Shown here: in pieces, positions 1 through 64,000 of the stretch
How the letters are laid out: the number at the start of each line of letters is the position of its first letter
How positions within the stretch are numbered: the first letter of the stretch is position 1
From: Chromatiales bacterium
GTDB taxonomy: Bacteria; Pseudomonadota; Gammaproteobacteria; JAJPIJ01
Direction of reading: 5' to 3'
DNA: 64,000 bases
Assembly: GCA_052388435.1 (NCBI GenBank)
Contig: JBQTIC010000054.1
Span: forward strand, 2,739-66,738
The notes under the pieces: model-generated
Databases searched by the model: none
Told to the model about the DNA's origin: nothing
Seen by the model: only the letters and a program-made list of their open reading frames with translations
Translations under genes and position numbers: made by a program

Positions 1-779
1 AACACATAGGCCCCGTAACCGACCACGCGATCGCGTGGTCCGGCCGTGTCCCCGGAATTACGCACATCGAGAACCTCTACACGCAGGTCGCGCTGGCGCG
101 CGAAGTAAAGCAGCCCGTTGAGCGGCATGCAGCCGCAGGCGTTCTCGGGTCCGATCTCCTCGTACCGCAGCGCTTCGATTGATCGCGTGGTCTCGTTGTC
201 GAGGCGCTGAGCGGTGCGGTAGTCGTGATAGTGGCTGAGGTCCGTGCTCACCACGATGAGCGTCTCCGGCCCCCCCCATAACTTCGACAGTACGTCGGCG
301 ACCTGCGGCGGCGCAGTGTCGCCGACGACCAGCGGCACCAGCGTGAAATCATCCAGCACGGCCTGCAGAAACGGAAGATGGACTTCCAGACTGTGCTCGT
401 AGACATGCGCCTGGTCGGCAACGACCACGCCGGGCGAGTCCGCGATCTGTGCGTAAGCATCACGGTCAATCGGAACAAGGCCCAGCGGCGTGCTGAAACT
501 CCCGGCGCTGGAGAGAGCTATACCCTGTACATACACCCGGTGCGCGGGGCCGAGCAGCACAACGCGCCTGATCCGTCCGCATGCCGGTCGCACGACGCGA
601 TAGGCGGAACCGGCCACCGCTCCGGAATAAACGTAGCCGGCATGGGGGGCGATGATGGCCTTGGGGACGGGCACGTTACTGCCTGCCGCGCCCACGTGGC
701 GCTCCACCTCCCCTTGCAGCGTCGCTGCGTCATCGGGGTAGAACTGGCCGGCGACCGCCGGCCACCGGATGCTTGTCAC
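1..779 (-). CDS. MEMO1-family protein (AmmeMemoRadiSam system protein B-like), 3' end cut by window edge
   Basis: Minus-strand frame is open from GTG at 779 to position 1: MTSIRWPAVAGQFYPDDAATLQGEVERHV...PHAGYVYSGAVAG...ETLIVVSTDLSHYHDYRTAQRLDNETTRSIEAL...VVGYGAYV. AGQFYP N-terminus, HAGYxYSG and STDLSHY are MEMO1/AmmeMemoRadiSam-B hallmarks. Absent from ORF track because there is no in-window stop. Confidence 0.7.
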   Translation of the reverse strand, partial: MTSIRWPAVAGQFYPDDAATLQGEVERHVGAAGSNVPVPKAIIAPHAGYVYSGAVAGSAYRVVRPACGRIRRVVLLGPAHRVYVQGIALSSAGSFSTPLGLVPIDRDAYAQIADSPGVVVADQAHVYEHSLEVHLPFLQAVLDDFTLVPLVVGDTAPPQVADVLSKLWGGPETLIVVSTDLSHYHDYRTAQRLDNETTRSIEALRYEEIGPENACGCMPLNGLLYFARQRDLRVEVLDVRNSGDTAGPRDRVVGYGAYV

Positions 780-840
780 TGTCGGGCCCGCCCGCCTGGA
801 TGTTAATCTCGATCGAAGTATAGACCCGCCGGCCCCGGCT

Positions 841-3267
841 TCACCCCGTGCTGGCCGGCACGGACCACGCGGCGAGGAGATATAGGACGGCGGCCGCGAC
901 CACCGCCCCGATGTAACCGGCGTGCATCATGGTCAGTGTCGCCAGCATCGCACCCACGACTGATGCGCAGCCGTTGATCGCGAAGGCCCAGGGGATCAGC
1001 CGGCTGTCGCGCTCGCCGACGGCGCGCAGGGCCAACGGAAACGGCTGTCCCATCGCCATGGCGAGCGGTGCGAGCAGGCTGAGCGTAATCAGGATCCGTC
1101 CCCCGTCACCCATACCGCCGCTCCAATCAAACAGCGCCGGTAATATGGCCATGTGGAAAAGGAGCAGGGCGATGATCACGCCAATTGCGCGGCGCACGGC
1201 GCGCCGTGTGAATGCGCCGCCCCGCATGCCAAGCAGGCTGCCCAGGCCTGAGAACAGCAGCATGCCCGTGAGCACGACGGCGATGGCGTAGAGCGGATGA
1301 TGCAGATAAAGCATGAACTTCTGGATGCATGCCAGCTCGACAAACATGAACCCCAGCCCGATGGCGCCGAAATAGAGCGGAATGCGCGGTTCCCGTCCTG
1401 GACGGTCCGCGGTGTGCAGGCGCCGTTGCCACCACCACACGGGCAGCGCCACCAGTAACACACTGACGAGCAGCGCCTGCGCCAGTGCCGCCACGAGCAC
1501 AAAGTAACCGAGGTCCAGTAACGCCATGCCGCGCTCGCGACCCAGGCTCAACACTTCGGGCAGCACGCGCCAGCGGAAGAAGTGGAAAAAATACGGTCGG
1601 TCGTCGGTGGCCGGCCGCACGTTAAACTTGTAATCGGCGATAAACGCCTCCGCACGCTCGCCGAGCAGCGCCGCAGCGCCGAGGTAATCGTAGGCTTCCG
1701 GCCACACGTTGTAGCGGTTGGCCTCCGTCGCGGTCATCCCGGGGTACCACGCCAGGTCGAACCACCGCGACTGCGCAAATGATTTTGCCGTCTCGATCTG
1801 GGCGGGCGTCAGCGGTGCGTTGCCGACGACAATGACGCTCAGGTTCCAGCTGCGCAACCACAGGAGATGACGTTCCGGCTGCCTGTGCAGACGCCTCAGC
1901 GCTTCGACCGCGGTGGCAAAGAGCTTGAGGTCGTCGCGCGGCGGCAGTTGCGCCCAGCGCGACATTGCCAGCAGGCCGCCCGGTGCGAGTCTTCCGAGAT
2001 ACTCCTGCACCGCCTCGCGCGTGTAGAGATGGCTCTCGCTCAACGCGTGCACGCCGGAGGCGGCGGTGCTCAGCGCATCGAGGGGACTCAGCTCGATGAG
2101 GTCAAAACGATGCGGCGTCGTGGAGACGAACTGGCGCGCCTCGGCCACATGAACGTGCACCCGCGGGTCCGCATAGAGATTGCCGGCGAACTTCGAGAAC
2201 CGGTGGCGAACCATCTCGACCACTTGCGGGTTGAGTTCCACCACGTCCACGCGGCGCGCGCCGTGCACCAATGCGTCGAGGACGTCTACGCCGCCGCCGC
2301 CACCGAGGATGAGCACTGACGGCGCAGGCGCGAGCGCGTAAGGGAGTGCCGAGGGCAGATCCTTGAGATACTTGACCGTGGCGGAATTGCCGTCGTAGCG
2401 CGTGATGACGGACATCCCCTCCCCGTCAGTGAACAGCGCGATCTGTGCCGGCGGCGTCGCGGTTGCATTCAGGCTCAAGCCGGGCGCATGCCTGAACGGC
2501 ACCTCGGAGTTTTCCACGGCGGTGACCACCCCAAGCGGGCTGCTTCGCTCGGCGGCGACCCCGGCGCTGAGGATCTGCAACGTGCGGCTGAGCGACTTGT
2601 ATTCGCTCATGCGTACCGGAACCTGCGCCGCGAGCAACGCCAGCGCTGCGATGACCAGCACGATCAGCACCGGAGCGGCCTCGAAGCGCCCGGCAAAACC
2701 GCGCCACCCGAGCAGCACCGCCACCGCAATCACCACAGCGAGTGTGGCGAGGCACGCCACCGGCGGCAGCCACCAGAGCAGCCCGACGGTGGCGGCTGCT
2801 CCACACCCGGCACCGGCGAGATCGCAGCCGTAGACGACCGGCTGCTGCCGGCGGAAGCACGCCAGCATCAAGCATATACAGCTCGACGCAAAGAAGAAGG
2901 GCACGGCCAAGATGAGGTATGTCGCGAGCAGGTGCAGCCACTCCCGCCCATCCCACAGGATGGCGAGCGGGTTGAACGGGACCAACTGCGAGAGCAGGAA
3001 CGCGCCGCAGGCGCTGACGGCGAAGCCGAGACCGCAGGCGACGTAGAGCCGGCCAGCGGTCTGCGCCGACGGCGGCGGGCGGATGGCGAGCACCGTGCCG
3101 CTTACCGCATAGCCAAGCAGGGCGACACTGATGATGAGATAAGCGAAGTGATGCCACTGCACGATGGAGAACAGCCGCACGAGCAGGATCTCGGTGCCCA
3201 GCGCGGCGCCCGAGATCGCGAACACGGAAAAGAGGAGGTAACGACTCGGTCGATCGCTGGCAGCCAT
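841..3267 (-). CDS. polytopic membrane protein fused to spermidine-synthase-like (PABS / class I methyltransferase fold) domain
   Basis: 808-aa ORF. More than 8 hydrophobic helices N-terminal, central ILGGGGGVDVLDALVHGARRVDVVELNPQVVEMV...DLIELSPLD aminopropyltransferase-like core, then a second hydrophobic block. Known widespread fused membrane/spermidine-synthase family. Confidence 0.7.
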   Translation of the reverse strand: MAASDRPSRYLLFSVFAISGAALGTEILLVRLFSIVQWHHFAYLIISVALLGYAVSGTVLAIRPPPSAQTAGRLYVACGLGFAVSACGAFLLSQLVPFNPLAILWDGREWLHLLATYLILAVPFFFASSCICLMLACFRRQQPVVYGCDLAGAGCGAAATVGLLWWLPPVACLATLAVVIAVAVLLGWRGFAGRFEAAPVLIVLVIAALALLAAQVPVRMSEYKSLSRTLQILSAGVAAERSSPLGVVTAVENSEVPFRHAPGLSLNATATPPAQIALFTDGEGMSVITRYDGNSATVKYLKDLPSALPYALAPAPSVLILGGGGGVDVLDALVHGARRVDVVELNPQVVEMVRHRFSKFAGNLYADPRVHVHVAEARQFVSTTPHRFDLIELSPLDALSTAASGVHALSESHLYTREAVQEYLGRLAPGGLLAMSRWAQLPPRDDLKLFATAVEALRRLHRQPERHLLWLRSWNLSVIVVGNAPLTPAQIETAKSFAQSRWFDLAWYPGMTATEANRYNVWPEAYDYLGAAALLGERAEAFIADYKFNVRPATDDRPYFFHFFRWRVLPEVLSLGRERGMALLDLGYFVLVAALAQALLVSVLLVALPVWWWQRRLHTADRPGREPRIPLYFGAIGLGFMFVELACIQKFMLYLHHPLYAIAVVLTGMLLFSGLGSLLGMRGGAFTRRAVRRAIGVIIALLLFHMAILPALFDWSGGMGDGGRILITLSLLAPLAMAMGQPFPLALRAVGERDSRLIPWAFAINGCASVVGAMLATLTMMHAGYIGAVVAAAVLYLLAAWSVPASTG

Positions 3268-3528
3268 GAAATTGGTCGATTCGCGTGTCCTCTACGCTCG
3301 CAGATCTGATGGTTGATGATGCGATCTTCGCCACTCCGGCGAAAGCAGGAGTCCCGTGAGCAATATAAAGGCGTCTGGATGCCGGCCCGCCGGCATCCGG
3401 TAGAAGATCGTTTCTACTGCATTGCGCGACCCATCCATGTCGCGTCCTTCGGACTCGCGGATGCTCGCTCAAATGCGCTCCAGGCGCCTTTGTCGGCCAC
3501 GAACCTCAGAAACGATGCCAGAGCCTCC

Positions 3529-4275
3529 TTAGTGGTCACCCGTAAGTGGCACGAAGCGGACGGGTAGCAGTTGCCTGAGCTGCACCGAACCGTCGGATGC
3601 CTTGGTCACGAGGACCAGGTGCTGGGTCACGAAGCGGTCGCCGACCGGGATGACCATCCTGCCGCCCGCCTTGAGCTGACGGACGAGAGGCTGCGGGATG
3701 TGACTGGCGGCGGCGGTGACAATGATGGCGTCATAGGGACTGTGTTCCGCCCACCCAAAGTAGCCATCGCCTACACGCGTCTGCACTGCGTCGTACCCAA
3801 GCCGCGCCAGGCGTGCGCGCGCCCCTTGGGCGAGTGGTTCGATGATCTCGATGGTGTGGACATGGGTCCGCAGCTCGGCGAGCACCGCGGCCTGATAGCC
3901 GGAGCCGGTGCCGATCTCCAGGACGCGGTCACCCGGCTCAAGCTCCAGCAGCGCGGTCATGATCGCGACGATGAAGGGCTGCGAGATGGTCTGGCCGTGA
4001 CCAATCGGCAAAGGCTGATCGCGGTAGGCATCCGTGCGCTGGGCATCCGGCACGAACTCGTGGCGCGGCACCTTGCGCAGCGCATCCAGCGTCGCTGCGA
4101 CGGGCTCTCCGCGGGGATCGAGGTCCGCCACCTGACCGATGTCGGCGGCAATGTGATCCACCAGTGCGTGCCTTGCCGACTGTTCATCAGCACCGCCCCG
4201 CAGCGGGCAGACCGCAATCGTGCCAGCCAGCAGTATCCCAACTAATGCTCTCGCGCCTGGCGCCTGGCTCTTCAT
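3529..4275 (-). CDS. pcm: protein-L-isoaspartate O-methyltransferase with N-terminal signal peptide
   Basis: VLEIGTGSGYQAAVLAEL...DAIIVTAAASHIPQPLVRQLKAGGRMVIPVG matches Pcm SAM-binding core. ORF track extends to 4575 (348 aa) but that would overlap nfi. ATG at 4275 gives 248 aa starting MKSQAPGARALVGILLAGTIAVCPLRG (signal-peptide-like) and leaves a 4-nt gap to nfi. Confidence 0.75.
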   Translation of the reverse strand: MKSQAPGARALVGILLAGTIAVCPLRGGADEQSARHALVDHIAADIGQVADLDPRGEPVAATLDALRKVPRHEFVPDAQRTDAYRDQPLPIGHGQTISQPFIVAIMTALLELEPGDRVLEIGTGSGYQAAVLAELRTHVHTIEIIEPLAQGARARLARLGYDAVQTRVGDGYFGWAEHSPYDAIIVTAAASHIPQPLVRQLKAGGRMVIPVGDRFVTQHLVLVTKASDGSVQLRQLLPVRFVPLTGDH

Positions 4276-4279
4276 AACT

Positions 4280-5071
4280 CTATCTCTCGTGCGCACGCAG
4301 AACGGCGGCCCGATCGCGGCCGCTACCGCGTACGCGCACGCCTGCTCCGTAGCGAATAGACCGCATTTGCTGTGCTGCGTCGCCGTGCCGGGGTGCATCG
4401 CGAGCAGAGGCAATGCGATCGGCAGCGCGGCTCGGCTCCGGCAGGCGGTAACGCGTCGCGCAGCGCAGGACATGGTCGATAGCGGTGGCAAGCGAGATCC
4501 GGTGACCGACGGATACATACACCGGTCGGACAGCCGTGCGCGTGCGCAGCGCGGCGCCGATTGTTTCATCGCCATCCTTGAGCGGTTGCCACCGCCCTCG
4601 CCTCGCGCCCACGTCGCGGTGGCGGCCGATGAGCCGGCTCTTTGCCACGCCGATGCTCGGCCGGTCGAGCATCACCCCCAGATGGGAGGCAAGCCCAAAG
4701 CGTCTGGGGTGAGCATAGCCCTGGCCGTCACAAAGGATCAGATCGGGCAACTCACGCAGCTTTGCCAGCGCCGCGAGGATAGCGGGGATTTCGCGAAACG
4801 ACAGCAATCCCGGGATGTACGGAAATCGGGTGCGCCGGGTCGCGACCGCTTGCGCGAGCAGCTCCAGGCCGGGAAACGTCATGACCACGACGGCGGCGCG
4901 CGTGGTCCGTCCACCGTCAGTGAAGCCCGCATCGATGCCGGCGACAGTGCGGATGCTTCCGAGCCGATCCTCGACCAGCACGCGGGCGCGCAATGCCTCC
5001 TGCAGTTCGATCGCCTCGCGGGGCGTGAGATCGAAGCTGTGCGTGCAGGCCAGGCGCAGCGTCTTTAGCAT
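4280..5071 (-). CDS. nfi: endonuclease V (deoxyinosine 3' endonuclease)
   Basis: AGIDAGF...[18 protein letters not shown]...[23 protein letters not shown]...GVAKSRL...YRLPEP aligns along E. coli Nfi. About 25 extra C-terminal residues. Confidence 0.8.
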
Positions 5072-5805
5072 GCGCCGCGCAGTGCCGCCAGCGCCTCAAG
5101 GACGTCCTGAAGCATGGCCGCGACCAGACGCTCGCCCTTCGCAGCCGTGGCAAGCGTAGGGTTACCGTTCACACCGCTCGGACTGTAGTTCGGCGCAGCC
5201 GGGTCACTGCGATTGAATATCCCACGCTCTATCCGCTGCCTCGCCGGCTCCGCCCTACCCATGACCACGTAGTGAGGAGCCAGAGCCAGCATGATGGACG
5301 TTTCGATCTCGTCAGCGTGACCGCCAAAGCTCTGCTCCTCCACTTCCCTTACCACCTGCGTGAAGCGTGCACCGGAATACACGTTGATGAGGCCGACCGC
5401 GACTCCGTGCGGTGGCTCGCGAACCACTGCATCGAGCGGCTCGATCGTGCTGATCCCCGTGTTGAGCAGCGCCACCGTGCGCGCGCCGGCGCGGACAATG
5501 CCGTCGAGCAGCTCGCGCACGACGCCGCAGAAAGTGTCGCGCGACAGACTGATGCTGCCGGGATACTCGATGAACACGGGATAATAGCCGTAACTCAACG
5601 GCGGCCACACCGTGACTTCCGCCGCACCAGCGATCGCTCGCCCCAGCCATTCCGCCTGCAGGTAGTCGGTGCTGAGCGGCAGGTGATAGCCGTGCTCCTT
5701 GGCGGCCGCGCCGATGGGCAGCACAGCAGTGGCGCCGGCTGCGAGCGCCTGTTCTACTGCGGGCCATGCCGCCTCGGCGACCAGCACACCCCGGCGCGGC
5801 GACAT
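5065..5805 (-). CDS. creatininase-family amidohydrolase
   Basis: [16 protein letters not shown]...[16 protein letters not shown] is the creatinine amidohydrolase family signature. Start moved from 5931 to ATG at 5805 ([11 protein letters not shown]...); the upstream extension is non-conserved. Confidence 0.7.
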
Positions 5806-5822
5806 GGCGATCCTGCAGCAAC

Positions 5823-6434
5823 TCAGAGACGGACGCGACGGTAAGACGCGCCGAGGCGAGAACGCTCCTCGCCGGTGAAGGCAGCGATCATGAGTCCGGC
5901 CAGGAACCAGCCGATGACCGCATCGGCGCAACTGACCAGCGTGTAGTCAGTGGCAAAGCGCCACCAGATCCAGTACGGCCCGTTCCCGGCCAGGGCGACG
6001 ATGAAGCCGATCACGGTAACAAATAACGCCCGCGATACATAACCCAGCCCGTCGGTGGTTCTGAGCAGGAGCACGATGAGGAACGCGACTGCAACATCCA
6101 GGGCAAGCGCGCCAGCCAGCTGTACAGTCATGCGAGGGTCCATGCCCTCGCGAGTAAATGCCACGAAGGCAAAGGGGCCCTTCCGCAATCGCTCGCTCGC
6201 CGCCTCTTTGGCCTGTTGCGCCACCTCAGGCAGGGTGTTGCTCTGTATGTGCTCCGGATTGGGGAGGACGTAGACGCCCGAGGTCGGCGCGTTGTCAGTC
6301 AGGGTCTGCGTGACCTGCTCTTCGCTGGCAAACACCTTCAGCGTCGGCGCGTGCCATGGCAATACCATCCATGACACCCAACCCCACACAAAGACCACAG
6401 CGCCGCCCAGGATCGCTGCGAGTAGCATTTTCAT
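5823..6434 (-). CDS. hypothetical integral membrane protein
   Basis: 203-aa ORF with 4-5 hydrophobic helices. Strong RBS GGAAGGGGAGG just upstream of ATG at 6434. No recognisable family. Confidence 0.5.
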   Translation of the reverse strand: MKMLLAAILGGAVVFVWGWVSWMVLPWHAPTLKVFASEEQVTQTLTDNAPTSGVYVLPNPEHIQSNTLPEVAQQAKEAASERLRKGPFAFVAFTREGMDPRMTVQLAGALALDVAVAFLIVLLLRTTDGLGYVSRALFVTVIGFIVALAGNGPYWIWWRFATDYTLVSCADAVIGWFLAGLMIAAFTGEERSRLGASYRRVRL

Positions 6435-6954
6435 ATCCTGCCTCCCCTTCCATATGCATGTTGGGCTCGTTGGGGCCTGCTTGATTTTGAAGGATAAAGG
6501 ATAAAGCCTGGCGGGTCACCCCTCGCGCCTGACCAAACCTGCGCAGGTGCCCCATCGTTCAACACCGGACGCGCCAAAAGAAGCAGCCCGCCGGCTGATT
6601 TCACGTTCAGCCCCGCTCGGACGGAAGTGACTCTGAGGAACGCAAGATAACGGAACAACCTGGTGCTGGGCACGACGGAGGGGCGCCACGCTGGCAGGAT
6701 TGGGCGTGAGCGGGAGCAGCGCCAGTTGACTCCTCGCGCCGGACGCTTTCGGCTACAAGGGGAGCCCTGTGGTGACATCGCCTTCGCTGGAGCCTTCGGT
6801 GCGGCGCGAGCGTGGCCGAACTGTCGCCGGAGCGGCCCGCTCAAGCCACTGCGGCCCTTGACCTGCTCACATCACTACGTGATGCTCCTCGCTCAAGGGA
6901 GGCGCTCAGCTCCCGCCTCCGCTAGACGGCGGTCCACGCCACAGGGAGCATGGC

Positions 6955-7083
6955 ATGCAAAGCAAAGTGACCGAAATTGCGCGAGATACATATCGGATCT
7001 CAACGTTCCATCCCGGGTACGGTATCCAGTTCAACCAGTTCCTCATCAGGGATGATGAGCCATTTGACGCACGGAATTCATGA
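6955..7083 (+). pseudogene. truncated N-terminal fragment (42 aa) of an MBL-fold/ODP-family (flavodiiron-like) protein
   Basis: [42 protein letters not shown] with AGGGAG RBS. I-x-D-x-Y-x-I...N-x-[FY]-LI-[RK]-[DE]-[DE] resembles the first beta-strands of FprA/NorV-type ODP domains. A stop follows after 42 codons and no continuation appears in any frame. Confidence 0.35.
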
Positions 7084-7203
7084 CGTCAAAGCACCCCGTC
7101 TAACCCGGGTGACGGTCAGTTGCACCGGCCCGCGCGAGCGGCGCGCCGGAGCCCCGCTACCGTGAGGCGACTGGCGATCGGGCGCGCCAGAGGAGAACTC
7201 TGA

Positions 7204-7628
7204 ATGACTCGGGCTCTGAGAGCCAGGACTCTGAGTGTCTCCATTCAGTGTCCGCCGAGCCACGTGTATGGCTTCGTTTCCAACCCTGAGAATCTCCCGA
7301 GATGGGCGACAGCATTCTGTCGGTCGATCAGAAGTCGGAGGGCAAGTGGATCGTGGAGACTCCGGACGGTCCAATGAGAATCAAGTTCGCTCAACAAAAT
7401 GAGTTTGGGGTTCTCGATCACTGTGTGAGTCTCGCGCCCGGTCTGGAGATCTCGATTCCGATGCGTGTGGTTCCCAACGGCTCTGGCAGCGAGGTAATGT
7501 TGACGCTGTTCCAGTTGCCCGATATGTCTGATGAGAAGTATGCCGAGGATATCGGATTGGTAGAGCGCGATCTGAGGACTCTGAAGAGCGTCCTGGAAGG
7601 AACGGACCCCCTAAGCCCGAACCGCTAA
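7204..7628 (+). pseudogene. SRPBCC (START/Bet v1-like) family protein, frameshifted
   Basis: ATG 7204 with AGGAGAA RBS gives MTRALRARTLSVSIQCPPSHVYGFVSNPENLPRWATAF..., which stops at ~7372. The rest of the domain (…DQKSEGKWIVETPDGPMRIKFAQQNEFGVLDHCVSLAPGLEISIPMRVVPNGSGSEVMLTLFQLPDMSDEKYAEDIGLVERDLRTLKSVLEG) runs in the +1 frame to 7628. A 1-nt indel near 7300-7330 is needed to join them. Confidence 0.5.
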
Positions 7629-7660
7629 GATGACAGCAACAACAACCAGGGAGAGCCAGA

Positions 7661-8176
7661 GTGCAGAGACTCAAGGCCAAAATCCGCGATATTCCCGACT
7701 TTCCGAAGCCCGGCATCGTTTTCAAGGACATCACGCCGCTGGCGAAGGACCCTGCCGCGCTGAGGCTCGCCGTCCATCAGCTGCTGCATCCCTTCCTGGG
7801 CGAGCGCCTGACGGCGGTCGCGGGCATGGAAGCGCGCGGCTTTATCTTCGGCAGCCTGGTGGCCTGGGAGCTGGGTGTCGGCTTTGTGCCGCTGCGCAAG
7901 CCCGGCAAACTGCCCTACGACGTGCAGGCGATCTCCTACGATCTGGAGTACGGGTCGGCCTCGCTGGAAGTGCACATTGATGCCTTCGGCCCCGGCGATC
8001 GCGTGCTGCTCGTCGATGATCTCATCGCCACCGGCGGCACGGCGCTGGCGAGCTGCGAGCTCATCGAGAAGCTTGGCGCCGAGGTGGCGGGATGCGCGTT
8101 CGTGGTGGAACTGGATTTCCTGAAAGGACGCGATAAGCTGACAAAGTACCGCGTGCATACGCTCATTCATTATTAA
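7661..8176 (+). CDS. apt: adenine phosphoribosyltransferase
   Basis: IPDFPKPGIVFKDITPL...VLLVDDLIATGGTALA (PRPP-binding motif). 171 aa. Confidence 0.9.
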   Translation: MQRLKAKIRDIPDFPKPGIVFKDITPLAKDPAALRLAVHQLLHPFLGERLTAVAGMEARGFIFGSLVAWELGVGFVPLRKPGKLPYDVQAISYDLEYGSASLEVHIDAFGPGDRVLLVDDLIATGGTALASCELIEKLGAEVAGCAFVVELDFLKGRDKLTKYRVHTLIHY

Positions 8177-8949
8177 TGTGCCTGATCCTGCTCGCGTGGC
8201 GGCACCACCCGCGATATCCTCTGGTCATTGCCGCTAACCGCGACGAGTTCCGTGCGCGGCCTTCAGCCGCCGTGAGATTCTGGAGCGACAGGCCGGACAT
8301 CCTCGGCGGACGCGATCTGCAGCAGGGCGGCACGTGGCTCGGCATCAGCCGCGGTGGACGCGTCGCCGCCGTCACCAACTATCGCGAAGCCGGTCCGCCC
8401 GTCTCCCCAGCATTGTCGCGCGGCTGGCTGGTGCAGGAGTTCCTGCTCGGCACGGAAGCGCCCGGCGACTATCTCCGCGAAGTCCAGTCGCGCGCCGAAC
8501 TCTACAATGGCTTCGGTCTCTTTGTCGGCGATACCCGGCGGATCTGTTATTACTCCAACCGTGGCACCGGCATCCGCGATCTCGACCCCGGTCTCTACGG
8601 TCTGAGCAACCACCTGCTGGACACGCCCTGGCCGAAGGTGAGGCGCGGCAAGGCGGCCCTGCAACGCGCCCTCGATCGCGAGGGTGCCCCTGACGTCGAG
8701 GAGCTGCTCGGGATCCTTGCCGACGGCACTCCGGCTGCGGATGACCTGCTGCCACACACGGGCGTGGGTTTAGAGCACGAACGCTCTCTCTCGCCCATCT
8801 GCGTCCGCGGTGAGGACTACGGCACCCGCTGCTCGACTGTGCTCCTGCTGAGTCACGACGGCGAGGTTACTTTGGCGGAACGCTCCTTCGACGCCGCGGG
8901 CGTTGCGATGGGCACGGTTACGCACGGCTTCAAGATCGAACAAGTGTAA
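8176..8949 (+). CDS. NRDE-family (TANGO2-like) protein
   Basis: MCLILLAWRHHPRYPLVIAANRDEF...GGTWLG has the eponymous NRDE motif. Start overlaps apt stop (TAATG). Confidence 0.75.
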   Translation: MCLILLAWRHHPRYPLVIAANRDEFRARPSAAVRFWSDRPDILGGRDLQQGGTWLGISRGGRVAAVTNYREAGPPVSPALSRGWLVQEFLLGTEAPGDYLREVQSRAELYNGFGLFVGDTRRICYYSNRGTGIRDLDPGLYGLSNHLLDTPWPKVRRGKAALQRALDREGAPDVEELLGILADGTPAADDLLPHTGVGLEHERSLSPICVRGEDYGTRCSTVLLLSHDGEVTLAERSFDAAGVAMGTVTHGFKIEQV

Positions 8950-8964
8950 GGCTGGCCACGGGCC

Positions 8965-9660
8965 ATGAACCAACCAGTGCTGGAGTTGCGGCAGCTCGCC
9001 AAGCAGTACGGCGACGGCGTGGTAACGCCCGTGCTCCGCAATGTCGATCTGACCGTGTGCGCCGGCGAATTCGTTGTACTGTTTGGTCGCAGTGGTTCCG
9101 GCAAGTCCACCCTGCTCAATCTCATCGCCGGCCTGGACACGCCCACACAGGGTGAAGTCATCGTGAACGGGGCTCCGCTGACGCGGCTGCCGGAGCGCGA
9201 GCGCACCCTGTTCCGGCGGCGGCACATGGGATTCGTGTTTCAGTCCTTCAGTCTGATCCCGACCATGTCGGTGCTGGAGAACGTGCTGCTGCCGCTGCAG
9301 CTCAACGGCGAGTCGCCGGCACGCATGCGCGGCAAGGCCCTGCAAATGCTCGGCGAGCTCGGGCTTGCCGATAAGGGCGAGCGCTATCCGGAAAGCCTCT
9401 CCGGCGGGGAGCAGCAGCGCGTGGCAATAGCGCGCGCCCTCGTGCATGAGCCGTTGCTGATCCTCGCCGATGAACCGACCGGCAACCTTGACCTGGAAAC
9501 CGGCCGCCACGTCCTCGCGCTACTCTGCCGGCTTACGCGCGCAGCGGGCAAAACACTGATCATGGCCACGCACAGCCAGGAGGTTGTCGGCCGTTGCGAC
9601 CGCATGTTCAAGCTGGTCGACGGCAGGGCCGTGCCGGTCTTGGATCACCCCGATGCATAG
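8965..9660 (+). CDS. ABC transporter ATP-binding protein (LolD/MacB-like)
   Basis: Walker [10 protein letters not shown], signature [15 protein letters not shown], Walker [15 protein letters not shown]-loop ATHS. Confidence 0.85.
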
Positions 9661-12220
9661 CGATCGGATGAAACCATCCCGCATCGCAGCCGTTGCCGCG
9701 TTCCTGCGACAGAGCCTGCGCCATGTCTCCCGGCACCCGGCTCAGATGCTGCTGGCACTCGTCGGGATTACCCTTGGGGTCGCGGTGGTCGTCGGCATCG
9801 ATCTGGCCAGGGCCAGCGCGCAGCGCAGCTTCGAGCTCGCCATCGACGATGTCGTGGGCAAAGCGACACATCACATCGTCGGCGGACCGGAGGGGGTCGA
9901 TGAATCGCTTTACGCCCGGCTGCGCGGCCGGGGCATACACCCCCTCGCACCGATCGTAGAAGCGCAGGTGACCGTCACCGGCCAGCCGGGTGTCCTGCTC
10001 AGATGGCTCGGTGTAGACCCGCTCGCTGAATCGTCGTTCCGCGAAGGGACTGCGGCCCGAGGCGAAAGCGGGTCAGCGTTGCTCGCCGCTCTGATAACGG
10101 AGCAGGGCACGGCACTTGTCTCGCGGGCCATGGCCGCCTCGCTCGGTCTGCGGATTGATGACACTCTGCGTGTGGATCGTGGCGGCGCCAGTCATGCGCT
10201 CCGCATCGTGGGCTGGCTCGCTGACGGCGATGATCCCGACTCTCCACGTTTCCGTGACCTTCTCGTTACCGACATCGCCACCGCACAGGAACTGCTTGGC
10301 GTGCTCGGCCGCCTCACCCGCATCGATGTCATCGCCCGCGACGAGGCGGCGGCGGAGCGCATCCGGCGGATCCTGCCGCGGGACGTTGAACTCATCGGGA
10401 GCGCGCGGCAGGGGGAGGCTTTGGAACAGATGGCGCGCGCCTTCACAACCCAGCTCCAGGCATTGAGCCTGCTCGCTGTCCTTGTTGGCATGTTCCTCAT
10501 CTACAACACGATGACATTCCTTGTCCTGCAGCGACGCGAAGTGCTTGGTACTCTGCGCGCGCTCGGCGTGACGCGGAGCGAGGTGTTCCTGCTTATCATC
10601 GTCGAGTCGCTTTGCCTGGCGCTGGCGGGCACGCTGCTGGGCATCCTTGCCGGTATCGTGCTCGGAAGCGGACTGACACGTCTGGTCGCACGCACGATCA
10701 GCGACCATTACTATGCGCTCACGGTGCGCGGCCTCGCGGTGTCTCCCTGGCTCCTCCTCAAAGCTGCCAGCGTCGGCCTGATCAGCACCCTGGTCGCTGG
10801 CCTCGCACCCGCCACTGACGCGGCCCGCGTGGTGCCCAGCATGGCGATGCGGCGCGAGGCAGCCGAGGCGACCACAGGTCGAGTCACCCGTGCCCTGACC
10901 CGAGCGGCGGTGATCCTTCTGATCGCCGCGATGCTCGTGCTCGCTATGCCAGGCAGCATCCGTTGGGGCTTTCTCGGTCTCGCCCTCCTCGTGCTTGGCT
11001 GCACAGCTCTCACGCCGGCAGTGTGCACGCGTATCTTAAGCAGCGGCGCGCCGCCGCTCGCCCGCCTGTTCGGCTGGCGCGGCGATCTCGCCGCGCGAAG
11101 CATCGTGCGATCCTTGAGCCGCACCGCGCCGGCGATCACCGCGCTGATGCTAGCGGTGGCGGCGACCGTCGGCATCGGCCTGATGATCACCAGCTTCCGC
11201 GGCGCTGTCGATGAGTGGCTGGCGCAATTGCTGCGTGCCGACCTGTACGTCTCCGCCACCGGAGCCGGACAGGCGGCGCAACCGCTGCCCGCGGATCTGG
11301 CGGGGCGCATACGCGCGCTGCCGGAAGTGAAAGCGATCAGCACCGCGCGCCGCCTGGTGCTTGACTTACGGGAAGGTCGCCAGCAACTGGTTGTCTACGC
11401 GCTCGCGCCGAAATCCTACGCGGGCTTCCGCTTTCTCTCCGGCGGCGGCGCGGCGACATGGACCGCCTTCGAATCCAGCGATGCGGTCATCGTGTCCGAA
11501 CCGTACGCGATCCGCCACGGCCTCGCAGTGGGTAACATCGTCGCATTGCGGACGGATCGCGGGCCTCACCCGTTCGCCCTCGCCGGAATTTACCGCGATT
11601 ACGCTTCTGATCAGGGCACGATCGCGATCAGCCGGCGCACCTACGACCGTCACTTCCGCGATCGCGCGATCACCGGCATCGGTGTGTACGGCCGCGCGGA
11701 GGTCACGCTACCCGCCCTCACCCGCAGCGTGCAATCCGTCATCGGACCGCTGCCACACGTGTCGGTGAGTTCGCGCAACATGCTGCGCCGCTCATCGCTG
11801 CAGATTTTCGATCGCACCTTCACCGTCACCGAGGTTCTGCGCGTTATCGCCGGCATCATCGCCTTCATCGGCGTGGCCGGAAGTCTCATTGCCCTGCAGC
11901 TCGAGCGGCGCTACGAGCACGGTGTCCTGCGCGCGATCGGCGTCACGCCCACCGAACTTACGACGCTTATCGTCGGTCAGGCGGCACTCATGGGCTTGCT
12001 GGCGGGCCTGCTTGCCATGCCGGTCGGCATCGGCATGGCGGCCGCGCTGGTGTATGTCATCAACGTGCGCGCCTTCGGCTGGAGCATGAGCCTGCACGTT
12101 AATCCGGCCGTGCTGGCCCATGGCCTGCTGCTGGCGACCATAGCGGCGCTCCTGGCCGGCGCCTACGCCGCGCTCGCCGCCTCGCGCCGGCGCCCCGCGC
12201 AATCCCTCCGCCAGGAGTGA
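9653..12220 (+). CDS. ABC transporter permease, tandem FtsX-like domains (YbbP/MacB-type, no periplasmic large loop assignment)
   Basis: ~855 aa with two blocks of 4 TM helices typical of duplicated FtsX permeases. ORF track start 9584 lies inside the ATPase gene; ATG 9653 (overlapping stop) or 9668 is more likely. Confidence 0.8.
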   Translation: MHSDRMKPSRIAAVAAFLRQSLRHVSRHPAQMLLALVGITLGVAVVVGIDLARASAQRSFELAIDDVVGKATHHIVGGPEGVDESLYARLRGRGIHPLAPIVEAQVTVTGQPGVLLRWLGVDPLAESSFREGTAARGESGSALLAALITEQGTALVSRAMAASLGLRIDDTLRVDRGGASHALRIVGWLADGDDPDSPRFRDLLVTDIATAQELLGVLGRLTRIDVIARDEAAAERIRRILPRDVELIGSARQGEALEQMARAFTTQLQALSLLAVLVGMFLIYNTMTFLVLQRREVLGTLRALGVTRSEVFLLIIVESLCLALAGTLLGILAGIVLGSGLTRLVARTISDHYYALTVRGLAVSPWLLLKAASVGLISTLVAGLAPATDAARVVPSMAMRREAAEATTGRVTRALTRAAVILLIAAMLVLAMPGSIRWGFLGLALLVLGCTALTPAVCTRILSSGAPPLARLFGWRGDLAARSIVRSLSRTAPAITALMLAVAATVGIGLMITSFRGAVDEWLAQLLRADLYVSATGAGQAAQPLPADLAGRIRALPEVKAISTARRLVLDLREGRQQLVVYALAPKSYAGFRFLSGGGAATWTAFESSDAVIVSEPYAIRHGLAVGNIVALRTDRGPHPFALAGIYRDYASDQGTIAISRRTYDRHFRDRAITGIGVYGRAEVTLPALTRSVQSVIGPLPHVSVSSRNMLRRSSLQIFDRTFTVTEVLRVIAGIIAFIGVAGSLIALQLERRYEHGVLRAIGVTPTELTTLIVGQAALMGLLAGLLAMPVGIGMAAALVYVINVRAFGWSMSLHVNPAVLAHGLLLATIAALLAGAYAALAASRRRPAQSLRQE

Positions 12221-13380
12221 TCGCCTTGACGGATCGGTTCGCGCACAAAGCATGGCCGCTTATCATCGCGGCGTCGCTCGCAGGTTGCCTCAGCGGTTGC
12301 GACGAGCCGGCAGCGCCGACGACCGTGCCGGTGACGCGCCTGCTTGGTGCGGCCGGTCTTGACCATGGCTACGCGCGTGCAGAACAGCTACGGGAGTTCC
12401 GCTTCCCCGCCGATCACGGCGCGCATCCACGGTTCCGCAGTGAGTGGTGGTACTTCACCGGCAACTTGCGCACGGGTGATGGACGCCTATTTGGTTATCA
12501 GTTGACCTTCTTCCGCTTTGCGCTGTCGCCGCATCCAGTAACGTCTGCCCGCTCTTCCTGGCGCAGCAACGAGTTGTACCTCGCCCACTTTGCGCTCACC
12601 GACATCGAGGGCCGCCGCTTCCATGCCTTTGAGCGCAGCAGCCGCACTGCGCTGGAGATCGCGGGGGCCAGCGCCGAGCCGTTCGCCGTCTGGCTCGATA
12701 ACTGGTCGGCCCGCAGCGATGCAGGCGCGTTCGCACCGCGACTGCGGGCGGCTGCGGAGGATGCTCGCATCGATCTGCAACTTTCGCCAGGCAAGCCCGT
12801 GGTGCTGCAGGGCGACCGGGGCCTGAGCCGCAAGGGCGTGCGGCCCGGCGACGCCTCGTACTACTACTCGCTCACCCGCATGCCGACCTCAGGAACGGTC
12901 ACGCTTGCAGGCCGCGTGTTCCACGTCGAAGGCGCGAGCTGGATGGATCGCGAATGGTCGACTTCCGCGCTCGAGCCCGAACAGGTCGGCTGGGACTGGT
13001 TTGCCCTGCAATTCGAGGATGGGCGCGATCTGATGTTCTACCGGCTGCGCCGCCGCGACGGCAGCGTTGATCCGCACAGCGCTGGTGTTCTGGTGGGAGC
13101 GGATGGTTCGACGACGCCCGTCAGTCACAACGCGGTAATTACCGATGAGCTGTCGACCTGGCGCAGCTCGCGCAGTGGCGTGCGGTATCCGGCGCGCTGG
13201 CGCCTGCGCGTCCCCTCAGCGGATTTGGACGTGGAGATACAACCGCTGCTGGCGGATCAGGAACTCGACCTCTCCGTGCGCTACTGGGAGGGGGCGATCC
13301 GGTTCGTGGGCGCGGGCAACGGGAAGTCCGTCGCCGGCGTGGGTTATGCGGAACTGGTGGGTTACGCTACCAGCCGGTAG
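12217..13380 (+). CDS. AttH-like lipocalin/CrtC-domain lipoprotein (ABC-transporter-associated)
   Basis: GTG start overlapping FtsX stop (GTGA). Lipoprotein signal ...WPLIIAASLAGC. FRFPADHGAHP..EWWYFTGNL...GYQLTFFR matches the hydroxyneurosporene-synthase/AttH family found after AttF/AttG-type transporters. Confidence 0.65.
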   Translation: MIALTDRFAHKAWPLIIAASLAGCLSGCDEPAAPTTVPVTRLLGAAGLDHGYARAEQLREFRFPADHGAHPRFRSEWWYFTGNLRTGDGRLFGYQLTFFRFALSPHPVTSARSSWRSNELYLAHFALTDIEGRRFHAFERSSRTALEIAGASAEPFAVWLDNWSARSDAGAFAPRLRAAAEDARIDLQLSPGKPVVLQGDRGLSRKGVRPGDASYYYSLTRMPTSGTVTLAGRVFHVEGASWMDREWSTSALEPEQVGWDWFALQFEDGRDLMFYRLRRRDGSVDPHSAGVLVGADGSTTPVSHNAVITDELSTWRSSRSGVRYPARWRLRVPSADLDVEIQPLLADQELDLSVRYWEGAIRFVGAGNGKSVAGVGYAELVGYATSR

Positions 13381-14741
13381 CAGGGCACGTACTCTCGGCC
13401 GGGCAGCCGCATGCGCTGCTCGGCAACGAAGGCGCGCAACAGGCGGTCGAGCGGGTCCATGATCCTTCGCTCGCCGTGGATCTCAAACGGTCCATGCTTC
13501 TCCACGGCGCGCATGCCCTCTTCCTTGACGTTACCGGCGACGATCCCCGCGAAGGCACGGCGCAGGTTGCAGGCGAGCTGGTGCACAGGCTGATCGCGGT
13601 GCAGGGCAAGGCGCAACATGTTCTCGTGGGTCGCCCTGAACGGCTGCTGGAACTCCAGGTCGAGGCGCAGATGCCAGTTAAAGTAATAGGCCTCGTCGTA
13701 GCGTTCGCGGTAGCTCATCACTTCGTTTATCTCCGCGAGGACGCTGCGCGCCACTTCGGCGGGATCGCCGATGATGAGACGCAGGCGCGAGCTGACCTCG
13801 CCGCCCACCGTCGCTTCTATGAAACCGACCAGATCCCGGAAATACCCCTCACTCGACGCCGGTCCAGTGAGGAGCAGCGGAAAGGGAAGATCACGATTCT
13901 CCGGATGCATGAGGATGCCCAGCAGATAGAGTATTTCCTCCGCGGTGCCCACGCCCCCCGGGAACACGATGAAGCCGTGGCCCAGGCGCACGAACGCCTC
14001 CAGCCGCTTCTCCATGTCCGGCATGATGGCCAGCTCATTGACGATGGGGTTCGGCGACTCGGCGGCGATGATGCCCGGCTCCGAGATGCCGATGTAGCGG
14101 CCGTGGCGAAAGCGCTGTTTGGCGTGGCCGACCGCTGCGCCCTTCATCGGCCCTTTCATGGCTCCGGGGCCGCAGCCCGTGCACACGTTCACGCCGCGCA
14201 GGCCAAGTTCATAGCCAACCCGCTTGGTGTAATCATATTCCTCTCGGCTGACGGAGTGACCGCCCCAGCAGACCACCAGTTTGGAGCCCGCACCTGAGCG
14301 CAAGATCCGCGCATTGCGCAGAACGCTGAATACGGCATCGGTGATGCCCGACGAGGTCGAGAGGTTGAAGCGGCCACTGCGCTGGACTTCATTGTGCACA
14401 TACAGGATGTCGCGGACCACGGCGAAGAGGTGCTCGCGGATGCCGCGGATCATCTTGCCGTCCACAAACGCATTCGCCGGGGCGTTCACAATCTCCATCT
14501 TCACGCCCCGCTCCTGCTGCACCAGCCTGACATCGAAATCCGCATGCGCGGCGAGCACTGCGCGCGTGTCGTCGGCATCGCTGCCGCTGTTCAGCACCGC
14601 CAGACAACAGCGGCGGAAGATCTCGTAGAGGCCCCCGCTGCCCGTGTCGCACAACTCGTTGACCTCGCGTTGTGACAATACCTCGAGGCTGCCCTCCGGA
14701 TTGACGACAGCGTTGATTCCGTTGCTCATCCAGCCCTCCAA
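13362..14741 (-). CDS. ppnN: nucleotide 5'-monophosphate nucleosidase PpnN (LOG family, YgdH)
   Basis: Aligns end to end with E. coli PpnN: LAVLNSGS...ERGVKMEIVNAPANAFVDGKMIRGIREHLFAVVRDIL...VVCWGGHS...NVCTGCGPGAMKGPMKGAAVGHA...PGGVGTAEEILYLLGILM...NVKEEGMRAVEKHGPFEIHG. 3' end overlaps the AttH-like gene by 19 nt (convergent). Confidence 0.85.
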   Translation of the reverse strand: MEGWMSNGINAVVNPEGSLEVLSQREVNELCDTGSGGLYEIFRRCCLAVLNSGSDADDTRAVLAAHADFDVRLVQQERGVKMEIVNAPANAFVDGKMIRGIREHLFAVVRDILYVHNEVQRSGRFNLSTSSGITDAVFSVLRNARILRSGAGSKLVVCWGGHSVSREEYDYTKRVGYELGLRGVNVCTGCGPGAMKGPMKGAAVGHAKQRFRHGRYIGISEPGIIAAESPNPIVNELAIMPDMEKRLEAFVRLGHGFIVFPGGVGTAEEILYLLGILMHPENRDLPFPLLLTGPASSEGYFRDLVGFIEATVGGEVSSRLRLIIGDPAEVARSVLAEINEVMSYRERYDEAYYFNWHLRLDLEFQQPFRATHENMLRLALHRDQPVHQLACNLRRAFAGIVAGNVKEEGMRAVEKHGPFEIHGERRIMDPLDRLLRAFVAEQRMRLPGREYVPCYRLVA

Positions 14742-14844
14742 CCGTCCTGCAACGCGTTGTTAGTGGTATTGAAACATCGCCGCAACATTACTCCTGCAAA
14801 TTATCGGCCTGGGTCTTTGGACTTCAATCCCGGGAGGGTCGATA

Positions 14845-15089
14845 TGCATCACGTTAACACACACAGCAACTTGCAACGGCTTTACGGTCACACCGCACCG
14901 GGTTGGGATCGGTCAGGCGCCGAGTGTCAGACGCGGTGGTGGCAGTTGCTCGAACACATCGTCGAGCTGGAAGAACTCATCGCAGATCTCAGGGCCAACG
15001 ACGACGAGACCTCTGCGATCATCGTGCGCCGGTTGTCCAACACGCTGCAGCAACAACTGGATGTCTTGAAGTCTATCGACGTCGGCTGA
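14845..15089 (+). CDS. hypothetical small protein (81 aa)
   Basis: ATG 14845 preceded by GGGAGGG RBS. Acidic helical C-terminus (LEHIVELEELIADLRANDDE). No family recognised; weak call. Confidence 0.3.
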
Positions 15090-15535
15090 CTTGAGGTGTG
15101 CAGGCCAGCACTTACGGACATCTGGCCGCCCTTCAAGCAGCCACATTGGTAGTCTCTTGCCCGTTTGTTAGGATTGAATATGGTCGCCCTCGTTAGCTCA
15201 GCGAGCGAGGTGGGCGAGTCGGACATAGCCAGTCATGCCGTGAATGACTGGCCCGACGAGCGCCTTGCCATGGATGGCAGGGCCGGGGATCCCCGACGAC
15301 AGCCGGTAGCCAGGACGGTAACTCATCTTCAATCGGACGAGGCCCAGCGAACGCCGAGACAGGGGTGAGGCGGTTTAAGACGGCCGTCCGGTGAACGGCC
15401 GCCCCGCCGAACGGGCAAGCTAAGGATGGCTTGCCCTGTCTTGCGAGCGGAGCAGGACTGCGAAGCGATGCAAGCGAGGCCGGTAGGAGGCTCCATGGAC
15501 GGAAGCAAAACCTTACAATCATCACTGCCACACGC

Positions 15536-15611
15536 GCCCTGGTAGCTCAGGGGATAGAGCAACCGCCTCCTAAGCGGTAGGTCGGCGGTTCGAGTCCGCC
15601 CCAGGGCGCCA
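15536..15611 (+). tRNA. tRNA-Arg (anticodon CCU)
   Basis: Cloverleaf: acceptor GCCCTGG/CCAGGGC, D-arm GCTC-AGGGGATA-GAGC, anticodon stem ACCGC/GCGGT with loop CU-CCU-AA, T-arm GGCGG-TTCGAGT-CCGCC, discriminator G, encoded CCA. Confidence 0.9.
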
Positions 15612-15612
15612 C

Positions 15613-15637
15613 ATCGCCGTTGCTTCTGCGGCGATCC
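15613..15637 (+). terminator. hairpin after tRNA-Arg (candidate intrinsic terminator)
   Basis: ATCGCCG-ttgcttctg-CGGCGAT (7-bp stem) followed by a T-rich tract (CCTTGCTATCTTCATTTAATTT). Confidence 0.35.
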
Positions 15638-15929
15638 TTGCTATCTTCATTTAATTTACGGCCGACTGCGTCGGCGGTTTCCAGGACCATCCGTGGTCCT
15701 GGCCCTGCGGGTCCGCCTGCCACTTGCCAGGAGGGGCGGAACGTGGATGGAAGCCTGGGCTGCGTTGAATCACGGCGGAGATACCGGCGGTACGACTGCG
15801 GGTGAAATCACGCAAAGCGTGCGATGGTCAGCGCTGATATTTGTTGTGCTGTCGCGGTTACACGTGGTATGTGTGTTGTAGTCCTGCAGTCGGCGCTCAA
15901 TTCATCGCTGTGCGCTAGAGTTTTCGCTA

Positions 15930-17825
15930 ATGCTGACCGACCACGACATCTATCTGTTCAAGGAAGGCAGTCACGGCCGCCTCTATGAGAAACTGGGCTG
16001 TCACCCGACTGAGAGCAACGGTATCGCAGGCGCCCGCTTTGCGGTGTGGGCGCCAAATGCCCGCGCCGTGTCCGTGATCGGCGACTGGAACGACTGGGAT
16101 GATGCGAAGCATCCTCTGAGTACGCGTGGCGACGGGTCCGGCATCTGGGAAGGATTTGTCGCCGGTGTATCGCGCGGCCAGGCCTACAAATACCGGGTGT
16201 TTTCCGCTTACCGCGACTATCAGGTCGACAAGGCTGATCCGTTCGCATGCTGCGCGGAGACGCCGCCTTCCACCGCATCGCGTGCATGGCGTCTGGACTA
16301 TCAGTGGCAGGACGATGAGTGGATGCGGAGTCGCGGTGCACGCAATGCGCTCGGTGCGCCAATGTCCATCTACGAGGTCCACCTGGGTTCCTGGAAGCGC
16401 GTGCCAGAGGACGGCAACCGCTCTCTCTCCTATCGCGAGCTGGCGGGACCGCTGGCGCAGTACGTGCGGGACCTGGGCTTTACGCACGTTGAGTTCCTGC
16501 CCGTCGCCGAGCATCCCTTCTACGGCTCCTGGGGTTATCAGTGCACCGGCTATTTTGCACCCACCTCACGCTATGGCGCCCCACAGGACTTCATGTATCT
16601 CATCGATGTCCTGCATCAGCACGATATCGGGGTGATTCTCGACTGGGTGCCGTCGCACTTCCCTGATGATCAGTTTGGCTTGAGCTACTTCGACGGCACC
16701 TACCTCTACGAGCACGCCGATCCGAAGAAGGGTTATCACCCGCACTGGCACAGTTACATCTTCAACTACGGACGGCATGAGGTGCGCGGCTTTCTTCTGT
16801 CCAGCGCTCTGTACTGGCTGGAGAAGTATCACGTCGACGGCCTGCGCGTGGACGCCGTTGCTTCTATGCTCTTTCTTGATTACGGACGAGCCGCAGGGGA
16901 ATGGATCCCGAATGTGCATGGCGGCAGAGAGAATCTGGAAGCCGTCCATTTCCTGCGGCTGTTGAACCAGGCCGTCTACCGGGAGTATCCGGACGCGCAG
17001 GTGATCGCCGAGGAGTCCACTGCCTGGCCCATGGTTTCCCGGCCGGTCTATCTCGGCGGCCTTGGTTTCGGCATGAAATGGAACATGGGGTGGATGAACG
17101 ACAGTCTCCGCTACATGGCGCTGGATCCGATCTATCGCAGGCATCACCATGAAACCCTCACCTTCAGCATCTGGTATGCGTTTTCCGAGAACTTCGTGCT
17201 GCCGCTCTCGCACGACGAGGTGGTGCACGGGAAGGGTTCGCTCATCGGGAAGATGCCAGGCGATCGCTGGCAGAAGTTTGCTCACTTACGGCTGCTGTTC
17301 GGCTACATGTGGAGTCACCCCGGCCGGAAGCTGCTTTTCATGGGCGGGGAATTCGGCCAGTGGCAGGAATGGAACCACGAAGCCAGCCTGGACTGGCACT
17401 TGAGCGGTCAAGGCGAACACGGGGGACTGCAGCGGTGGGTAAGCGATCTTAACCGCCTGTATCGCGAAGAACCGGCACTGCACGACGCCGATGTCGGTCC
17501 TGCCGGCTTTGAATGGATCGACTGCCACGATGCCGAGAACAGCGTCATCAGCTTTATGCGCAAGTCCCGCAATGACAGTCACATCATGCTCGTCATCTGC
17601 AATTTCACGCCCGTGCCGCGCAGCAATTACGTGCTGGGCGTACCTCGCGGCGGCCATTGGCAGGAGGTGTTGAACAGTGACGCAGAGACCTACTGCGGGA
17701 GCGGAACGGGCAACATGGGTGGCGTCGAGGCCTCGCCCGTTCCTTCCCATGGCCACCATCACTCGGTGGCCGTCACGCTGCCCCCGTTGGCAACCGTGTA
17801 CTTCAGGAACGTGCAACAGTCATGA
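15930..17825 (+). CDS. glgB: 1,4-alpha-glucan branching enzyme (short GH13_9 form)
   Basis: 631 aa. CBM48 N-domain ([22 protein letters not shown]), GH13 catalytic core ([53 protein letters not shown]). Confidence 0.9.
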
Positions 17826-19088
17826 ACGGCGCTCGCTTGGATCCTGAACTGCGAGCAGCCGCGGCCAGGGATGCGGCGACCCGCTTCGACGCTGGCGTGC
17901 CACCTTTCGAGTCGATGCCGTGGGTCGATCATTTTCTTTCATGGCAGCATGACTTCGGCAGACGAGTTGACACCATGAAGACATCCGGCACCCGGCGCTC
18001 GAGCAGAGCAACACGGGCGTCTTCTTCGGCGACAAGCTCTATCTCAAGGGCACCGACTTGCGCGCGGCATCAACACGGAGCTGGAAATCGGCCGCTTTCT
18101 CACTGAGATCTCACCCTACGCCAACATTGCCCCCGTGCTCGGCGCCGTGGAATACGTGGGCCCGACGGCACGACGATGGCGCTCGCGCCGTTGCAACGGT
18201 ATGTCGAAAACCAGGGCAGCGCCAGGAATCATCGCTGGAGTTTCTCGACCAGATCCTGACTGAGCAGGTCATTAACACGGAGGTCTCGCAACTCGGCGAG
18301 GTCAAGCAATACGACTACTACATGACTCTGATGAAAACACTGGGCCGGCGCGTGGCGGAGTTGCACCGCGCCTTCACGCGGCGAACCGGCGATCCGGCCT
18401 TCGATCCCGAGCCGGTGACCCCCGAGGATATCCGCCAGTGGCCGCAAACAGCAATGGACAAAGCGGCACAGACGGTGGGAACGCTGTCGCAACGCCGCCA
18501 AGAATTTCCGGAAGCGACCGCGCTGCTCATCGACAAACTGTTTCCCGGATTGACCGGATCCGCCGTGCCGTTGAACCCGCGTCCGCCGGCGACTCGGAGA
18601 TGGTTAAAACGCGCTACCACGGCGATCTTCACCTCGGACAGGCGCTGATCGCCGGCGGTGATTTCATCGTGACCGACTTCGAGGGCGAGCCTGCACGGCC
18701 GCTTGCCGAACGCCGGCGCAAGCACTGTCCGCTGCGCGATGTGGCCGGCATGCTGCGTTCGTTCAGCTACGCGGCGGCCACGACGGAGGAACGCCTGGCA
18801 GGCGAACATACGGCCAAACGGGAACGCATCGCTGCGGTTCTCGCGCGCTGGGAAACTCGCACCGGCGAAGCGTTTCTGCAGGGTTACCTCGAGGCCGCCG
18901 CCGATCCCGCCGATCCGGCGGCCGCGCGCGCACTTATCGATCTGTTCATGCTGGAAAAGGCGCTCTACGAGCTGCGCTACGAGCTCGCCCACCGCCCCGA
19001 TTGGGTGAAGGTCCCCCTCCGCGGCCTGCTGGCAGTGCTGAATGTAACGAGACCAGCCTCCGACACCACCGTTGCAACTCAGCCATGA
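17822..19088 (+). pseudogene. maltokinase (Mak/Pep2, GlgE pathway), disrupted by at least 4 frameshifts
   Basis: ATG overlaps glgB stop (ATGA). Maltokinase-like segments (HPALEQSNTGVFFGDKLYLKGTDLRA / GINTELEIGRFLTEISPYANIAPVLGAVEYVGP / DGTTMALAPLQRYVENQG / LEFLDQILTEQ... / ...YHGDLHLGQALIAGGDFIVTDFEGEPARPLAERRRKHCPLRDVAGMLRSFSYAA...) are spread over three frames. Frame switches are needed near 18045, 18165, 18215 and 18600. Confidence 0.7.
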
Positions 19089-19179
19089 TTAGTCCCGTCA
19101 CGGTCCTCTGGCCGGGACGGCCGTATCCGACTTCGCGCGCGGCCGCGTCCAGGACCCGTGGGCGGACGTTTGCCGGCCC

Positions 19180-20508
19180 TCAGCCGGTGCTGGCCGCGTG
19201 CGTGGCGTCGGCCTTTTCTCCCTGCTGACTCTCTCGCTCGGTGGTGACCGACAGGCGCTGGATCAGCGTGCGCACGAACACCTTGAGAAAGTGGACCTGG
19301 CAGCTCATGGACAGCTGGTTGATGACGGTGGAGTTGAGCTTGAGCAGCGAGGTCGGTTCGCAGGCGACGATGGTCGCCGTGCGCCGGGTGCGCGTGAGAT
19401 AGCCCATCTCCCCGAAGCAGTCGCCGCGAGCGAGCATGCGCAGATCCCTGCCTCCCTTGCGCACGGTGACAGCACCACCGGCGATGACATAGAACGAGTC
19501 GTCGATCTCGCCCTCGACGATGATTTCCCGGCCAGGCTCAAACTGCAGCCAGGTACCGGCCCGCACCAGCTGCCACAGCTCACTGTCGGGGAAGGTCTGG
19601 AAGAACTCCAGCTTCCGTATCGTTGTGAACAGCTCCTTGACGGCGAGATCCTCCCTGGGTTGCTCGAGGAGATGCTCGAAGGCACGGCTCAGGTCCGCGG
19701 CCAAGTCGAGCGCGGTCAGATACCGCTGGGCCTGGTTCTTGGCCAGCGCCGTGCGCATAATCCGGTCCAGCTTTTTTGGCAGGTCACGCCGGAGCGCGTC
19801 GATGGGTGGCGGCTCGTCGTTCAGGATGCGCTGGATGAGCCGCGAGAAGCTCTCCGCGGCGAACGGGTGCCTGCCGGTCAGCAGTTCGAACATGATAATG
19901 CCAAGGGAAAAGATGTCGGTCTGAGCGGTCAGCGCATCCTCGTTGATCTGCTCCGGGGAGAGATAAAGCGGCGAGCCGACCAGGCCGAGCGGCATGGTGC
20001 CCGTCGCGTCCAGCTTGGTGATATAGGCGATGCTGAAGTCACCGATCTTGACGTCGAGATCCGGGGTGAGCAGGATGTTGCTCGGCTTGATGTCGCGGTG
20101 GATGATACCCTGGCGGTGAGCGTAGTCGAGCGCCTTGGCGCACTTGAAGACGATCTCCACCACCTTCTCTATCGGCAGCAGCGCGTCCGGCTTGCAGCAG
20201 GGTTTGAGCGTGGTCCCGCCTTCGACATATTCCATGACGATGTAGCACTGCTCCTCGACCCCGGCGTCCAGTATGGCGACGATATTGGGGTGGGTGAGCA
20301 GGCCCGCGGTGTGCGCCTCGTTGAAAAACATCTTGCGGTACTGGGCGCCCGAGTGTTCGTCATTGAGCTGTTCGGCATGGGCGACCTTGATGGCGACCTG
20401 GCGGTCGAGATAGGGGTCGTGGCCCAGATACACAGTGCCCATGCTACCCCGGCTTATCTCCCGTAACACCTCGTACTTGCCTAGCTTCTTCGGCGCCGGA
20501 TTGGCCAT
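19180..20508 (-). CDS. Ser/Thr protein kinase with C-terminal cyclic-nucleotide-binding (cNMP) domain
   Basis: Hanks kinase motifs: GSMGTVYLG, VAIK, HRDIKPSNILL, DFSIA, SPLYLSPE. C-terminal CAP-family cNMP-binding fold: FFQTFPDSELWQL...EGEIDDSFYVIAGGAVTV...GDCFGEMGYLTRTRRTATIVA. Confidence 0.85.
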   Translation of the reverse strand: MANPAPKKLGKYEVLREISRGSMGTVYLGHDPYLDRQVAIKVAHAEQLNDEHSGAQYRKMFFNEAHTAGLLTHPNIVAILDAGVEEQCYIVMEYVEGGTTLKPCCKPDALLPIEKVVEIVFKCAKALDYAHRQGIIHRDIKPSNILLTPDLDVKIGDFSIAYITKLDATGTMPLGLVGSPLYLSPEQINEDALTAQTDIFSLGIIMFELLTGRHPFAAESFSRLIQRILNDEPPPIDALRRDLPKKLDRIMRTALAKNQAQRYLTALDLAADLSRAFEHLLEQPREDLAVKELFTTIRKLEFFQTFPDSELWQLVRAGTWLQFEPGREIIVEGEIDDSFYVIAGGAVTVRKGGRDLRMLARGDCFGEMGYLTRTRRTATIVACEPTSLLKLNSTVINQLSMSCQVHFLKVFVRTLIQRLSVTTERESQQGEKADATHAASTG

Positions 20509-20774
20509 TGGTCCAGTCTTATCGAAACGTGGAGGGTATCGCGTTGAAGGCGAGTATTTAATGCTAGCCTGAAAGGGCTGGCTACGACAGGCAAATGATA
20601 TGTTTTACAGCATAGCTCACGGTTGTGCAGGTGCAGCATGTGTAGCCCATGATAGTTTGGTTCGGCGGTACGGCCTTCGGTTGTGATCCGTCTTTTTGGG
20701 TGCCAAACTACGTCTAGCTGTTAACCAGAACCTATACGCAACGCGTGAAGTGGACGCGCGGGAGGCAGGCCACT

Positions 20775-21212
20775 ATGGTGACGGTACAACAGGTGTTGCA
20801 CGACAAAGGTTACGGTGTCTGGTCCATCGGCCCGGAAGCAACCGTGTACGAAGCCGTGGCGCTCATGGCGGAGAAAGGGATTGGGGCTCTGCCGGTAGTG
20901 GACTGGAGCAATCGTCTCGTCGGCATCATTTCAGAGCGGGATTACACCCGGAAGATCGTCCTCAACAACCGCTTGTCGCGGGAAACGAAGGTGCGCGAGA
21001 TCATGACTGAAAAGGTCATCAACGTCGCGCCCGACGACATCATCGACGAGTGCATGGTGCTGATGTCGGAGAACAGAATCCGCCACCTGCCCGTGGTCGA
21101 TGGTGACCGGGTCGTCGGCATGCTCTCCACCAAGGATGTGTTCAAGATCATGATCGCGGAAAAGCAGACTCTCATCGAACAACTGGAACACTACATTACC
21201 GGGACGGGCTGA
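20775..21212 (+). CDS. CBS-pair domain protein
   Basis: Two CBS motifs: VYEAVALMAEKGIGALPVVD... and ...IIDECMVLMSENRIRHLPVVDGDRVVGMLSTKDV. ATG 20775 with GGGAGG RBS chosen over GTG 20745. Confidence 0.75.
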   Translation: MVTVQQVLHDKGYGVWSIGPEATVYEAVALMAEKGIGALPVVDWSNRLVGIISERDYTRKIVLNNRLSRETKVREIMTEKVINVAPDDIIDECMVLMSENRIRHLPVVDGDRVVGMLSTKDVFKIMIAEKQTLIEQLEHYITGTG

Positions 21213-21254
21213 AGGAGTCCGTCCCTCCGTCCGGAGGTGCGAACGCTCCCCGGT

Positions 21255-22301
21255 ATGCGCTCCTTCCTAGGCACTCTCGCCGTCGTCGTGCTCGTCGTTG
21301 CAGGAGTTTACTTGTACCTGCAGCAGGGGCCGCAGCGGGCCGAAACCAGTCCCGAGCAGGTCGCGGATGCCCACCCGGCGGTGCAGGACCAGTCCGCTGC
21401 CGCTGAGGAGAAACTGGAGCAGGAGGCTCGCGACTACATCCGCGACATCACCACGCTGCAGCAGCAGCCGCTCTCGGCGCAGAACGCGGACAACTTCGTG
21501 CAGCGTGATCAGACTATCCGGCTGCTTCCCGAAACCAAAGTGGAGGAAGTCACGCCCAGGCAGCTTCTCGCCGACCCGAACCTCGAGCCGGACACGCCGC
21601 TGACCGTGATTAAGGAAGTGGAGCAGATCGAGATCGTGACCCCAGACACTCTGCGCGAGAGGAACCCCAGCGACCCAGATCAGCCCATCAAGGTGCTGGA
21701 GGGGGACCTGATCAAGGAGACCACGGTCGGCGAGGTGCTCGACCAGCATGGCGCGGCCGGTGATGCGCCGATTACGCTCGTCAAGGAGGTGGAGGAGGTG
21801 CGGGCGATGACGGCCAGGGAGATCCAGCAGGACCCGTCGCTGGCCGCTGACGAGAAGATCAAGATCGTGCGCGGCCGCCAGCGGCTCGATGAGGCCACCG
21901 TGGCTGAGCTGATGCCCAGTCAGGAGGGCAGCGACGCGGATGCCATCTATTACATTCGCACCGTGAAAGCCACCGACAAGCAGGGTATCTGGGGCATCAT
22001 CCAGTATGGCCTCGTCGACAACTTTGCCACCGGCATCGCCATTCGTCGCGGCGAGGACATCGACACCTACCGCGTCGACATCCCCCGGGACGCCGATGAG
22101 ATGGTCAACGGGCAAACCAGCTCATTCCTTGGCAAGATGATCCATGCCAAGTCGAGCGACACCTACGTCTACAACTTTGAGAAGGGGCGCATGGGTCACA
22201 ATCCGAACATGATCCGCCCCGGCCAGGAACTCCTCATCATCCGCTTCTCAGCCGAAGAGCTTGTCGCGATCTATAAGCACTTCGTCAACAGCCGCGCCTA
22301 G
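21255..22301 (+). CDS. hypothetical membrane-anchored acidic repeat protein (possible LysM-like C-terminus)
   Basis: N-terminal TM (FLGTLAVVVLVVAGVYLYL). Four ~20-aa repeats (P.T.LTVIKEVEQIEIV / PIKVLEGDLIKETTV / PITLVKEVEEVRAMT / KIKIVRGRQRLDEAT). C-terminus ...NPNMIRPGQELLII resembles the distal half of a LysM motif. Start ATG 21255 or GTG 21237. Confidence 0.5.
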   Translation: MRSFLGTLAVVVLVVAGVYLYLQQGPQRAETSPEQVADAHPAVQDQSAAAEEKLEQEARDYIRDITTLQQQPLSAQNADNFVQRDQTIRLLPETKVEEVTPRQLLADPNLEPDTPLTVIKEVEQIEIVTPDTLRERNPSDPDQPIKVLEGDLIKETTVGEVLDQHGAAGDAPITLVKEVEEVRAMTAREIQQDPSLAADEKIKIVRGRQRLDEATVAELMPSQEGSDADAIYYIRTVKATDKQGIWGIIQYGLVDNFATGIAIRRGEDIDTYRVDIPRDADEMVNGQTSSFLGKMIHAKSSDTYVYNFEKGRMGHNPNMIRPGQELLIIRFSAEELVAIYKHFVNSRA

Positions 22302-22353
22302 GAATCTGGCGCACTTAAGCCGCCACCAGAACCACTCCGGCGGGACCAACCTC

Positions 22354-24006
22354 ATGGACATCACCACCAGCCAGGCGTGGCAGCGGCTCGGCGAACACCA
22401 TGATCGCGTGGTCGGTCTGCACATGCGTGAACTGTTCGGATCGGATCCAGAGCGGTACGGGCGCTTCGCTCTGGAGTGCGACGATCTGTTCCTCGACTAC
22501 TCCAAGAACCGCATCGTCCCCGAGACCATGGAACGGCTGCTCGCGCTTGCGCGTGCGGCAGAGGTCGAGGCGGCGCGCGAAGCGATGTTTGCGGGCGACA
22601 CGATCAACCACACCGAGCACCGCGCCGCCCTGCATACGGCGCTACGCAACTTTGGCGACAAGGCGGTACATGTCGACGGCGAGGATGTGATGCCAAGGGT
22701 ACGCGGCGTGCTGGCCCGCATGCGCACGCTAGTTGAGACTGTCACCAGCGGTCAGTGGCGCGGCCATAATGGCGCACGCATCACCGACGTGGTGAACATC
22801 GGGATCGGCGGGTCGCACCTTGGGCCGTTCATGGCCAGCGAGGCGTTGCGTCCCCATCATCAGGCCGGCCTGAGGGTGCACTACGTCTCCAATGCCGACC
22901 CCAGTGACATTGCTCTCACGCTTGCGGGACTGGACCCGGCCTCCACCCTCTTCATCGTTGTCTCCAAGACGTTCACGACGCTGGAGACATCGGCGAACGC
23001 CGCCGTGGCGAAGGCGTGGTTGATGCAACGCTTCGGGGAAGAGCGCGCTATCGCGGATCATGTGGTCGCTGTGTCGAGCGACCTGGAGGCGGCGCGCGCA
23101 TTCGGGGTCGGCACCGCCAACGTGCTGGAGATGTGGGACTGGGTTGGGGGCCGTTACTCGCTGTGGTCCGCCGTCGGCCTTTCCACCGCCTTAGCCGTCG
23201 GAATGGATGCATTCCTCGATCTGCTCAGGGGGGGCTGGCAGATGGACAATCACTTCCGTTCCGCGCCGCTTGAGACCAACCTGCCCATCATCCTCGGTCT
23301 GCTGGGCGTGTGGTATCACAACTTCTTCGGCGCGGAGAGCCACTGTGTCGTGCCGTACGAGGAGTTGCTGAAGCACCTGCCCGCGCATCTGCAGCAGCTC
23401 GACATGGAGAGCAATGGCAAGCGGGCGCAACGCGATGGCCATCTACTGCCGGTCACCACGGCCCCCGTGATCTGGGGCGGCACCGGCACGAACACCCAGC
23501 ACGCCTTCTTTCAGTTGTTGCACCAGGGGGGACGCGTCATTCCCGTCGATTTCCTGCTCGGACTGGCGAGTCCGTGCCCGCTCGGCGAGCAGCACGACCT
23601 GCTGGGGGCAAACTGTTTCGCGCAGTCGGAGGCGCTCATGCGCGGACGCACGCTCGAAGAGACCGCTGCCGAAATGCTTAAGGCGGGTATGGCATCAGAC
23701 CGCGTCCGCTTGCTCGCCCCCCATCGCGTCTTCCCCGGGAACAACCCCAGCAACACGCTGCTCTACTCCAAGCTCACGCCGCGAGTGCTCGGCCAGCTCA
23801 TTGCCCTCTACGAACACAAGGTCTTCGTTCAGGGCGTCATCTGGGGTGTCAATTCCTTCGACCAGTGGGGTGTGGAGCTTGGCAAGCAACTGGCGACGAC
23901 CATACTCGGCGAGTTTCGTGGCGACAATGCACCGGCACACGACGCGTCGACGAGCGGCCTGATCGCGCGTTTTCGGGGCCGCCCCCGCCAGGGAACCACT
24001 GATTAA
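22354..24006 (+). CDS. pgi: glucose-6-phosphate isomerase
   Basis: 550 aa. Motifs NIGIGGSHLGP, VSKTFTTLET, VGGRYSLWSAVG, LDMESNGK, GTNTQHAFFQLLHQGG are PGI signatures. Start ATG 22354 (MDITTSQAW). Confidence 0.9.
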   Translation: MDITTSQAWQRLGEHHDRVVGLHMRELFGSDPERYGRFALECDDLFLDYSKNRIVPETMERLLALARAAEVEAAREAMFAGDTINHTEHRAALHTALRNFGDKAVHVDGEDVMPRVRGVLARMRTLVETVTSGQWRGHNGARITDVVNIGIGGSHLGPFMASEALRPHHQAGLRVHYVSNADPSDIALTLAGLDPASTLFIVVSKTFTTLETSANAAVAKAWLMQRFGEERAIADHVVAVSSDLEAARAFGVGTANVLEMWDWVGGRYSLWSAVGLSTALAVGMDAFLDLLRGGWQMDNHFRSAPLETNLPIILGLLGVWYHNFFGAESHCVVPYEELLKHLPAHLQQLDMESNGKRAQRDGHLLPVTTAPVIWGGTGTNTQHAFFQLLHQGGRVIPVDFLLGLASPCPLGEQHDLLGANCFAQSEALMRGRTLEETAAEMLKAGMASDRVRLLAPHRVFPGNNPSNTLLYSKLTPRVLGQLIALYEHKVFVQGVIWGVNSFDQWGVELGKQLATTILGEFRGDNAPAHDASTSGLIARFRGRPRQGTTD

Positions 24007-24100
24007 ACCGCAGCCGACGCGGAGCGGCAGTTCGTCTGTGCAGGATGATCAGCATCGCGCCAGGCCATGATGTCGCGGCTACGGCGGATCCGCAAAGACA

Positions 24101-25420
24101 CTATGCGTTGTTCACAACCTTTGCCGTCGTCGTCGACAAGCGCTCGATCAGGATCCGCAGGAACACCTTGCAGAACCGTAACTGGCAGTCCTTCGACACC
24201 TGCTCGATGAGCGTGGAATTGACCTTCATGAGCGTGACCGGCGCGCTCGCCACGATGGTGGCTGTGCGGCGCAGGCGACTGATGTATCCCATCTCGCCGA
24301 AACAGTCACCGGGCTTGAGCAGGCCGACGATGACGCCGCCCTTCTTCACCGTGACCGAGCCGTTGATGAGTATGTAGAAGGAATCGTCTATCTCACCTTC
24401 GACGATGATCTCATCGCCCTGGTCGTACTGCTCCCAGACGCTGGCGCGGATGATCTCCCAAACCTCGGCGTCTGGAAAGCCGCGGAAGAAATCCAGCTGC
24501 TTGACACTCAGGAACTTCTCTTTGGCCGAAAGGTCCTCCTGCGGGCGTTCGAGCTGGCTGAAGGATGTGCTGAGGTCGGAGGCGAGCTCGATGCCCATCT
24601 TGTAACGGTACTGCGGGTCCTTGGCCAGGCAGCGGTTGACAATCCGCGCGATGCTTTCCGGCAGATCCACCCGTACCTCGTGTATCGGGATCGGCTCTTC
24701 GTTCACCACGCGGTAGACCAGATTGGAGAACGATTCGCCTCCGAAAGGATGGCGGCCCGTAAGCAGCTCGTACATCACCACGCCGAGCGAAAACAGGTCG
24801 GTCTGGCTGGTGATGCTCTCCTCCTGGATCTGCTCCGGAGACATGTAGCGCGGTGAACCCACAAAACCCATTGGCAGTGTCTTGGAGGCGTCGCGGCGCG
24901 TCACATAGGCGATGCTGAAATCTCCAATCTTGAGGTCCTTGTCGTGCGTCAGCAACATGTTGGAGGGCTTGATGTCGCGATGGATCACGCCCTGCCGGTG
25001 GGCGTAGTCGAGGGCCTTGGCGCACTTGAAGACGATCTCCACCACCTTGTGCACGGGCAGCAGGTTGTCGGCGCGGACGTAGGACTTAAGCGTGTCGCCG
25101 CCCTCGACGAGCTCCATGACGATGTAACAGGTCTCGCCCTCCACCCCGGCGTCGAAGATGTCGAGGATGTTCGGGTGGCGCAGCATGCCGGCCGTGTGCG
25201 CCTCATTGAAGAACATCCGGCGGTAGGACTCACCGGATTCCTGGTCCCGCAGCGCTTCGGCAAGGGCGACCTTGATGGCCACGGGGCGCGCAACGAAGGG
25301 ATCGTAGCCCCGGTACACCGCGCCCATGCTGCCGCGGGCTATGGCCTTGATGACGTCGTACTTGCCGAGCTTGCTTGGCGTGGCGTCCGGCGCCAGGGGT
25401 GCGTAGAGGGCGGTGTTCAT
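24101..25420 (-). CDS. Ser/Thr protein kinase with C-terminal cNMP-binding domain (paralog of 19180-20508)
   Basis: ~60% identical to the first kinase along its length: GSMGAVYRG, VAIK, HRDIKPSNMLL, DFSIA, SPRYMSPE, then FFRGFPDAEVWEI...EGEIDDSFYILINGSVTV...GDCFGEMGYISRLRRTATIVA. Start set at ATG 25420; the ORF-track extension to 25543 runs into the MITE-like repeat. Confidence 0.85.
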   Translation of the reverse strand: MNTALYAPLAPDATPSKLGKYDVIKAIARGSMGAVYRGYDPFVARPVAIKVALAEALRDQESGESYRRMFFNEAHTAGMLRHPNILDIFDAGVEGETCYIVMELVEGGDTLKSYVRADNLLPVHKVVEIVFKCAKALDYAHRQGVIHRDIKPSNMLLTHDKDLKIGDFSIAYVTRRDASKTLPMGFVGSPRYMSPEQIQEESITSQTDLFSLGVVMYELLTGRHPFGGESFSNLVYRVVNEEPIPIHEVRVDLPESIARIVNRCLAKDPQYRYKMGIELASDLSTSFSQLERPQEDLSAKEKFLSVKQLDFFRGFPDAEVWEIIRASVWEQYDQGDEIIVEGEIDDSFYILINGSVTVKKGGVIVGLLKPGDCFGEMGYISRLRRTATIVASAPVTLMKVNSTLIEQVSKDCQLRFCKVFLRILIERLSTTTAKVVNNA

Positions 25421-25458
25421 GGGCTTGTACTGCCTAATGTTACTGAAACAGCGCCGCT

Positions 25459-25616
25459 TTAGGGAAGCTCTGAATAAGCCCATCCTGGACTTTTCAGAGC
25501 ACGCAAAGCAAAAAGCGTGGTTTTTGCTTTGCTTCATCTTCAACGGCTTGCAGCCTTCGAAGATGGCGGCACATCCCTGTGCCGCAGGAACCTCTGACTT
25601 AATCAGAGGTTCCTTA
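25459..25616. repeat. 158-bp MITE-like repeat, copy A
   Basis: 99% identical (2 mismatches) to 47642-47799. Imperfect terminal inverted repeats (TTAGGGAAGCTCTGAATAAGC vs ...GACTTAATCAGAGGTTCCTTA). Internal perfect palindrome GGAACCTCTGA-cttaa-TCAGAGGTTCC and an AT-rich hairpin AAGCAAAAA-gcgtgg-TTTTTGCTT. GC content well below the flanks. Confidence 0.65.
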
Positions 25617-25760
25617 GGTAGAGAACCGGATCACCGGTCACCGCCGGCGAGCCGCGAAACTGCGGCCGGGGGTGACCGGCGCGCACTTTCGCGCAGAAAC
25701 ACACGCGGGGCTCCCCTGCCGCAACAGGCGTATAATTCGGGCATTCAAGTGCTTGCGCTA

Positions 25761-26408
25761 ATGACCGACCACCATTCGACGCTGTCTCGTTTCAAAGTCG
25801 CCGCGGCGGCGGTCGTGGTGTTGGTGGTAGTGGCCCTTGCTGCTTATCTGCGGCACCCCATGGAATCCGCCCGGACCAGGCTGCCGGCTGCGGTTCCCGG
25901 GCTGCTCTGGCCCGCCGCCAAGACACTGCACGGGATCGCGCTGACGGATCATCGCAACCAGCCGTTCGACGACGAAAAACTCAAGGGGAAATGGTCGCTG
26001 CTCTTCTTCGGCTATACCCACTGTCCCGATGTCTGTCCGAACACGCTGCAGATGCTGAACCAAGTGGTACCGAAGCTGCCGGCGGACACGCAGGTGGTCT
26101 TCGTCTCGGTCGACCCGCAGCGTGATACTCCTGAACGACTCGCCGAATACATCTCCTATTTTCACCCTGACTTTCTCGGCGTGGGCGGGTCCCGGGAGGC
26201 TGTGAATGCACTGACCGCACAGATCGGAGTCGTGAATATCAGGAATGCCGAGAGTGACACCGGCCAGTACACTGTCGACCACACGGTGTCGCTGTTCCTC
26301 GTCGATCCTGAGCTGCGTCTGGTCGGCCTGTTCTCCCCGCCGTTGGCAGCCGGGGCGTTGGAGCGCCGGTACCGGCAGGTCCGCGAGTTGGTGGAGAGAG
26401 AGGGTTGA
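25761..26408 (+). CDS. SCO1/SenC copper chaperone (thioredoxin-fold)
   Basis: N-terminal TM anchor, then WSLLFFGYTHCPDVCPNTL (CxxxC copper site) and ...DHTVSLFLVDP. ORF-track start 25413 lies inside the repeat; ATG 25761 (MTDHHSTLSRFKVAAAAVVVLVVVAL) is preferred. Confidence 0.8.
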   Translation: MTDHHSTLSRFKVAAAAVVVLVVVALAAYLRHPMESARTRLPAAVPGLLWPAAKTLHGIALTDHRNQPFDDEKLKGKWSLLFFGYTHCPDVCPNTLQMLNQVVPKLPADTQVVFVSVDPQRDTPERLAEYISYFHPDFLGVGGSREAVNALTAQIGVVNIRNAESDTGQYTVDHTVSLFLVDPELRLVGLFSPPLAAGALERRYRQVRELVEREG

Positions 26409-26857
26409 TGGGATTGCGTCGCTACCGCAGGCTGCTCGCGGTCGCGGCCGGGCTGCTTATGGCAATGCCGGCATGGGCGACGGAGGTCCTGCGCGTCACC
26501 GAGGCGTGGATCCAGGAGGGACCACCTTCCGTACCGGTCCTCGCCGGCTACCTGACGCTGGAAAACACAACCAACCAGGAGGTCCGCGTTACACGGGTAA
26601 CCAGCGAGATCGCCGAACGCGTCGAGATCCATCGCACCGAGATCACCGACACCACTGCGACGATGCGGCGGATCCCGGAGCTGACGCTCATGCCCCGGGC
26701 CAAGCTCGCGTTCGCCTCGGGGGGCTACCACCTCATGATCTTCGGCGTCGGGAAACCGCCCGGCGCGGGCGACAGAGTCAATCTGGAGTTGCAGCTAGGG
26801 TCTGGCGACAAGGTCAAGGCCAGGGCCGAGGTCCGCCGCGTCTCTGCGGCGCCGTAA
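26405..26857 (+). CDS. copper chaperone PCu(A)C (DUF461)
   Basis: Signal peptide, H-x-M-rich beta-sandwich (ASGGYHLMIFG). Start overlaps SCO1 stop (ATGA). SCO1-PCuAC is a well-known cytochrome-oxidase CuA assembly pair. Confidence 0.8.
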   Translation: MMGLRRYRRLLAVAAGLLMAMPAWATEVLRVTEAWIQEGPPSVPVLAGYLTLENTTNQEVRVTRVTSEIAERVEIHRTEITDTTATMRRIPELTLMPRAKLAFASGGYHLMIFGVGKPPGAGDRVNLELQLGSGDKVKARAEVRRVSAAP

Positions 26858-26870
26858 TCAGGGCGACAAG

Positions 26871-27779
26871 GTGAACGAGCGGGCGCCCGACACCGCTCCT
26901 GCGGGAGCGACCTGGACCGATCGCCTGCAGACCTGGCCGCAATATCTGCTGCCCCAGCGCCTCCTCTCGCGCATCATCCATGCGGCGACACGCAGCCGGA
27001 CGTGGAAGGATCTGCTCATCCGCCGCTTCGCCCGGCACTACGGAGTCGACATGGATGAGGCCCTGGAGCCCGACCTCGGTCGCTACGCGCATTTCAACGA
27101 CTTCTTCACCCGCGCGCTGCGTCCCGGCGTCCGTGCCTTTCCCCAGTCAGGCGATGTCGTGGCAAGTCCGGTCGATGGCTATATTAGCCAGATCGGTTAC
27201 CTCCATGCAGACCTGCTAATCCAGGCCAAGGGCCGTCATTACACGCTTTCGGCGCTGCTCGGCGGGGAGCGCGCGCTGGCGGCACAGTTTCAGTCCGGCG
27301 CCTACGCCACGCTCTATCTGTCCCCGCGCGATTACCATCGCGTGCACATGCCGGTGGACGGAACGCTGCGAGAAATGATCTACGTCCCCGGCAAGCTGTT
27401 TGCCGTTAACCCCCGCACCACGCGCGTCATAAACAATCTGTTCGCGCGCAATGAGCGGCTGATCTGCCTGTTTGATTCCGCTGCGGGTCCACTGGCAGTA
27501 CTGCTGGTCGGCGCGATCTTCGTCAGCAGCATGGAGACCGTCTGGGAGGGCGTAATCGGGCCAGGCGGCCGACAGACATGCCGGCGATGGGATTACGGGG
27601 CATCGGCGCACGCATTCAGACGCGGGGCGGAGATCGCCCGCTTCAACATGGGCTCTACTGTCATCCTGCTGTTCGGCAGGGACCGGGTTCGCTGGGATGC
27701 CGTGTGGCCGCCCGGCATGGCGCTGCGCCTCGGCATGCCTCTGGGGAGGCTGCACAATCAGAGCGTACGACCAGGCTAG
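26871..27779 (+). CDS. psd: phosphatidylserine decarboxylase proenzyme
   Basis: Collinear with E. coli Psd: ...YHRVHMPVDGTLREMIYVPGKLF...RFNMGSTVILLF (LGST-type autocleavage site). GTG start at 26871. Confidence 0.9.
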   Translation: MNERAPDTAPAGATWTDRLQTWPQYLLPQRLLSRIIHAATRSRTWKDLLIRRFARHYGVDMDEALEPDLGRYAHFNDFFTRALRPGVRAFPQSGDVVASPVDGYISQIGYLHADLLIQAKGRHYTLSALLGGERALAAQFQSGAYATLYLSPRDYHRVHMPVDGTLREMIYVPGKLFAVNPRTTRVINNLFARNERLICLFDSAAGPLAVLLVGAIFVSSMETVWEGVIGPGGRQTCRRWDYGASAHAFRRGAEIARFNMGSTVILLFGRDRVRWDAVWPPGMALRLGMPLGRLHNQSVRPG

Positions 27780-29206
27780 CGCACTGCGCTGATGCAGACG
27801 GCCATCAACAGGCCCGGCATGATGCCCAGCAGCAATATCGCAAGCCCGTTAACGCTCAATGCCAGACGCGTGTCGGCACTCACTGCGAGTGCCGCCCCGC
27901 TTGCGGGCGGATCAAAGTACATCAGCTTGACCACCCGCAGGTAGTAGTACGCGCCGATGATGGAGAACAGGACCGCCACGGCGGCGAGCCACACGTGTCC
28001 GGCATTAATCACTTCCTTGAGCACGAACCACTTCGCCCAGAAACCGGCGAAGGGCGGGACGCCGGCGAGCGAGAACATCATGATGAGCATCACGAATGCG
28101 AACCAGGGACTGCGGCGGGTGAAACCCTTGAAGTCATCGAGACGGTCGGATTCCCTGCCCGCGTCACCGATCAGGATGATTACGCCGAAGGCGCCCAGGC
28201 TCATCAGCGCGTAGACGATGGCATAGAACATGGCTCCGGCATAGCCGCTCGGTGTCGCCGCTAGCAGGCCGAGGAGCAGGAAACCCATATGGTTGATGGT
28301 GGAATACGCCAGCATGCGCTTGATGTTTGACTGGGCAATGGCGACCACGTTGCCGATAATCATCGAGGCCACGGCGAGCGCAATCAACATGCGGTGCCAG
28401 TCCCCCGAAAGGTGCTGCAGGCCGTCGGCGAGCAGCCGCATTGCCATGGCAAAAGCGGCCACCTTCGACGCCGTGGCGATGAGAAGGGTCACTGCGGTGG
28501 GCGCGCCCTCGTAGACATCGGGCACCCACATGTGGAACGGCACTAGGCCCAGCTTGAAGGCCACGCCGACCACGATGAAGACGAGCGCAAACACCATCAG
28601 GAGGCGGTCGCTTCCGGCCGCAGTCGCTGCGTTCGCCATGTCCACGAGGTCGAGCGTGCCGGTCACGCCGTAGAGCATGGACATCCCGTAGAGCAGCATT
28701 CCCGAGGCGAGCGCGCCAAGGACGAAATATTTCATCGCCGCCTCGGAGGCCGCCGGCGAGTCCCGATGCATCGCCACCAGCGCGTAGAGCGAAAGCGACA
28801 GCAGCTCCAGCCCCAGGTAGATGGTCAGCAGGCTGCCGGCAGACACCAGCACCATGATGCCCAGCACCGCCATCAGCGCCAGCACGAAAAATTCCCCGCT
28901 CAGCAACCGTCGCAGGCGCAGGTAATCGCGCCCGTAAATCAGGCCGAAGATGACCATGGCGAGAACGAAGCTCTTAAGCACCACCGCCAGCGGGTCGCGC
29001 ACGAACATGCCGTGGAACGCCGTGGCGACACCCTTGGGACCCATTAGCGTGTCGGCGCTGAGCGCGGCGAGCAGGGTAAGCTGTGTCAGCCAGTAGGCCG
29101 CCCGGTGTTCGGGATCGCGGCTGTGGACATCAACGACAAGCACCAGGCAGATCATCGTCAGCACGAGGATCTCCGGCAGCGCCAGCTGGATAGATTCCGG
29201 CGTCAT
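27776..29206 (-). CDS. nuoN: NADH-quinone oxidoreductase subunit N
   Basis: 14-TM antiporter-like subunit, last gene of the nuo operon. Start ATG 29206 overlaps nuoM stop (ATGA). Its stop shares the tetranucleotide CTAG with the psd stop (convergent). Confidence 0.9.
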   Translation of the reverse strand: MTPESIQLALPEILVLTMICLVLVVDVHSRDPEHRAAYWLTQLTLLAALSADTLMGPKGVATAFHGMFVRDPLAVVLKSFVLAMVIFGLIYGRDYLRLRRLLSGEFFVLALMAVLGIMVLVSAGSLLTIYLGLELLSLSLYALVAMHRDSPAASEAAMKYFVLGALASGMLLYGMSMLYGVTGTLDLVDMANAATAAGSDRLLMVFALVFIVVGVAFKLGLVPFHMWVPDVYEGAPTAVTLLIATASKVAAFAMAMRLLADGLQHLSGDWHRMLIALAVASMIIGNVVAIAQSNIKRMLAYSTINHMGFLLLGLLAATPSGYAGAMFYAIVYALMSLGAFGVIILIGDAGRESDRLDDFKGFTRRSPWFAFVMLIMMFSLAGVPPFAGFWAKWFVLKEVINAGHVWLAAVAVLFSIIGAYYYLRVVKLMYFDPPASGAALAVSADTRLALSVNGLAILLLGIMPGLLMAVCISAVR

Positions 29207-30720
29207 GGCAGTTTGGACGCGGCGGCGTGTTGCACCAGGTTTTCGATACTCGCGCGCATGGTGTCGAGGAGCGGCGCGGGCCACACGCCAAAGACGAGCA
29301 CCGCAATGGCCAGTGTCAGCAAGACGAGGAACTCACGCCGGTCTATGTCCTGCAATGCGGCCACGCCGGGGTTGGCGACCGGGCCGAAGATGACGCGCTT
29401 GTACATCCACAGTGTGTAGGCCGCCCCGAGGACGAGGGTAGTGGCGGCCAGGAATGCCACCCAGAAGTTCGCCTTCACGCTCGCAAGGATGACCAGTAAC
29501 TCTCCGACGAAACCGGAGGTGGCGGGCAGGCCGGAGTTAGCCATCGCAAAGAGCATCATCAGCGCCGCAAAGCGCGGCATGGTATTGACCACGCCGCCAT
29601 AGTCGCGGATCTGCCGGCTGTGCAGGCGGTCATAGAGCACCCCCACGCAGAGGAACAGCGCGCCCGAGATGAACCCGTGGGAGACCATCTGCACCATGCC
29701 ACCGGCCACGCCCATCACGGCACCATCGTCCGTGCCGGTGTTCTGGATGATGCGGAAGATCGTGAAGAAGCCCAGCGTGACGAAGCCCATGTGCGAGATG
29801 GACGAATAGGCGATGAGCTTCTTCATGTCCTGCTGAACCAAGGACACGAAACCGATGTAGACCACCGCAATGAGCGACAGCACAATCATCAGGCCGTCGA
29901 AGTAGCGGGCGGCATCGGGGAGGATCGGCAGGCTGAAGCGCAGGAAGCCGTAGCCGCCCATCTTGAGCAGGATGGCGGCGAGGATGACGGAACCGCCCGT
30001 CGGCGCCTCGACGTGGGCATCCGGCAACCAGGTGTGCACCGGCCACATCGGCACCTTCACCGCGAACGCAAGCAGGAAGGCAATGAACAGCCACTTCTGC
30101 GCCGTCAGGGTGATCGGCAGCGCCTGCATGTCGGCGATTGCAAAGCTGTTGGCCTTGAAGTAGAGGTACAGCAGTCCGACGAGCATGAAGACGGAACCGA
30201 GGAAGGTGTACAGGAAGAATTTCACCGCCGCATACACGCGCTCAGGCCCGCCCCAGATGCCGATGATGAGAAACATCGGAACCAGCATCGCCTCCCAGAA
30301 GACATAGAAAAGGATGGCATCGAGCGAACAGAACACGCCCAGCATCAGTCCCTCGAGGATGAGGAAGGCGGCGAAATACTGGTAGGCCCTGTCCTTGATG
30401 ACCTCCCAGCCGGCCAGCACCACCAGCACCGTTGTCAGAGTGGTGAGCAGAATGAGCGGCAAAGCAATGCCATCGATGCCGAGGTGATAGTTGATGCCGA
30501 AAACCGGGATCCAGGGCCGCACCTCCACGAACTGCATTGCCGCGGTGGAGGTATTGAAGCGCGTGTATAAAAGTATGGAGAGCCCCAGTGTGGCGAGGCT
30601 GATGAGCAGGGAGTCGATCTTCACCGCCCGGTCGGTGACGCGGCCGCCGGCAAAGAGCACCCACAGCCCGCCGAGGGTCGGCACCCAGATAACGAGACTC
30701 AACAATGGCAGATCAGGCAT
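29203..30720 (-). CDS. nuoM: NADH-quinone oxidoreductase subunit M
   Basis: 505-aa antiporter-like subunit (Mrp/NuoM family), in operon order. Confidence 0.9.
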   Translation of the reverse strand: MPDLPLLSLVIWVPTLGGLWVLFAGGRVTDRAVKIDSLLISLATLGLSILLYTRFNTSTAAMQFVEVRPWIPVFGINYHLGIDGIALPLILLTTLTTVLVVLAGWEVIKDRAYQYFAAFLILEGLMLGVFCSLDAILFYVFWEAMLVPMFLIIGIWGGPERVYAAVKFFLYTFLGSVFMLVGLLYLYFKANSFAIADMQALPITLTAQKWLFIAFLLAFAVKVPMWPVHTWLPDAHVEAPTGGSVILAAILLKMGGYGFLRFSLPILPDAARYFDGLMIVLSLIAVVYIGFVSLVQQDMKKLIAYSSISHMGFVTLGFFTIFRIIQNTGTDDGAVMGVAGGMVQMVSHGFISGALFLCVGVLYDRLHSRQIRDYGGVVNTMPRFAALMMLFAMANSGLPATSGFVGELLVILASVKANFWVAFLAATTLVLGAAYTLWMYKRVIFGPVANPGVAALQDIDRREFLVLLTLAIAVLVFGVWPAPLLDTMRASIENLVQHAAASKLP

Positions 30721-30847
30721 TCTTGTTATTCGTTGTTCCTGGCTTGGTGATCGGTGACTCGTGATTCGTTGCTCGTGATCCCGTAATCGGTATATGCAAC
30801 TGCGGCCGCTTCACTGGGAACAAGTCACGAATTGCCAGTGACCGGAT
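30721..30847 (-). promoter_or_regulatory. unusual 127-nt nuoL-nuoM intra-operon spacer carrying a conserved element shared with the nuoF-nuoG spacer
   Basis: mRNA-sense GCAGTTGC-N13-GGGATCACGAGCAACGAA-TCACGAG... The 18-mer (plus-strand TTCGTTGCTCGTGATCCC, 30765-30782) is 16/18 identical to 37735-37752. nuoL and nuoM are normally adjacent or overlapping. Confidence 0.3.
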
Positions 30848-32809
30848 TCAGTGTCCGAACCCGTGTACGAAATAGCCCAGGAGCAGCAGAACTCCGATGA
30901 TCATGGCGAAGGCGTAGTGATACAGATACCCCGACTGGATCCGGCGCAGCCTGCCGGCGACCCAACCAACCAGGCGCGCCGTGCCGTTCACGCCCGCGCC
31001 GTCGATGACCAGCTCGTCGCCGACCCGCCATAGCGCCCGCCCCGCCCCGCGTGCCCCTCCTCCAAATACGATCTCGTTGAATTCGTCGAACCCATACTTG
31101 CGCTCCAGCACAAGATGCAGCCAGCGCAAGGCCGGGGCGAGCGCTGCAGGCAGCGACGGCCACCACCAGTAGAGCAGCCATGCGACCAGCATGCCGCTCA
31201 GCCCAAATATCGTGGGTGCGGCAGTGAGCCCGTGCTCAAGCGCCTCCCTCCAGCCGTGGAATTCCTCGGCCAGGTGCTGCGCGGCCTCATGGCTGGCGAA
31301 CACATGGATGGCGCTGCCAAAGAAGCCTTCCTTTAGTATCGCCTCGGCCGCGATGGCGCCGATGGCAACCGAGGGGATTGCGAGCAGGATCAGTGGAACG
31401 GTCACCACTGCCGGTGACTCGTGCAGGTGCTCCTTCGCAGGGAGGGCGATGCGCTCGCGGCCGTGGAAAACCAGGAAGAACATGCGGAAGCTGTACACCG
31501 CAGTGATGAAGACACCGGAAAGGACCACGTAGTACGCCCACGTCGCCGCCGGCAGGTTGGAATGATGGACCGCTTCGATGATGGCGTCCTTGGAGTAAAA
31601 GCCCGCCATGCCGGGAAAGCCTATCAGCGCCAGCGACCCGACCAGCGCGGTGATCCAGGTGATCGGCATGTAGCGGCGCAGCCCGCCCATATGGCGTATG
31701 TCCTGCTCATGGTGCAGAGCAATGATCACTGAGCCGGCGGCGAGGAAAAGCAGCGCCTTGAAGAAGGCATGTGTCATAAGGTGGAAGATCGCCACACTGT
31801 ATGCCGAGGCGCCGAGAGCCACCGTCATGTAACCGAGCTGCGAGAGGGTCGAATAAGCGATCACCCGCTTGATGTCGTTCTGCACCAATGCTATCAAGCC
31901 CGTAAGGAATGCGGTGACGGCGCCGATGATGAGCACCACGTTGAGCGCCGTGTCGGAGTACTCAAACAGCGGCGACATGCGCGCGACCATGAAAATGCCC
32001 GCGGTCACCATCGTCGCGGCGTGGATCAGCGCCGAGATGGGCGTGGGACCTTCCATCGAATCCGGCAGCCATACATGCAGCGGCATCTGCGCCGACTTAC
32101 CCATCGCGCCGAGGAACAGCAGCAGGCAGATGACCGTCAGCAACTGCCAGGCCTGTCCGTCCCAAACCGTGATCGTCCTGACGGCCAGCTCCGGAGCCTT
32201 GCCGAACACGGTCGCGTAATCGAGCGACCCGGCGTACATGAGCACCAGGGCAATGCCGAGCAGAAAGCCGAAATCGCCGACCCGGTTAACGATGAAGGCC
32301 TTCAGGTTCGCGTAGACCGCAGAGGGTCGTGTGTACCAGAAACCGATGAGGAGGTAGGACATCAGTCCCACCGCCTCCCAGCCGAAGAAGAGCTGCAGGA
32401 AGTTATTGCTCATGACCAGCATAAGCATGCTGAAGGTGAACAGCGCGATGTAGCTGAAGAAGCGCTGGTAACCAGGATCGCCATGCATGTAGCCGATGGT
32501 ATAGATGTGTACCATCAGCGACACAAAGCTCACCACCGCCATCATCGTCACGGTGAGCTTGTCCAGCAGAAATCCGATCTCGAACTTCACGCCGCCGACC
32601 ACCCCCCAGTCATAAACATGCGCGTTGTGGGTCGGTAGGCCATCGAGGGCGATCCGCTTGAACAGCCAGAACGAGACGAGAGTCGACACCGCCACTCCGA
32701 TGATGGTCACCCAGTGAGCGCCGGCCCGGCCGATCTGTCTGCCGCAAAGACCTGCCACCATGGAACCGATGAGCGGGGCAAGCACTACGATGAGCGCGAA
32801 TGTAGTCAT
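30848..32809 (-). CDS. nuoL: NADH-quinone oxidoreductase subunit L
   Basis: 653-aa antiporter-like subunit with C-terminal long amphipathic helix region. Confidence 0.9.
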   Translation of the reverse strand: MTTFALIVVLAPLIGSMVAGLCGRQIGRAGAHWVTIIGVAVSTLVSFWLFKRIALDGLPTHNAHVYDWGVVGGVKFEIGFLLDKLTVTMMAVVSFVSLMVHIYTIGYMHGDPGYQRFFSYIALFTFSMLMLVMSNNFLQLFFGWEAVGLMSYLLIGFWYTRPSAVYANLKAFIVNRVGDFGFLLGIALVLMYAGSLDYATVFGKAPELAVRTITVWDGQAWQLLTVICLLLFLGAMGKSAQMPLHVWLPDSMEGPTPISALIHAATMVTAGIFMVARMSPLFEYSDTALNVVLIIGAVTAFLTGLIALVQNDIKRVIAYSTLSQLGYMTVALGASAYSVAIFHLMTHAFFKALLFLAAGSVIIALHHEQDIRHMGGLRRYMPITWITALVGSLALIGFPGMAGFYSKDAIIEAVHHSNLPAATWAYYVVLSGVFITAVYSFRMFFLVFHGRERIALPAKEHLHESPAVVTVPLILLAIPSVAIGAIAAEAILKEGFFGSAIHVFASHEAAQHLAEEFHGWREALEHGLTAAPTIFGLSGMLVAWLLYWWWPSLPAALAPALRWLHLVLERKYGFDEFNEIVFGGGARGAGRALWRVGDELVIDGAGVNGTARLVGWVAGRLRRIQSGYLYHYAFAMIIGVLLLLGYFVHGFGH

Positions 32810-32818
32810 CGCTTCCGT

Positions 32819-33124
32819 CTAGCCCTTCATGGCGTCGAGGTCGTCGACGTTGATGGTGCGCCGGCTGCGAAACAGCACCACCAGGATGGCGAGCCCGATG
32901 GCTGACTCCGCGGCCGCGACGGTCAGAATAAAGAACACGAACACCTGGCCGGTGATGTCGCCGCGGAAGTGCGAGAAGGCGACGAAGTTCATGTTTACCG
33001 CCAGCAACATCAACTCGATGCACAGCAACAGCACAATGACGTTCTTGCGGTTGATGAAAATGCCGGCGACACTGAGACAGAACAGCACCGCGCCGAGCAA
33101 CAGATAATGCGACAGCGGGATCAC
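32819..33124 (-). CDS. nuoK: NADH-quinone oxidoreductase subunit K
   Basis: 101 aa, 3 [17 protein letters not shown]... Confidence 0.9.
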
Positions 33125-33720
33125 GGACGCTTCTCCGCCGGCATCTTCACCAGCCGCACACGCTCGCTGCGACGCACACTCACCTGATCCTCGGGCTTCG
33201 GGGTCTTCCCCTGCCGGATGCCGCGCATAGTCAGCGCGATGGCCGCGATGATGGCGACCAGCAACACCACCGCGGCGATCTCGAACGGATAGAGGTAGTC
33301 GGTGTATAGCGCGCGCCCCAGCTCGGCGGTGTTGCTGTAACCGGCAGCCCTGCGGGGCGGCGCCGCGAACTGCTCCAGGCCGAAATGGTGCGGCCCGACG
33401 ACCAGACTCATCGCCACCACAGTGAGCAGCGCCACCGCCGCACCGACCGGCAGGTAGCGGGCGAAGCCTTCGCGCAACTGCGTGATGTTGACGTCCAGCA
33501 TCATCACCACAAACAGGAACAGCACCATCACCGCGCCCACGTAAACGAGAACGAGCGCGATGGCGAGGAACTCGGCCTCGAGAAGCAACCAGAGGCCGCT
33601 GCTCGCCACGAACGCCAGCACCAGGAACAGCACGGCGTGAACGGGGTTGCGCACGGTGATCACCATGGTGCCGGCGAACAACAGCAGCGCCGCGAGCATC
33701 CAGAAGATCGCCCCCTCCAT
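33121..33720 (-). CDS. nuoJ: NADH-quinone oxidoreductase subunit J
   Basis: Start set at second ATG ([15 protein letters not shown]...), which has GGTGAGG RBS at 9-nt spacing. [13 protein letters not shown]...[17 protein letters not shown] matches NuoJ. Confidence 0.85.
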
Positions 33721-33736
33721 CTCTCTCATCCTCACC

Positions 33737-34225
33737 TTACCGGAACATCGCGTCGCGGGACCGGTCGGCAGCGATCTGTGCCTCGAATATCTCGCCAACC
33801 TTGAGCAGCTTTTCCTTGGTCATCACAAGATCGCCGCGCTGCTCGCCGTGATACTCGAAGTAACGGGTCTCGACAATCGCGTCGACGGGGCAGGATTCCT
33901 CGCAGAAGCCGCAGAAGATGCACTTGGTAAGATCGATGTCGTAGCGGGTGGTGCGCCGCGTCCCGTCGGCGCGCTGGTCGGATTCAATCGTGATGGCGAC
34001 CGCCGGGCACACCGCCTCGCAGAGCTGGCAGGCGATGCAGCGCTCCTCGCCGTTCGGATAGCGGCGCAGCGCATGCAGGCCGCGGAAGCGTGGCGACAGC
34101 GGTGTTTTCTCCTCCGGATACAGCACCGTCACCTTGCGATCGAACAGGTACCGGCCGGTGAGCCGCATCCCCTTCACCAGCTCCCAGAGCAGCAGACTCC
34201 TGAAGTAATTGGCGATCGCGCGCAT
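33737..34225 (-). CDS. nuoI: NADH-quinone oxidoreductase subunit I
   Basis: Two 4Fe-4S ferredoxin motifs: [12 protein letters not shown] and [12 protein letters not shown]. Confidence 0.9.
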
Positions 34226-34231
34226 GGCGCC

Positions 34232-35335
34232 TCAGACTGCGTCGAACCAGGGGGGGATCCGCCACATGACCAGTATCGCGACGACCACCAGCCATACGAT
34301 GGTGATCGGGATAAACACCTTCCAGCCCAAACGCATGATTTGATCATAACGGTACCTCGGGAAGGTGGCGCGGAACCACAGAAACAGCAGAAGAAAGAAC
34401 GCTATCTTTGCGATCAGCCAGTGCAGTCCCGGGGCGAAGAAGGAGCCGATCCAGGGGACATTGTAGAGATCCTCCGACGAACGCCCGAGCAGCTCGGGTA
34501 CACCCTGCACCGGCGACAGCCAGCCGCCGAGGAACATGACCGACGCCAGGGTCGCGATAAGGATCATGTTGGCGTACTCAGCGAGGAAGAACACCGCGAA
34601 CGCCATGCCGGAGTACTCGACGTGAAAGCCGGCGACCAGCTCCGATTCGCCTTCCGCCACGTCGAATGGCGCGCGGTTGGTCTCCGCCACCCCGGAAATG
34701 AAGTAGACGAGAAACATCGGCAGGAGCGGCAGCCAGAACCAGTTGAGGATGCTGCCCTCCTGGTGGAGGACGATGGCGCGCAGATTGAGGCTGCCGGCGG
34801 CGATGAGCACGCTCACCAGCGCAAAGCCCATGGCAATCTCGTACGCCACCATCTGAGCCGCTGACCGCAGCGCACCCAGGAAGGCATACTTCGAGTTCGA
34901 TGACCAGCCGGCGATGATGACACCATAGACGCCCATGGACGTGAGCGCCAGGATGTAGAGCAGGCCCGCGTTGATGTCAGCAATGGTCTTGGTCGCATCG
35001 AACGGGATGACCGCCCAGGCTGCAAGCGCCGGGCCTATTGCGAGGATTGGAGCGGCGATGAACAGAAACCTGTTGGCGCCGGCCGGGATGATGATCTCCT
35101 TGACCAGCAGTTTGAAGGCATCCGCGATGGGCTGCAGCCAGCCCTTCGGTCCGACACGGTTCGGGCCGAAGCGCACCTGCATGTAGCCAATCACCTTGCG
35201 CTCCGCAAAGGTGAGATAGGCCACCGACAGCATCAGCGGCACAAGCAGCGCAACAATCTGTATCAGAATGCTGGTCACCGACCACAGCGGCACCGGCATC
35301 CAGAAGAACATCTGTGAGCGCAGCCAATCCAGCAT
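34232..35335 (-). CDS. nuoH: NADH-quinone oxidoreductase subunit H
   Basis: Start ATG 35335 ([11 protein letters not shown]...) overlaps nuoG stop (ATGA). ...[23 protein letters not shown] is the NuoH/ND1 signature. Confidence 0.9.
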
Positions 35336-35337
35336 AT

Positions 35338-37710
35338 TCAGGCCCGCTCGACCTTGATGGATCCGAATGCCGGACCGAATCTGTGCAGCGGTCCGGCGCC
35401 GTGGATGAGCACACAAGCATCGGGCAGGGTGGGATCGATACGCAGCGGCAGCAGATCGCTTGTTTCACCCTGTTCGACCCGGACCAGCTTTTCACCGATG
35501 AGGCCGTGGCTGCTTGCGACGCCAGGACTGACGCGCACATAGCCGTCGGCGACCTCACCGGTATCCTGCAATGCCCTCGCATGCCGGACCAGCGGGTCGC
35601 CGGAATAAGCGGGCACAACCGTCACGCGTTCCAGACCGGTCGCCGGCACCTTGTAGAGCAGCGCGCCGTGCGCGACATCGCCGCTGTTATCCGGCCTTGC
35701 ATCTCCCACGGCGGCGCGCAGTTCCTCGCGCACCTCGGCGGAGGTCATGTAATCGAACCCGGCGACGCCGAAGGTGTTGCCCAGGACGCGCAACACCTTC
35801 CACGCCGGCCGTGCCTCGCCGGGCGGCTTCACCGCCGCATCGAAGCTCTGCCACCGGCCTTCCGCGTTCACATACGTGCCGGCGGTCTCCGCAAACAGTG
35901 CGATCGGCAGCATCGCGTGCGCATACTCCTCCATCGCCGCGCTGCGGTAGGCTGTCAACGCCACCACCAGCCCCGCACGTTGCATGGCCAGCAGGGCGGT
36001 GTGACTATCCCAGCAGTCGAGCTCGGGCTCCACGCCAAGCAGCAAATAGGCGCGCAGCTGCTTCCTGAGCATGGCGGCGGCGTCGAGACCGGGCGCGGCG
36101 AGTCGCGTCATGGCCGGCCCGCGATGCGGAAGCACGCCCGCCAACCACGCGCCGACGCCATTGGCGCCTTCGCAGAGGTAGCCGACAGACTTCCCGCTCA
36201 GGCGCGCAATGGTCTGCGCGAGCGTGCGCAGGATGGACAGGTTGGGGTGAGCGATGGCCAGGTTGCCAAGCAGGATCGTTGCGCGCGCAGTAGACTTCAT
36301 GCGCGTGGCGATCGCGCGATGGACAGGCTCGACCCTGACATCGTGCAGGCGGTCGGCCACGTCTGTTACGCGGCCTTCCTCGGCGAGCACTCGCGCCACG
36401 CCAGCCAGGGCCGCGATCATGGCGCTCGGCCGGCAAATGATCCTGTCGCTGACATGCCAGTTGAAGTCAAAGTCCACGGGATTGATGACCATCAGCTTGG
36501 CGCCACGCATCGAGGCCTTGCGCAGTCGGTGGTTGGCCATGGGCTGCTCCTTGCGCACGTTGGAGCCGACCAGCAGCACGGCGTCCGCCCTTTCGAGCTC
36601 GGCGATTCCCTGGGCCAGCCACGGGAAGATTGGTGCGCGATCCTGGTCACGGAAATCCCCTTGCCGCAGACGGTGATCGATGTGAGGCACGCCGAGGGCG
36701 CGCAAGAGCTTCTGAAAAAGGTACAGTTCCTCCACGGTCGCCGATGGCGAGGCGAGCGCGCCGATCTGCTCGACGCCGTGGTCGGTGACGGTCACTTTGA
36801 CGCGCGCGGCGGTGACCTTCAGTGCGGTCTCCCAATCCACCTCGCGCCACCGCCCGTGCTCCTTGATCATCGGCACTCGTAGCCGGCCCGCGCTGTTGAG
36901 ACCCTCGTAGCTGTAACGGTCGCGGTCCGAGAGCCAGACTTCGTTAACGGCCTCGTTCTCGCGCGGGACAACGCGCTTGACGATCTGACCCTTGACGTGC
37001 AGCTCGATGTTGGAGCCAACGCAGTCGTGGGGCGCGATGCCCGGCTTGGCGCGAAGTTCCCAGGCCCGCGCGGTGTAGCGATAAGGCTTGGAGGTCAGCG
37101 CGCCGACGGGGCAGAGGTCGATGACGTTGCCCGACAATTCCGAGGTGACCGCGCGCTCTACGTAGGTGCCGATCTCCATCTGCTCGCCGCGGCCGGTCGC
37201 GCCGAGTTCCCGCAGACCCGCGATCTCCTCGCCGAAGCGCACGCAGCGCGTGCAATGAATGCAGCGTGTCATGTCGGTCTGGATGAGCGGCCCAATGTCT
37301 TTGTCCTTCACCACCCGCTTGCGCTCCGTGTAGCGCGATACGTCAGAGCCGTAGCCCATGGCCAGGTCCTGCAGTTCGCACTCGCCGCCCTGGTCGCAAA
37401 TGGGGCAGTCGAGCGGGTGATTGATGAGCAGGAACTCCATCGTCGCCTGTTGTGCCTCGCGCGCCACCGGGGAGCGGGTGTATACCTTCATGCCTTCCAT
37501 CACCGGCGTCGCGCAGGCGGGCAGCGGCTTCGGCACCTTCTCCACCTGCACAAGACACATACGGCAGTTGGCGGCAATGGACAGCTTCTTGTGATAGCAG
37601 AAGCGTGGAATATAGATGCCAGCGGCATCCGTGATCTCCATGATCATGGCGCCCTTGCGCGCCTTGAGGGGCACGCCGTCCACTTCGATGTTGACCAGGT
37701 GTTCGTTCAT
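35338..37710 (-). CDS. nuoG: NADH-quinone oxidoreductase subunit G
   Basis: 790 aa. N-terminal 2Fe-2S and 4Fe-4S cysteine clusters ([32 protein letters not shown]), molybdopterin-oxidoreductase-like C-terminus. Confidence 0.9.
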
Positions 37711-37803
37711 GCGCTCGTGAATCGTTATTTGTAGTTCGTTACCCGTGATCCCTGGCTGGCAACTGCTTTCGAATCACCATCACGCATTACCGGTCACGTC
37801 TAT
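37711..37803 (-). promoter_or_regulatory. 93-nt nuoF-nuoG spacer carrying the second copy of the conserved intra-operon element
   Basis: mRNA-sense GCAGTTGC-N5-GGGATCACGGGTAACGAA...GATTCACGAG. Plus-strand 18-mer TTCGTTACCCGTGATCCC at 37735-37752 and GCAACTGC at 37758-37765 mirror the nuoL-nuoM spacer. Confidence 0.3.
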
Positions 37804-39108
37804 TCATGCCGCCTTGGCAGCCTCGCTGTCGACGACGCTGCGGCCGTGCTCGATGTAGTACTCGAACTCGTGGCGGAAGTGCCTGATGAAACTCTGCACG
37901 GGCATGGCGGCCGCATCACCCAGGGCACAAATGGTGCGCCCCCCGATCTTGGAGGCCACGTCGTCGAGCTTCGCGAGATCCTCCCTGGCGCCCTCGCCCT
38001 CGACGATGCGCGTGAGCATGCGGTAGAGCCAGCCCGTGCCTTCGCGGCAAGGCGTGCACTGGCCGCAGGACTCGGAGAAGTAGAAGCGCGAGATCCGCTG
38101 CAGCAACCGCACCATGTCGGTCGTCTCGTCCATTACGATGACCGCGCCGGAGCCGAGCAGTGAACCGGCCCTGGCCATGGAGTCGTAGTCCATGTCGAGT
38201 TGCATCATGATCTCGCCCGGCAGCACCGGCACGGAGGAACCGCCCGGGATGACGGCTTTGAGAGCGCGCCCCGCGCGCACGCCACCGGCCAGTTCGAGCA
38301 GGGAGCGGAACGGCGTTCCCATCGGGATCTCGAAGTTGCCCGGTCTGGCCACGTGGCCGCTCACTGAAAAGATCTTGGTACCGCCCGCTGTCGGCTTGCC
38401 CAGCCCGGCAAACCACTTCGCTCCTTTGCGCATGATCGTCGGCACCGAGGCCAGCGATTCGGTGTTGTTGATGGTGGTCGGCTTGCCGTAGAGACCGAAA
38501 CTCGCCGGGAACGGTGGCTTGAAGCGCGGCAGTCCCTTCTTGCCCTCAAGCGACTCGAGCAGAGCTGTCTCCTCGCCGCAGATATAGGCACCGGCGCCGA
38601 GCGTCACGTACAGGTCAAAGTCCACGCCCGAGCCAAAGATATCCCTGCCGAGCAGGCCGAGCCCGTAGGCCTCCTTGAGCGCCTGCGTGAAACGCTGGTA
38701 GGGCTCGTCCATGAATTCTCCGCGCAGGTAGTTGTAACCAACCGTCGCGCCCATCGCGTAGCCGCCGATCGCCATGCCCTCGATGAGCGCGTGCGGATTA
38801 AAGCGCAGGATGTCGCGGTCCTTGCAGGTGCCCGGCTCACTCTCATCGGAATTGCAGACGAGATACTTCTGCACTGGCGCCGCGCGTGGCATGAAGCTCC
38901 ACTTCACTCCGGTCGCGAAGCCGGCACCTCCGCGGCCGCGCAGCCCGGACGCCTTCACCTCCTCTACCACCTTCTCCGGCGGGGTTTCCCCGGCAAGGAT
39001 CCTCTTCCAGGCCTTGTAGCCCCCGATTCTGAGGTAGTTGTCCAATGTCCAGGGCTGCTCAAACTGCAGCGTCTCGTAGCAGCAGGCATTCAGAAGCAGA
39101 TCCGTCAT
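37804..39108 (-). CDS. nuoF: NADH-quinone oxidoreductase subunit F
   Basis: Start ATG 39108 (MTDLLLNAC...) overlaps nuoE stop (ATGA). FMN/NADH site [19 protein letters not shown], 4Fe-4[16 protein letters not shown]-track extension to 39336 overlaps nuoE. Confidence 0.9.
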
Positions 39109-39605
39109 TCCATTGAGTCCAGGATCTCGTCGACCTTGGCGGTGGTCAGATGCTCGTAGTACTTGTGATCGACCTGCATCATCGGTGCCCCGCAGCACGC
39201 GGCGAGGCACTCCTCCTCCTGCTTTAGATAGAAGCGACAGTCGGATGTGCTCTCGCCGATCCTGATGCCGAGCTTGCGCTCGATGTGGCGCACGATCTCG
39301 TCGGCGCCACAGAGCCAGCAGGAAACATTGGTGCACACCGAGATGCTGTGGCGGCCGACGGGTCTGGTCTCGAACATGGAATAGAAGCTGGCCACCTCAT
39401 AGACAGCGATCGGCGGCAGTTCGAGATACTCGGCCACCGCGTCCATCAGTTCGACGGTGAGATAGCCACCGTTCTCGTGCTGAACCTCTTGCAGCGCGGC
39501 CAGCACCGCGGAGCGCTTGTGCTCCGGCGGATACTGCGTCAGCCACTCGTCGATGACGTGCCGCGCGTGCTCCGAAAGCTTGCTGACTTTCGCTGTCGTT
39601 TCCAT
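39105..39605 (-). CDS. nuoE: NADH-quinone oxidoreductase subunit E
   Basis: 166 aa thioredoxin-like 2Fe-2S subunit: [10 protein letters not shown]...CLAACCGAP. Confidence 0.9.
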
Positions 39606-39739
39606 CGTTACAGAGAGCTATCGAGCCGGTATGTCGCGTCCGGGCAAGGCGCGAGGCCGTGAGCGGCCCGGAGCATGCACGGCAGTATGTGAGGACCGCG
39701 AAGGAGCGAGTAAAACAGCATCGACGCGAAAGACCAGGC

Positions 39740-40993
39740 TCATCGATCGATTTCGCCGAAGACGATGTCCTGCGTGCCTATAATCGCCACCACGTCGGCG
39801 AGCATGTGCCCCTTGGCCATCTCATTGATCGATGCCAGATGCGGAAACCCCGCAGCGCGGATCTTGACGCGGTACGGCTTGTTGGCGCCGTCCGAGATCA
39901 GGTAGATGCCGAACTCGCCTTTCGGGTGTTCAACGGCCGCATATACTTCACCCTCCGGCACGCAATAGCCCTCAGTGAAGAGTTTGAAGTGATGGATGAG
40001 GGATTCCATGTCGCCCTTCATCTCCTCGCGCCGCGGCGGGACCAGCTTGTGATCGTCGATGATGACCGGCCCGGGATTCCTGCGCAGCCAGTCGATACAC
40101 TGTCTGATGATGCTGTTGGACTGCCGCATCTCCTCGATGCGAACGAGGTAGCGATCGTAGCAGTCGCCGTTGACGCCGACCGGGATATCGAAGCCAAGCT
40201 CGTCGTAGACTTCGTAGGGCTGCTTCTTGCGCAGGTCCCACTCCACGCCGGAGCCGCGCAGCATCGGCCCGGTGAAGCCGAGCGCCAGCGCGCGCTCGGG
40301 AGACACCACGCCTATCCCCACCGTGCGCTGCTTCCAGATGCGGTTGTCGGTGAGCAGCGTCTCGTACTCGTCCACACACTTCGGGAAGCGCGCGGTGAAG
40401 TCTTCGATGAAGTCGAGCAGTGAACCGGTGCGGTTTGCGTTGAGCTTCTTGATCTGCCCCTTGCTGCGAAAGCGTGAGGGCTGGTATTGCGGCATCTGCC
40501 CTGGCAGATCCCGGTAAACACCGCCCGGCCGGTAGTAGGTCGCGTGCATGCGCGTGCCCGAGACGGCCTCGTAGCAGTCCATCAGATCCTCGCGCTCGCG
40601 GAACGCATACAGGAAGACGGTCATCGCGCCGATGTCCAGCCCATGCGCGCCGAGCCACAGCAGGTGATTGAGGATGCGCGTCACCTCGTCGAACATCACG
40701 CGGATGTACTGCGCGCGTATCGGCGGCGTGATGCCGAGCAGCCGCTCGATGGCCATCACGTAGGCGTGCTCGTTGCACATCATCGAGACGTAATCGAGTC
40801 GATCCATGTAGCCGATGCTCTGGTTGAACGGCTTGCTCTCGGCGAGCTTCTCGGTCGCCCGGTGCAGGAGACCGATGTGCGGGTCGGCGCGTTCGATGAC
40901 CTCCCCGTCCATCTCCAGCACCAGACGCAGCACGCCGTGAGCCGCGGGGTGCTGCGGTCCGAAGTTGATCGTCATGTTGCGGATCTCAGGCAC
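39740..40993 (-). CDS. nuoD: NADH-quinone oxidoreductase subunit D
   Basis: 417 aa. [31 protein letters not shown]... is the classic NuoD/49-kDa N-terminus. Confidence 0.9.
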
Positions 40994-41678
40994 GCGTCCC
41001 GCCCTTCTGACGCGCAGCCTCGAAACGGTCGTCCTGGCGGATGACCTTTGGCACCAGCACGCGGTTCTCGATGGTCACTGGCTGGTAGATCACGCGCTTC
41101 TTCTCAGGGTCGTAACGCACCTCGACGTTGCCTTCCAGCGGAAAGTCCTTGCGGAACGGATGGCCAATGAAGCCATAGTCAGTCAGCAATCGGCGCAGGT
41201 CCGGATGACCCTCGAAAAGGATACCGAAGAGATCAAATGCCTCGCGCTCGTACCAGTTGGCCGAGTTCCAGATATCCACCACGCTGTCGATGGTCGGCGC
41301 ATCGGCATCGACAAAGACGCGCAGTCGCAGGCGCTGGTTATGCGTGTACGACAGAAGGTGGTAGACCACCGCAAAGCGCGGGCCTCGCCACGATGGAACG
41401 TTGCCGGCTCCAATTCTCACGCCGCGGCTGAAGCCCTCCACGGTTGCATCCTCCGTCTCCCAGTCGCTGCACCCATAATCCGCATAGTCGACGCCGCACA
41501 GATCAGACAACTGCTCGAAGGAGAACAGCGGGTCGTCACGCAGCACGCGGCAGACCGCCAACAGATGTTCGCGCGGCAGTTCGGCGCTCACCTGCCCGAC
41601 CGCCACTGCCAAGCGCGTCAAGCGGCCAGCAAATGCCTGCTCCAGCCTGGCCTTGAGATCTTCGACAGACAAAGACAT
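40986..41678 (-). CDS. nuoC: NADH-quinone oxidoreductase subunit C
   Basis: 30-kDa subunit ([26 protein letters not shown]). Start tentatively at ATG 41678 ([13 protein letters not shown]); the ORF track extends to 41816 with a non-conserved basic leader that would overlap nuoB. 3' end overlaps nuoD start by 8 nt. Confidence 0.8.
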
Positions 41679-41692
41679 GAGCCGGGAGTGAG

Positions 41693-42169
41693 TCAGCGGG
41701 CGATGGTGTTCGTCCGACGGATCTTGTTCTGCAGTTGCAGGATCCCAAAAAGCAGCGCCTCGGCGGTAGGCGGGCAGCCAGGCACGTACACGTCCACCGG
41801 TACGATGCGGTCGCAACCGCGCACCACCGAATAGGAATAGTGATAATAACCGCCGCCATTGGCGCAGGAACCCATGGAAATCACCCAGCGCGGCTCCGGC
41901 ATCTGGTCATAAACCTTGCGCAGCGCTGGCGCCATCTTGTTGACCAGAGTGCCGGCGACGATCATGACGTCGGACTGACGCGGGCTCGCGCGGAACACGA
42001 CACCGAAGCGATCGAGGTCGTAGCGCGCGGCGCCGGCATGCATCATCTCCACCGCGCAGCACGCCAGCCCGAAGGTCATGGGCCAGAGTGATCCGGTGCG
42101 CGCCCAATTTACCAGCTTGTCGACCGTGGTCGTGACCACGCCCTGGTCGAGGACGCCCTCGATGCTCAT
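41693..42169 (-). CDS. nuoB: NADH-quinone oxidoreductase subunit B
   Basis: 158 aa. N2 cluster motifs LACCAVEMM...[10 protein letters not shown]...GCPP. Confidence 0.9.
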
Positions 42170-42217
42170 GCCGTCACCTCCACCGATTGTCGCCCGCTGT
42201 GCGGACCCCTTCCACCG

Positions 42218-42574
42218 CTACTCCCAATCCAACGCCCCCTTTTTCCACTCGTACACGAATCCTATGACAAGGATAGCGAGGAAAACCATCATCGCGATGA
42301 AGCCTGCGAAGCCGATCTCTCGCAGAGCCACTGCCCACGGAAAAAGGAAAGCGATCTCGAGGTCGAACACGATGAAAAGAATGGCCACCAGGTAGTACCG
42401 GACGTCAAACTTCATTCGCGCGTCCTCGAAGGCCTCGAAGCCGCATTCGTAGGGAGCGAGCTTCTCGTCGTAGGGCTCGCGCCTGCCGAGTAGAAAGCCA
42501 ATGGCGATGGCAACCGTGCCTACCAGGATGCCAACGACGATGAACACCAGAACAGGCAGATACTGCGCCACCAT
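42218..42574 (-). CDS. nuoA: NADH-quinone oxidoreductase subunit A
   Basis: 118 aa, 3 TM, ...[32 protein letters not shown] is the NuoA/ND3 signature. Confidence 0.9.
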
Positions 42575-42713
42575 ACAGCCGTGCGTGCGGCACCTGGCCG
42601 CAACAGCTCCCTTCCGTCAAAAGACGGTCACATTGCAGTGCAATATAGTTTACTGCAATTCGGAGGTCGTCGGGACAGCAATTTTCGGATGATCATGTCG
42701 TGCAAGGCCGCCC

Positions 42714-42745
42714 GCTCAGCCGCTCAGCCGCTCAGCCGCTCAGCC
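42714..42745. repeat. perfect tandem repeat (GCTCAGCC)x4 plus a degenerate fifth unit, in the nuoA 5' leader
   Basis: cccGCTCAGCCGCTCAGCCGCTCAGCCGCTCAGCCaagc lies between tRNA-Leu and nuoA. The unit is 8 nt, not a multiple of 3, and lies outside any credible ORF. Confidence 0.8.
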
Positions 42746-42823
42746 AAGCATCAGGCCTCAGCTCTTCTGACTTAACGACGGCGGCGAGGGCGCCAGGGAC
42801 GAGGAGAAAATACTCGATAGCTT

Positions 42824-42908
42824 TGGTGCCGACGGAGAGACTCGAACTCTCACGGGTTGCCCCGCCACCCCCTCAAGATGGTGTGTCTACCAATTCCACC
42901 ACGTCGGC
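42824..42908 (-). tRNA. tRNA-Leu (anticodon GAG), class II tRNA with long variable arm (leuU-like position after secG)
   Basis: Reverse complement GCCGACG-TG-GTG-GAATTGGTAGA-CAC-A-CCATC-TT-GAG-GG-GGTGG-CGGGGCAACCCGTGA-GAGTT-CGAGTCT-CTCCG... acceptor pairs with CGTCGGC, then ACCA. 85 nt. secG-tRNA-Leu(GAG) synteny matches E. coli secG-leuU. Confidence 0.85.
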
Positions 42909-42950
42909 ACGGGTATGCATCGCTACGCCCGTTACAAACACTAGCAAAAA

Positions 42951-43445
42951 TCAGTTCTTCGGGGCAGGGGGTAATTCGGCAGATTCTGGCGGCGCTTCGG
43001 CGGCCGCCGCATCAGGCAGCTCCCCGGCACCACTGTTACCGACTTCCGGCACTTCACTCGATGCGGCATCCGCGCCCGCTCCCTCCCTCTTAGCTGCCGT
43101 GCCGGTCTCGGAGCCCGAGGGAGGCTGCTCGGCGGAATCGGCTTTCTCCGCTGTTCCCCTGGCCGCCTCCAGCGTCGTGACGGAGTCCATCACGCTGGTC
43201 GCTTTCTTCACCGTCTTGCCGGAAATGAACGAGAGAACAAAGCAGTTGGCGAAAAACAAGATCGCCAGGATGGCGGTTGTGCGAGTCAGGAACGACGCCG
43301 AGCCGCGCGCGCCGAACACGGTCGTGGAGGCGCCGCTGCCAAAGGCGGCACCCGTATCAGCGCCGCGCCCGCGCTGGATCAGGATGAGCGCGATCAGCGC
43401 CACCGCCATCAGCACCTGCACCATCAGAAGAATTGTCATCGACAT
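42951..43445 (-). CDS. secG: preprotein translocase subunit SecG
   Basis: MSMTILLMVQVLMAVALIALILIQRGRGADTGAAFGSGASTTVFGARGSASFLTRTTAILAILFF is the canonical SecG two-TM core, with an Ala/Pro/Glu-rich C-terminal tail. Confidence 0.9.
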   Translation of the reverse strand: MSMTILLMVQVLMAVALIALILIQRGRGADTGAAFGSGASTTVFGARGSASFLTRTTAILAILFFANCFVLSFISGKTVKKATSVMDSVTTLEAARGTAEKADSAEQPPSGSETGTAAKREGAGADAASSEVPEVGNSGAGELPDAAAAEAPPESAELPPAPKN

Positions 43446-43469
43446 GAATGTCGTCCCATCGTCGTCGCT

Positions 43470-44270
43470 CTAGGCTGCCGTAATGTCGGCTGCCCTGCAG
43501 ATGGCCATAAATTCACCAGCGTTCAGCGAGGCGCCACCGATGAGACCGCCGTCGACATCCGGCTCGGCGAAGAGGTCGCGGGCGTTCGCCGCCTTCACGC
43601 TGCCGCCGTAGAGGATGCGCGCCCGCGCCGAGACCGCTGCATCGCGGCGTGCGAGCAGGTCACGCACGAAGGCATGCACCGCCTGCGCCTGCTGCGGTGT
43701 CGCGTTACGCCCGGTGCCGATGGCCCATACCGGCTCATAGGCAATGACGGCCGTCGCGAAGGGGCTTGCTCCCGATCCCTCGAGCACCGTCTCGATCTGG
43801 CGCTGGACCACTATTTCGGTCTCGCCGGCGTCGCGCTCCGCGAGCGTCTCGCCCACGCACAGGATCGGCGTCAGTTCCCTCTGCAGCAGTTTCGCGAACT
43901 TCACGGCCACCAGTTGGTCGGTCTCGCCATAGTACTGACGCCGCTCGGAGTGGCCGATGATCACATAGCGGCAACCCGATTCCTTCAGCATCGCTGCCGC
44001 CACCTCGCCCGTGTACGCGCCCGCGTCGTGCTGAGAGCAGTTCTGCGCACCCAGCGCCACCGGCGTCCCTGCCAACTTTGCGGCAACATCGCGCAGGTGC
44101 ACGAACGCAGGACACACCGCCACGTCAACGTGCTCAAGCGAACCGGCCTCGCCGAGTATCCTGTCCATCAGCGCTGCGATGGCGGCGAGAGATCCGTTCA
44201 TCTTCCAGTTTCCCGCGACCAGCGGCCGCCGCACGCGCAAACCCTCTTGCACCGCAACGAAAGGGGGCAA
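43470..44270 (-). CDS. tpiA: triose-phosphate isomerase
   Basis: RPLVAGNWKMNGS...IIGHSERR...ILCVGETL...AYEPVWAIGTG...ILYGGSVK are the TIM catalytic motifs. The true start may be slightly internal to the 266-aa ORF. Confidence 0.9.
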   Translation of the reverse strand: MPPFVAVQEGLRVRRPLVAGNWKMNGSLAAIAALMDRILGEAGSLEHVDVAVCPAFVHLRDVAAKLAGTPVALGAQNCSQHDAGAYTGEVAAAMLKESGCRYVIIGHSERRQYYGETDQLVAVKFAKLLQRELTPILCVGETLAERDAGETEIVVQRQIETVLEGSGASPFATAVIAYEPVWAIGTGRNATPQQAQAVHAFVRDLLARRDAAVSARARILYGGSVKAANARDLFAEPDVDGGLIGGASLNAGEFMAICRAADITAA

Positions 44271-44838
44271 AGCTTACCGATCACCCGTGCTTAAATCAAA
44301 CGCGCTGGCGCTGCCGCGAGTCTGTGCGGCGCGCGGACTTCAGGTGACGGCGATCAGGCCGAAGCTGGCGGTCCAAACCGGTAGGGAGCTGGCACTGTCA
44401 AAGCCGGCGATTGGGGTCAAACGCAATGAGTTGCAACAGATCTTGCAATGCTGAGTGAATACCATCGCTGCCCGGAGTCCACCTCTCGTTCCGCCCTAAG
44501 CGGATGCTTAGGGGTCACGGACTTTGCCGGATCACCGGTTCCAGAGGCCGCAGGCGCGCCAAGCGCGCCCGGTCAAGCACCGGTGAAAAGCCGCGACGGG
44601 CTTGGCCTGGCCCGATCCACGGCGAATGCAACTCCGTGTGTCCGGGGCTCCTCCGAGCCTTCGAAGCGTCCATGGACTGCTGACTGATCAGGTCCCGATC
44701 CGCATCGCGGGCGTGCTGTCAAGTAACCAAATCAGAGACTTGTGCGCCGACGGTGAATAATTTTCCTAACGGAAACAAACTATCTCGTCACGATTTTATC
44801 ATTTGACCTGGTCTTTGCTGTGATGCAGCATAGCACCC

Positions 44839-45864
44839 ATGAGAAGCAACGAGAAAACCGTCAACCTCGCCCTGCAAGGCGGCGGCGCGCATGGCGCGTT
44901 CACGTGGGGGGTCCTCGACCGCCTGCTCGAAGACACCCGCGTGCGGATCGAAGGCATCAGCGCCACCAGCTCCGGCGCAATGAACGCGGTCATGATCGCC
45001 AACGGACTCGCCACGGGCGGGCGGGTCGGTGCGCGCGAGAAGCTCGCCGCCTTCTGGGAGATGATTGCCCGCAGGTCGCCTTTTGATCCTACCGGGAGCG
45101 GCATGTTGGCAATGTTCGGTGCGCCGCAGGCGGATCCGCCGCCCTGGATGCAGGCCTACATTGGGCTGTCGCGGACGCTGTCGCCTTACGTGGTTAACCC
45201 GCTCGACATCAACCCCCTGCGCGACATTCTGAGCCAGATCGTGGAGTTCGACCGGCTGCGCGACGGTTGCCCCATTAAACTCTTCGTCTCCGCCACACGC
45301 GTCAACAGCGGCAAGATCCGCATCTTCCGCAACAACGAGCTCAAGGTGGAGGTTCTGCTCGCCTCCGCCTGTGTGCCCTCGCTGCACCACGCCGTGGAGA
45401 TCGACGGCGAGGCGTACTGGGATGGTGGTTTCTCCGGCAACCCCGCCCTGTTTCCGCTCATCTTCGAGTGCCGTGGCGAAGACATCGTCATCGTGATGCT
45501 GCATCCGCTGGAGCGCAGCAAGGTGCCGACCAGCGCCAAGGCCATCTGGGAGCACATGACGGACCTTGCCTTTAACTCCGCCTTCCTGCGCGAAGTGCAG
45601 GCCATCGCGCACATGAAGACGCACGCCGACAGGCTGTGGGGGTTCGGTCCGATCGAACGCCGGTTCCGCCGCCTCAAGCTGCATCTCATCGAGGGCGAGG
45701 CGCTGCTCGGACAGCTCAGCCACAGCAGCCGCTTCAACGCCCGTCTCTCGTTTCTAGAGCATCTTCGCGACCAGGGCCGCGAGCATGCCAGCCAGTGGTT
45801 GGAGGGCCAGTTCTCGCAAGTCGGTTCGCGCTCGACCCTCAACATCGCCGAGCACTTTGCATGA
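44839..45864 (+). CDS. patatin-like phospholipase family protein
   Basis: Oxyanion hole LALQGGGAHGAF, nucleophile elbow GISATSSGA (G-x-S-x-G), catalytic Asp region DGGFSGNP. 341 aa. Stop overlaps phaC start. Confidence 0.8.
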   Translation: MRSNEKTVNLALQGGGAHGAFTWGVLDRLLEDTRVRIEGISATSSGAMNAVMIANGLATGGRVGAREKLAAFWEMIARRSPFDPTGSGMLAMFGAPQADPPPWMQAYIGLSRTLSPYVVNPLDINPLRDILSQIVEFDRLRDGCPIKLFVSATRVNSGKIRIFRNNELKVEVLLASACVPSLHHAVEIDGEAYWDGGFSGNPALFPLIFECRGEDIVIVMLHPLERSKVPTSAKAIWEHMTDLAFNSAFLREVQAIAHMKTHADRLWGFGPIERRFRRLKLHLIEGEALLGQLSHSSRFNARLSFLEHLRDQGREHASQWLEGQFSQVGSRSTLNIAEHFA

Positions 45865-47645
45865 CCATGGACGCCGCTGCTAGCACCGAGCGGAGTGCGC
45901 CGCCGCCAGCGCGCATGTGGCAGCGGCTCATGGGATACCAGTGCGCGCGTGACTGGATCGAGTGGCAGCGGCAGGTTTGGGCCGAGCACCCGCTCGCGAA
46001 GCTCATTCCGCTCGACACCGCGGAGGTGTCGCGGGCTTGGATCGATCTTGCCGAGCTCCTGGCCGCGCAACCGGCGCTCGCAGAGAAACACCTGAGCACC
46101 CTGCTCTATGAGCAGTCCAGGCTGGCACTGTGGACCTGGCGGCGGCTGCAGGGTGACGCCGCCGAGGAGCCGATCCCGGCGTCGGTGAAGGACCACCGCT
46201 TTCAGGACCCGGACTGGTCGCAATTGCTTCCTTTCAGCACGCTGCGCCAGTGGTATCTGCTGTGGTCGAAATGGATCAGCCACGCGACCGAGGAGGCCGG
46301 GAGCGGGAACGTCGATACGCAACGTATCGCCTTCTATTTGCGTCAGTGGCTCGATGCCCTGTGCCCCGCGAACTTCCCCGTCACCAACCCCGTGGTCATG
46401 CGCGAGACGCTGGCGAGCGGCGGCGAAAACCTTAAGCGGGGTCTGAAGAATCTGGCCGAGGATCTGGAGCGTGGCGCAATCAGCGTGGTCCCAGGCGAAC
46501 GTTTCAGACCAGGCGAGAACCTGGCGCTCACACCTGGCGACGTTGTCTATCGCAACGAGCTGATGGAACTAATGCAGTACCGGCCGGCCACCAAGAAGAC
46601 CTACGCCGTGCCGCTGCTCATCATTCCGCCGTGGATCAACCGCTACTACGTGCTGGACATGCGTCCTGGCATGAGCATGGTGGAACATCTGGTCGCGAAG
46701 GGATTCGCCGTATTCCTCATCAGCTGGCGCAATCCCGACAAGTCACAGGCCAGCCTCGGCTTCGAAGACTACTTGCGGCTTGGACCCCTGGAGGCGCTCA
46801 AGGTCATCAAGGGCATCACGCGCTCGCGCAAGGTGAATCTCGCCGGCTATTGCATCGGCGGCACCTTGCTAGGCATCGCGCTCGCGTACCTCGCGGCCAG
46901 GCGCGACTTCACCGCCGGCAGCGCCACGTTCCTCACCTCACTGCTCGACTTCGCAGAGGTGGGCGAGACCGCGCTCTTCCTCTCCGAGCAGCAGCTCGCC
47001 GAGATAGAGCGGCGCATGAATGCCAAGGGCTACCTGAGCCCGGACGAAGTCAGCTCGATCTTCCGCCTGATGCGTTCCAACGATCTCATCTGGAACTTCG
47101 TGGTCAACAATTATCTCCTGGGCAAGGAACCGCCGTCATTCGACCTGATGCACTGGAGCGTGGACGGCACGCGGCTGCCGCGCGCGATGCACGAGTACTA
47201 TCTTTACAACATGTATCTGCGGAACAATCTGAGCAAGCCGGATGCGCTCGAAATGCTCGGCAAGAAGATCAACCTCGGCCGGGTGCGCTGTCCCGCCTAC
47301 ATCGTCGCCGGCTCGGAGGATCACATCGTGCCGTGGCGCGCGGCGTTCCGCACCACCACACTGCTCAGCGGGCCCGCGCGTTTCGTGCTGGGCAATGCCG
47401 GGCACATCACCAGCATCGTCTCTCCGCCCGGTCCCGGCAAGGCCGCTTACCTAACGGGGAAGGTCGATACCGGCGACGCTGATGGCTGGCAGCAGGCGGC
47501 GACGCGGTACACAGGGAGCTGGTGGTCGGACTGGGTGAAGTGGCTGGCCAGGCATTCCGGCGAGAACACCGCTCTGACCCCGCGCGGCAGCAGGAGGTAT
47601 CCGCCAATCGAGCCTGCGCCCGGCCGCTACGTGCTGGAGACTTAG
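45861..47645 (+). CDS. phaC: class I poly(R)-hydroxyalkanoate synthase
   Basis: 594 aa from ATG 45861 (ATGA overlap with the patatin gene). Lipase-box GYCIGGT with catalytic Cys, alpha/beta-hydrolase core, conserved PhaC N-domain (WQRQVWAEHP...). ORF-track start 45636 is inside the patatin gene. Confidence 0.9.
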   Translation: MTMDAAASTERSAPPPARMWQRLMGYQCARDWIEWQRQVWAEHPLAKLIPLDTAEVSRAWIDLAELLAAQPALAEKHLSTLLYEQSRLALWTWRRLQGDAAEEPIPASVKDHRFQDPDWSQLLPFSTLRQWYLLWSKWISHATEEAGSGNVDTQRIAFYLRQWLDALCPANFPVTNPVVMRETLASGGENLKRGLKNLAEDLERGAISVVPGERFRPGENLALTPGDVVYRNELMELMQYRPATKKTYAVPLLIIPPWINRYYVLDMRPGMSMVEHLVAKGFAVFLISWRNPDKSQASLGFEDYLRLGPLEALKVIKGITRSRKVNLAGYCIGGTLLGIALAYLAARRDFTAGSATFLTSLLDFAEVGETALFLSEQQLAEIERRMNAKGYLSPDEVSSIFRLMRSNDLIWNFVVNNYLLGKEPPSFDLMHWSVDGTRLPRAMHEYYLYNMYLRNNLSKPDALEMLGKKINLGRVRCPAYIVAGSEDHIVPWRAAFRTTTLLSGPARFVLGNAGHITSIVSPPGPGKAAYLTGKVDTGDADGWQQAATRYTGSWWSDWVKWLARHSGENTALTPRGSRRYPPIEPAPGRYVLET

Positions 47646-47799
47646 GGAAGCTCTGAATAAGCCCATCCTGGACTTCTCAGAGCACGCAAAGCAAAAAGCG
47701 TGGTTTTTGCGTTGCTTCATCTTCAACGGCTTGCAGCCTTCGAAGATGGCGGCACATCCCTGTGCCGCAGGAACCTCTGACTTAATCAGAGGTTCCTTA
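47642..47799. repeat. 158-bp MITE-like repeat, copy B (between convergent phaC and glnE)
   Basis: See copy A (25459-25616). Begins on the phaC TAG stop and ends 2 nt after the glnE stop, so it fills the whole convergent intergenic gap. Contains the 11-bp-stem palindrome GGAACCTCTGA/TCAGAGGTTCC, a plausible bidirectional terminator. Confidence 0.65.
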
Positions 47800-50691
47800 A
47801 GCACCCTCGACCACAAACAACTGCCAGAGTCGTTGCACCAGGCTGCGCGCTTCCTGGAACTCGCTGTCGGCGGCGAGCGCCGGCTGCTCCTGCAGGGCGC
47901 GCCGGTGAGTCTCCGCGCGAAAGGCAAAATACGCCTCGCGCACGGCAATGCAATCCGCCGCCGGCAATACACCGCAATCGCTGAAGACTTCAAGCAGCCG
48001 CAGATTATCGGTCCACGCAAGGAGGGCCGGACACTCCGCGGCATGGGCGAGCACGCCATATTGCACCATAAATTCAATGTCCGTCATACCACCCTCACCC
48101 TGCTTGAGATCGAATACGCCCGCCTCGCGGGAGGCGAGTTCCTGGCGCATGCGGCTTCGCATGTCGAGGATGTCGCGCCGCAGAACCGCGCGATCACGCT
48201 GCCTGCCCAGCACGTCGTTGCGAATGCGCCGAAAGCCCTCGGCGACGCTGCTGTGACCGGCGACAAAACGTGCGCGTACCAGGGCCTGGTGCTCCCAGGT
48301 CCACGCCTGCTCGCGCTGATACTTGCCAAAGGCCTCCAGGCTGCTGACCATCAGGCCCGACTCCCCGCTCGGGCGTAACCGCGTGTCCACCTCGTAGGCG
48401 AGACCCGCCGGCGTGAACGTGGAGATGAGGTGGATGAGACGCTGTGCGAGGCGCGTGAAAAAGGAACTGTTGTCGATGGGGCGGACGCCGTCCGTCAGCT
48501 GTTCCTCCCCCGCGCTGTCATGCAGGAACACCAGATCGAGGTCCGATCCATAGCCGAGTTCCAGTCCGCCCAGCTTCCCGTAGGCGATGACGGCGAAGCC
48601 CGCCGGCCGGCCGTCAGCTCCTGAACCGCACTGCGGACGTCCGTGCCGCTCGGTCAGATAGCCCCATGCCAGGTCGAGCGCGACACGCAACACCGTCTCG
48701 GCGATCCACGACAAATGATTGCTGACTTCCGGCAGCGCCAGATGACCGGTGAGATCCGCGGCGGCGACCTTGAGCACCTCGGCGTGCCGGAAGTGTCGCA
48801 GCGCATCCATCTGATGTTCCAGATCGGCGGGCGCATGCTTCGCGATCTCGTTGCGCAGGGCCTTCTCCAACGCCGCCGCGCCGGGAGGCGCATAGAGTGC
48901 GCGGGCATCAAGGAGTTCATCAAGCAGGATCGGGTGCTGGGCAATGTAGTTGGCAATCCAGGGGCTGGCAGCAAACAGCCTGGCCAGTTGCTGCAAAGCC
49001 TGCGGCTGCTCGGCAAGGAGGGAGAGATACACGCTGCGGCGGGCGACCGTCTCCAGCAGCCGGAAGATGCGTTGCACGGCGACGATCTCTCCGGTGCCGC
49101 CGGCGACCGTCCCGAGCACCATCGGCATCAGCCGCGACAGGCGCTCCTGCCCGTGCGCACTCAGCCGACCGATGTCTTGCGCCAGGCGCAGCTTGTCGAT
49201 CTCTTCCAGAGCCGCCCCGGGGTTCTCGAAGCCGGTGGCGTTCAGCGTCGCGATCGCCTGCTCCTCGGTGAGGCGTCCCGCCCACAGCTCCACCAGTTGC
49301 GACGTCGCGGTGGAGATCGTTCCGGCCAGACGGTTACGATTTTCCAGAAGGCGCGCGAAGTGAGTCTCGACGTGCTGGCGATGGACATGCAATGCCGCCT
49401 CGAACTCCTCCCATGCCTCGAACCCCATGCCGAGGGCGATGCGCGTGCGCTCCGTCTCCTCCTCCGGCAATGTGTGGGTCTGGCGATCGTCAAGCTGCTG
49501 CAATCGCTGCTCGGTGTTGCGCAAGAAGACATACGCGGCCTGCAGATCCTGGACCGCCTGCGCCGGCAATTCTTCGAGCGCACCCAGCGCATTCAGTGCC
49601 GCGCGCGTCGAGCGCACCCGCAGCGCGGGCTCGCGCCCGCCGCGGATGAGCTGGAAGGACTGGGCGATGAACTCGATCTCGCGGATGCCACCGGGCCCGC
49701 GCTTGATGTCGTCCCGCAGTTCTCCGCGCGCGACTTCGGAGTTGATGAGTGCCTTCATTTCGCGCAGGGCCTGCAGCGCGCCGAAATCGACGTAGCGGCG
49801 GTACACGAAGGGCTGCAAGGCCCGCAGAAAGCGCTCGCCGGCGTCGAGGTCGCCGGCGCAGACGCGCGCCTTGATCATGGCGTAGCGTTCCCAGTCCCGC
49901 GCGTGCGCCTCGTAATAGCTCTCCATCGCCGCCATGCTCTGCGTGAGGGCGCCGCTGTCGCCGAATGGACGCAGCCGCATGTCAACCCGAAAAGCGAAGC
50001 CGTCCTCGGTCGGCTCGTGCAGCACCTTGACGAGGCGCCGGCCCAGGCGATCGAAGAACTCCTGGTTGGATATCGAACGCCGCCCACCCTGGGTTTCCCC
50101 CGCCCGCGGATAACCGAAGATGAGGTCGATGTCGGAGGAGAAGTTCAGTTCCGCCCCTCCGAGCTTGCCCATGCCGAGGACGAAGAGAAGCTGCGGTCGG
50201 CCGCGATCATCCACCGGGCTGCCGTAGCCACCGCTCTGATCCGCGCACAGCCACCTCAGGGTCACGTCCGTTGCCGCATCGGCGAGCGAGGATGTTTCGC
50301 GCAGGGTGCTCTCGCTATCGGCAAGGCCACCCAGATCACGCCAGGCAATCCGCACCATCTCGCGGTTGCGGAACCGGCGCAGCGCCACCTTGAACGCGGT
50401 TTCGTCCGCCACGCCGTCGAGGGCCGCCGTCAGGCGCTGCACATAAATCTCCCGCTCGCATGCCCGTTCCAGTTCACCGCTGCGGAGCAACGCATCAGCG
50501 AGACCGGGATTCCGCTGCAGTACGCGAGCGACAAAGCGGCTGCAGGCAAGCACCCGCGGCAACGCGCAAGCCGCGCTGTCCTCGGGCGCCGCTAATATCG
50601 TTCCTGTATCGATCTCCTGCAAGAGACGCGCAACGTCGGCGCGAAGTGCCTCGGGGATGGTATTCAGGGACGGTATCACGGCGAGCTTCAT
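47797..50691 (-). CDS. glnE: bifunctional glutamine synthetase adenylyltransferase / adenylyl-removing enzyme
   Basis: 964 aa with two nucleotidyltransferase domains (…GMGKLGGAELNFSSDIDLIF… and …AYGKLGGLELGYGSDLDLVFL…), each followed by a GlnE helical domain. Confidence 0.9.
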   Translation of the reverse strand: MKLAVIPSLNTIPEALRADVARLLQEIDTGTILAAPEDSAACALPRVLACSRFVARVLQRNPGLADALLRSGELERACEREIYVQRLTAALDGVADETAFKVALRRFRNREMVRIAWRDLGGLADSESTLRETSSLADAATDVTLRWLCADQSGGYGSPVDDRGRPQLLFVLGMGKLGGAELNFSSDIDLIFGYPRAGETQGGRRSISNQEFFDRLGRRLVKVLHEPTEDGFAFRVDMRLRPFGDSGALTQSMAAMESYYEAHARDWERYAMIKARVCAGDLDAGERFLRALQPFVYRRYVDFGALQALREMKALINSEVARGELRDDIKRGPGGIREIEFIAQSFQLIRGGREPALRVRSTRAALNALGALEELPAQAVQDLQAAYVFLRNTEQRLQQLDDRQTHTLPEEETERTRIALGMGFEAWEEFEAALHVHRQHVETHFARLLENRNRLAGTISTATSQLVELWAGRLTEEQAIATLNATGFENPGAALEEIDKLRLAQDIGRLSAHGQERLSRLMPMVLGTVAGGTGEIVAVQRIFRLLETVARRSVYLSLLAEQPQALQQLARLFAASPWIANYIAQHPILLDELLDARALYAPPGAAALEKALRNEIAKHAPADLEHQMDALRHFRHAEVLKVAAADLTGHLALPEVSNHLSWIAETVLRVALDLAWGYLTERHGRPQCGSGADGRPAGFAVIAYGKLGGLELGYGSDLDLVFLHDSAGEEQLTDGVRPIDNSSFFTRLAQRLIHLISTFTPAGLAYEVDTRLRPSGESGLMVSSLEAFGKYQREQAWTWEHQALVRARFVAGHSSVAEGFRRIRNDVLGRQRDRAVLRRDILDMRSRMRQELASREAGVFDLKQGEGGMTDIEFMVQYGVLAHAAECPALLAWTDNLRLLEVFSDCGVLPAADCIAVREAYFAFRAETHRRALQEQPALAADSEFQEARSLVQRLWQLFVVEGA

Positions 50692-50764
50692 GCGTATGCC
50701 GGAGTCGTGAAGACCTTTTGCACCGGGCGCAGGGTCGTCGACTGCGGAACCTGACCCCTTGGGT

Positions 50765-51478
50765 TCAGCGCTCCGACTGTTTTTCGAGGTCCTGAAGACG
50801 TTTCATGAGGAAGCGCTGCTCTGCGGGGTCCGTGACCTTGCCGTCTTCCAGCAGTCCGCCGATGAGGATCTTCGCCGCCTCGATCTCTCCCATGTCCTCC
50901 AAGACAAAGATATTCATTTGACGCGCCCATTTCGGCACCTGCGGTCCCCTGGCGTGGGTGGCGAGCGCGTCGGCGTACTTGAGCGCGAGCGCCAGATCGC
51001 CGATGCGGTGCCTGGCTACGTACACCGCGTGGGCGAGCCACTGCCAACGGCCGTTGGGGTTCTTGAGGAATTCGCGGTAGACGAAATCGAGCATCTGCCG
51101 CTGCTTCGTCGGCACCGGCACTTCGCCGTAGAGGCGGGCGGCCGCGAGCAGTGGGTATTCCGTGCGCTCATCGAGACTGCCGACGCGCTCCAGCCACGCC
51201 ACAACGCGCCCATAGTCAAGGTCCCGGAAGGGAATGCTCAGGCCCGGCGGGTTATCAAAGGCCTGCAGCCACAGCATGAGCGCCTGCGCGAGGACGATGC
51301 GATCCCCCGCTGCCAGTACCTGCAACACAGGCAGCGCGGGAGGAGCGGGCAGCGCCTCGGCGTGCGCCTCGGGCGCCGGGCGAACGTGGTGCCAGGCGCC
51401 CTGCATTAGCAGGCTCGCCACGAGCAACATCAGCGCGGCGCGCGGCACGGCGTGGATGGGACGTTCCCTGGCTGACAT
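50765..51478 (-). CDS. hypothetical secreted/periplasmic protein
   Basis: 237 aa, N-terminal signal-like segment (AALMLLVASLLMQGA), helical remainder. No family recognised. Co-oriented with the upstream membrane protein and with glnE. Confidence 0.45.
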   Translation of the reverse strand: MSARERPIHAVPRAALMLLVASLLMQGAWHHVRPAPEAHAEALPAPPALPVLQVLAAGDRIVLAQALMLWLQAFDNPPGLSIPFRDLDYGRVVAWLERVGSLDERTEYPLLAAARLYGEVPVPTKQRQMLDFVYREFLKNPNGRWQWLAHAVYVARHRIGDLALALKYADALATHARGPQVPKWARQMNIFVLEDMGEIEAAKILIGGLLEDGKVTDPAEQRFLMKRLQDLEKQSER

Positions 51479-51480
51479 AT

Positions 51481-52251
51481 CTAGAAATTCTTCCGGTAAA
51501 GATCAAAGAGTCCGGCGCCGATCAGGAGAGCGAGGTAGATGATTGTCTGCCCGAGGATCGGCGCAAGCGCCGCGGGGTTGCCGGTCCCGTAAACGAGCCA
51601 CTCGCTGGGGGTGTAGCGATACAGTTCCGGCAGCAGGTAGGCCAGACCATCCACCATCGCTGCAATGATCTTCTGCGACCAGGCATTGGGGTCGATTAGA
51701 GGTCCGTGTCCCATCAATTGGATCGCGTCGATGACGCGCCCGAGTACGTAGAACGCGGCCACCGCGCTCAGGGCGGCAGTGACCTGCGAGAAGGTGAACA
51801 TGCACAACAGGCTGAGGGCGGCGATGATCAGCATTTCGCAGTACAGCGACAATGCCCAGAGCATCGCCTGGGCGGGCGGCGCGTAGAACGCGACGACAGC
51901 GCCGAAGGCCATGGCACCGATCAGCGCCACCAGGCCATAGCCCATGACCTTTCCGCAATAATACACATGGCGCGGCAGCGCGAGGGAGAGAACGAGATCC
52001 GCGCCCTTGTCCGCCAGTTCGCGCGCCACGCTGCTCGCCACAAACAACCCGATGAGGAACACGCCCGCCGCGCGCAGGAACGCAGCCAGGAACGCTATCC
52101 TGATCGCCCCGCTTTCGGTCACGGCGGCGGCGGCGGCAACCTCGGCGAGCAGGAACGCGATCACAACCGTTACCGCCAGCAGTACGAGCAGCCGTCCCCG
52201 GACCGCCTCCAGGGCGGTGAAGATCGCGATGGTTCCCGCCTTATGCCACAT
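51481..52251 (-). CDS. hypothetical polytopic membrane protein (ABC-2-permease-like topology, 6-7 TM)
   Basis: 256 aa, almost entirely hydrophobic helices. No ATPase partner in the window. 2-nt gap to the next gene. Confidence 0.45.
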   Translation of the reverse strand: MWHKAGTIAIFTALEAVRGRLLVLLAVTVVIAFLLAEVAAAAAVTESGAIRIAFLAAFLRAAGVFLIGLFVASSVARELADKGADLVLSLALPRHVYYCGKVMGYGLVALIGAMAFGAVVAFYAPPAQAMLWALSLYCEMLIIAALSLLCMFTFSQVTAALSAVAAFYVLGRVIDAIQLMGHGPLIDPNAWSQKIIAAMVDGLAYLLPELYRYTPSEWLVYGTGNPAALAPILGQTIIYLALLIGAGLFDLYRKNF

Positions 52252-52342
52252 TGGTCACCTCTTTGCCAACGAGTACTATAGCAATCGTAACGAGGCGTTG
52301 TAGCGCCCCCAGAAAGCCAGATCCGGACTCTCCCGCTGCCCC

Positions 52343-54127
52343 ATGGACGCTGACATAACAAAGCCCGCGCGCATACCCGCCCGATCAGCGCAGATTGTCC
52401 GTGTGCTGATCGTAGTGTTCAGCAAGTACGAGAATGTCGTGCTTGCCACCATGCTGCTCCTGCTGCACCTGTCGCTGTGGTGGGACTTCGCCGGCCCGCT
52501 GTCCCGATCGCTCATGCTCGCCCACCTGGGGCTCTTCTTCCTCTGGCAGCCGATCTGGCGGGGCGATCAGCGCCTCGATATGCACAGCGCTGTCCTCTTC
52601 TTTCTCTGCACGATCGGGTTTGTGGTGCTGCTGAACGGCTGGCTGTTCGTATGCTGGCTCATCCTGCTCATCGGCCTGGTGGGCGGCCGCTCGTTAAGTC
52701 AGACGAGAGAGCGCTACGTCTACATGCTGACGCTGTTCTTCCTGACCTCCGAGCTGCTCATCGGCGCCACGCCACTGCTGTTTGACACGGGCGGTCTGCC
52801 CGGCACGATAAACGATCTCTTTCGTTACGGCCTGCTCGCGATCCCGCCGGTCGTTGCCTTTATACCAGCCATGGCTTCGGGCACGCGTACGCGCTTTGCC
52901 GTCGACCTTCTGCGCGGAGTGACCACTTCGATGATGGCGGCCATCGTGGCCATGGGCAGTCTGATAACGATGTACCGGTCACAGGCCGACTACTCGGAGG
53001 CATTGTTCTGGGCGTCCCTTGTGCTTGCAGGCTTCCTGTTCGCCATCAGCTGGCTTCTTACGCCGGGGACAGGGGTCAGTCGCCTCGCGGAGGTGTGGGA
53101 GCGCTCCCTGCTCAACATCGGCACGCCGTTCGAGGAGTGGTTGGCCGACCTTGCCAAAGTCGCCGAGCAGCACCTCACGCCCAAACAGTTCTTTGAAGCG
53201 GCCATGCTGGCGCTGGTCAGGCTGCCGTGGGTGCGCGGCGTGGCGTGGAGTGGATCTGACCTGGCCGGGAGGCACGGAGATCGCACGGTGCACTTCATAG
53301 ATCTCAACGCCGCCGGTGTCACCGTGCTCCTGTTCGTGCCGCGATCACCGGGCCCTGCGCTGCTGCTGCACGCCAAACTGCTGGTGCAGCTGCTGGGGCA
53401 TTTGTACACGGCCAAGCAGCGCGAGCAGGAGCTCGCCAAACAGGCGCACCTGCAAGCCATCCATGAGACCGGGGCACGCGTCACCCACGATATTAAGAAT
53501 CTGCTGCAGTCCCTCCAGGCCATCACCGCCGTGCTGACCGAGGCACCGCTGCCGATCGGCGCCTCGGAACGGCGCCGTTCGGCGCGCGTGTTTCAGCTGA
53601 TCGAGCGCCAGATGCCGCTCATCACGCAACGCCTGCAGCTCGCGCTGGACAAGCTCCAGTCCCCGGAGAAAACGGTCCAGCAGGAGAGACGGTTGCGCGA
53701 ATGGTGGGAGTCGCTCAAGGTCCGCAATCATGACACCGGTATCGGCTTTAAGGATAGCATTACAAGCAACCCGCTCATCCCGGGCGATCTCTTCGACAGC
53801 GTCGTCGAAAACCTGCTTGAGAATGCGCGCCACAAGCGGGAGCTCGAACGGGATATCGAGATCGGAGTGATGCTCACCAGCAACGGGGGGGGTCTTCGGC
53901 TCGAAGTGACCGACACGGGGAGTGCTGTTCCAGCGGCGGTCGCGGAGGGCCTGCTGAAGCAGCCGGTCAATTCTGACACCGGATTGGGCATCGGGCTTTA
54001 TCAGGCCGCGCGGCAGGCCGAGATGGTCGGCTACACGCTCAGCCTGCGGACCAATATCCCCGGCAAAGTCTGTTTTGAGCTCTCGGCCACCCAGCCGGCC
54101 AAGGGCGCAGACACGATGCTCGGTTGA
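52343..54127 (+). CDS. sensor histidine kinase with large polytopic N-terminal membrane domain (PrsK-like architecture), orphan
   Basis: ~250 aa with 7-8 TM helices, a GAF-like linker, H-box ARVTHDIKNLLQSLQ, and HATPase N/G boxes (LENARHK..., DTGSAV..., GLGIGLY). No response-regulator gene adjacent. Confidence 0.7.
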   Translation: MDADITKPARIPARSAQIVRVLIVVFSKYENVVLATMLLLLHLSLWWDFAGPLSRSLMLAHLGLFFLWQPIWRGDQRLDMHSAVLFFLCTIGFVVLLNGWLFVCWLILLIGLVGGRSLSQTRERYVYMLTLFFLTSELLIGATPLLFDTGGLPGTINDLFRYGLLAIPPVVAFIPAMASGTRTRFAVDLLRGVTTSMMAAIVAMGSLITMYRSQADYSEALFWASLVLAGFLFAISWLLTPGTGVSRLAEVWERSLLNIGTPFEEWLADLAKVAEQHLTPKQFFEAAMLALVRLPWVRGVAWSGSDLAGRHGDRTVHFIDLNAAGVTVLLFVPRSPGPALLLHAKLLVQLLGHLYTAKQREQELAKQAHLQAIHETGARVTHDIKNLLQSLQAITAVLTEAPLPIGASERRRSARVFQLIERQMPLITQRLQLALDKLQSPEKTVQQERRLREWWESLKVRNHDTGIGFKDSITSNPLIPGDLFDSVVENLLENARHKRELERDIEIGVMLTSNGGGLRLEVTDTGSAVPAAVAEGLLKQPVNSDTGLGIGLYQAARQAEMVGYTLSLRTNIPGKVCFELSATQPAKGADTMLG

Positions 54128-54366
54128 CGGCAGCTTAAAGACTTTCTGTCGATCGCGCGGCCAAAGATCAGGCCGTCATTCCGGCGAAAGTCGAAATCCA
54201 GTCACAACAACTTTTCCACCGGATCATGTGGTCCACGATACCTCTGCGGCAGTTCACAGGTCTGCCAGCCATGGCACCATTGTCGGGCCACCCGAGGATT
54301 CGTGCGCCAACGTTGCATCAGCGGTCACCAGGGGCATCCGCCAGACCAGCGAGAACCACATACGCC

Positions 54367-55152
54367 TCAAGGTAGGCGCCCTGCCATCACCATTCGGTTC
54401 TTGAGAACGTTCGGCGAGATCCATGTCACGAGGTCGTCGAATTCCAGCGTGTCGTCCCGGCTGAAGCTCTTGGAGACAAACACCGCATCTGGATCCTCAT
54501 TTTCCTGTTCATGGCTGGAGAGAGTGCCGCCGATTGCCAGCGCAGCGTCATTGTGATTGCTGCCGCGCGAGAAAATCAACGCGGGCACTTGGTTAACCAC
54601 TGTCGCGCCGCCCGCAGCATCCAGAACCGTTATGTCACCGACAGAGCAAAGCTCGAATGCCACCGTGGCTGTTGCTGTACCGCAAGGAGCGGTGTTTGTT
54701 CCGGCCGCAAAGAGCGGCGTAACTCTGTAACGAAAGAAGCCGCGATAACCAGCCGCACCTCCCCATTCGTCTCGCTGCCCAACATTCAGGTCAACCCACG
54801 GCAGGTTTCCCGAAGCGGCCACGCAAACTGGCGGGGTTCCAGTTCGATCCTCCGTCCCATCGTCACCGACGGAATCCGGACAGGGAAGTCGCCCATTTGC
54901 AACGGCGAACCCGACCAGCGCTTCCTTGATGTTCTCCAGTTGACCCTGTGTCCTTTGCCGCTCCTGCGATTCGGTGCGAGTGCTCAACGGGCCAAGCAGG
55001 CCCGCGAGCAGCAAAGCAATGACCAGAAGAACGATGGCGAGCTCGACGAGAGTGAAGCCCCGCGAGGCCGAACGCGCACGCAAGCCTCGTTCGCAACTCC
55101 AGGCAACCCCACATGGTGCGCTCACCGGCGAACGGTTACGGCTGGCGCGCAA
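54367..55152 (-). CDS. type IV pilin-like / pseudopilin protein with prepilin cleavage-methylation motif
   Basis: ...LRARSASRG|FTLVELAIVLLVIALLLAGLLGPL is the canonical class III signal (G-1, F+1, E+5, hydrophobic helix). The ORF starts with TTG at 55152 (GAGGT RBS at 8 nt), giving an unusually long 32-aa leader. The alternative TTG at 55083 gives a typical 9-aa leader MRARSASRG. Mature protein has 4 Cys. Confidence 0.75.
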   Translation of the reverse strand: MRASRNRSPVSAPCGVAWSCERGLRARSASRGFTLVELAIVLLVIALLLAGLLGPLSTRTESQERQRTQGQLENIKEALVGFAVANGRLPCPDSVGDDGTEDRTGTPPVCVAASGNLPWVDLNVGQRDEWGGAAGYRGFFRYRVTPLFAAGTNTAPCGTATATVAFELCSVGDITVLDAAGGATVVNQVPALIFSRGSNHNDAALAIGGTLSSHEQENEDPDAVFVSKSFSRDDTLEFDDLVTWISPNVLKNRMVMAGRLP

Positions 55153-58100
55153 CGATTCGCACCTCGTCGTTGAATGTGTTCGTCACAGGCGGAAATGTGC
55201 CGCGCTCATACTCGCACGGGGCCCCCGGACAGGGAGCCGGCGGAGAAAATGGAGGCCCGATAACGGGAAGATCATTCTGGCCTTCAAAGTAGGCTCCCGA
55301 GACACCTGTCGTGCGATCCTGTGTTCCTACTGGGGGGCCGGCGGCGATCAGGAGGGCGCGGATCCTGTCATTGTTGGTCGCCAGGTCGGCGCCATCCCTG
55401 AGCACCAGGCAGTCCGTCCCGATGGTGCAGGATCCGGTTGAGCCGCTGGTCGGAACCTCCTGAGGAGACGCCGCCGCATAGATGAGTTGATGCCAGTTGT
55501 TGCGCACGAACCAAGGCGGCAGCTCGTGATAGATCCTGTACCTGTCGTTGGCGGCGAACGTGATGGAGCCGCCCGGCACATTCTTCACCGTTACCTGACT
55601 GGCTGGCCCGACGGACTCGACGCGGCCCTTCGAGCAACCGACCCCAAGCTTTTCGACCCAATCGCCGGGCCGCACTCCCAATTGAACGAAGTCTCTAGTG
55701 CTGTCGATAAGCTCCAATCCGGTTGCTCCAACCGCCGTCACGGCTCCGTCAAGCGGTGCAAAATCCATATGGATGTTGCCGGTACTCACGAAACCGCTGG
55801 TGCCCGCGGGTATGGACAGCGTCGCATTCCCAAGTTGCGTCCCGGCCACATCCACATCGGTAATCGTGACCGGAGGAATCGCCGGCATGGCTGGCGGTGG
55901 CTGCTCTGGCAGCGGTGCAAAAGCTGCTGGCGAACCGATTACGACGTCTCTCACTTTTGTGCCGGCCGAGTTGGCGAAGCTCACGGTGCCATTGTGCATA
56001 GGCCGGAAGGCATATTGCCGGGTCTCGATCAAACCGCTGCGTATGAGGTACTCATCGCCCGCGTTGAATGAATTGGACGCCCCGCCTGTTAGCGCAATGA
56101 CGGTAATCTGATTCGTGCCCACCGTTGCGACTCTCCCAATTGAACCGTCATCGAGGTTCCGAACAACATCGCCAGCGCGCACGCTGAGTGCCACAAAATC
56201 CTGACTGCTGTCCATCAGCGTCAGTCCGGCGCTGCCAGCGGTGGCGGCATTGGTAAGCTGATACTGCTGGCCTGCCACAAATGTAACGCCGCTCAGCAGG
56301 TCGACGATCAGGTGGCTGGGAGTCGGCAGACCGACGGTCTGGATCACACCCTTCAAGCCAGTGCTCAGGTTCTCGACATAGTCACCGGCATTGACCCCCA
56401 GCGCCAGGAAATCGACATTGGTGTCCTCGAGCAGCGGTCCGAGACTCCCAAGGGTCGCTGTGCCCGGCGGCGGCAATGGAAGTTCCCGGGTGGCGATACG
56501 GAGCCTGTAGCCGTCGTTTGCTGCAAAGGTAAGGCCAGATACTGTCAGAGTGGTAGGAGAAGTGACCGCGGTGACGAATCCGCTGATAACGCTAGTCTGG
56601 TTTTCCACTACATCACCGGGGTTCACTCCAAGCGCATTAAAGTCAGCCTCCGCATCCATCAGCGTCGTGCCAGCGCTGCCGGCAGTGGCCGTACGCGTAA
56701 AGTACGGCTCCGCAGCGGTACCCGAACAGTCCACGCTGTCCGTCGCAGTCTGCGCCAAGGGACATTGGCCGGCAGTCGGGAAGTTCGCCGGATAGTCCAT
56801 GGACCACAAGCAGATTCCATTCGCTGACAGGACCGGGACCGGGTCCCGCGTGGGAGGCACGGCCACAGAGTCCAATAAGGGACGAGGCAAGGTCTTCTGT
56901 ATCGTCGCCCGCAGCCCCGGCACGTAATTGGCGACGGCTGTTACAACGGGAGGCGGCAATGCGGGCAGGAAGGCGGCGGTGACGACCGCGCCGTTTGCCT
57001 CCCTGATGTCCCAGTCAAGCGTGAAGCCCGTTCGAAACGCCTCGCCCGCCACGCCTGCGGGAGGAGGCAGCTGAACCATGGCATGGTATGGCAGATGTCC
57101 GTCGCGCGCAGTGCCTGACAGAATGTCACCGTTGTTGCGCGGGATCTGATAGGCGTCTCCCGCATCGAAGTCGTTCTCGGCGCCGTCGCGTAATGCTGCC
57201 ACCGTTAACGTGGTTGCGGCGACAGCGGTGATCACGCCCTTGGAGCCGTCCGTTACATTCTGAACGATGTCGTCAACGCGAACGCCCAACGTGACGAAAT
57301 CCTTGGTCGGGTCTTGCAGTTGAGTGATGCTGCTCGCGGCCGCCGTGCCAGCGATCATTGGTGCGGCCATGGTCGCCGCGCGGGGAGCGGCGAAAGGACT
57401 GGACCAGGGATACCGCCCATCGTCGGGTGTCGATGGTGTTAGATTTTCAGCAACCTCACGGTACTGGCTTACGGAATTTGCCGCCTCCCCGAGGACGCGT
57501 TTTTCCATCTCGCCCATGAAGTCGCGGCGGCTAATGACCAGCACCTGATCGTTGAAGTCGCCCGCGCCGCTGGTAACAAAGTCGGGGTCAGGGTCACTGT
57601 TTTCGCCTTCGAGGTAATGAGAGACGACATTACTTGGTCTCAACTGATCGTTGAAGCTGGGTCCGGGCGCCAGTAGCACGGCAACAATATCGCCGCTTCC
57701 GTCAATAGTCAGTTGACCCGGAGTCTCGCTGTTCAAGGGAAAGGTCTTCGGATTGTTCCGGAAGTTGCCCGACAGCGCATACCACAGCCTCTCGCCGCTA
57801 CTGTCGCGCACATCGTGCAGCCCCAGAAACTCCCAAGGCAGCCTTCCTACGCGAACTGTTTCAGCAAGAGTTCCGCAGGGCGGATTCGGCGATCCGTCAT
57901 TATCCGTGTCCGGACATGGCAGAAAGCCCGGTCCTGCGAGAAAGTCCGTTGTTGCTGGATTGTCAGGATAGGAAGCCGCGTAGCCGATCAGCGCCTCTCT
58001 GGCGGCTTCCAATGCGGCGGCCGACCGTTCCCTGCGGTACCCCTCACTGGCGGCCGCGTTCAACTGGGTCAGCAGCAAGGAAGAGCTTGCCACCACCAGA

Positions 58101-58255
58101 ATCAGCACTATGAGTATGAGTACCACGCCCTGCTGCCGATGCGGCCCATTGACCGACACGGTCGGCGCCAAGGTCACGGACGGGGGAAGGCATACGTCAC
58201 CCGATCTACCACCGCCTTTTGAAGGCGACTTCTTACCGGGACTGCTGATAGCCAT
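55136..58255 (-). CDS. giant (1039 aa) signal-anchored repeat protein of the pilus cluster (candidate PilY1/MshQ-like tip or assembly factor)
   Basis: ATG 58255. Single N-terminal hydrophobic segment (QQGVVLILIVLILVVASSSLLL) without prepilin motif. Five tandem ~65-aa repeats (aa ~307-372, 523-586, 602-666, 669-738, 842-909; nt ~55531-57337) with core L-x-D-x(3-5)-DF-x(2)-LGV-x(2)-GD-x-V-x-N...G-x-V...[LI]TV...[AN][AG][DQ]-x-Y-x-[IL]. Cys-containing N-terminal globular region (FLPCPDTDNDGSPNPPCG), Pro-rich linkers. Confidence 0.6.
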   Translation of the reverse strand: MAISSPGKKSPSKGGGRSGDVCLPPSVTLAPTVSVNGPHRQQGVVLILIVLILVVASSSLLLTQLNAAASEGYRRERSAAALEAAREALIGYAASYPDNPATTDFLAGPGFLPCPDTDNDGSPNPPCGTLAETVRVGRLPWEFLGLHDVRDSSGERLWYALSGNFRNNPKTFPLNSETPGQLTIDGSGDIVAVLLAPGPSFNDQLRPSNVVSHYLEGENSDPDPDFVTSGAGDFNDQVLVISRRDFMGEMEKRVLGEAANSVSQYREVAENLTPSTPDDGRYPWSSPFAAPRAATMAAPMIAGTAAASSITQLQDPTKDFVTLGVRVDDIVQNVTDGSKGVITAVAATTLTVAALRDGAENDFDAGDAYQIPRNNGDILSGTARDGHLPYHAMVQLPPPAGVAGEAFRTGFTLDWDIREANGAVVTAAFLPALPPPVVTAVANYVPGLRATIQKTLPRPLLDSVAVPPTRDPVPVLSANGICLWSMDYPANFPTAGQCPLAQTATDSVDCSGTAAEPYFTRTATAGSAGTTLMDAEADFNALGVNPGDVVENQTSVISGFVTAVTSPTTLTVSGLTFAANDGYRLRIATRELPLPPPGTATLGSLGPLLEDTNVDFLALGVNAGDYVENLSTGLKGVIQTVGLPTPSHLIVDLLSGVTFVAGQQYQLTNAATAGSAGLTLMDSSQDFVALSVRAGDVVRNLDDGSIGRVATVGTNQITVIALTGGASNSFNAGDEYLIRSGLIETRQYAFRPMHNGTVSFANSAGTKVRDVVIGSPAAFAPLPEQPPPAMPAIPPVTITDVDVAGTQLGNATLSIPAGTSGFVSTGNIHMDFAPLDGAVTAVGATGLELIDSTRDFVQLGVRPGDWVEKLGVGCSKGRVESVGPASQVTVKNVPGGSITFAANDRYRIYHELPPWFVRNNWHQLIYAAASPQEVPTSGSTGSCTIGTDCLVLRDGADLATNNDRIRALLIAAGPPVGTQDRTTGVSGAYFEGQNDLPVIGPPFSPPAPCPGAPCEYERGTFPPVTNTFNDEVRIVARQP

Positions 58256-58706
58256 CGACGATGGTGTTGGTGGCGGGGTCGTAGGTCTGGCCGGGCTTGA
58301 GCCGCACGTTGGGCAGATGCTCCGGGGTGTCGATGGGCACGGCTACGCTGCGCGGCCGATCGATGCGGATATGCTCATCGCCGAAGTCGCCCTCGTAAGT
58401 ATTCTGGCCGTTGACCCAGACCGTGCCGTCGCCTCGCGAGCGCAGCACCACTCCGTTGACGGTGATGGGCGGCACCTGCGGGGGCGGAAGGACTTCTTCG
58501 GGCGGCGGCGGCTCGACGACGGTTACGGGAGAGGGTTGCACGGGGGGCGCAGGCGGCCTCGGCGGCGCGGCGCGCAGGCGCTCGAGCATCTCCCGTTCCT
58601 CCGGTGTCATGAACAGCCGTCCCAGTTCCTGCGCCTGCATGGACGCCGTGGCTAGGCTCAGGAACAAGCCGATGGCGACGGTGGTTGCGCTTACATGGCG
58701 TTTCAT
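58233..58706 (-). CDS. PilP/MshK-like periplasmic assembly protein (signal peptide, Pro-rich linker, C-terminal beta-domain)
   Basis: Start set at ATG 58706 (MKRHVSATTVAIGLFLSLATASMQAQE = signal peptide). Then PPRPPAPPVQPSPVTVVEPPPPEEVLPPPQVPP linker, then ~60-aa beta-rich domain (ITVNGVVLRSRGDGTVWVNG...). Position after a PilO-like gene. ORF-track 5' extension to 58865 overlaps the upstream gene. Confidence 0.5.
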   Translation of the reverse strand: MKRHVSATTVAIGLFLSLATASMQAQELGRLFMTPEEREMLERLRAAPPRPPAPPVQPSPVTVVEPPPPEEVLPPPQVPPITVNGVVLRSRGDGTVWVNGQNTYEGDFGDEHIRIDRPRSVAVPIDTPEHLPNVRLKPGQTYDPATNTIVDGYQQSR

Positions 58707-58713
58707 GGCGGCC

Positions 58714-59340
58714 CTACCTGAGCACCAGGCTCTTGTCAGGCAGGTTGACCGTGTACCATTCCAGCTCGCACCCCGCGCTGATGTTCTGGGCCTTGGGGTT
58801 CGGCTCAATCGCGCCCTGCTTGCGGGTGAAAGTGCAACGGGAGATGCTGTACAGCCCGGCGGCATGGCGATTCAGTTCATCGAGCAGGGTGGCGAAGTCG
58901 TATTCGTGCAGCAGACCGAGGTCGAGCCGCATCCTGCTTTCGTAGACCTGGAAATGGCCGGTGTTGGTGCCTACCAGATACGGCGGGTTGGCCGCCTCCT
59001 GGGCGTTGATCTGGTAGCGCAACTCTGGCAACTTTATCGATGCACCGGCCCGGCGCAACGTCTCCAGCCAATTCAAGCGATTCTCCTCGCCGATCACGCC
59101 TCTGTTGTAAAGGTCGATAAACCGCGGGTATTGTTCGCGGATGATGCGGTCTTCATCATCGACAGCCAGATAGCGCTGGCTCGTGTCCTTAAACTGCGCG
59201 TGGTTGCGCTGGTAAGCCGCCTCCTCCTTCGTCTTGAAGTAGTGGCTGTACCACATCATCGCGGCGCTCACCACGACGCAGACCACCAGCGCGATAAAGG
59301 CGTCGCTGAGGAAGCGGAAATCGAGATCAAGCTTTTTCAT
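58714..59340 (-). CDS. PilO/GspM/MshJ-like bitopic inner-membrane pilus assembly protein
   Basis: 208 aa, short cytoplasmic N-terminus, one TM (FIALVVCVVVSAAMMWY), then coiled-coil plus periplasmic domain. Operon position after the PilMN-like gene. Confidence 0.5.
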   Translation of the reverse strand: MKKLDLDFRFLSDAFIALVVCVVVSAAMMWYSHYFKTKEEAAYQRNHAQFKDTSQRYLAVDDEDRIIREQYPRFIDLYNRGVIGEENRLNWLETLRRAGASIKLPELRYQINAQEAANPPYLVGTNTGHFQVYESRMRLDLGLLHEYDFATLLDELNRHAAGLYSISRCTFTRKQGAIEPNPKAQNISAGCELEWYTVNLPDKSLVLR

Positions 59341-60961
59341 CGGCTATTCCCATCACCAGCCGCACGAGAAAATCAGCCCTCTCGCCCGTCACCGGCGCGT
59401 CGGACGCGCCCCGCAGATTCGCGCTGGAGCTGACATCAAGCGGCTGCCGGATCACCTCTACCCGGTACACGTTTTCCTGGTTCCTCAATGCTTCCTCGAA
59501 GCGATTGACTGTCGCGATGGCGCCGCGGTAGTTGCCGTCGAAGGGCTCGATGTGTCCCTGCACCTCGGCAACGTGATAATAGAGGTACGACTTGGGAGGT
59601 TCGCTCTGCAACACGCCAGGATCGGCGGGACCGCGCGTTGCCTGCTCCGCGCCGGCGGTGGTTTCCGCGGCGTCGAGCTGCGCGTTGGGATCCGGGCTGG
59701 CAATCCACTCGATCCTGTCGAGCTCCACCGTCTGGAAGCCCCCCAGTGCGAGGCTCACTGTGCGCATCATTTCGATCGGCCTGGCCCTGTGACGCGCTAG
59801 CGCGTCAACAATGTCCACTGCCGACTTGATGTCGCGGGGCTCGACGGCGGTCGGCGGCAGACGTTTGCGGGCGATCTCATAACGTGCCTGGTAGTACGCC
59901 GCCTTCTGCTGCGAGTCGAAGGCCTGATGCCGCAGCGACACGCCCTCGATGAAGTTGAAGCCGCTCCAGACCGAGCCGCCCAGCAGCAGCAGCGCCGCCG
60001 CGGCCATCATCCCGACCCGCGTCTTGAAAAGCCGGTAGTAGCGGGTCTGATGCTTGGGCGCGTATTGGTTGACCGGCTTCTCATCGAGCAGCAGGTGCGC
60101 AAAAAGCACGTCGCTGTATGGCGTCGTCAGTGCGCCGCTGATCCCCAGGCGCCTGCCGACCTCGGCGACATTCACCAGATGGAAACGCACCTGCTCGACC
60201 GTTCGCGTCTGGTGCTTGAGTTCGCCGAGCAGATCGCCACCGGTGACGACGAAGATGTCGAGCGGCGCGTCGCGGTTCAGCAGCCGCAGGCTGACGAGAT
60301 AGCGCCGGAATTTATCGAGCTCGCCCAGCACGTGCGGCGCGTAAGGCACCGAGCCGTAACGCGGCATCTTCGCCAGACGGCTCACCTTCAACTCCTGGTC
60401 ACGGAAGAAGGTCTGCCTGAGGCCGCTTGCGCCGTGCAGCGTCACCAGCAGCAGATTCGACGACTTAGTGCCCAGCTTGTCGAGCAGCAGCTCACTGATG
60501 ACTGGCAGCGAGTAGATGCCGGTGACAGGCACCTTGTTGTCGCTGAACAGGCGGATGAGCGGGTCGAGCTGATCCGGGTTGGTGAGTGCCGTCAGCAGCA
60601 GACGGTCGTCTTTGCGCCCCTCGACCTCGCGGCCCTGAACCTGCGCATACTGGTAAGGTGTGTTACGGAACAACCGCAACAGCTTGCGCTGAATGATCGC
60701 GCCGCGGTCGCGACCAAAGACGTGCGGAATGGTGTCCTGGCGGTATTCCTCTTCGACAACGTCGACGACGAGATAGACGGGGACGTTGGGCGATTCCTCC
60801 AGGTAATGCGCGAACTGCCCGAACCCCACATCGGTGGCCTCAAAAAGAAACCCGTCCGCGAGTCCGCCGCTGCGCCAGTGATAAACGGCGATCTTGTCGC
60901 CAGTGATATAAATGGCGCGGCGATCGAAGAGATCAAACCTTGATCTTAGAGATGAGATCAT
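59327..60961 (-). CDS. PilM-PilN fusion-like (MshI/GspL-type) assembly protein
   Basis: 544 aa: ~315-aa cytoplasmic domain, single TM (VGMMAAAALLLLGGSVWSGF), ~200-aa periplasmic domain. ATG 60961 overlaps the 3' end of the platform gene by 29 nt. Confidence 0.5.
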   Translation of the reverse strand: MISSLRSRFDLFDRRAIYITGDKIAVYHWRSGGLADGFLFEATDVGFGQFAHYLEESPNVPVYLVVDVVEEEYRQDTIPHVFGRDRGAIIQRKLLRLFRNTPYQYAQVQGREVEGRKDDRLLLTALTNPDQLDPLIRLFSDNKVPVTGIYSLPVISELLLDKLGTKSSNLLLVTLHGASGLRQTFFRDQELKVSRLAKMPRYGSVPYAPHVLGELDKFRRYLVSLRLLNRDAPLDIFVVTGGDLLGELKHQTRTVEQVRFHLVNVAEVGRRLGISGALTTPYSDVLFAHLLLDEKPVNQYAPKHQTRYYRLFKTRVGMMAAAALLLLGGSVWSGFNFIEGVSLRHQAFDSQQKAAYYQARYEIARKRLPPTAVEPRDIKSAVDIVDALARHRARPIEMMRTVSLALGGFQTVELDRIEWIASPDPNAQLDAAETTAGAEQATRGPADPGVLQSEPPKSYLYYHVAEVQGHIEPFDGNYRGAIATVNRFEEALRNQENVYRVEVIRQPLDVSSSANLRGASDAPVTGERADFLVRLVMGIADEKA

Positions 60962-62138
60962 AGATGGGTCCCAACACCGATAGCATCACCCACATCAGCA
61001 GCCCGCCGAGCAAGATGGTTATGCCCGGCCCGAGGATCTTCTGCAGCCGCTCCACGGACTCCTTGACGTCGCGGGTGTAAAAATACCCCACGTTGGCCAG
61101 CGCCGTCTCTAGTGAGCCGGTATTCTCGCCGACGCGCAGCATGCGCAGGACCAGCGGCGGAAAGAGCTCCGACTCTCCGAAGCTCGCGGCGATACCCGAC
61201 CCGTCGCCGATTCTGCGGCCCGCCGCCAGCACCGCCTCCTCGACGGCCTTGTTGTCCACCACGTCGGCGCTCAGACGAATACTGTCTAGCACGGTAATGC
61301 CGGAAGCGTACATCAGGGCAAAGTTGTTCGTGAAACGCGTCAAAATAAGTTTCTTGAGTATCGGCCCAATGACCGGCCAGCGCAGTTTCCAAGCGTCCCA
61401 GTTGCGACGGAATACCGGACTGACCTGCGCGCCGACCTTGATGGCCACGGCAGCCACAACCGGCGCCAGGAGAAAAAGGTACCAGTACTCCTGGAAGGCG
61501 CCCGACACCGTGGTGAGCAGCTTGGTGTGCCAGGGCAGCTCCCCGCCCATGGTCTTGACGAACTTGAGCAGCTCCGGCACGACATTGACCATCAGAACAA
61601 AGACCGCGATCGTTACGACCACGAGCACGATGCTGGGATAAATAAGCAAGGTCTTGACGTGGGACGCCTGCTCGTCCTGCCATTTCAGGTTCTCCGCGAT
61701 CTGGCGCAGGACCTCCGGGAGCTGACCGGCCTCCTCGCCGGCGCGGATCAGGTTCACCATCGTGTCCCCGAACACGTACGGGAAGTCGGCCATCGATTGC
61801 GAGAGGTTCTTGCCGCCCTGGATGGTTTCGATCATGACCGCAATGACGTCACGCAGTCGCGGGTTCTCCATGGTGTCGCGCAGATCGGCCAGGCCCTCCA
61901 GCATCGGCACGCCGGCGCGCAGGAGCTGCTCCATGTGAAAGCAGAAGGTGATCAGATCGACCCGGCGGATGGTGCGGCCGCCGGCGGCGCGGCTGCGGCC
62001 CCTGATTTGCCGGTAGCTGATGAGATCGAGACCCATGCGGCTCAGGCGCGACTCCAGATCGCCGACGTTGACGGCATCCAGTCGGCTGCGCTTGACGGTG
62101 CCGTCACGAGCTATCGCTTTGTAGCGATACACCTCCAT
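60933..62138 (-). CDS. type II secretion / type IV pilus platform protein (GspF/PilC/MshG family)
   Basis: 401 aa, duplicated T2SSF domain architecture, 3 TM, conserved ...LLRAGVPMLEGL... and ...GESELFPPLVLRMLRVGENTGSLETAL... segments. Confidence 0.85.
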   Translation of the reverse strand: MEVYRYKAIARDGTVKRSRLDAVNVGDLESRLSRMGLDLISYRQIRGRSRAAGGRTIRRVDLITFCFHMEQLLRAGVPMLEGLADLRDTMENPRLRDVIAVMIETIQGGKNLSQSMADFPYVFGDTMVNLIRAGEEAGQLPEVLRQIAENLKWQDEQASHVKTLLIYPSIVLVVVTIAVFVLMVNVVPELLKFVKTMGGELPWHTKLLTTVSGAFQEYWYLFLLAPVVAAVAIKVGAQVSPVFRRNWDAWKLRWPVIGPILKKLILTRFTNNFALMYASGITVLDSIRLSADVVDNKAVEEAVLAAGRRIGDGSGIAASFGESELFPPLVLRMLRVGENTGSLETALANVGYFYTRDVKESVERLQKILGPGITILLGGLLMWVMLSVLGPIYDLISKIKV

Positions 62139-63844
62139 CAGGCGATCCTTTCCGTGAGATCCACCACCCGCGACACCTCATCGATACTGGTTACGCCGTC
62201 CAGGACGCGTTTCGCCGCGGCGTCCGCAAGCGTGGTGAAGCCCTTGCCGATTACCGCTGTGCTCAGCTCCTTCAGCCTCGCGCCGGCGGCGATGAGCTGA
62301 TCCATATCGCGGTCGAACTTCAGCAGCTCCATCGCCGCCGTGCGTCCGCGATAGCCTTGGTTATCACAATGGATGCAGCCCTTGGCCCGGTAGATGAGCG
62401 GCGACGCCCCACCCTGGTTGATGCCGAGCACGCGGCGTTCCAGTTCGCTCGGCTCGTAGGCCTCCTTGCACTGGTTGCAGAGCTTGCGCACCAGCCGCTG
62501 CGCGATAATGCCGATGATGTTGCCAGACATGATGTCCGGGCGGATGCCTAGGTCGAGCAGACGCGGAACCGCCCCAAGGGCGCTGTTGGTGTGCAGGGTT
62601 GCGAATACCTGGTGGCCGGTCATAGCGGCGCGGAACGCCATGGACGCTGTCTCCTCGTCGCGGATCTCGCCGATGAGGATGATGTCAGGATCCTGCCGCA
62701 GGATCGCCCGCACGCCACTTGCAAAATCCAGCCGCACGGCCTCGTTGATGGAGGTCTGGCGGATCTGGCCCATCGGATATTCGACGGGATCCTCCAGTGT
62801 CATGATATTGACCGACTCCGTATTAAGATGGCTGAGCACCGAATAGAGGGAGGTCGTTTTGCCGCTTCCGGTCGGACCGGTCACCAGAATGATGCCCTCC
62901 GGACGCGCCACCATGAGCTTGAGAACGTTGAGCACTTCCTCTTCGAGGCCCAGTTGTTCCAACTCCACGAGGCCCTTCTGCCGGTCGAGGATACGCAGCA
63001 CGATGTTCTCGCCGTTCACTGTCGGCATGGTGGAGACGCGGAAGTCGATCTGGCGGCCGGAAAGCGACAGCGAGATGCGGCCGTCCTGCGGCGCGCGCGT
63101 TTCGGCGATATCCATGCCCGACATGACCTTTACACGCACCGCGATCGCCGACCAGTAGTTCCTGTGCAGGCTGCGGATCTGCCGCAACACGCCATCGATG
63201 CGGTAGCGGAACCGCAGGAACCCCTGCTCCGGCTCGAAGTGAATGTCGGAAGCGCTGCGCTTGACCGCGTCTGCCAACAGCGCGTTGACCAGCCGCACCA
63301 CGGGTTGGCTGTATTCGCCGCTATCGGCCTCGAGGCTCGCGTAGTCGATCTCGCCGGTCTCAATCTCCTGCAGGATCCCGTCGACGGACAGTTCAAAGCC
63401 ATAGAACTGATCGATGGCCTTCTCGATGTCGGCCTCGGCCGCAAGCAGCGGCACGACCTCCACATCCCCACCCAGCAGGGCGTTGATCTGATCGATGGTG
63501 ACGACGTTGAAAGTATCCGCCATCGCAACAGTCAGGCGATTGCGGTTCAGCTCGTAGGTCAGCGGCAGGATGCGGTGGCGGCGGGCGATATCCTTGGGGA
63601 TGAGGCGTACCGCCTCGCTGTCGACAACCACCTGGGTGAGGTCGACGCTCTGCTGACCGAGCGCGCCGCCCAGAACGTCGAGGATGATCGCCTCGGTGGC
63701 AAAACCGAGACGGACGAGGATCTTGCCTAGGTGTTCCTTGTCCTTCTTCTGCTCGGTGAGCGCAATGCGGATCTGGTCCTGGCTGACAACGCCCTTCTGC
63801 ACCAGCAACTCCCCAATGCGGAGCGGCTGTTTGGGGACATTCAC
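62138..63844 (-). CDS. GspE/PilB-family secretion ATPase with MshEN-type (c-di-GMP-binding) N-terminal domain
   Basis: 568 aa. N-terminus has two tandem MshEN-like half-motifs (RIGELLVQKGVVSQDQIRIALTEQ and HLGKILVRLGFATEAIILDVLGGALG). Then T2SSE N-domain, Walker A GPTGSGKTT, Asp box, Walker B ILIGEIRDEETA, His box, tetracysteine CNQC...CIHC. Confidence 0.85.
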   Translation of the reverse strand: MNVPKQPLRIGELLVQKGVVSQDQIRIALTEQKKDKEHLGKILVRLGFATEAIILDVLGGALGQQSVDLTQVVVDSEAVRLIPKDIARRHRILPLTYELNRNRLTVAMADTFNVVTIDQINALLGGDVEVVPLLAAEADIEKAIDQFYGFELSVDGILQEIETGEIDYASLEADSGEYSQPVVRLVNALLADAVKRSASDIHFEPEQGFLRFRYRIDGVLRQIRSLHRNYWSAIAVRVKVMSGMDIAETRAPQDGRISLSLSGRQIDFRVSTMPTVNGENIVLRILDRQKGLVELEQLGLEEEVLNVLKLMVARPEGIILVTGPTGSGKTTSLYSVLSHLNTESVNIMTLEDPVEYPMGQIRQTSINEAVRLDFASGVRAILRQDPDIILIGEIRDEETASMAFRAAMTGHQVFATLHTNSALGAVPRLLDLGIRPDIMSGNIIGIIAQRLVRKLCNQCKEAYEPSELERRVLGINQGGASPLIYRAKGCIHCDNQGYRGRTAAMELLKFDRDMDQLIAAGARLKELSTAVIGKGFTTLADAAAKRVLDGVTSIDEVSRVVDLTERIA

Positions 63845-64000
63845 GGTGGGCTTCCGCTTGCCGCGGCGAGCGCCTGGATCCGGGAGTTGGCCTGCGCGGA
63901 CGCAAACCTGGGAGGACGCGTGGCCGCAAGCTGAACCGCCTTGCGGTAATAGTCCAGCGCCGGAGCGCTCTGGCCGAGATGATCGAGGCTCACCGCGAGG
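63845..64000 (-). CDS. TPR-repeat protein (MshN-like position), 5' part beyond window
   Basis: Minus-strand frame ...LAVSLDHLGQSAPALDYYRKAVQLAATRPPRFASAQANSRIQALAAASGSPP* with TGA immediately followed by the ATPase ATG (TGAATG). TPR-like helical content. Confidence 0.4.

Follow-up and report, generated by a model that had tools for sequence, protein, structure and literature searches.

Within the 64,000 nucleotides of Chromatiales DNA that were analysed (the window), two genes on the minus strand each encode a Hanks-type Ser/Thr kinase fused to a C-terminal cNMP-binding (CNB) domain, as had been predicted from the open reading frames. The first, kinA, is the A-type paralogue (19180 to 20508; 442 amino acids; Pfam Pkinase 1.1e-45, cNMP_binding 1e-15), and the second, kinB, is the B-type paralogue (24101 to 25420; 439 amino acids; 4.2e-50 and 7.9e-16). 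In both proteins both domains lie above their profile cutoffs, with 156.6 and 171 bits for PF00069 against 31.7, which places the two among Hanks-type kinases, and 57.9 and 58.2 bits for PF00027 against 27.5. The paralogues are 62% identical over 424 amino acids, close to the ca 60% first estimated. The ATG of kinB at 25420 is backed by the family alignment; the longest open reading frame extends to a TTG at 25543. In KinA the kinase domain occupies residues ~10–263 and is followed by a helical linker and then by the CNB domain at ~300–425; the architecture of KinB is the same, such that in both proteins the kinase is N-terminal and the CNB C-terminal. Hydropathy analysis gives no transmembrane segment in KinA (maximum KD19 1.4).

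Between the kinase genes lies a plus-strand unit of three genes, all of which were found as predicted. The first (20775 to 21212) encodes a stand-alone CBS-pair protein of 145 amino acids with two tandem CBS motifs, in other words a Bateman pair (PF00571, two stretches, 7.5e-27), the nearest solved structure of which, over the whole length, is 4fry, a ‘putative signal-transduction protein with CBS domains’ (9.6e-41). Identity with CbpB was rejected at 39.9 bits against a cutoff of 125. The second, REP (21255 to 22301), encodes an acidic, single-pass membrane-anchored protein (pI 4.7, N-terminal TM segment) that has two 58-aa repeats and whose C-terminal domain is conserved. Its family is an orphan one, with no match in Pfam, NCBIfam or PADLOC and only 91 homologues among 5.8 billion proteins, the distant ones of which sit elsewhere in their genomes in unrelated contexts; its AF2 model (pLDDT 83) has no fold match in the PDB. 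The third is pgi (22354 to 24006), which encodes glucose-6-phosphate isomerase (550 amino acids; PF00342 3.3e-199; NF001211 779.9 bits, cutoff 492) from an ATG at 22354 that was read directly. kinB is convergent with pgi across a 94-nt spacer.

kinA and the CBS-REP-pgi unit have in common a divergent intergenic region (20509 to 20774), within which a motif, GGTTGTGAT-N12-GTGCCAAACT at about 20683–20714, is common to eight CBS-type loci. A k-mer search for operators in the divergent spacers of the family returned lineage-restricted motifs only, namely GAATATCACG in pgi-type loci and TTTGGCAC-N13-ACAAC in CBS-type loci, with neither a CRP-like palindrome nor a sigma-54 -12 element seen in these spacers and no strong sigma-70 consensus match in the kinA/CBS region. 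Between 14.5 and 27 kb, Rfam, promoter and terminator scans turned up nothing beyond a tRNA, one hairpin and a gyrA-RNA match below threshold.

On the other side of kinA lie glgB (15930 to 17825, plus strand), which encodes the 1,4-alpha-glucan branching enzyme (NF003811 983 bits, cutoff 741), and, downstream of it, a frameshifted maltokinase remnant (17822 to 19088, plus strand); both had been named in the original prediction. Pfam returned nothing for the three open reading frames of the remnant, and its homology emerged only once the sequence was read across its frames and compared with the PDB. Six-frame reading finds the maltokinase motifs scattered over at least three frame changes, and the C-terminal 143 amino acids match the maltokinases 5jy7, 4u94 and 4o7o (E = 7e-32 to 5e-30). 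An intact Mak/Pep2 frame is not present, the frame being broken at least three times; the remnant is a pseudogene or, less probably, an assembly error.

The kinase and cyclic-nucleotide-binding domains

Residues K41, E64, H137-R138-D139, N144, D157 and E186 of the kinase domain are invariant across the 50 A, 53 B and 4 C copies of the family. KinA also keeps D157-F-S, T171 and S-P-E in the family alignment, the family having DFS for DFG and SPE for APE. In KinB, most of the catalytic and phosphate-binding-cassette (PBC) sites are conserved in 53/53 B copies, with T171, R376 and A378 in 52/53. A PDB search places the catalytic domain nearest PknB, StkP and PknA (1mru PknB, 8.7e-48), and entries for PKG score well only through matches to both domains (three stretches). 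The likeness to PknB/Stk1, the best match to the catalytic domain, includes the RD motif and conserved activation-loop Thr residues. KinA and KinB differ from these kinases, however, in their C-terminal CNB, in the DFS motif and in having neither TM segment nor PASTA domains: the hydrophobic segment expected of a PknB/Stk1 PASTA kinase is absent from both, which are predicted to be soluble and cytoplasmic, and against the PASTA kinase model NF033483 they reach 285 and 283 bits, below the cutoff of 450, with the kinase part alone aligned.

Like PKG and the R/C pair of PKA, both proteins combine a Ser/Thr kinase with a canonical CNB domain. In PKA and PKG, however, the CNB is N-terminal or on a separate subunit, the kinase is of the AGC type and the CNBs are in tandem, whereas here the kinase precedes a single CNB and resembles PknB, StkP and PknA; neither protein is a member of the AGC cNMP-dependent kinases. 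The suggestion that the fusions reverse PKA and PKG holds, therefore, for the order of the domains, but what is found is a PknB-like kinase and not PKA or PKG turned round. Because the kinase domain is PknB-like, KinA and KinB represent, as judged from their sequences, a bacterial kinase-CNB fusion independent of PKA/PKG.

The PBC reads F365-G366-E367-M-G-Y...R376-T377-A378-T379 and is invariant or nearly so family-wide. From G366-E367-M-G-Y-L-T-R-T-R to R376-T377-A378 it spans 13 residues, equal to PKA, and the domain aligns gap-free with Plasmodium PKG CNB-D and PKA RI-alpha CNB-B (FGEMGYLTRTRRTAT vs FGERALLYDEPRTAS). The Gly and Glu are invariant, the Arg occurs in 102/103 A and B copies, and Thr or Ser follows in 100/103; the residue after G-E-x is Gly, where Ala is usual. 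The CNB domain is less conserved in B copies (0.68) than in A copies (0.81). The consensus sequences of PKG and of bacterial channels (PMC2246266) are both compatible with the R-T-A-T signature, and the G-E...R-T-A-T cassette as a whole matches that of PKG. Loss of the cassette had been named as the observation that would overturn the assignment, and since the alignment has it intact the assignment stands: the CNB domains of both paralogues are apparently competent for cNMP binding.

CNB domains that take other ligands are described (PMC2246266; PMC10959531), and it could be that those of KinA and KinB have likewise lost cNMP binding and now act in dimerisation or in response to another ligand, as in CooA, CprK or trypanosome PKA. 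That no cyclase was seen in the window would accord with such a loss. Against it, the cassette is of canonical length and its Gly, Glu, Arg and Thr/Ser-Ala are retained by essentially every A and B copy, whereas the PBC has diverged in those non-cNMP families that have been described (PMC2246266), such that loss of binding appears improbable. The scan for a cyclase also returned no phosphodiesterase, PP2C phosphatase or FHA protein among the window ORFs scanned.

The kinases might, in principle, serve in anti-phage defence, either in the manner of PD-T4-6 or as cNMP-activated effectors of the Pycsar type. CNB domains do occur in defence effectors, and PADLOC models of PD-T4-6 (262–268 bits) and mad6 (216–233 bits) match the kinase domain. 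All that these matches span, nevertheless, is the generic Hanks kinase domain, for which PknB scores at least as well (285 bits), and NCBIfam MAD6 reaches 157 against a cutoff of 460. Moreover, the genes sit in a housekeeping context (pgi, nuo, psd, SCO1) that is conserved across species, they are 60–85% identical in many species with a clade structure consistent with vertical descent, and no cyclase or other defence gene adjoins them. PD-T4-6/MAD6 membership was rejected on the kinase-only match, the sub-cutoff MAD6 score and the housekeeping context, and a role in defence is highly improbable.

A parallel in mechanism is the cAMP-gated lysine acetyltransferase Pat of mycobacteria (CNB-GNAT), a bacterial protein-modifying enzyme also fused to a CNB domain, in which cAMP relieves autoinhibition. 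The CNB region of the kinase proteins is matched by NCBIfam NF058543 (‘acetyltransferase Pat’) at 32.5 bits. Pat differs in its acetyltransferase output, in its N-terminal CNB and in having no paired paralogue. How kinase and CNB contact one another in KinA could not be read from its AF2 model, which was too poor for this purpose (15-sequence alignment; pLDDT 60, pTM 0.37).

Family size and conservation of the neighbourhood

Across 185,579 species genomes the kinase-CNB fusion is present in 524 gene copies, and its architecture is common to all of the best 120 protein clusters. Contrary to what had been supposed, the fusion is therefore not especially rare in environmental Gammaproteobacteria. 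The architecture has, moreover, already been catalogued, since the ‘Other_bacterial’ class in the survey of Kannan et al. 2007 includes bacterial CNB domains attached to ‘kinases’, among others (PMC2246266). That is a catalogue entry only, with no family definition, pairing, pgi link or experiments, and a search of the literature and of family databases found no curated family or paper describing the paired kinase-CNB family.

Judged from the phylogeny, the duplication that gave kinA and kinB is ancient, because the A copies are monophyletic and no genome has sister A and B copies. Distant kinase-CNB homologues (36–50% identity) are single genes without pgi or CBS nearby, in contexts such as thiL-pgpA, a radical-SAM/TRAM methylthiotransferase or moaC. 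A metagenome scan built on the alignment of distant members relied on the generic HRDxKPxN pattern and brought up mostly unrelated kinases, with only about nine full-length family loci.

Conservation of the neighbourhood had been proposed as a check on the prediction, and it proved to be strong. Of the related loci from species-level genomes, 63 have enough flank to be scored, and a second kinase is found in all of them (the B-type partner being scored when within 6 kb on the same strand), and pgi lies between the two kinases in 58 (92%), the other five keeping the pair without pgi. In 71 loci, 120–630 bp separate the A-type kinase from a pgi or CBS gene of divergent orientation. The CBS gene is found in 23/63, always beside the A-type kinase, and REP, present in 10/63, is a facultative passenger. 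In the locus maps examined, the gene order and orientation of the module are uniform.

The surroundings of the module vary, with at least three contexts on each side. Beyond kinB lie SCO1/PCuAC/psd/nuo, or a PEP-mutase phosphonate cluster, or unique genes; beyond kinA lie a GSDH-like gene, or DUF1302/DUF1329, or the maltokinase remnant and glgB, or unique genes. In loci L056–L080, all of the genes that flank the module in the window are gone within +/-10 kb, and yet kinB, pgi, (REP), (CBS) and kinA keep their order and orientation.

It is in this light that the proposed link to carbon storage has to be seen, according to which the module would control glycogen (through glgB and the GlgE/maltokinase route) or PHA. 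Pgi supplies glucose-6-phosphate (G6P) to glycogen synthesis; glgB and the maltokinase remnant abut kinA; and phaC is in the window, at 45636–47645. Across 80 related loci searched to +/-10 kb, however, glgB is near the pair in none and the maltokinase remnant is absent from all 80; the remnant is in any case a multiply frameshifted pseudogene, and phaC is about 20 kb from the kinase pair, beyond the nuo operon. A glycogen or PHA circuit as a conserved feature was rejected on the absence of glgB from the 80 loci, control of storage by this module seems a slim prospect, and the adjacency of glgB and maltokinase in the window is incidental. In other words, the conserved core is the kinase pair with pgi, because pair and pgi are kept across loci while the flanks vary, glgB is found in 0/80 and the distant homologues are single.

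The association with pgi is itself specific to one clade, since the distant homologues are single with no pgi or CBS nearby, and it could be inherited synteny. KinA and KinB would then be general cNMP-responsive regulators with targets elsewhere, and pgi would have been trapped between them in the ancestor of the clade. Consistent with this, all loci with the arrangement fall in one clade, at 58% kinase identity or more, the distant members being in unrelated housekeeping contexts; five of the 63 loci hold the pair without pgi; and the SCO1-psd-nuo flank is also partly conserved among many loci. On the other hand, the module survives in L056–L080 despite the loss of every window flank, there are at least three flank contexts on each side, and the A-type kinase is always within the same short, divergent distance of pgi or CBS. 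Inherited synteny is thus a possibility to be taken seriously, if on the doubtful side.

A possible role at the hexose phosphate node

The reading that we prefer is that the locus is a conserved two-kinase signalling module in which cNMP-gated phosphorylation is tied to the node between G6P and fructose-6-phosphate (F6P), a proposal which we judge to be evenly balanced between holding and failing. As in PKG, PKA-R and the acetyltransferase that cAMP gates in mycobacteria, the activity of the kinase would be switched when its CNB domain binds cAMP or cGMP; the conserved linker and C-helix would probably relay the signal, together with autophosphorylation of activation-loop Thr171, which is invariant. 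The genes are always paired and the A and B copies have diverged unequally, which suggests that KinA and KinB act together, as a heterodimer or in a two-step cascade. Their target would be tied to the G6P/F6P node, with Pgi and/or the CBS protein as the simplest candidates, such that the module would couple the level of a second messenger to the partition of hexose phosphate.

The CBS protein may add the sensing of adenylate status to the input of the module. As with AMPK gamma and other CBS-pair sensors, a CBS-pair gene stands beside a Ser/Thr kinase gene; the protein here differs in being a stand-alone pair nearest to 4fry, with only a weak match to AMPK gamma chains (about 7e-6) and a gene confined to a minority of the loci, and its interaction with the kinases is putative.

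The most specific form of the proposal, in which KinA and KinB form a heteromeric cNMP-dependent kinase, independent of PKA/PKG, that directly phosphorylates Pgi and/or the CBS partner and so gates G6P/F6P, is unlikely as it stands and is offered tentatively. A precedent exists in Myxococcus xanthus, where the genes for the Hanks kinase Pkn4 and for phosphofructokinase are reportedly adjacent, a kinase gene thereby adjoining that of its enzyme target. Pkn4 phosphorylates phosphofructokinase (PMC1262709), which, like Pgi, is a central sugar-phosphate enzyme, but Pkn4 is a single kinase without a CNB, and Pgi is only a candidate target here. Pgi is listed in a bacterial phosphoproteome (PMC6593474).

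Should KinA and KinB act in this way on Pgi or the CBS protein, no bacterial cNMP-dependent Ser/Thr kinase would have been characterised before them, and CRP-type catabolite control would have in them a post-translational counterpart. Bacterial cyclic-nucleotide signalling is understood mainly through the CRP/CAP transcription factors, with a few channels and a few fused enzymes, and the phosphorylation of proteins under cNMP control is seen as a eukaryotic trait. In this regard, the pair, in which an apparently active kinase is joined to an apparently competent CNB domain, is an uncharacterised candidate for such phosphorylation in bacteria and, linked as it is through gene order to an enzyme of central metabolism, a concrete candidate for cNMP-gated post-translational control of central carbon metabolism. 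Were the link with pgi only historical synteny, the analysis would still define an uncurated kinase family and show the neighbouring glgB and maltokinase to be incidental. The hosts of the module form a group of mostly uncultured Gammaproteobacteria, and a complete module is present in one cultured host, Methylohalomonas lacus HMT 1 (locus L058).

Domain competence of KinA and KinB

Two minus-strand genes of the window, kinA (19180–20508; 442 aa by ORF listing and translation) and kinB (24101–25420; ATG read directly), each encode a Hanks-type Ser/Thr kinase in which a cyclic-nucleotide-binding (CNB) domain lies C-terminal of the Pkinase domain. The respective Pfam E-values are 1.1e-45 and 4.2e-50 for Pkinase, and 1e-15 and 7.9e-16 for cNMP_binding (about 58 bits against a cutoff of 27.5), and the two proteins are 62% identical over 424 residues. 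Neither contains a hydrophobic segment on sequence scanning, and both are therefore predicted to be soluble. Between them, on the plus strand, lie genes for a stand-alone CBS-pair protein (20775–21212, with GGGAGG ahead of its ATG), for the acidic membrane-anchored repeat protein REP (21255–22301, from ORF listing and translation) and for Pgi (22354–24006, start codon read directly). Both pgi and glgB (15930–17825) exceed their NCBIfam equivalog cutoffs, and SCO1, PCuAC, psd and the nuo operon are found on the far side of kinB. As a description of this locus, which comes from a MAG labelled Chromatiales bacterium, the original prediction was right in every detail, as judged from ORFs, Pfam, NCBIfam, paralogue identity and flanking genes. 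Among the window ORFs scanned, none coded for a cyclase, phosphodiesterase, PP2C or FHA protein. In the divergent kinB/SCO1 spacer there is a perfect 12-bp hairpin, GCAAAGCAAAAA...TTTTTGCTTTGC (25503–25532); an Rfam gyrA-RNA match overlapping it is sub-threshold (25.3 bits versus 45) and probably due to chance.

The catalytic residues were surveyed in 50 A-type, 53 B-type and 4 C-type copies (A-type and B-type being the paralogue classes of kinA and kinB) together with the family alignment A1. The VAIK lysine K41, the alpha-C glutamate E64, H137-R138-D139, N144, the aspartate D157 of the DFG motif (here DFS) and the SPE (APE) motif are all invariant, while the activation-loop Thr171 is nearly so, being present in 52 of 53 B copies. 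Moreover, the CNB domain, which can be aligned gap-free with both Plasmodium PKG CNB-D (FGERALLYDEPRTAS) and PKA RI-alpha CNB-B, was checked for the loss of its phosphate-binding cassette, which would have refuted the original prediction, and the cassette proved intact. It reads F-G366-E367-M-G-Y-L-T-R-T-R-R376-T377-A378-T over the canonical 13-residue span, with no variation at Gly and Glu among the surveyed copies, Arg in 102 of the 103 A and B copies and Thr/Ser at the following position in 100 of 103. Mean column conservation of the CNB domain is 0.68 in B copies and 0.81 in A copies. Both KinA and KinB thus appear to be active as kinases and to have a competent CNB domain, and it is quite probable that they constitute a pair of active, cyclic-nucleotide-binding kinases; that the CNB domains bind some ligand other than a cyclic nucleotide is unlikely. 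In the table of Kannan et al. (PMC2246266), R-T-A-T is the PKG consensus and also that of bacterial channels, because of which cAMP and cGMP cannot be told apart as the ligand by sequence.

The nearest relatives of the catalytic domain are PknB, StkP and PknA, and the PASTA-kinase equivalog cutoff is missed (285 versus 450 bits). The kinase–CNB protein is an independent bacterial fusion and not a rearranged PKG. PADLOC PD-T4-6 matches might suggest that these are anti-phage defence kinases, but the matches are generic kinase-domain ones and the gene context is one of housekeeping, such that this reading is highly improbable.

Conservation of the kinase pair and pgi

A one-genome-per-species scan of 185,579 species returned 524 gene copies of the kinase–CNB family, from which the best 80 of 524 loci were fetched and searched by tblastn with the window proteins; counts refer to the 63 loci in which the sequence upstream of the A-type kinase extends for 5.5 kb or more. 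A B-type kinase on the same strand and within 6 kb is present in all 63, pgi lies between the two kinases in 58, and the CBS gene and REP are found in 23/63 and 10/63, respectively. In the five loci lacking pgi, the kinases are directly adjacent in three, and CBS and REP are kept in two. The order and orientation are constant in the locus maps: starting from kinB, one meets pgi, REP and CBS, all three on the opposite strand, and finally kinA, with the A-type kinase always separated from pgi or CBS by a common divergent spacer of 120–630 bp (266 bp in the window). The outer flanks vary. In many loci the B side carries nuo-psd-PCuAC-SCO1 and the A side a gene for a GSDH-like dehydrogenase; L056–L080 have a PEP-mutase/phosphonate cluster and DUF1302-DUF1329-BNR-RND genes, respectively; the remaining loci have unique neighbours. 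Indeed, in L056–L080 the core is intact though tblastn finds no window flanking gene within 10 kb. The GSDH-like gene (secreted; glucose/sorbosone dehydrogenase, PF07995), a second sugar-related neighbour, directly follows the A-type kinase, in the same orientation, in some 20–25 loci (for example L036, 11316–12443), with none in the window.

What becomes evident is that the kinase pair is obligately co-encoded, in tight and persistent linkage to pgi. A neighbourhood kept in no relative would have refuted the original prediction, but relatives do keep part of it. The conserved unit is the kinase pair with pgi, without glycogen genes: tblastn placed glgB close to the kinases in not one of the best 80 of 524 loci. 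This counts against the circuit first proposed, in which the module governs glycogen/PHA storage, and makes it improbable. The dead maltokinase placed beside glgB is nevertheless borne out: a 1.3-kb Mak/Pep2 remnant (17822–19088, plus strand) lies directly 3' of the glgB stop codon, between glgB and kinA, can be read only by crossing at least three breaks of frame while neighbouring genes are intact, and matches solved maltokinases over its C-terminal 143 residues (E = 7e-32). The remnant probably represents a genuine pseudogene from the GlgE pathway. The mention of PHA probably stemmed from phaC (45636–47645, plus strand), which is not adjacent to the kinases and lies about 20 kb from the module together with tpiA (43470–44270) and glnE (47797–50691), both on the minus strand. 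A tRNA gene (15536–15608, plus strand; Rfam, 68 bits) precedes glgB by about 320 bp.

Of the 131 copies placed in a neighbour-joining tree, all those in the A position group as a single clade of 65 sequences, and those in the B position fall into several clades joined by a very short backbone. The A and B copies of one genome are never sisters; the duplication is therefore older than the divergence of these lineages, and each copy has been kept since then. Seven loci (L008, L010, L014, L024, L025, L028 and L030) contain a third paralogue of 42–45% identity, about 9–10 kb downstream of the A-type kinase and adjoining the gene for a PilZ-DUF1631-GGDEF-EAL protein of ~1300 aa, a hint that cNMP-kinase and c-di-GMP signalling are linked in these genomes. 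Further afield, when 1.84 billion representative proteins were searched with the linker-plus-CNB part, dozens of ~430-aa proteins of the same layout came up, with 38–50% identity in the matched part and 38–55% to KinA/KinB at full length. Distant members in metagenome loci (L084, L087, L088, L091 and L101) are single kinases among unrelated housekeeping neighbours, with no pgi or CBS gene, and the pair-plus-pgi arrangement therefore belongs to one clade and not to the whole family. This restriction is the main support for regarding the pgi linkage as inherited synteny devoid of any functional link, which is possible although not the reading we prefer; that the pair is functionally coupled to pgi is somewhat probable.

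The REP and CBS proteins

A single N-terminal TM helix and two clear 58-aa repeats characterise REP (pI 4.7), which matched no profile in Pfam, NCBIfam or PADLOC. Its family comprises only 91 clusters among 5.8 billion proteins, none of them named, with distant members 3' of amiB-mutL in Methylophaga (L081) or close to propionyl-CoA carboxylase genes. The AF2 model is confident (pLDDT 83, pTM 0.60), and Foldseek finds no match to it in the PDB (best E = 0.18). REP, a member of this orphan family, is therefore a facultative passenger. The CBS protein is nearest to the structural-genomics entry 4fry and is an ordinary stand-alone Bateman pair; its assignment as CbpB was rejected by the NCBIfam result. 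About 60–90 nt 5' of the CBS start, eight CBS-type loci (the window, at ~20683–20714, L027, L046, L047, L060, L061, L068 and L080) share the motif GGTTGTGAT-N12-GTGCCAAACT, which contains neither a CRP palindrome nor a sigma-54 -12 element and may be the CBS promoter or else an operator.

A putative cNMP-switched kinase pair at the G6P/F6P node

Binding of cAMP or cGMP to the C-terminal CNB domain would switch the kinase, probably via the conserved linker and C-helix and through Thr171 autophosphorylation; PKG and PKA-R, as well as the mycobacterial CNB-GNAT acetyltransferase, serve as the analogues. Both paralogues would probably act jointly, on a target presumed to lie at the G6P/F6P node, with Pgi and the CBS protein as obvious candidates. 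There are two precedents in favour: phosphofructokinase in Myxococcus is a phosphorylation target of Pkn4 (PMC1262709), and the phosphoproteome of Streptococcus thermophilus includes Pgi (PMC6593474). Taken as a whole, a cooperating, cNMP-switched kinase pair with its target at this node stands evenly balanced between right and wrong, and it is doubtful that Pgi itself is a direct kinase substrate.

Hanks kinases, CNB domains, Pgi and CBS pairs are all of known kinds, and the cNMP-dependent kinase as an idea is already familiar from eukaryotes. The novelty lies in a bacterial version of independent origin, in the form of an ancient, obligate pair that brackets pgi. No NCBIfam equivalog covers proteins of the KinA/KinB type, which databases name only 'protein kinase' or 'hypothetical', and a full-text literature search found no study of the family. 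The sole mention found of the architecture is the catalogue line 'Other_bacterial ... kinases' of Kannan et al. 2007 (PMC2246266), and cyclic nucleotides go unmentioned in a 2025 atlas of bacterial Ser/Thr kinases. The complete module is carried by a cultured organism, Methylohalomonas lacus HMT 1 (L058), which makes the hypothesis testable.

Elsewhere in the window, a 1039-aa ORF (55136–58255, minus strand) without any Pfam match neighbours a pilin-like N_methyl protein (54367–55152) and T2SS F/E-type genes with an MshEN domain (60933–63844), and may belong to an MSHA-type pilus cluster as one of its large components. An 808-aa ORF (841–3267, minus strand) has as its sole Pfam match a mid-protein spermine/spermidine-synthase domain (4.4e-10), and is unusually long for that family.

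Follow-up and report, generated by a model that had tools for sequence, protein, structure and literature searches.

The 158-bp repeat that occurs twice in the window (the whole 64,000-nucleotide stretch of DNA that was analysed) is, judging by its sequence, very probably a non-autonomous IS5-family MITE, mobilised by an IS5-group transposase whose gene lies elsewhere. This accounts for the low GC content and the many hairpins of the 158-mer, and it places the phaC and glnE stop codons within the duplicated target that flanks copy B. IS5-family MITEs are already known (MITEPsy1), and the conserved five-hairpin interior with its GGA loops is the only part of the element that is out of the ordinary. 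We infer that these hairpins most likely reflect selection on the element lineage or a mutational bias that corrects palindromes; a host RNA function was judged less probable.

Copies and genomic context

Copies A and B, compared as 158-mers (25459-25616 and 47642-47799), differed at 2 of 158 positions: T/C at 25493/47676 and T/G at 25528/47711 (copy A/copy B). The earlier note had reported two near-identical copies at these coordinates, poorer in GC than their surroundings, and both observations were reproduced, with GC contents of 0.49 and 0.51 for the copies against 0.63 for the window. The gene coordinates also agreed with the placements claimed there, copy A lying between the divergent kinase and SCO1 genes and copy B between the convergent phaC and glnE stops. 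The copies, their neighbours and a further repeat-like sequence were as follows.

23992-24009, + strand: solo repeat-like sequence GGAACCACTGATTAAACC, 15/18 match to the terminal repeat, separate from copies A and B
24101-25420, - strand: Ser/Thr kinase with cNMP-binding domain, neighbour of copy A
25463-25613, + strand: MITE copy A (151 bp), within the 340 bp that separate the divergent kinase and SCO1 genes
25761-26408, + strand: SCO1/SenC, neighbour of copy A
45636-47645, + strand: PhaC, neighbour of copy B
47646-47796, + strand: MITE copy B, 151 bp, in the same orientation as copy A
47797-50691, - strand: GlnE, neighbour of copy B

The GlnE encoded in the window is NCBI protein MGQ0657838.1, a MAG protein from an uncultured organism. 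When the flanks of the two copies were compared, identity dropped abruptly at both edges of the repeat, and because it collapses directly outside the repeat the flanks were taken to be unrelated. Divergence between the copies was 1.3%, and the nearest copy elsewhere among the matches listed was 94% identical, a combination that fits recent spread within the source lineage. A Logan contig (L118) from an assembly of the source organism ends 25 nt inside copy B, as would be explained by the typical breakage of assemblies at repeats. The solo sequence GGAACCACTGATTAAACC, for which our own estimate of the chance expectation was approximately 0.04 per window, is probably the relic of another IS5-type element.

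Element boundaries and target-site duplications

The outer TTA at each edge of the 158-mer belongs to a 4-bp target-site duplication, and the element proper is therefore 151 bp rather than 158 bp. Its terminal inverted repeats, GGAAGCTCTGAATAAGCC on the left and the reverse complement of GGAACCTCTGATTAAGTC on the right, match at 15/18 positions. Imperfect inverted repeats of about 20 bp had been described previously; the repeats are real, although their length is 18 bp. Similarly, the flanking context described as TA...TTA does contain target-site duplications, but these are 4-bp YTAR sequences of the IS5 type and not TA or TTA. The boundary features were as follows.

25459-25462: left target-site duplication of copy A, TTAG, which recurs at 25614-25617
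25463-25480, + strand: left terminal inverted repeat of copy A, GGAAGCTCTGAATAAGCC, matching MITEPsy1 at 16/18 and E. coli IS5 at 14/18 positions
25596-25613, - strand: right terminal inverted repeat of copy A, reading GGAACCTCTGATTAAGTC on the - strand and identical to the left end of the L074 IS described below
25614-25617: right target-site duplication of copy A, TTAG, equal to the left one
47642-47645: left target duplication of copy B, TTAG, in which 47643-47645 is the TAG stop codon of phaC
47797-47800: right target duplication of copy B, TTAA, containing the glnE stop codon TAA as the reverse complement of 47797-47799

The flanks of copy A are a perfect TTAG/TTAG pair, whereas those of copy B (TTAG/TTAA) are one base apart; this difference could stem from a subsequent point mutation or from recombination of two copies. 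When the element and one flank were removed from copy B, the reconstructed sequence read GACTTAGGCACC or GACTTAAGCACC, in which the convergent phaC and glnE stops overlap inside one YTAR tetramer. The predicted empty site of copy B reads GAGACTTAGGCACC or GAGACTTAAGCACC, the two stop codons overlapping in it. Duplication of the target gave phaC and glnE a stop codon each, so that neither protein was changed. No empty site for copy B could be reconstructed via GlnE homologues, the nearest of which were 65-72% identical and had a different downstream gene. A MITE of the IS630/Tc1-mariner type was considered and rejected, since the flanks are 4-bp YTAR and not 2-bp TA and the associated transposase belongs to the IS5 family.

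Relatives of the element

Relatives were searched for with a 22-nt pattern, TTARGGAASCTCTGAWTAAGYC, which matches both ends of the element and for which 0 chance matches were expected in the window. The pattern was found at no fewer than 117 loci in a one-genome-per-species collection, and the hosts among the matches listed were Gamma- and Betaproteobacteria, Acidobacteria, Chloroflexi, Nitrospirota and others. A scan with the right-end palindrome returned at least 120 metagenome contigs, with many of the matches at contig ends. Relatives bearing the terminal inverted repeats, for which the earlier note had proposed a search, thus occupied at least 230 loci in other genomes and metagenomes, and target-site duplications were present among them.

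Pairing of + and - oriented ends among the genome matches listed gave 96 pairings, 86 of them miniature (47-400 bp). Over all loci listed there were 153 distinct paired elements; identical 4-bp flanks were present in 101, and 91 of these were YTAR. Because the genome pattern started with TTAR, one flank was fixed in advance among the genome matches; the metagenome pattern carried no flank constraint and so provides the only unbiased set. Among the matches listed in that set, 39/70 elements had identical flanks and 30/70 had identical YTAR flanks; the background frequency of YTAR was 0.6% of tetramers in those loci.

The interiors of 150 distinct elements without ambiguous bases, drawn from the matches listed, were clustered. 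The window copies fell into one large family of 77 members, and no fewer than 13 further families shared the ends. Members of the other families listed fold as single foldbacks, with one two-domain exception, and five domains were seen only in the window family. Among the matches listed, window-family members were 69-94% identical to copy A, and all genome records of the family that name a host were Gammaproteobacteria MAGs. The 158-mer had no blastn match in plasmid or phage collections, and a literature search for the repeat strings returned primers only. The elements in a paper on Thiomargarita MITEs were unrelated to the window element. REP/BIME elements were rejected as an identity, because the window element has IS5-type terminal repeats and YTAR duplications.

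Full-length elements and the transposase

Five full-length elements of 1.08-1.19 kb with the same ends were present among the matches listed (L074, L105, L112, L038 and L063). Positions 160-1308 of L074 are an IS of 1149 bp with a single 315-aa ORF. With NCBIfam NF033581 (IS5 family transposase; cutoff 140) the product of this ORF gave a score of 340 bits. It contained Pfam DDE_Tnp_1 and DUF772 and shared 50-55% identity with the IS5-family transposases annotated on plasmids of Ralstonia, Rhodanobacter and Sulfitobacter. A full-length IS with matching terminal repeats, which the earlier note had suggested looking for, therefore exists in other genomes and encodes an IS5-family transposase. The ends expected for a cognate IS of 1.1-1.2 kb are GGAASCTCTGAWTAAGYC.

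A transposase gene was found in 8/117 genome loci among the matches listed, from which it follows that nearly all bearers of these ends there are MITEs. A tblastn search with the L074 transposase gave no match within the window, in agreement with the previous statement that no transposase is present in it. The window element, at 151 bp, has no transposase gene of its own, and the covariation of its stems is incompatible with coding. A small - strand ORF starting from an AUG inside hairpin 4 was dismissed by eye, as stem covariation would not keep a coding sequence.

The window taken by itself, with two copies only and no transposase, would also suit a local segmental duplication or a REP-like host repeat that is not mobile at all. 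We hold this reading to be refuted by the unrelated flanks and the target duplications, and consider it vanishingly improbable: the flanks are unrelated from the 4-bp duplications outwards, at least 230 relative loci lie elsewhere at unrelated sites with YTAR duplications, and full-length ISs share these ends. The description of the repeat as a recently mobilised MITE was upheld by the near-identical dispersed copies, their unrelated flanks, the IS5-type ends and the YTAR duplications.

Five-hairpin architecture

RNA and DNA folding both gave five consecutive independent hairpins on either strand rather than one long foldback. For RNA the minimum free energy was -79.8 kcal/mol on one strand (z = -9.1) and -88.5 kcal/mol on the other (z = -10.8), and the folding energy with DNA parameters was -51.9 kcal/mol (z = -10.9). 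Each terminal repeat pairs with a local complement and not with the opposite end. A perfect palindrome with an 11-bp stem and an AT-rich hairpin had been noted before; both are present, as hairpins 5 and 2 of the series. In copy A the hairpins were as follows.

25467-25500: hairpin 1, its stem formed by the left repeat's CTCTGA core and an internal TCAGAG
25503-25532: hairpin 2, AT-rich 12-bp stem, compensatory double changes in 8/12 pairs
25535-25565: hairpin 3, compensatory double changes in 9/12 pairs
25566-25585: hairpin 4, GCGGCAC-ATCCCT-GTGCCGC, 4/8 pairs covarying
25587-25613: hairpin 5, perfect 11-bp palindrome GGAACCTCTGA/TCAGAGGTTCC, built from the right repeat plus its 11 outermost bases repeated in inverted orientation

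Hairpins 1-5 of copy B lie at 47650-47683, 47686-47715, 47718-47748, 47749-47768 and 47770-47796. The G at 47711 in this copy disrupts one pair of hairpin 2.

The five-domain fold was present in 43/44 distinct full-length members of the family (median energy -77.8 kcal/mol, median z = -10.5). One further locus (L115) is an 86-bp variant that retains hairpins 5, 4 and 1 only. In a 13-sequence alignment, 93.7% of cells were paired and compensatory double changes were found in 24/54 pairs (80 cells), the majority of them in hairpins 2 and 3. These values, which are uncorrected for shared ancestry, were reached by 0/500 shuffles, and pairing with slid partners fell to 35-45%. An alignment of 44 sequences gave the same covariation picture for hairpins 2-5. 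In hairpin 5, a C-G/G-C swap at the variable position of the repeat is matched on both arms.

The loops were also conserved. Hairpin 1 has CCATCCTGG as its inner loop (AGGAU when read from the - strand), and C22 in this hairpin is invariant in 44 members. The loop of hairpin 4 reads AGGGAU on the - strand, with C113 and C114 invariant in 44 members.

Insertion sites and proposed origin

Among the matches listed, 31% of MITEs with these ends abut the stop codon of a long ORF, compared with 13% of all YTAR sites. Within the window family 18/58 of the matches listed abut the stop of an ORF of at least 120 codons, and more members lay between convergent genes (11) than between divergent ones (3). 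On either strand YTAR contains a stop codon, TAR. This property, together with the rarity of such AT-rich tetramers in a genome of 63% GC, would explain why surviving insertions often lie on stop codons.

In the proposed mechanism, an IS5-group DDE transposase encoded elsewhere would bind the 18-bp terminal inverted repeats, excise the element and, as expected of the family, insert it at a 4-bp YTAR site that is duplicated in the process. Copy B would have entered the 4 bp in which the convergent phaC and glnE stops overlapped. The 151-bp interior is a set of five independent hairpins and not the remnant of a transposase gene, and the hairpins are kept across the family by compensatory substitutions. 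Their upkeep is most likely due to selection on the transposing lineage, acting on stability or tolerance, or to a mutational bias that corrects palindromes. Hairpins that block pairing of the ends or make insertions harmless could be favoured in lineages that are still transposing. Stem breaks specific to one copy, such as the G at 47711, fit selection at the level of the element.

RNA and terminator signals

On the - strand, hairpin 4 reads GCGGCAC-AGGGAU-GUGCCGC and fits the CsrA SELEX consensus RUACARGGAUGU (as cited in PMC4347634). Two loops of the ANGGAN type are present on this strand, in hairpins 4 and 1, and GGA was found in both in 41/44 members. The GGA of hairpin 4 was invariant in 44 members, and the + strand TCC of both loops was invariant or nearly so, being conserved to the same degree as the repeat core. 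RsmW, a 3'UTR-derived RsmA-binding sRNA (PMC4950607; 2026 preprint PMC13622538), gave sub-threshold - strand matches (RF02809, clan CL00106) of 37.3 and 35.7 bits with the L225 and L149 family members, where the gathering score is 52. Both alignments were full-length, with both GGA loops aligned. The window copy itself had a weak RsmV match of 13.7 bits and no RsmW match.

At gathering thresholds, Rfam returned only a tRNA from the whole window, outside the element. A weak gyrA RNA match (25.3 bits against a threshold of 45) was absent from 12 other family loci and was put down to chance or generic hairpin likeness; weak matches to ivy-DE (19.7 against 41.4) and psRNA14 were treated in the same way. 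No orientation bias was seen for ORFs ending at the left end only (9) or the right end only (6; p = 0.6). Adjacent genes, called crudely as the longest ORF and wrongly so for copy A, lay on the + strand in 42 cases and on the - strand in 34, again without bias. A consensus scan found no promoter-like site in or beside either copy. No csrA gene was present in the window or in the small sample of loci. By our count from the pair-type table, wobble-type mismatches were strand-symmetric (approximately 11 G-U versus 12 C-A).

A consensus scan for terminators found one terminator-like site where 0.8 were expected: hairpin 2 of copy A is followed on the + strand by a weak T-rich tail. The scan found nothing inside copy B and nothing on the - strand of either copy. 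A bidirectional intrinsic terminator would want a GC-rich hairpin with a T run behind it on each strand; the hairpin 2 site is at chance level, and this candidate was not supported.

Alternative explanations for the hairpins

One functional reading is that the element, or at least its interior, acts as a transposon-borne, Rsm-like RNA module that binds CsrA/RsmA. Two GGA loops would be displayed by - strand transcripts, which would then bring nearby mRNAs under the control of Csr/Rsm or else titrate the protein. The fit of the hairpin 4 loop to the CsrA consensus, the AGGAU in the inner loop of hairpin 1, the conservation of both GGA motifs and the sub-threshold RsmW and RsmV matches all speak for it, as does the finding that 0/13 listed sibling MITE families with the same ends show the five-hairpin fold. 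Against these stand the failure of any match to reach the gathering score, the even orientation relative to neighbouring genes, the lack of a promoter-like site at either copy, the lack of csrA in the window and in the small locus sample, and wobble counts that do not single out one RNA strand; we regard a functional module of this kind as very unlikely. The broader proposal that the interior is a selected module, being either such a transposon-borne Rsm/CsrA-binding RNA or a DNA or RNA structure needed by IS5-type transposition, is also very unlikely, if slightly less so. In the former case the module would spread Csr/Rsm control or decoy sites through the genomes of uncultured Gammaproteobacteria. 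The earlier note had instead assigned copy B a role as bidirectional terminator between phaC and glnE, which would have the hairpins kept for the host. Five very stable hairpins on either strand, the enrichment of the family at stop codons and between convergent genes (among the matches listed), and the T-rich tail behind hairpin 2 of copy A speak for such a role. The claim was not supported by the consensus scan, which found no site in copy B or on the - strands and in copy A only the single site at chance level; no T run follows any - strand hairpin, copy A sits upstream of genes and not downstream, and enrichment at 3' ends is also expected from a YTAR target combined with the loss of disruptive insertions. 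A terminator function is therefore unlikely, although the hairpins could still block exonucleases despite the absent terminator signal.

Quasi-palindromes are corrected within a strand by template switching during replication, and compensatory changes can arise in this way without function. The hairpins would then be a mutational by-product. Pairing is equally good on both strands and wobbles are not favoured (our count), and mismatches in the stems appear private to single copies, one example being the G at 47711 of copy B; all of this is in line with template switching. It leaves unexplained the invariant loop bases (TCC in hairpins 4 and 1) and the occurrence of the five-hairpin layout in only 1/14 listed families with the same ends. 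As an account of the hairpins that needs no function, we consider it possible but rather improbable. The reading of both copies as an IS5-family MITE, with hairpins kept by selection on the element lineage or by palindrome correction, remains the one that we prefer.

Fourteen or more unrelated MITE families, spread over many bacterial phyla, have one 18-bp IS5-type end in common, and among the listed families the window family alone swaps the end-to-end foldback for five covarying hairpins. Should transposition or RNA-protein binding depend on the hairpins, the family is a tractable case, with dozens of natural compensatory variants through which to study the role of the part of a MITE that lies between its ends. 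If the hairpins do not matter, it is a clean natural example of palindrome upkeep without function.

Comparison with known elements

MITEPsy1 of Pseudomonas syringae pv. phaseolicola 1448A is 100 nt long, has the terminal repeats GGAAGGTCTGAAAAAGCC and GTATCCTCTGAAAAAGCC, duplicates 4 nt at CTAG or YTAA and has no coding capacity (Bardaji et al. 2011, PMC3189936). Its likely parent is ISPsy2, an IS5-family element; MITEPsy1 is presumed to be mobilised in trans by an IS5-family transposase, and its transposition was caught experimentally with a sacB trap (PMC3189936). A copy on plasmid p1448A-A (L242, 16481-16580) has CTAG flanks. The left repeat GGAAGGTCTGAAAAAGCC matches that of the window element, GGAAGCTCTGAATAAGCC, at 16/18 positions, and both elements are non-coding and make a 4-bp duplication. 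The interiors are unrelated and the lengths differ (100 nt versus 151 bp), MITEPsy1 has neither the five-hairpin layout nor the GGA loops, and the 158-mer gave no blastn match to a plasmid collection that contains the MITEPsy1 record. Identity with MITEPsy1 itself was therefore rejected, only the ends and the duplication type being held in common. With shared ends and duplication but a different interior, the window element is of the same kind as MITEPsy1 with a different body. MITEPsy1 moved in an experiment; the mobility of the window element is predicted from sequence.

IS5 of E. coli is 1195 bp long, with ends GGAAGGTGCGAATAAG and GGAAGGTGCGAACAAG that match the left repeat of the window element at 14/18 and 13/18 positions. 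The repeats share a GGAAG start and an AATAAG end, and the YTAR target and 4-bp duplication are also the same. The full-length relatives (L074 and others) resemble IS5 in their size of approximately 1.15-1.19 kb and in having one DDE transposase ORF of about 315 aa; their transposase is at most about 55% identical to plasmid-borne IS5-family copies, those of E. coli included. The window element differs from IS5 in being 151 bp long and non-coding.

Correia/NEMIS, ERIC, YPAL and RUP are small MITEs with terminal inverted repeats and strong secondary structure. They are intergenic, often lie beside stop codons, and form one long hairpin by end-to-end pairing; most duplicate TA. The window element is like them in size, terminal repeats, intergenic position and structure, but forms five separate hairpins with locally paired ends and makes a YTAR duplication. 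RsmW (Rfam RF02809) offers a likeness of another sort, consecutive stem-loops of which the first and the last carry ANGGAN loops. The window element has only two GGA loops and is without promoter, terminator or orientation bias, and, in contrast to RsmW, it is a transposon bounded by terminal repeats and flanked by target duplications.

Gene order around glnE

Gene order from 47797 to 53770 of the window was compared with that of L239, L240 and L241, loci from the three closest relatives, whose GlnE is 65-72% identical. The genes upstream of glnE, comprising a HATPase kinase gene and two small ORFs, are syntenic between the window and all three loci. This synteny ends precisely at the glnE stop codon, the position of MITE copy B. 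In the relatives, glnE is followed by an Aminotran_4 gene and by genes for zf-CHCC, Elm1 and GshA, all in the same direction, whereas its neighbour across copy B in the window is the convergent phaC. The 64-kb window lacks the Aminotran_4 block. Taken together with the unequal flanks of copy B (TTAG/TTAA), the break in synteny could mark a rearrangement via recombination between MITE copies.

Terminal repeats and element boundaries

The following elements and repeat-like sequences were located in the window and in comparison loci from other genomes and metagenomes:

L022, 4532-4578: minimal element with YTAR flanks
L041, 6195-6246: minimal element with YTAR flanks
L011, 352-408: minimal element with YTAR flanks
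L055, 1-265, - strand: head-to-tail tandem of the five-hairpin element, period 124 bp
L065, 7027-7177: five-hairpin element copy terminating at the hairpin 5 inner arm
Window, 23992-24009: solo repeat-like sequence GGAACCACTGATTAAACC, matching the family terminal repeat at 15/18 positions

The minimal elements are 47-57 bp long and consist of hardly more than two terminal repeats facing one another. The ends by themselves appear to suffice for insertion.

Within the five-hairpin family, the sub-family to which the window copies belong, GGAAGCTCTGAA serves in the L055 tandem simultaneously as the hairpin 5 inner arm of one unit and as the left-hand terminal repeat of the unit that follows. The L065 copy ends at the same inner arm. 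The internal inverted copy of the terminal repeat can therefore serve as a point of recombination or as a boundary.

The solo sequence follows a CCAG, overlaps an ORF at 22261-24006 (+) at its stop codon and is located in the 94-bp gap in front of the kinase gene's end, this gene being convergent. Its vicinity showed no partner end. It is probably a relic of another IS5-type element.

Kinase paralogues

The kinase paralogues reported in the earlier note were recovered as a pair of Ser/Thr kinase genes that are separated by 4.9 kb and share a 243-nt stretch at 72% identity (20253-20495 and 25138-25380). This repeat bears no relation to the MITE.

Comparison with RNA families

When the whole window was searched against Rfam, a single RNA family reached its gathering score:

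Window, 15536-15608: tRNA gene, 68.3 bits

Sub-threshold matches to the MITE were obtained for the gyrA RNA motif (RF01740; 25.3 bits against 45; 25460-25532, - strand, over hairpins 2 and 1) and for ivy-DE (RF02999; 19.7 bits against 41.4; 25562-25613, - strand, over hairpins 5 and 4). In 12 other family loci the match to gyrA was not seen again, and both matches are therefore probably generic resemblance. For ivy-DE, the likeness includes an ACAGGGA loop, common to its consensus hairpin GGGGUACAGGGAGUACCUC and MITE hairpin 4.

Follow-up and report, generated by a model that had tools for sequence, protein, structure and literature searches.

A degenerate heptamer-repeat element duplicated in two intercistronic spacers of a Chromatiales nuo operon

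The nuoF-nuoG (F-G) and nuoL-nuoM (L-M) spacers in the respiratory complex I operon of an uncultured Chromatiales bacterium constitute, with high confidence, a duplicated heptamer-repeat element. Its anatomy, periodicity, duplication and conservation in relatives are demonstrated. Most likely, it is a post-transcriptional cis element, acting in segmental mRNA stability or in SD-poor translation initiation, with a functionless repeat being nearly as likely.

The nuo operon is located on the minus strand of a 64-kb stretch of DNA, hereafter called the window, from a MAG of this gammaproteobacterium. The bounds of the nuo genes were determined by tblastn with the proteins of a relative (Table 1). 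The initial annotation had reported two long nuo spacers, of 127 and 93 nt, to which a third, nuoD-nuoE, has to be added; this one contains neither the shared motifs nor 7-nt periodicity. The L-M spacer is not decayed coding sequence, since the C terminus of NuoL is conserved.

Table 1. Genes, spacers and motif copies at the nuoF-nuoG and nuoL-nuoM junctions (window coordinates).
Feature	Position	Strand	Remarks
nuoD-nuoE spacer	39606-39739		third long nuo spacer, 134 nt
nuoF	37804..39108	-	tblastn bounds; upstream of F-G element
nuoF-nuoG spacer	37711..37803	-	93 nt; degenerate array, ~13 heptamers
F-G 5' module CGTGACCGGTAATGCGTGATGGTGAT	37773..37798	-	
GCAGTTGC, F-G copy	37759-37766	-	common to L-M spacer
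F-G 3' module	37711..37752	-	18-mer GGGATCACGGGTAACGAA, then ACGAACT ACAAATA ACGATTC ACGAGCG
18-mer, F-G copy GGGATCACGGGTAACGAA	37735-37752	-	
GATTCACGAG (GA(A/T)TCACGAG copy, F-G)	37714-37723	-	
nuoG	35338..37710	-	downstream of F-G element
nuoL	30848..32809	-	upstream of L-M element
nuoL-nuoM spacer	30721..30847	-	127 nt; whole spacer is a degenerate array, ~18 heptamers
L-M 5' module CCGGTCACTGGCAATTCGTGAC	30824..30845	-	GTCAC/GTGAC-type units; starts 2 nt past nuoL stop
GCAGTTGC, L-M copy	30796-30803	-	apex of predicted imperfect hairpin
L-M 3' module	30721..30782	-	18-mer GGGATCACGAGCAACGAA, then second TCACGAG (30758-30764)
18-mer, L-M copy GGGATCACGAGCAACGAA	30765-30782	-	
GAATCACGAG (GA(A/T)TCACGAG copy, L-M)	30758-30767	-	
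nuoM	29203..30720	-	tblastn bounds; downstream of L-M element

The 18-mer GGGATCACG(A/G)G(C/T)AACGAA, GCAGTTGC and GA(A/T)TCACGAG are all found in mRNA orientation in each of the two spacers and are absent from the rest of the 64 kb, which bears out the duplicated element proposed in the initial annotation. The two copies of the 18-mer, GGGATCACGAGCAACGAA and GGGATCACGGGTAACGAA, are indeed identical at 16 of the 18 positions, and the window contains no further match, even with three mismatches. Two details of the earlier description hold in part. The shared element, estimated at ~50 nt, is real but larger, as the similarity covers both spacers completely, with a 5' module directly after the stop codons, and GA(A/T)TCACGAG is located next to the start codon in the case of nuoG, whereas the L-M copy is found 38-47 nt upstream of the nuoM ATG. 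In both spacers, the 5' part adjoins the upstream stop codon and contains GTGA-type units (CGTGACCGGTAA, GGTGAT); the L-M 5' module CCGGTCACTGGCAATTCGTGAC is related to CGTGACCGGTAA of the F-G spacer and of the nearest relative, L001. The 3' part is A-rich and G-poor, with TCACGAG, ACGAA and AACAAGA units up to the next start codon. It ends in the L-M spacer with TCACC units and an A-rich run, AACAACGAATAACAAGA, that reaches the nuoM ATG, and in the F-G spacer TCACGA occupies positions -10 to -5 of the nuoG ATG. The 40 nt before the nuoM ATG consist of 45% A and 20% G, and, of all nuo genes, nuoG and nuoM have the most A-rich leaders (38% and 45% A, respectively). No good SD sequence was found ahead of either gene.

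Heptad stacking revealed that both spacers are degenerate arrays of 13-18 heptamers with a consensus of approximately ACSRRTN (A1, 30/43; C2, 25/43; A4, 23/43; T6, 27/43). The z-scores at lags of 7, 14 and 21 were 4.5, 5.0 and 3.8 for the L-M spacer and 3.4, 2.6 and 1.8 for the F-G spacer. When all 63-nt segments of the 64 kb were ranked for 7-nt periodicity, the L-M spacer came first (z 6.6) and the F-G spacer third (z 4.7). In L001, heptad periodicity reaches a z-score of 6.9, and its L-M spacer ranks first in 1.05 Mb of relatives' loci. The two spacers of the window are also reciprocal best local matches when the whole window is searched on both strands. Their alignment score of 28 exceeds the next best in the window (24-25) by a small margin and was reached in 1 of 2000 dinucleotide shuffles. 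The 7-nt periodicity is an independent property, which adds much more weight than the alignment score.

The element was found in three lineages only, i.e., that of the window, L001 (NuoG 78% identical) and L159. Conservation at the same positions in close relatives, by which the initial proposal could be judged, was observed: L001 contains TCACGAG/ACGAA arrays in both the F-G and the L-M spacer, and L159 has ATCACGAATAAC within a heptad-periodic L-M spacer. Aligned over 39 nt, the L-M spacers of the window and L001 share 74% identity (score 34), compared with a score of 24 for cross-junction pairs and a background score for the two F-G spacers. Background scores (11-20) were also obtained for the nuoA-B, nuoD-E and post-nuoN spacers, and four-fold degenerate sites of the window and L001 are near saturation (51% identical vs. 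37% expected). Across junctions, all 12 positions of CGTGACCGGTAA in the window F-G spacer agree with the beginning of the L-M spacer of L001, and lineage-specific variants are common to the copies of a genome, GGGATCACG and GCAGTTGC in the window and GGAGTCACG in L001. TCACGA is found at a fixed -10 position of nuoG in the window, L002, L150 and L156, and, among ~70 genes in four relatives, nuoG and nuoM are the only ones that it precedes within 45 nt of the start codon; L002 and L156 retain just one or two TCAC units. In most relatives, the L-M gap measures 6-41 nt, and the element is thus dispensable in principle. As this gap is short in the more distant relatives, the window spacers are lineage-specific expansions, for which a neutral or selfish origin has to be considered alongside a regulatory one.

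For the window, only weak hairpins are predicted (L-M, z -1.55; F-G, z +0.18). In L001, the L-M spacer is predicted to form a strong hairpin (-30.6 kcal/mol, z -4.3), which CGUGAC/GUCACG closes and an unpaired A-rich leader follows, and the F-G spacer is unstructured in the folding prediction. No stable hairpin consistent across the copies in the window and L001 was found. According to prediction, the initiation regions of nuoG and nuoM are no more accessible than those of other nuo genes, and no Rfam family matches the spacers.

The arrays could be functionless or selfish, i.e., a degenerate minisatellite or a low-copy REP/STRR/MITE-like family in two permissive gaps, which arrived there or expanded by slippage and of which the copies are kept alike by gene conversion or common descent. 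The hairpin and the A-richness would then be by-products. This is a serious, if rather doubtful, possibility. A tandem layout of 7-nt units is a typical product of replication slippage, and the mostly short L-M gaps of relatives point to insertions or expansions. Similarity can be greater between non-orthologous than between orthologous copies, as the 5' module of the window F-G spacer matches that of the L001 L-M spacer, whereas the two F-G spacers score at background; such a pattern is characteristic of repeat families or of gene conversion. Unrelated repeats are present in nuo gaps of other lineages, such as the nuoJ-nuoK heptads of L032, the REP of Escherichia coli nuoL-nuoM and a 15-nt tandem repeat in the F-G spacer of L051, and the genome of the window contains at least one real MITE. 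However, motif-cluster and nhmmer searches of the 64-kb window and 22 kb of L001 (86 kb) revealed no extra copy, and in each of the two genomes both copies belong to one operon and are oriented in mRNA sense. The motifs were kept whilst synonymous sites became nearly saturated and neighboring spacers were randomized, and TCACGA is held before nuoG in four lineages. Neither terminal inverted repeats nor target-site duplications are visible.

An improbable alternative is that the periodic ACGA/UCAC units form an mRNA platform for a trans-acting factor co-regulating both junctions, either an oligomeric RNA-binding protein that contacts one short motif per subunit or an sRNA pairing with UCACGAG at the nuoG and nuoM leaders. 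A short motif at fixed 7-nt spacing in G-poor, single-stranded-looking RNA that adjoins two start codons, its specificity for the nuoG and nuoM leaders, and the variants common to the copies within a genome, which fit co-evolution with a partner, all agree with such a platform. Precedents are HutP, which recognizes UAG triplets with a spacing of 7 nt, and TRAP, which recognizes GAG/UAG repeats. PPR proteins are, to our knowledge, not a bacterial system. As an analogy in mode of action only, chloroplast PPR10 is reported to bind one sequence that polycistronic mRNAs contain in both the atpI-atpH and the psaJ-rpl33 intercistronic region, where its sites define processed ends (PMC3326301). In contrast to a single 25-nt footprint, the nuo sites are periodic arrays, and no binding protein is predicted for them. 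Neither a candidate factor nor a complementary sRNA was found, the flanking genes being metabolic or kinases. The degeneracy of the units, the varying array length, the one or two TCAC units left in L002 and L156 and the lack of an Rfam match also argue against a platform. An internal promoter or transcription-factor operator, as suggested in the initial annotation, is not supported and very unlikely. The inverted GTGAY/RTCAC half-sites do resemble sites of dimeric regulators and, on inspection, TTGCCA in the F-G spacer matches five of six positions of the -35 consensus, but a promoter scan found no sigma-70-like site on either strand of either spacer, and inspection revealed no properly spaced -10 element and no sigma-54 site. 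Furthermore, a 7-bp phase does not put sites on one helix face, and the elements are strand-specific. Chance similarity of two A-rich leaders, for which the small excess of the alignment score over unrelated matches could be cited, is even less probable, as it is disfavored by the shuffles, the reciprocal best matches, the top ranking of both spacers for periodicity and the recurrence of the motifs at the same junctions in L001 and L159. Least credible of all is that the spacers encode small proteins. An open frame does run through the 18-mer in both, in a 20-codon ATG ORF (MRDGDSKAVASQGSRVTNYK) in F-G and a 33-codon GTG ORF in L-M with a common GSR(A/V)TN stretch, and, on inspection, of the two positions at which the 18-mers differ, one is synonymous when read in this frame (CGA/CGG). 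However, no reading frame can be maintained through a 7-nt repeat, the frame of GCAGTTGC differs between the copies (13 vs. 6 nt to the 18-mer), the alignment of the window and L001 L-M spacers requires 1-nt indels, the L001 F-G spacer lacks a start codon in the corresponding frame, and the putative starts lack an SD sequence. No conserved ORF was found in the spacers.

In type, the element is a repeat-element sequence like STRR or REP, and the closest known things are the cyanobacterial STRR heptamers of hupS-hupL and the REP of the E. coli nuoL-nuoM spacer. The 7-bp STRR units form a hairpin between hupS and hupL, for which a role in transcript stability or translational coupling was proposed (PMC2670836). 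Like the nuo element, they are tandem, hairpin-capable 7-nt units of unproven function in non-coding sequence that separates two cistrons of an operon for a multi-subunit redox enzyme (PMC2670836). However, their hosts are filamentous cyanobacteria rather than a gammaproteobacterium, and the nuo units are much more degenerate, have another consensus, fold weakly in the window according to prediction and were seen in two copies, both in nuo, within the DNA examined. In E. coli K-12, the nuoL-nuoM gap of 163 nt contains a REP-like palindrome, GTAGGTCGGATAAGCCGCCTTCGCGGTGCATCCGACA, which folds with a z-score of -4.5. REPs occur in hundreds of copies as compact, stable palindromes, and malE-malF is the paradigm of segmental mRNA stabilization by them. 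The E. coli repeat resembles the nuo element in being transcribed, intercistronic and located at the same junction, and it could likewise serve as an exonuclease barrier (PMC5927463). In contrast, the nuo element shows no sequence similarity to it, is a long heptad array with weak predicted folding in the window and has no extra copies in the 86 kb. In L032, an unrelated metagenomic lineage, a lineage-specific insertion of 7-nt units (GCAAGTN/ACTTGCN) is likewise present in a normally closed nuo junction, nuoJ-nuoK (6462-6634). It differs in unit sequence and junction and forms a near-perfect predicted hairpin of 136 nt (-80.6 kcal/mol, z -9.9), whereas the 3' half of the window arrays is largely non-palindromic.

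The explanation that we prefer, that of lineage-specific heptamer-repeat copies with a post-transcriptional cis role, is tentative and, as a whole, somewhat short of an even chance; the role itself, an effect on mRNA stability or translation that we infer, is put marginally lower. One degenerate heptanucleotide array (~ACSRRTN, 13-18 units) would have expanded in two originally short nuo gaps and would be transcribed within the nuo mRNA. Its 5' GTGA-type units may pair with downstream (A/G)UCACG units to form an imperfect stem-loop. This part might delimit or stabilize mRNA segments, as an exonuclease barrier or as a protective 5' structure after processing, and differential decay of operons is known to be shaped by protective RNA structures (PMC5927463). 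Translational coupling is ruled out at nuoG and nuoM because the gap is long. The A-rich 3' half would be their SD-poor translation initiation region and may permit independent ribosome loading at both genes. The 1:1 requirement for complex I subunits gives no obvious reason to express them differentially, which counts against the proposed role. The array would probably affect the stability of the nuo mRNA or the translation of the downstream genes.

Two junctions of the nuo operon, whose complex I genes lie on the minus strand, carry a duplicated, heptad-periodic element in mRNA sense. Related gammaproteobacterial MAGs share the gene order of the window, which runs from a Ser/Thr kinase-cNMP gene, pgi, SCO1 and psd, through nuoN back to nuoA, to tRNA-Leu, secG, tpiA, patatin, phaC and glnE. 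The bounds of the nuo genes were set by tblastn with the proteins of L001 (GCA_973522245.1), which, among 5.8 billion proteins, is the closest relative (78% identity in NuoG and 86% in NuoM). The relatives after L001 are 64-71% identical, and a metagenome scan with NuoG gave matches of at most 67% identity, none closer than L001. Thus, the lineage is thinly sampled. The initial annotation had described the nuoL-nuoM (L-M) and nuoF-nuoG (F-G) spacers as the long ones of the operon, and their lengths were recovered, but the nuoD-nuoE spacer is long too (see table).

Several other features were observed around the operon. Paralogous Ser/Thr protein kinase genes, both with a C-terminal cyclic-nucleotide-binding domain and ~72% identical in DNA, lie on both sides of pgi, an arrangement that is kept in the relatives' loci L156 and L159. 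Upstream of nuoA, a tRNA-Leu(GAG) was found by ARAGORN and by a permissive Rfam scan, and is absent from the matches of the full-window Rfam gathering scan. Between this tRNA gene and the nuoA promoter region lies a perfect 8-nt tandem repeat, which is absent from L001. About 60 nt upstream of nuoA, a perfect palindrome is followed by GTGAC..TGACGGA(A/G)GGGA; it is kept in L001 and partly in L002, another relative's locus, and could serve the nuo promoter as an operator or leader element.

Coordinates of the features in the window and in related nuo loci
Feature	Locus	Position	Strand	Remarks
nuoL-nuoM spacer	window	30721-30847		127 nt
18-mer in nuoL-nuoM spacer	window	30765-30782		
nuoF-nuoG spacer	window	37711-37803		93 nt
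18-mer in nuoF-nuoG spacer	window	37735-37752		
12 nt upstream of nuoG ATG	window	37711-37722	-	ATT start implied by 794-aa NuoG, inside GATTCACGAG motif
nuoD-nuoE spacer	window	39606-39739	-	134 nt, T/C-rich
AAGGATA repeat	window	6490-6506		x2.4, exact
Other GTGACCGGT copies	window	62884; 52982; 25641		
Ser/Thr protein kinase gene	window	19180-20508	-	
Ser/Thr protein kinase gene	window	24101-25543	-	
tRNA-Leu(GAG)	window	42824-42908	-	
8-nt tandem repeat	window	42712-42745		CCGCTCAG x4.2 (GGCTGAGC in nuo sense)
nuoA-upstream palindrome	window	42632-42644	-	ATTGCACTGCAAT
nuoA-upstream palindrome	L001	about 5075-5090		
nuoA-upstream palindrome	L002	about 5216		partly kept
158-nt repeat	window	25459-25616; 47642-47799	+	TIRs TAGGGAAGCTCTGA / TCAGAGGTTCCTTA
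F-G spacer with GC-rich hairpin	L002	9919-10000		CGTGGCG/CGCCAC
F-G spacer with GC-rich hairpin	L150	140-220		CGAGGCG/CGCCTG
F-G spacer with GC-rich hairpin	L156	2887-2968		
nuoJ-nuoK gap	L032 (also in L031)	6462-6634		173-nt insertion

Stacked in rows of seven, each of the L-M and F-G spacers appears over its whole length as a degenerate heptamer array with the consensus ACSRRTN; over 43 units, A is found at position 1 in 30, C at position 2 in 25, A at position 4 in 23 and T at position 6 in 27. Autocorrelation peaks at lags 7, 14 and 21 only, with z values of 4.5, 5.0 and 3.8 in L-M, 3.4, 2.6 and 1.8 in F-G, and 6.9, 5.2 and 3.4 in the L-M spacer of L001. When all 63-nt windows of the 64 kb were scanned for 7-nt periodicity, L-M ranked first (z 6.6) and F-G third (z 4.7), the second rank being taken by the AAGGATA repeat; the window has no further spot of strong 7-nt periodicity. 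The L-M spacer of L001 ranked first (z 7.9) in 1.05 Mb of relatives' nuo loci. TRF made no call on the arrays because their units are too degenerate. The 7-nt periodicity is absent from the L002 and L156 spacers, the Escherichia coli L-M spacer and the nuoD-nuoE spacer. The latter also lacks TCACGA and ACGAA motifs and cannot be aligned with its 87-nt counterpart in L001, whilst L002 and L156 have 13 nt at this junction.

As initially annotated, GCAGTTGC and GA(A/T)TCACGAG are found in mRNA sense in both spacers, and the two copies of an 18-mer ending in (A/G)G(C/T)AACGAA are identical at 16 of 18 positions; allowing up to three mismatches, the 18-mer has no other match in the window. However, the likeness reaches further than the ~50 nt first assigned to it. 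When both window spacers were aligned with their L001 orthologues, two common modules emerged. The 5' module, with GTGA-type units, begins right after the upstream stop codon and reads CCGGTCACTGGCAATTCGTGAC in L-M and CGTGACCGGTAAT..GGTGAT in F-G of the window, and CGTGACCGGTAACCGGTGG in L-M and GCGACGGGTAAGCGGTAAT in F-G of L001; the window F-G and L001 L-M modules are identical at 12 of 12 positions across CGTGACCGGTAA. The 3' module consists of TCACGAG and ACGAA units up to the ATG. The proposed position of the TCACGAG repeat next to the start codon holds for nuoG, where TCACGA occupies positions -10 to -5 relative to the ATG, but not for L-M, where the second TCACGAG lies ~40 nt from the ATG. 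In a Smith-Waterman search covering both strands of the window, each spacer was the best non-self match of the other, by the small margin of 28 vs. 24-25 for the next best; a score of 28 was attained by 1 of 2000 dinucleotide shuffles. As to other GTGACCGGT copies in the window, one is clearly coding (Walker A region) and two look like chance matches. The NCBI annotation gives NuoG 794 aa vs. 790 aa counted from the ATG, which would place the start at an ATT 12 nt upstream; the choice of start codon alters the reading of the last repeat unit.

The four-fold degenerate sites of the window genome and L001 are close to saturation (51% identical vs. 37% expected from composition), and the nuoA-nuoB, nuoD-nuoE and post-nuoN spacers give background scores of 11-20. 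The two L-M spacers score 34, with 74% identity over 39 nt, and the cross-junction comparisons score 24 in both cases. In L159, a third lineage (NuoM 80% identical), the L-M spacer of 84 nt is heptad-periodic, with GGTGAC after the stop codon and ATCACGAATAAC ahead of the start. In L002, L150 and L156, the F-G spacer ends in ATCACGA(T/A)CGAATG, and TCACGA therefore lies at -10 to -5 of the nuoG ATG, as in the window. Among ~70 genes of four relatives, TCACGA occurs within 45 nt upstream of the start codon before nuoG and nuoM only. The motif is thus kept at the same junctions in relatives, as the initial annotation had required, and comparison of these sequences indicates that the element is conserved at both junctions in the few relatives at hand, while neutral spacers have been randomised.

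Elsewhere, L-M gaps are short, i.e., 6-9 nt in L003, L160 and L164, 18 nt in a clade with ~60% identity and 41 nt in L161. Since the C-terminus of NuoL is conserved throughout the relatives compared, the spacer does not stem from a decayed NuoL C-terminus, and the long arrays are lineage-specific expansions of a short ancestral gap. In a NuoM tree, the window genome and L001 are sisters and L159 groups with L002 and L156; the motif is, therefore, older than the split between the window genome and L001 and was lost or replaced in places. Two further observations concern the F-G junction. In the clade with ~60% NuoG identity (L004-L024, L083), the F-G spacer of ~38 nt is strongly conserved (GCCGCGAAACCACCAACACGGTCGCAGTGGGTAAAAGATG), which suggests a constrained nuoG leader there too. 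In L002, L150 and L156, this spacer contains a GC-rich hairpin (GGCG...CGCC) with an apparent compensatory change between L002 and L150.

The best-supported reading, to which we give somewhat less than an even chance, is that of a cis-acting post-transcriptional element, in which a hairpin-prone 5' half would serve the stability or processing of an mRNA segment and an A-rich 3' half, poor in Shine-Dalgarno (SD) sequences, would provide nuoG and nuoM with their initiation region. The GTGA-type 5' units and UCAC-type 3' units are predicted to be able to pair, but not every copy forms a stable stem. RNA folding yielded a strong hairpin in the L-M spacer of L001 (z -4.3): CGUGAC pairs with GUCACG at its base, GUGGCUCCU/AGGAGUCAC form a stem further in, and the A-rich leader downstream of it is unpaired. 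The L-M spacer of the window gave a long imperfect and weak hairpin (z -1.55), and F-G of either the window (z +0.18) or L001 gave none. No other nuo leaders are as rich in A as those of nuoG and nuoM, whose last 40 nt ahead of the start codon contain 38% and 45% A, respectively, and 20-23% G; a good SD is missing from both. An unstructured leader was rejected, as the leaders of nuoG (0.47) and nuoM (0.41) do not exceed those of other nuo genes in partition-function accessibility.

Other mechanisms fared less well. An internal promoter, one of the candidates in the initial annotation, was not borne out: a promoter and terminator scan covering positions 27000-43000 found nothing in either spacer, including no sigma-70-type pair of -35 and -10 hexamers with 16-18 nt spacing. 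The covariance models of Rfam 15 gave no match in either spacer, at the gathering threshold or at E<=5. Inspection by eye showed sigma-54 and CsrA GGA motifs, an RfaH ops-like sequence (CGGTA..CGTG, with wrong spacing) and an IRE-like CAGUGA (without a stem) to be inconsistent across copies. The words GGAUCAC, GGUAAC and UAACAAG prompted a test for 16S rRNA mimicry or complementarity, but alignments with E. coli 16S rRNA in both orientations remained at shuffle level in 9 of 10 tests, and the single one above it was not common to the other copies. A conserved small ORF is contradicted by the 7-nt period, by 1-nt indels between the window and L001, and by a change of frame between the GCAGTTGC and 18-mer blocks.

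Nearly as likely as the cis-acting element, at about one chance in three, is a functionless, tolerated repeat. Motif-cluster searches and nhmmer with models of either module found no further copies in the 64-kb window or in 22 kb of L001. A scan of 185,579 species genomes, the source MAG not being among them, gave 62 exact matches to the 18-mer GGGATCACGRGYAACGAA (L084-L145) vs. ~70 expected by chance, none from a Chromatiales record or from the relatives. Approximately 17 of these come from Nitrospirales/Nitrospira MAGs and presumably represent one conserved locus of that order, unrelated to the nuo spacers. Classical STRRs form a dispersed, multi-copy family of heterocyst-forming and filamentous cyanobacteria, with unit sequences that differ from ACSRRTN. 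They are the closest known kind to the nuo spacer element, being 'usually made up of 7 bp repeats' and hairpin-capable; in several species they are found between hupS and hupL, where their function is not established and a role in transcript stability or translational coupling was proposed (PMC2670836). The nuo arrays share the head-to-tail 7-nt units (autocorrelation z reaching 5.0 in the window genome and 6.9 in L001) and the location in non-coding gaps between cistrons, and show the hairpin trait strongly in L-M of L001 and weakly or not at all in the window; however, their host is a Chromatiales bacterium MAG. Two copies are present in 64 kb. REP/BIME elements are compact imperfect palindromes with tens to hundreds of copies per genome and an associated RAYT transposase. 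In contrast, the window spacers are not compact, stable palindromes (z -1.55 and +0.18). A total of 86 kb yielded no extra copies.

Upon inspection, the nuo spacer ends have neither TIRs nor a target-site duplication, unlike MITEs. The window does contain a 158-nt repeat that looks like a MITE, with two 99% identical copies and TIRs of ~14 nt, one located between a kinase gene and SCO1 and the other flanked by phaC and glnE, which are convergent; it was not found in any of the relatives' loci compared. As it lacks the compact stable palindrome of REPs and the TIRs and target-site duplication of MITEs, and differs from classical STRRs in host and unit sequence, the element is filed as a variant of the heptamer-repeat or intercistronic-repeat kind, outside the named families. 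The L-M gap of E. coli K-12 (163 nt; its F-G gap is 52 nt) has a REP-like palindrome (z -4.5), and in L032, from an unrelated metagenomic lineage, the nuoJ and nuoK genes, which normally overlap, are separated by an insertion that looks like an STRR-like element, with a 136-nt near-perfect heptad-repeat hairpin (-80.6 kcal/mol, z -9.9) of GCAAGTN and ACTTGCN units. With the F-G and L-M junctions described here, nuo junctions of unrelated lineages have repeatedly and independently gained repeat or hairpin insertions, which suggests that they are either permissive or benefit from insulation.

It is improbable that the arrays act as a periodic platform to which a protein or sRNA binds. RNA-binding proteins such as HutP and TRAP bind one repeat unit per subunit. 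By analogy, though this more specific proposal is more doubtful still, the heptad-spaced ACGA/UCAC units could form an RNA platform for a ring-shaped or oligomeric RNA-binding protein (or an sRNA), which, bound at the nuoG and nuoM leaders together, would co-ordinate the synthesis of the NADH-dehydrogenase and antiporter-like membrane modules of complex I. With such a platform, the assembly of a respiratory complex would have a new point of control at the post-transcriptional level. Were the element no more than a decaying repeat, it would be nothing out of the ordinary for an uncultured genome. To our knowledge, heptanucleotide repeat arrays have so far been known mainly from cyanobacteria, as unexplained STRR elements. 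If the nuo element is functional, such arrays would have been recruited outside cyanobacteria as intercistronic expression elements of a 14-gene respiratory operon, and the two copies in one mRNA would offer a sequence-defined handle on what these arrays do.
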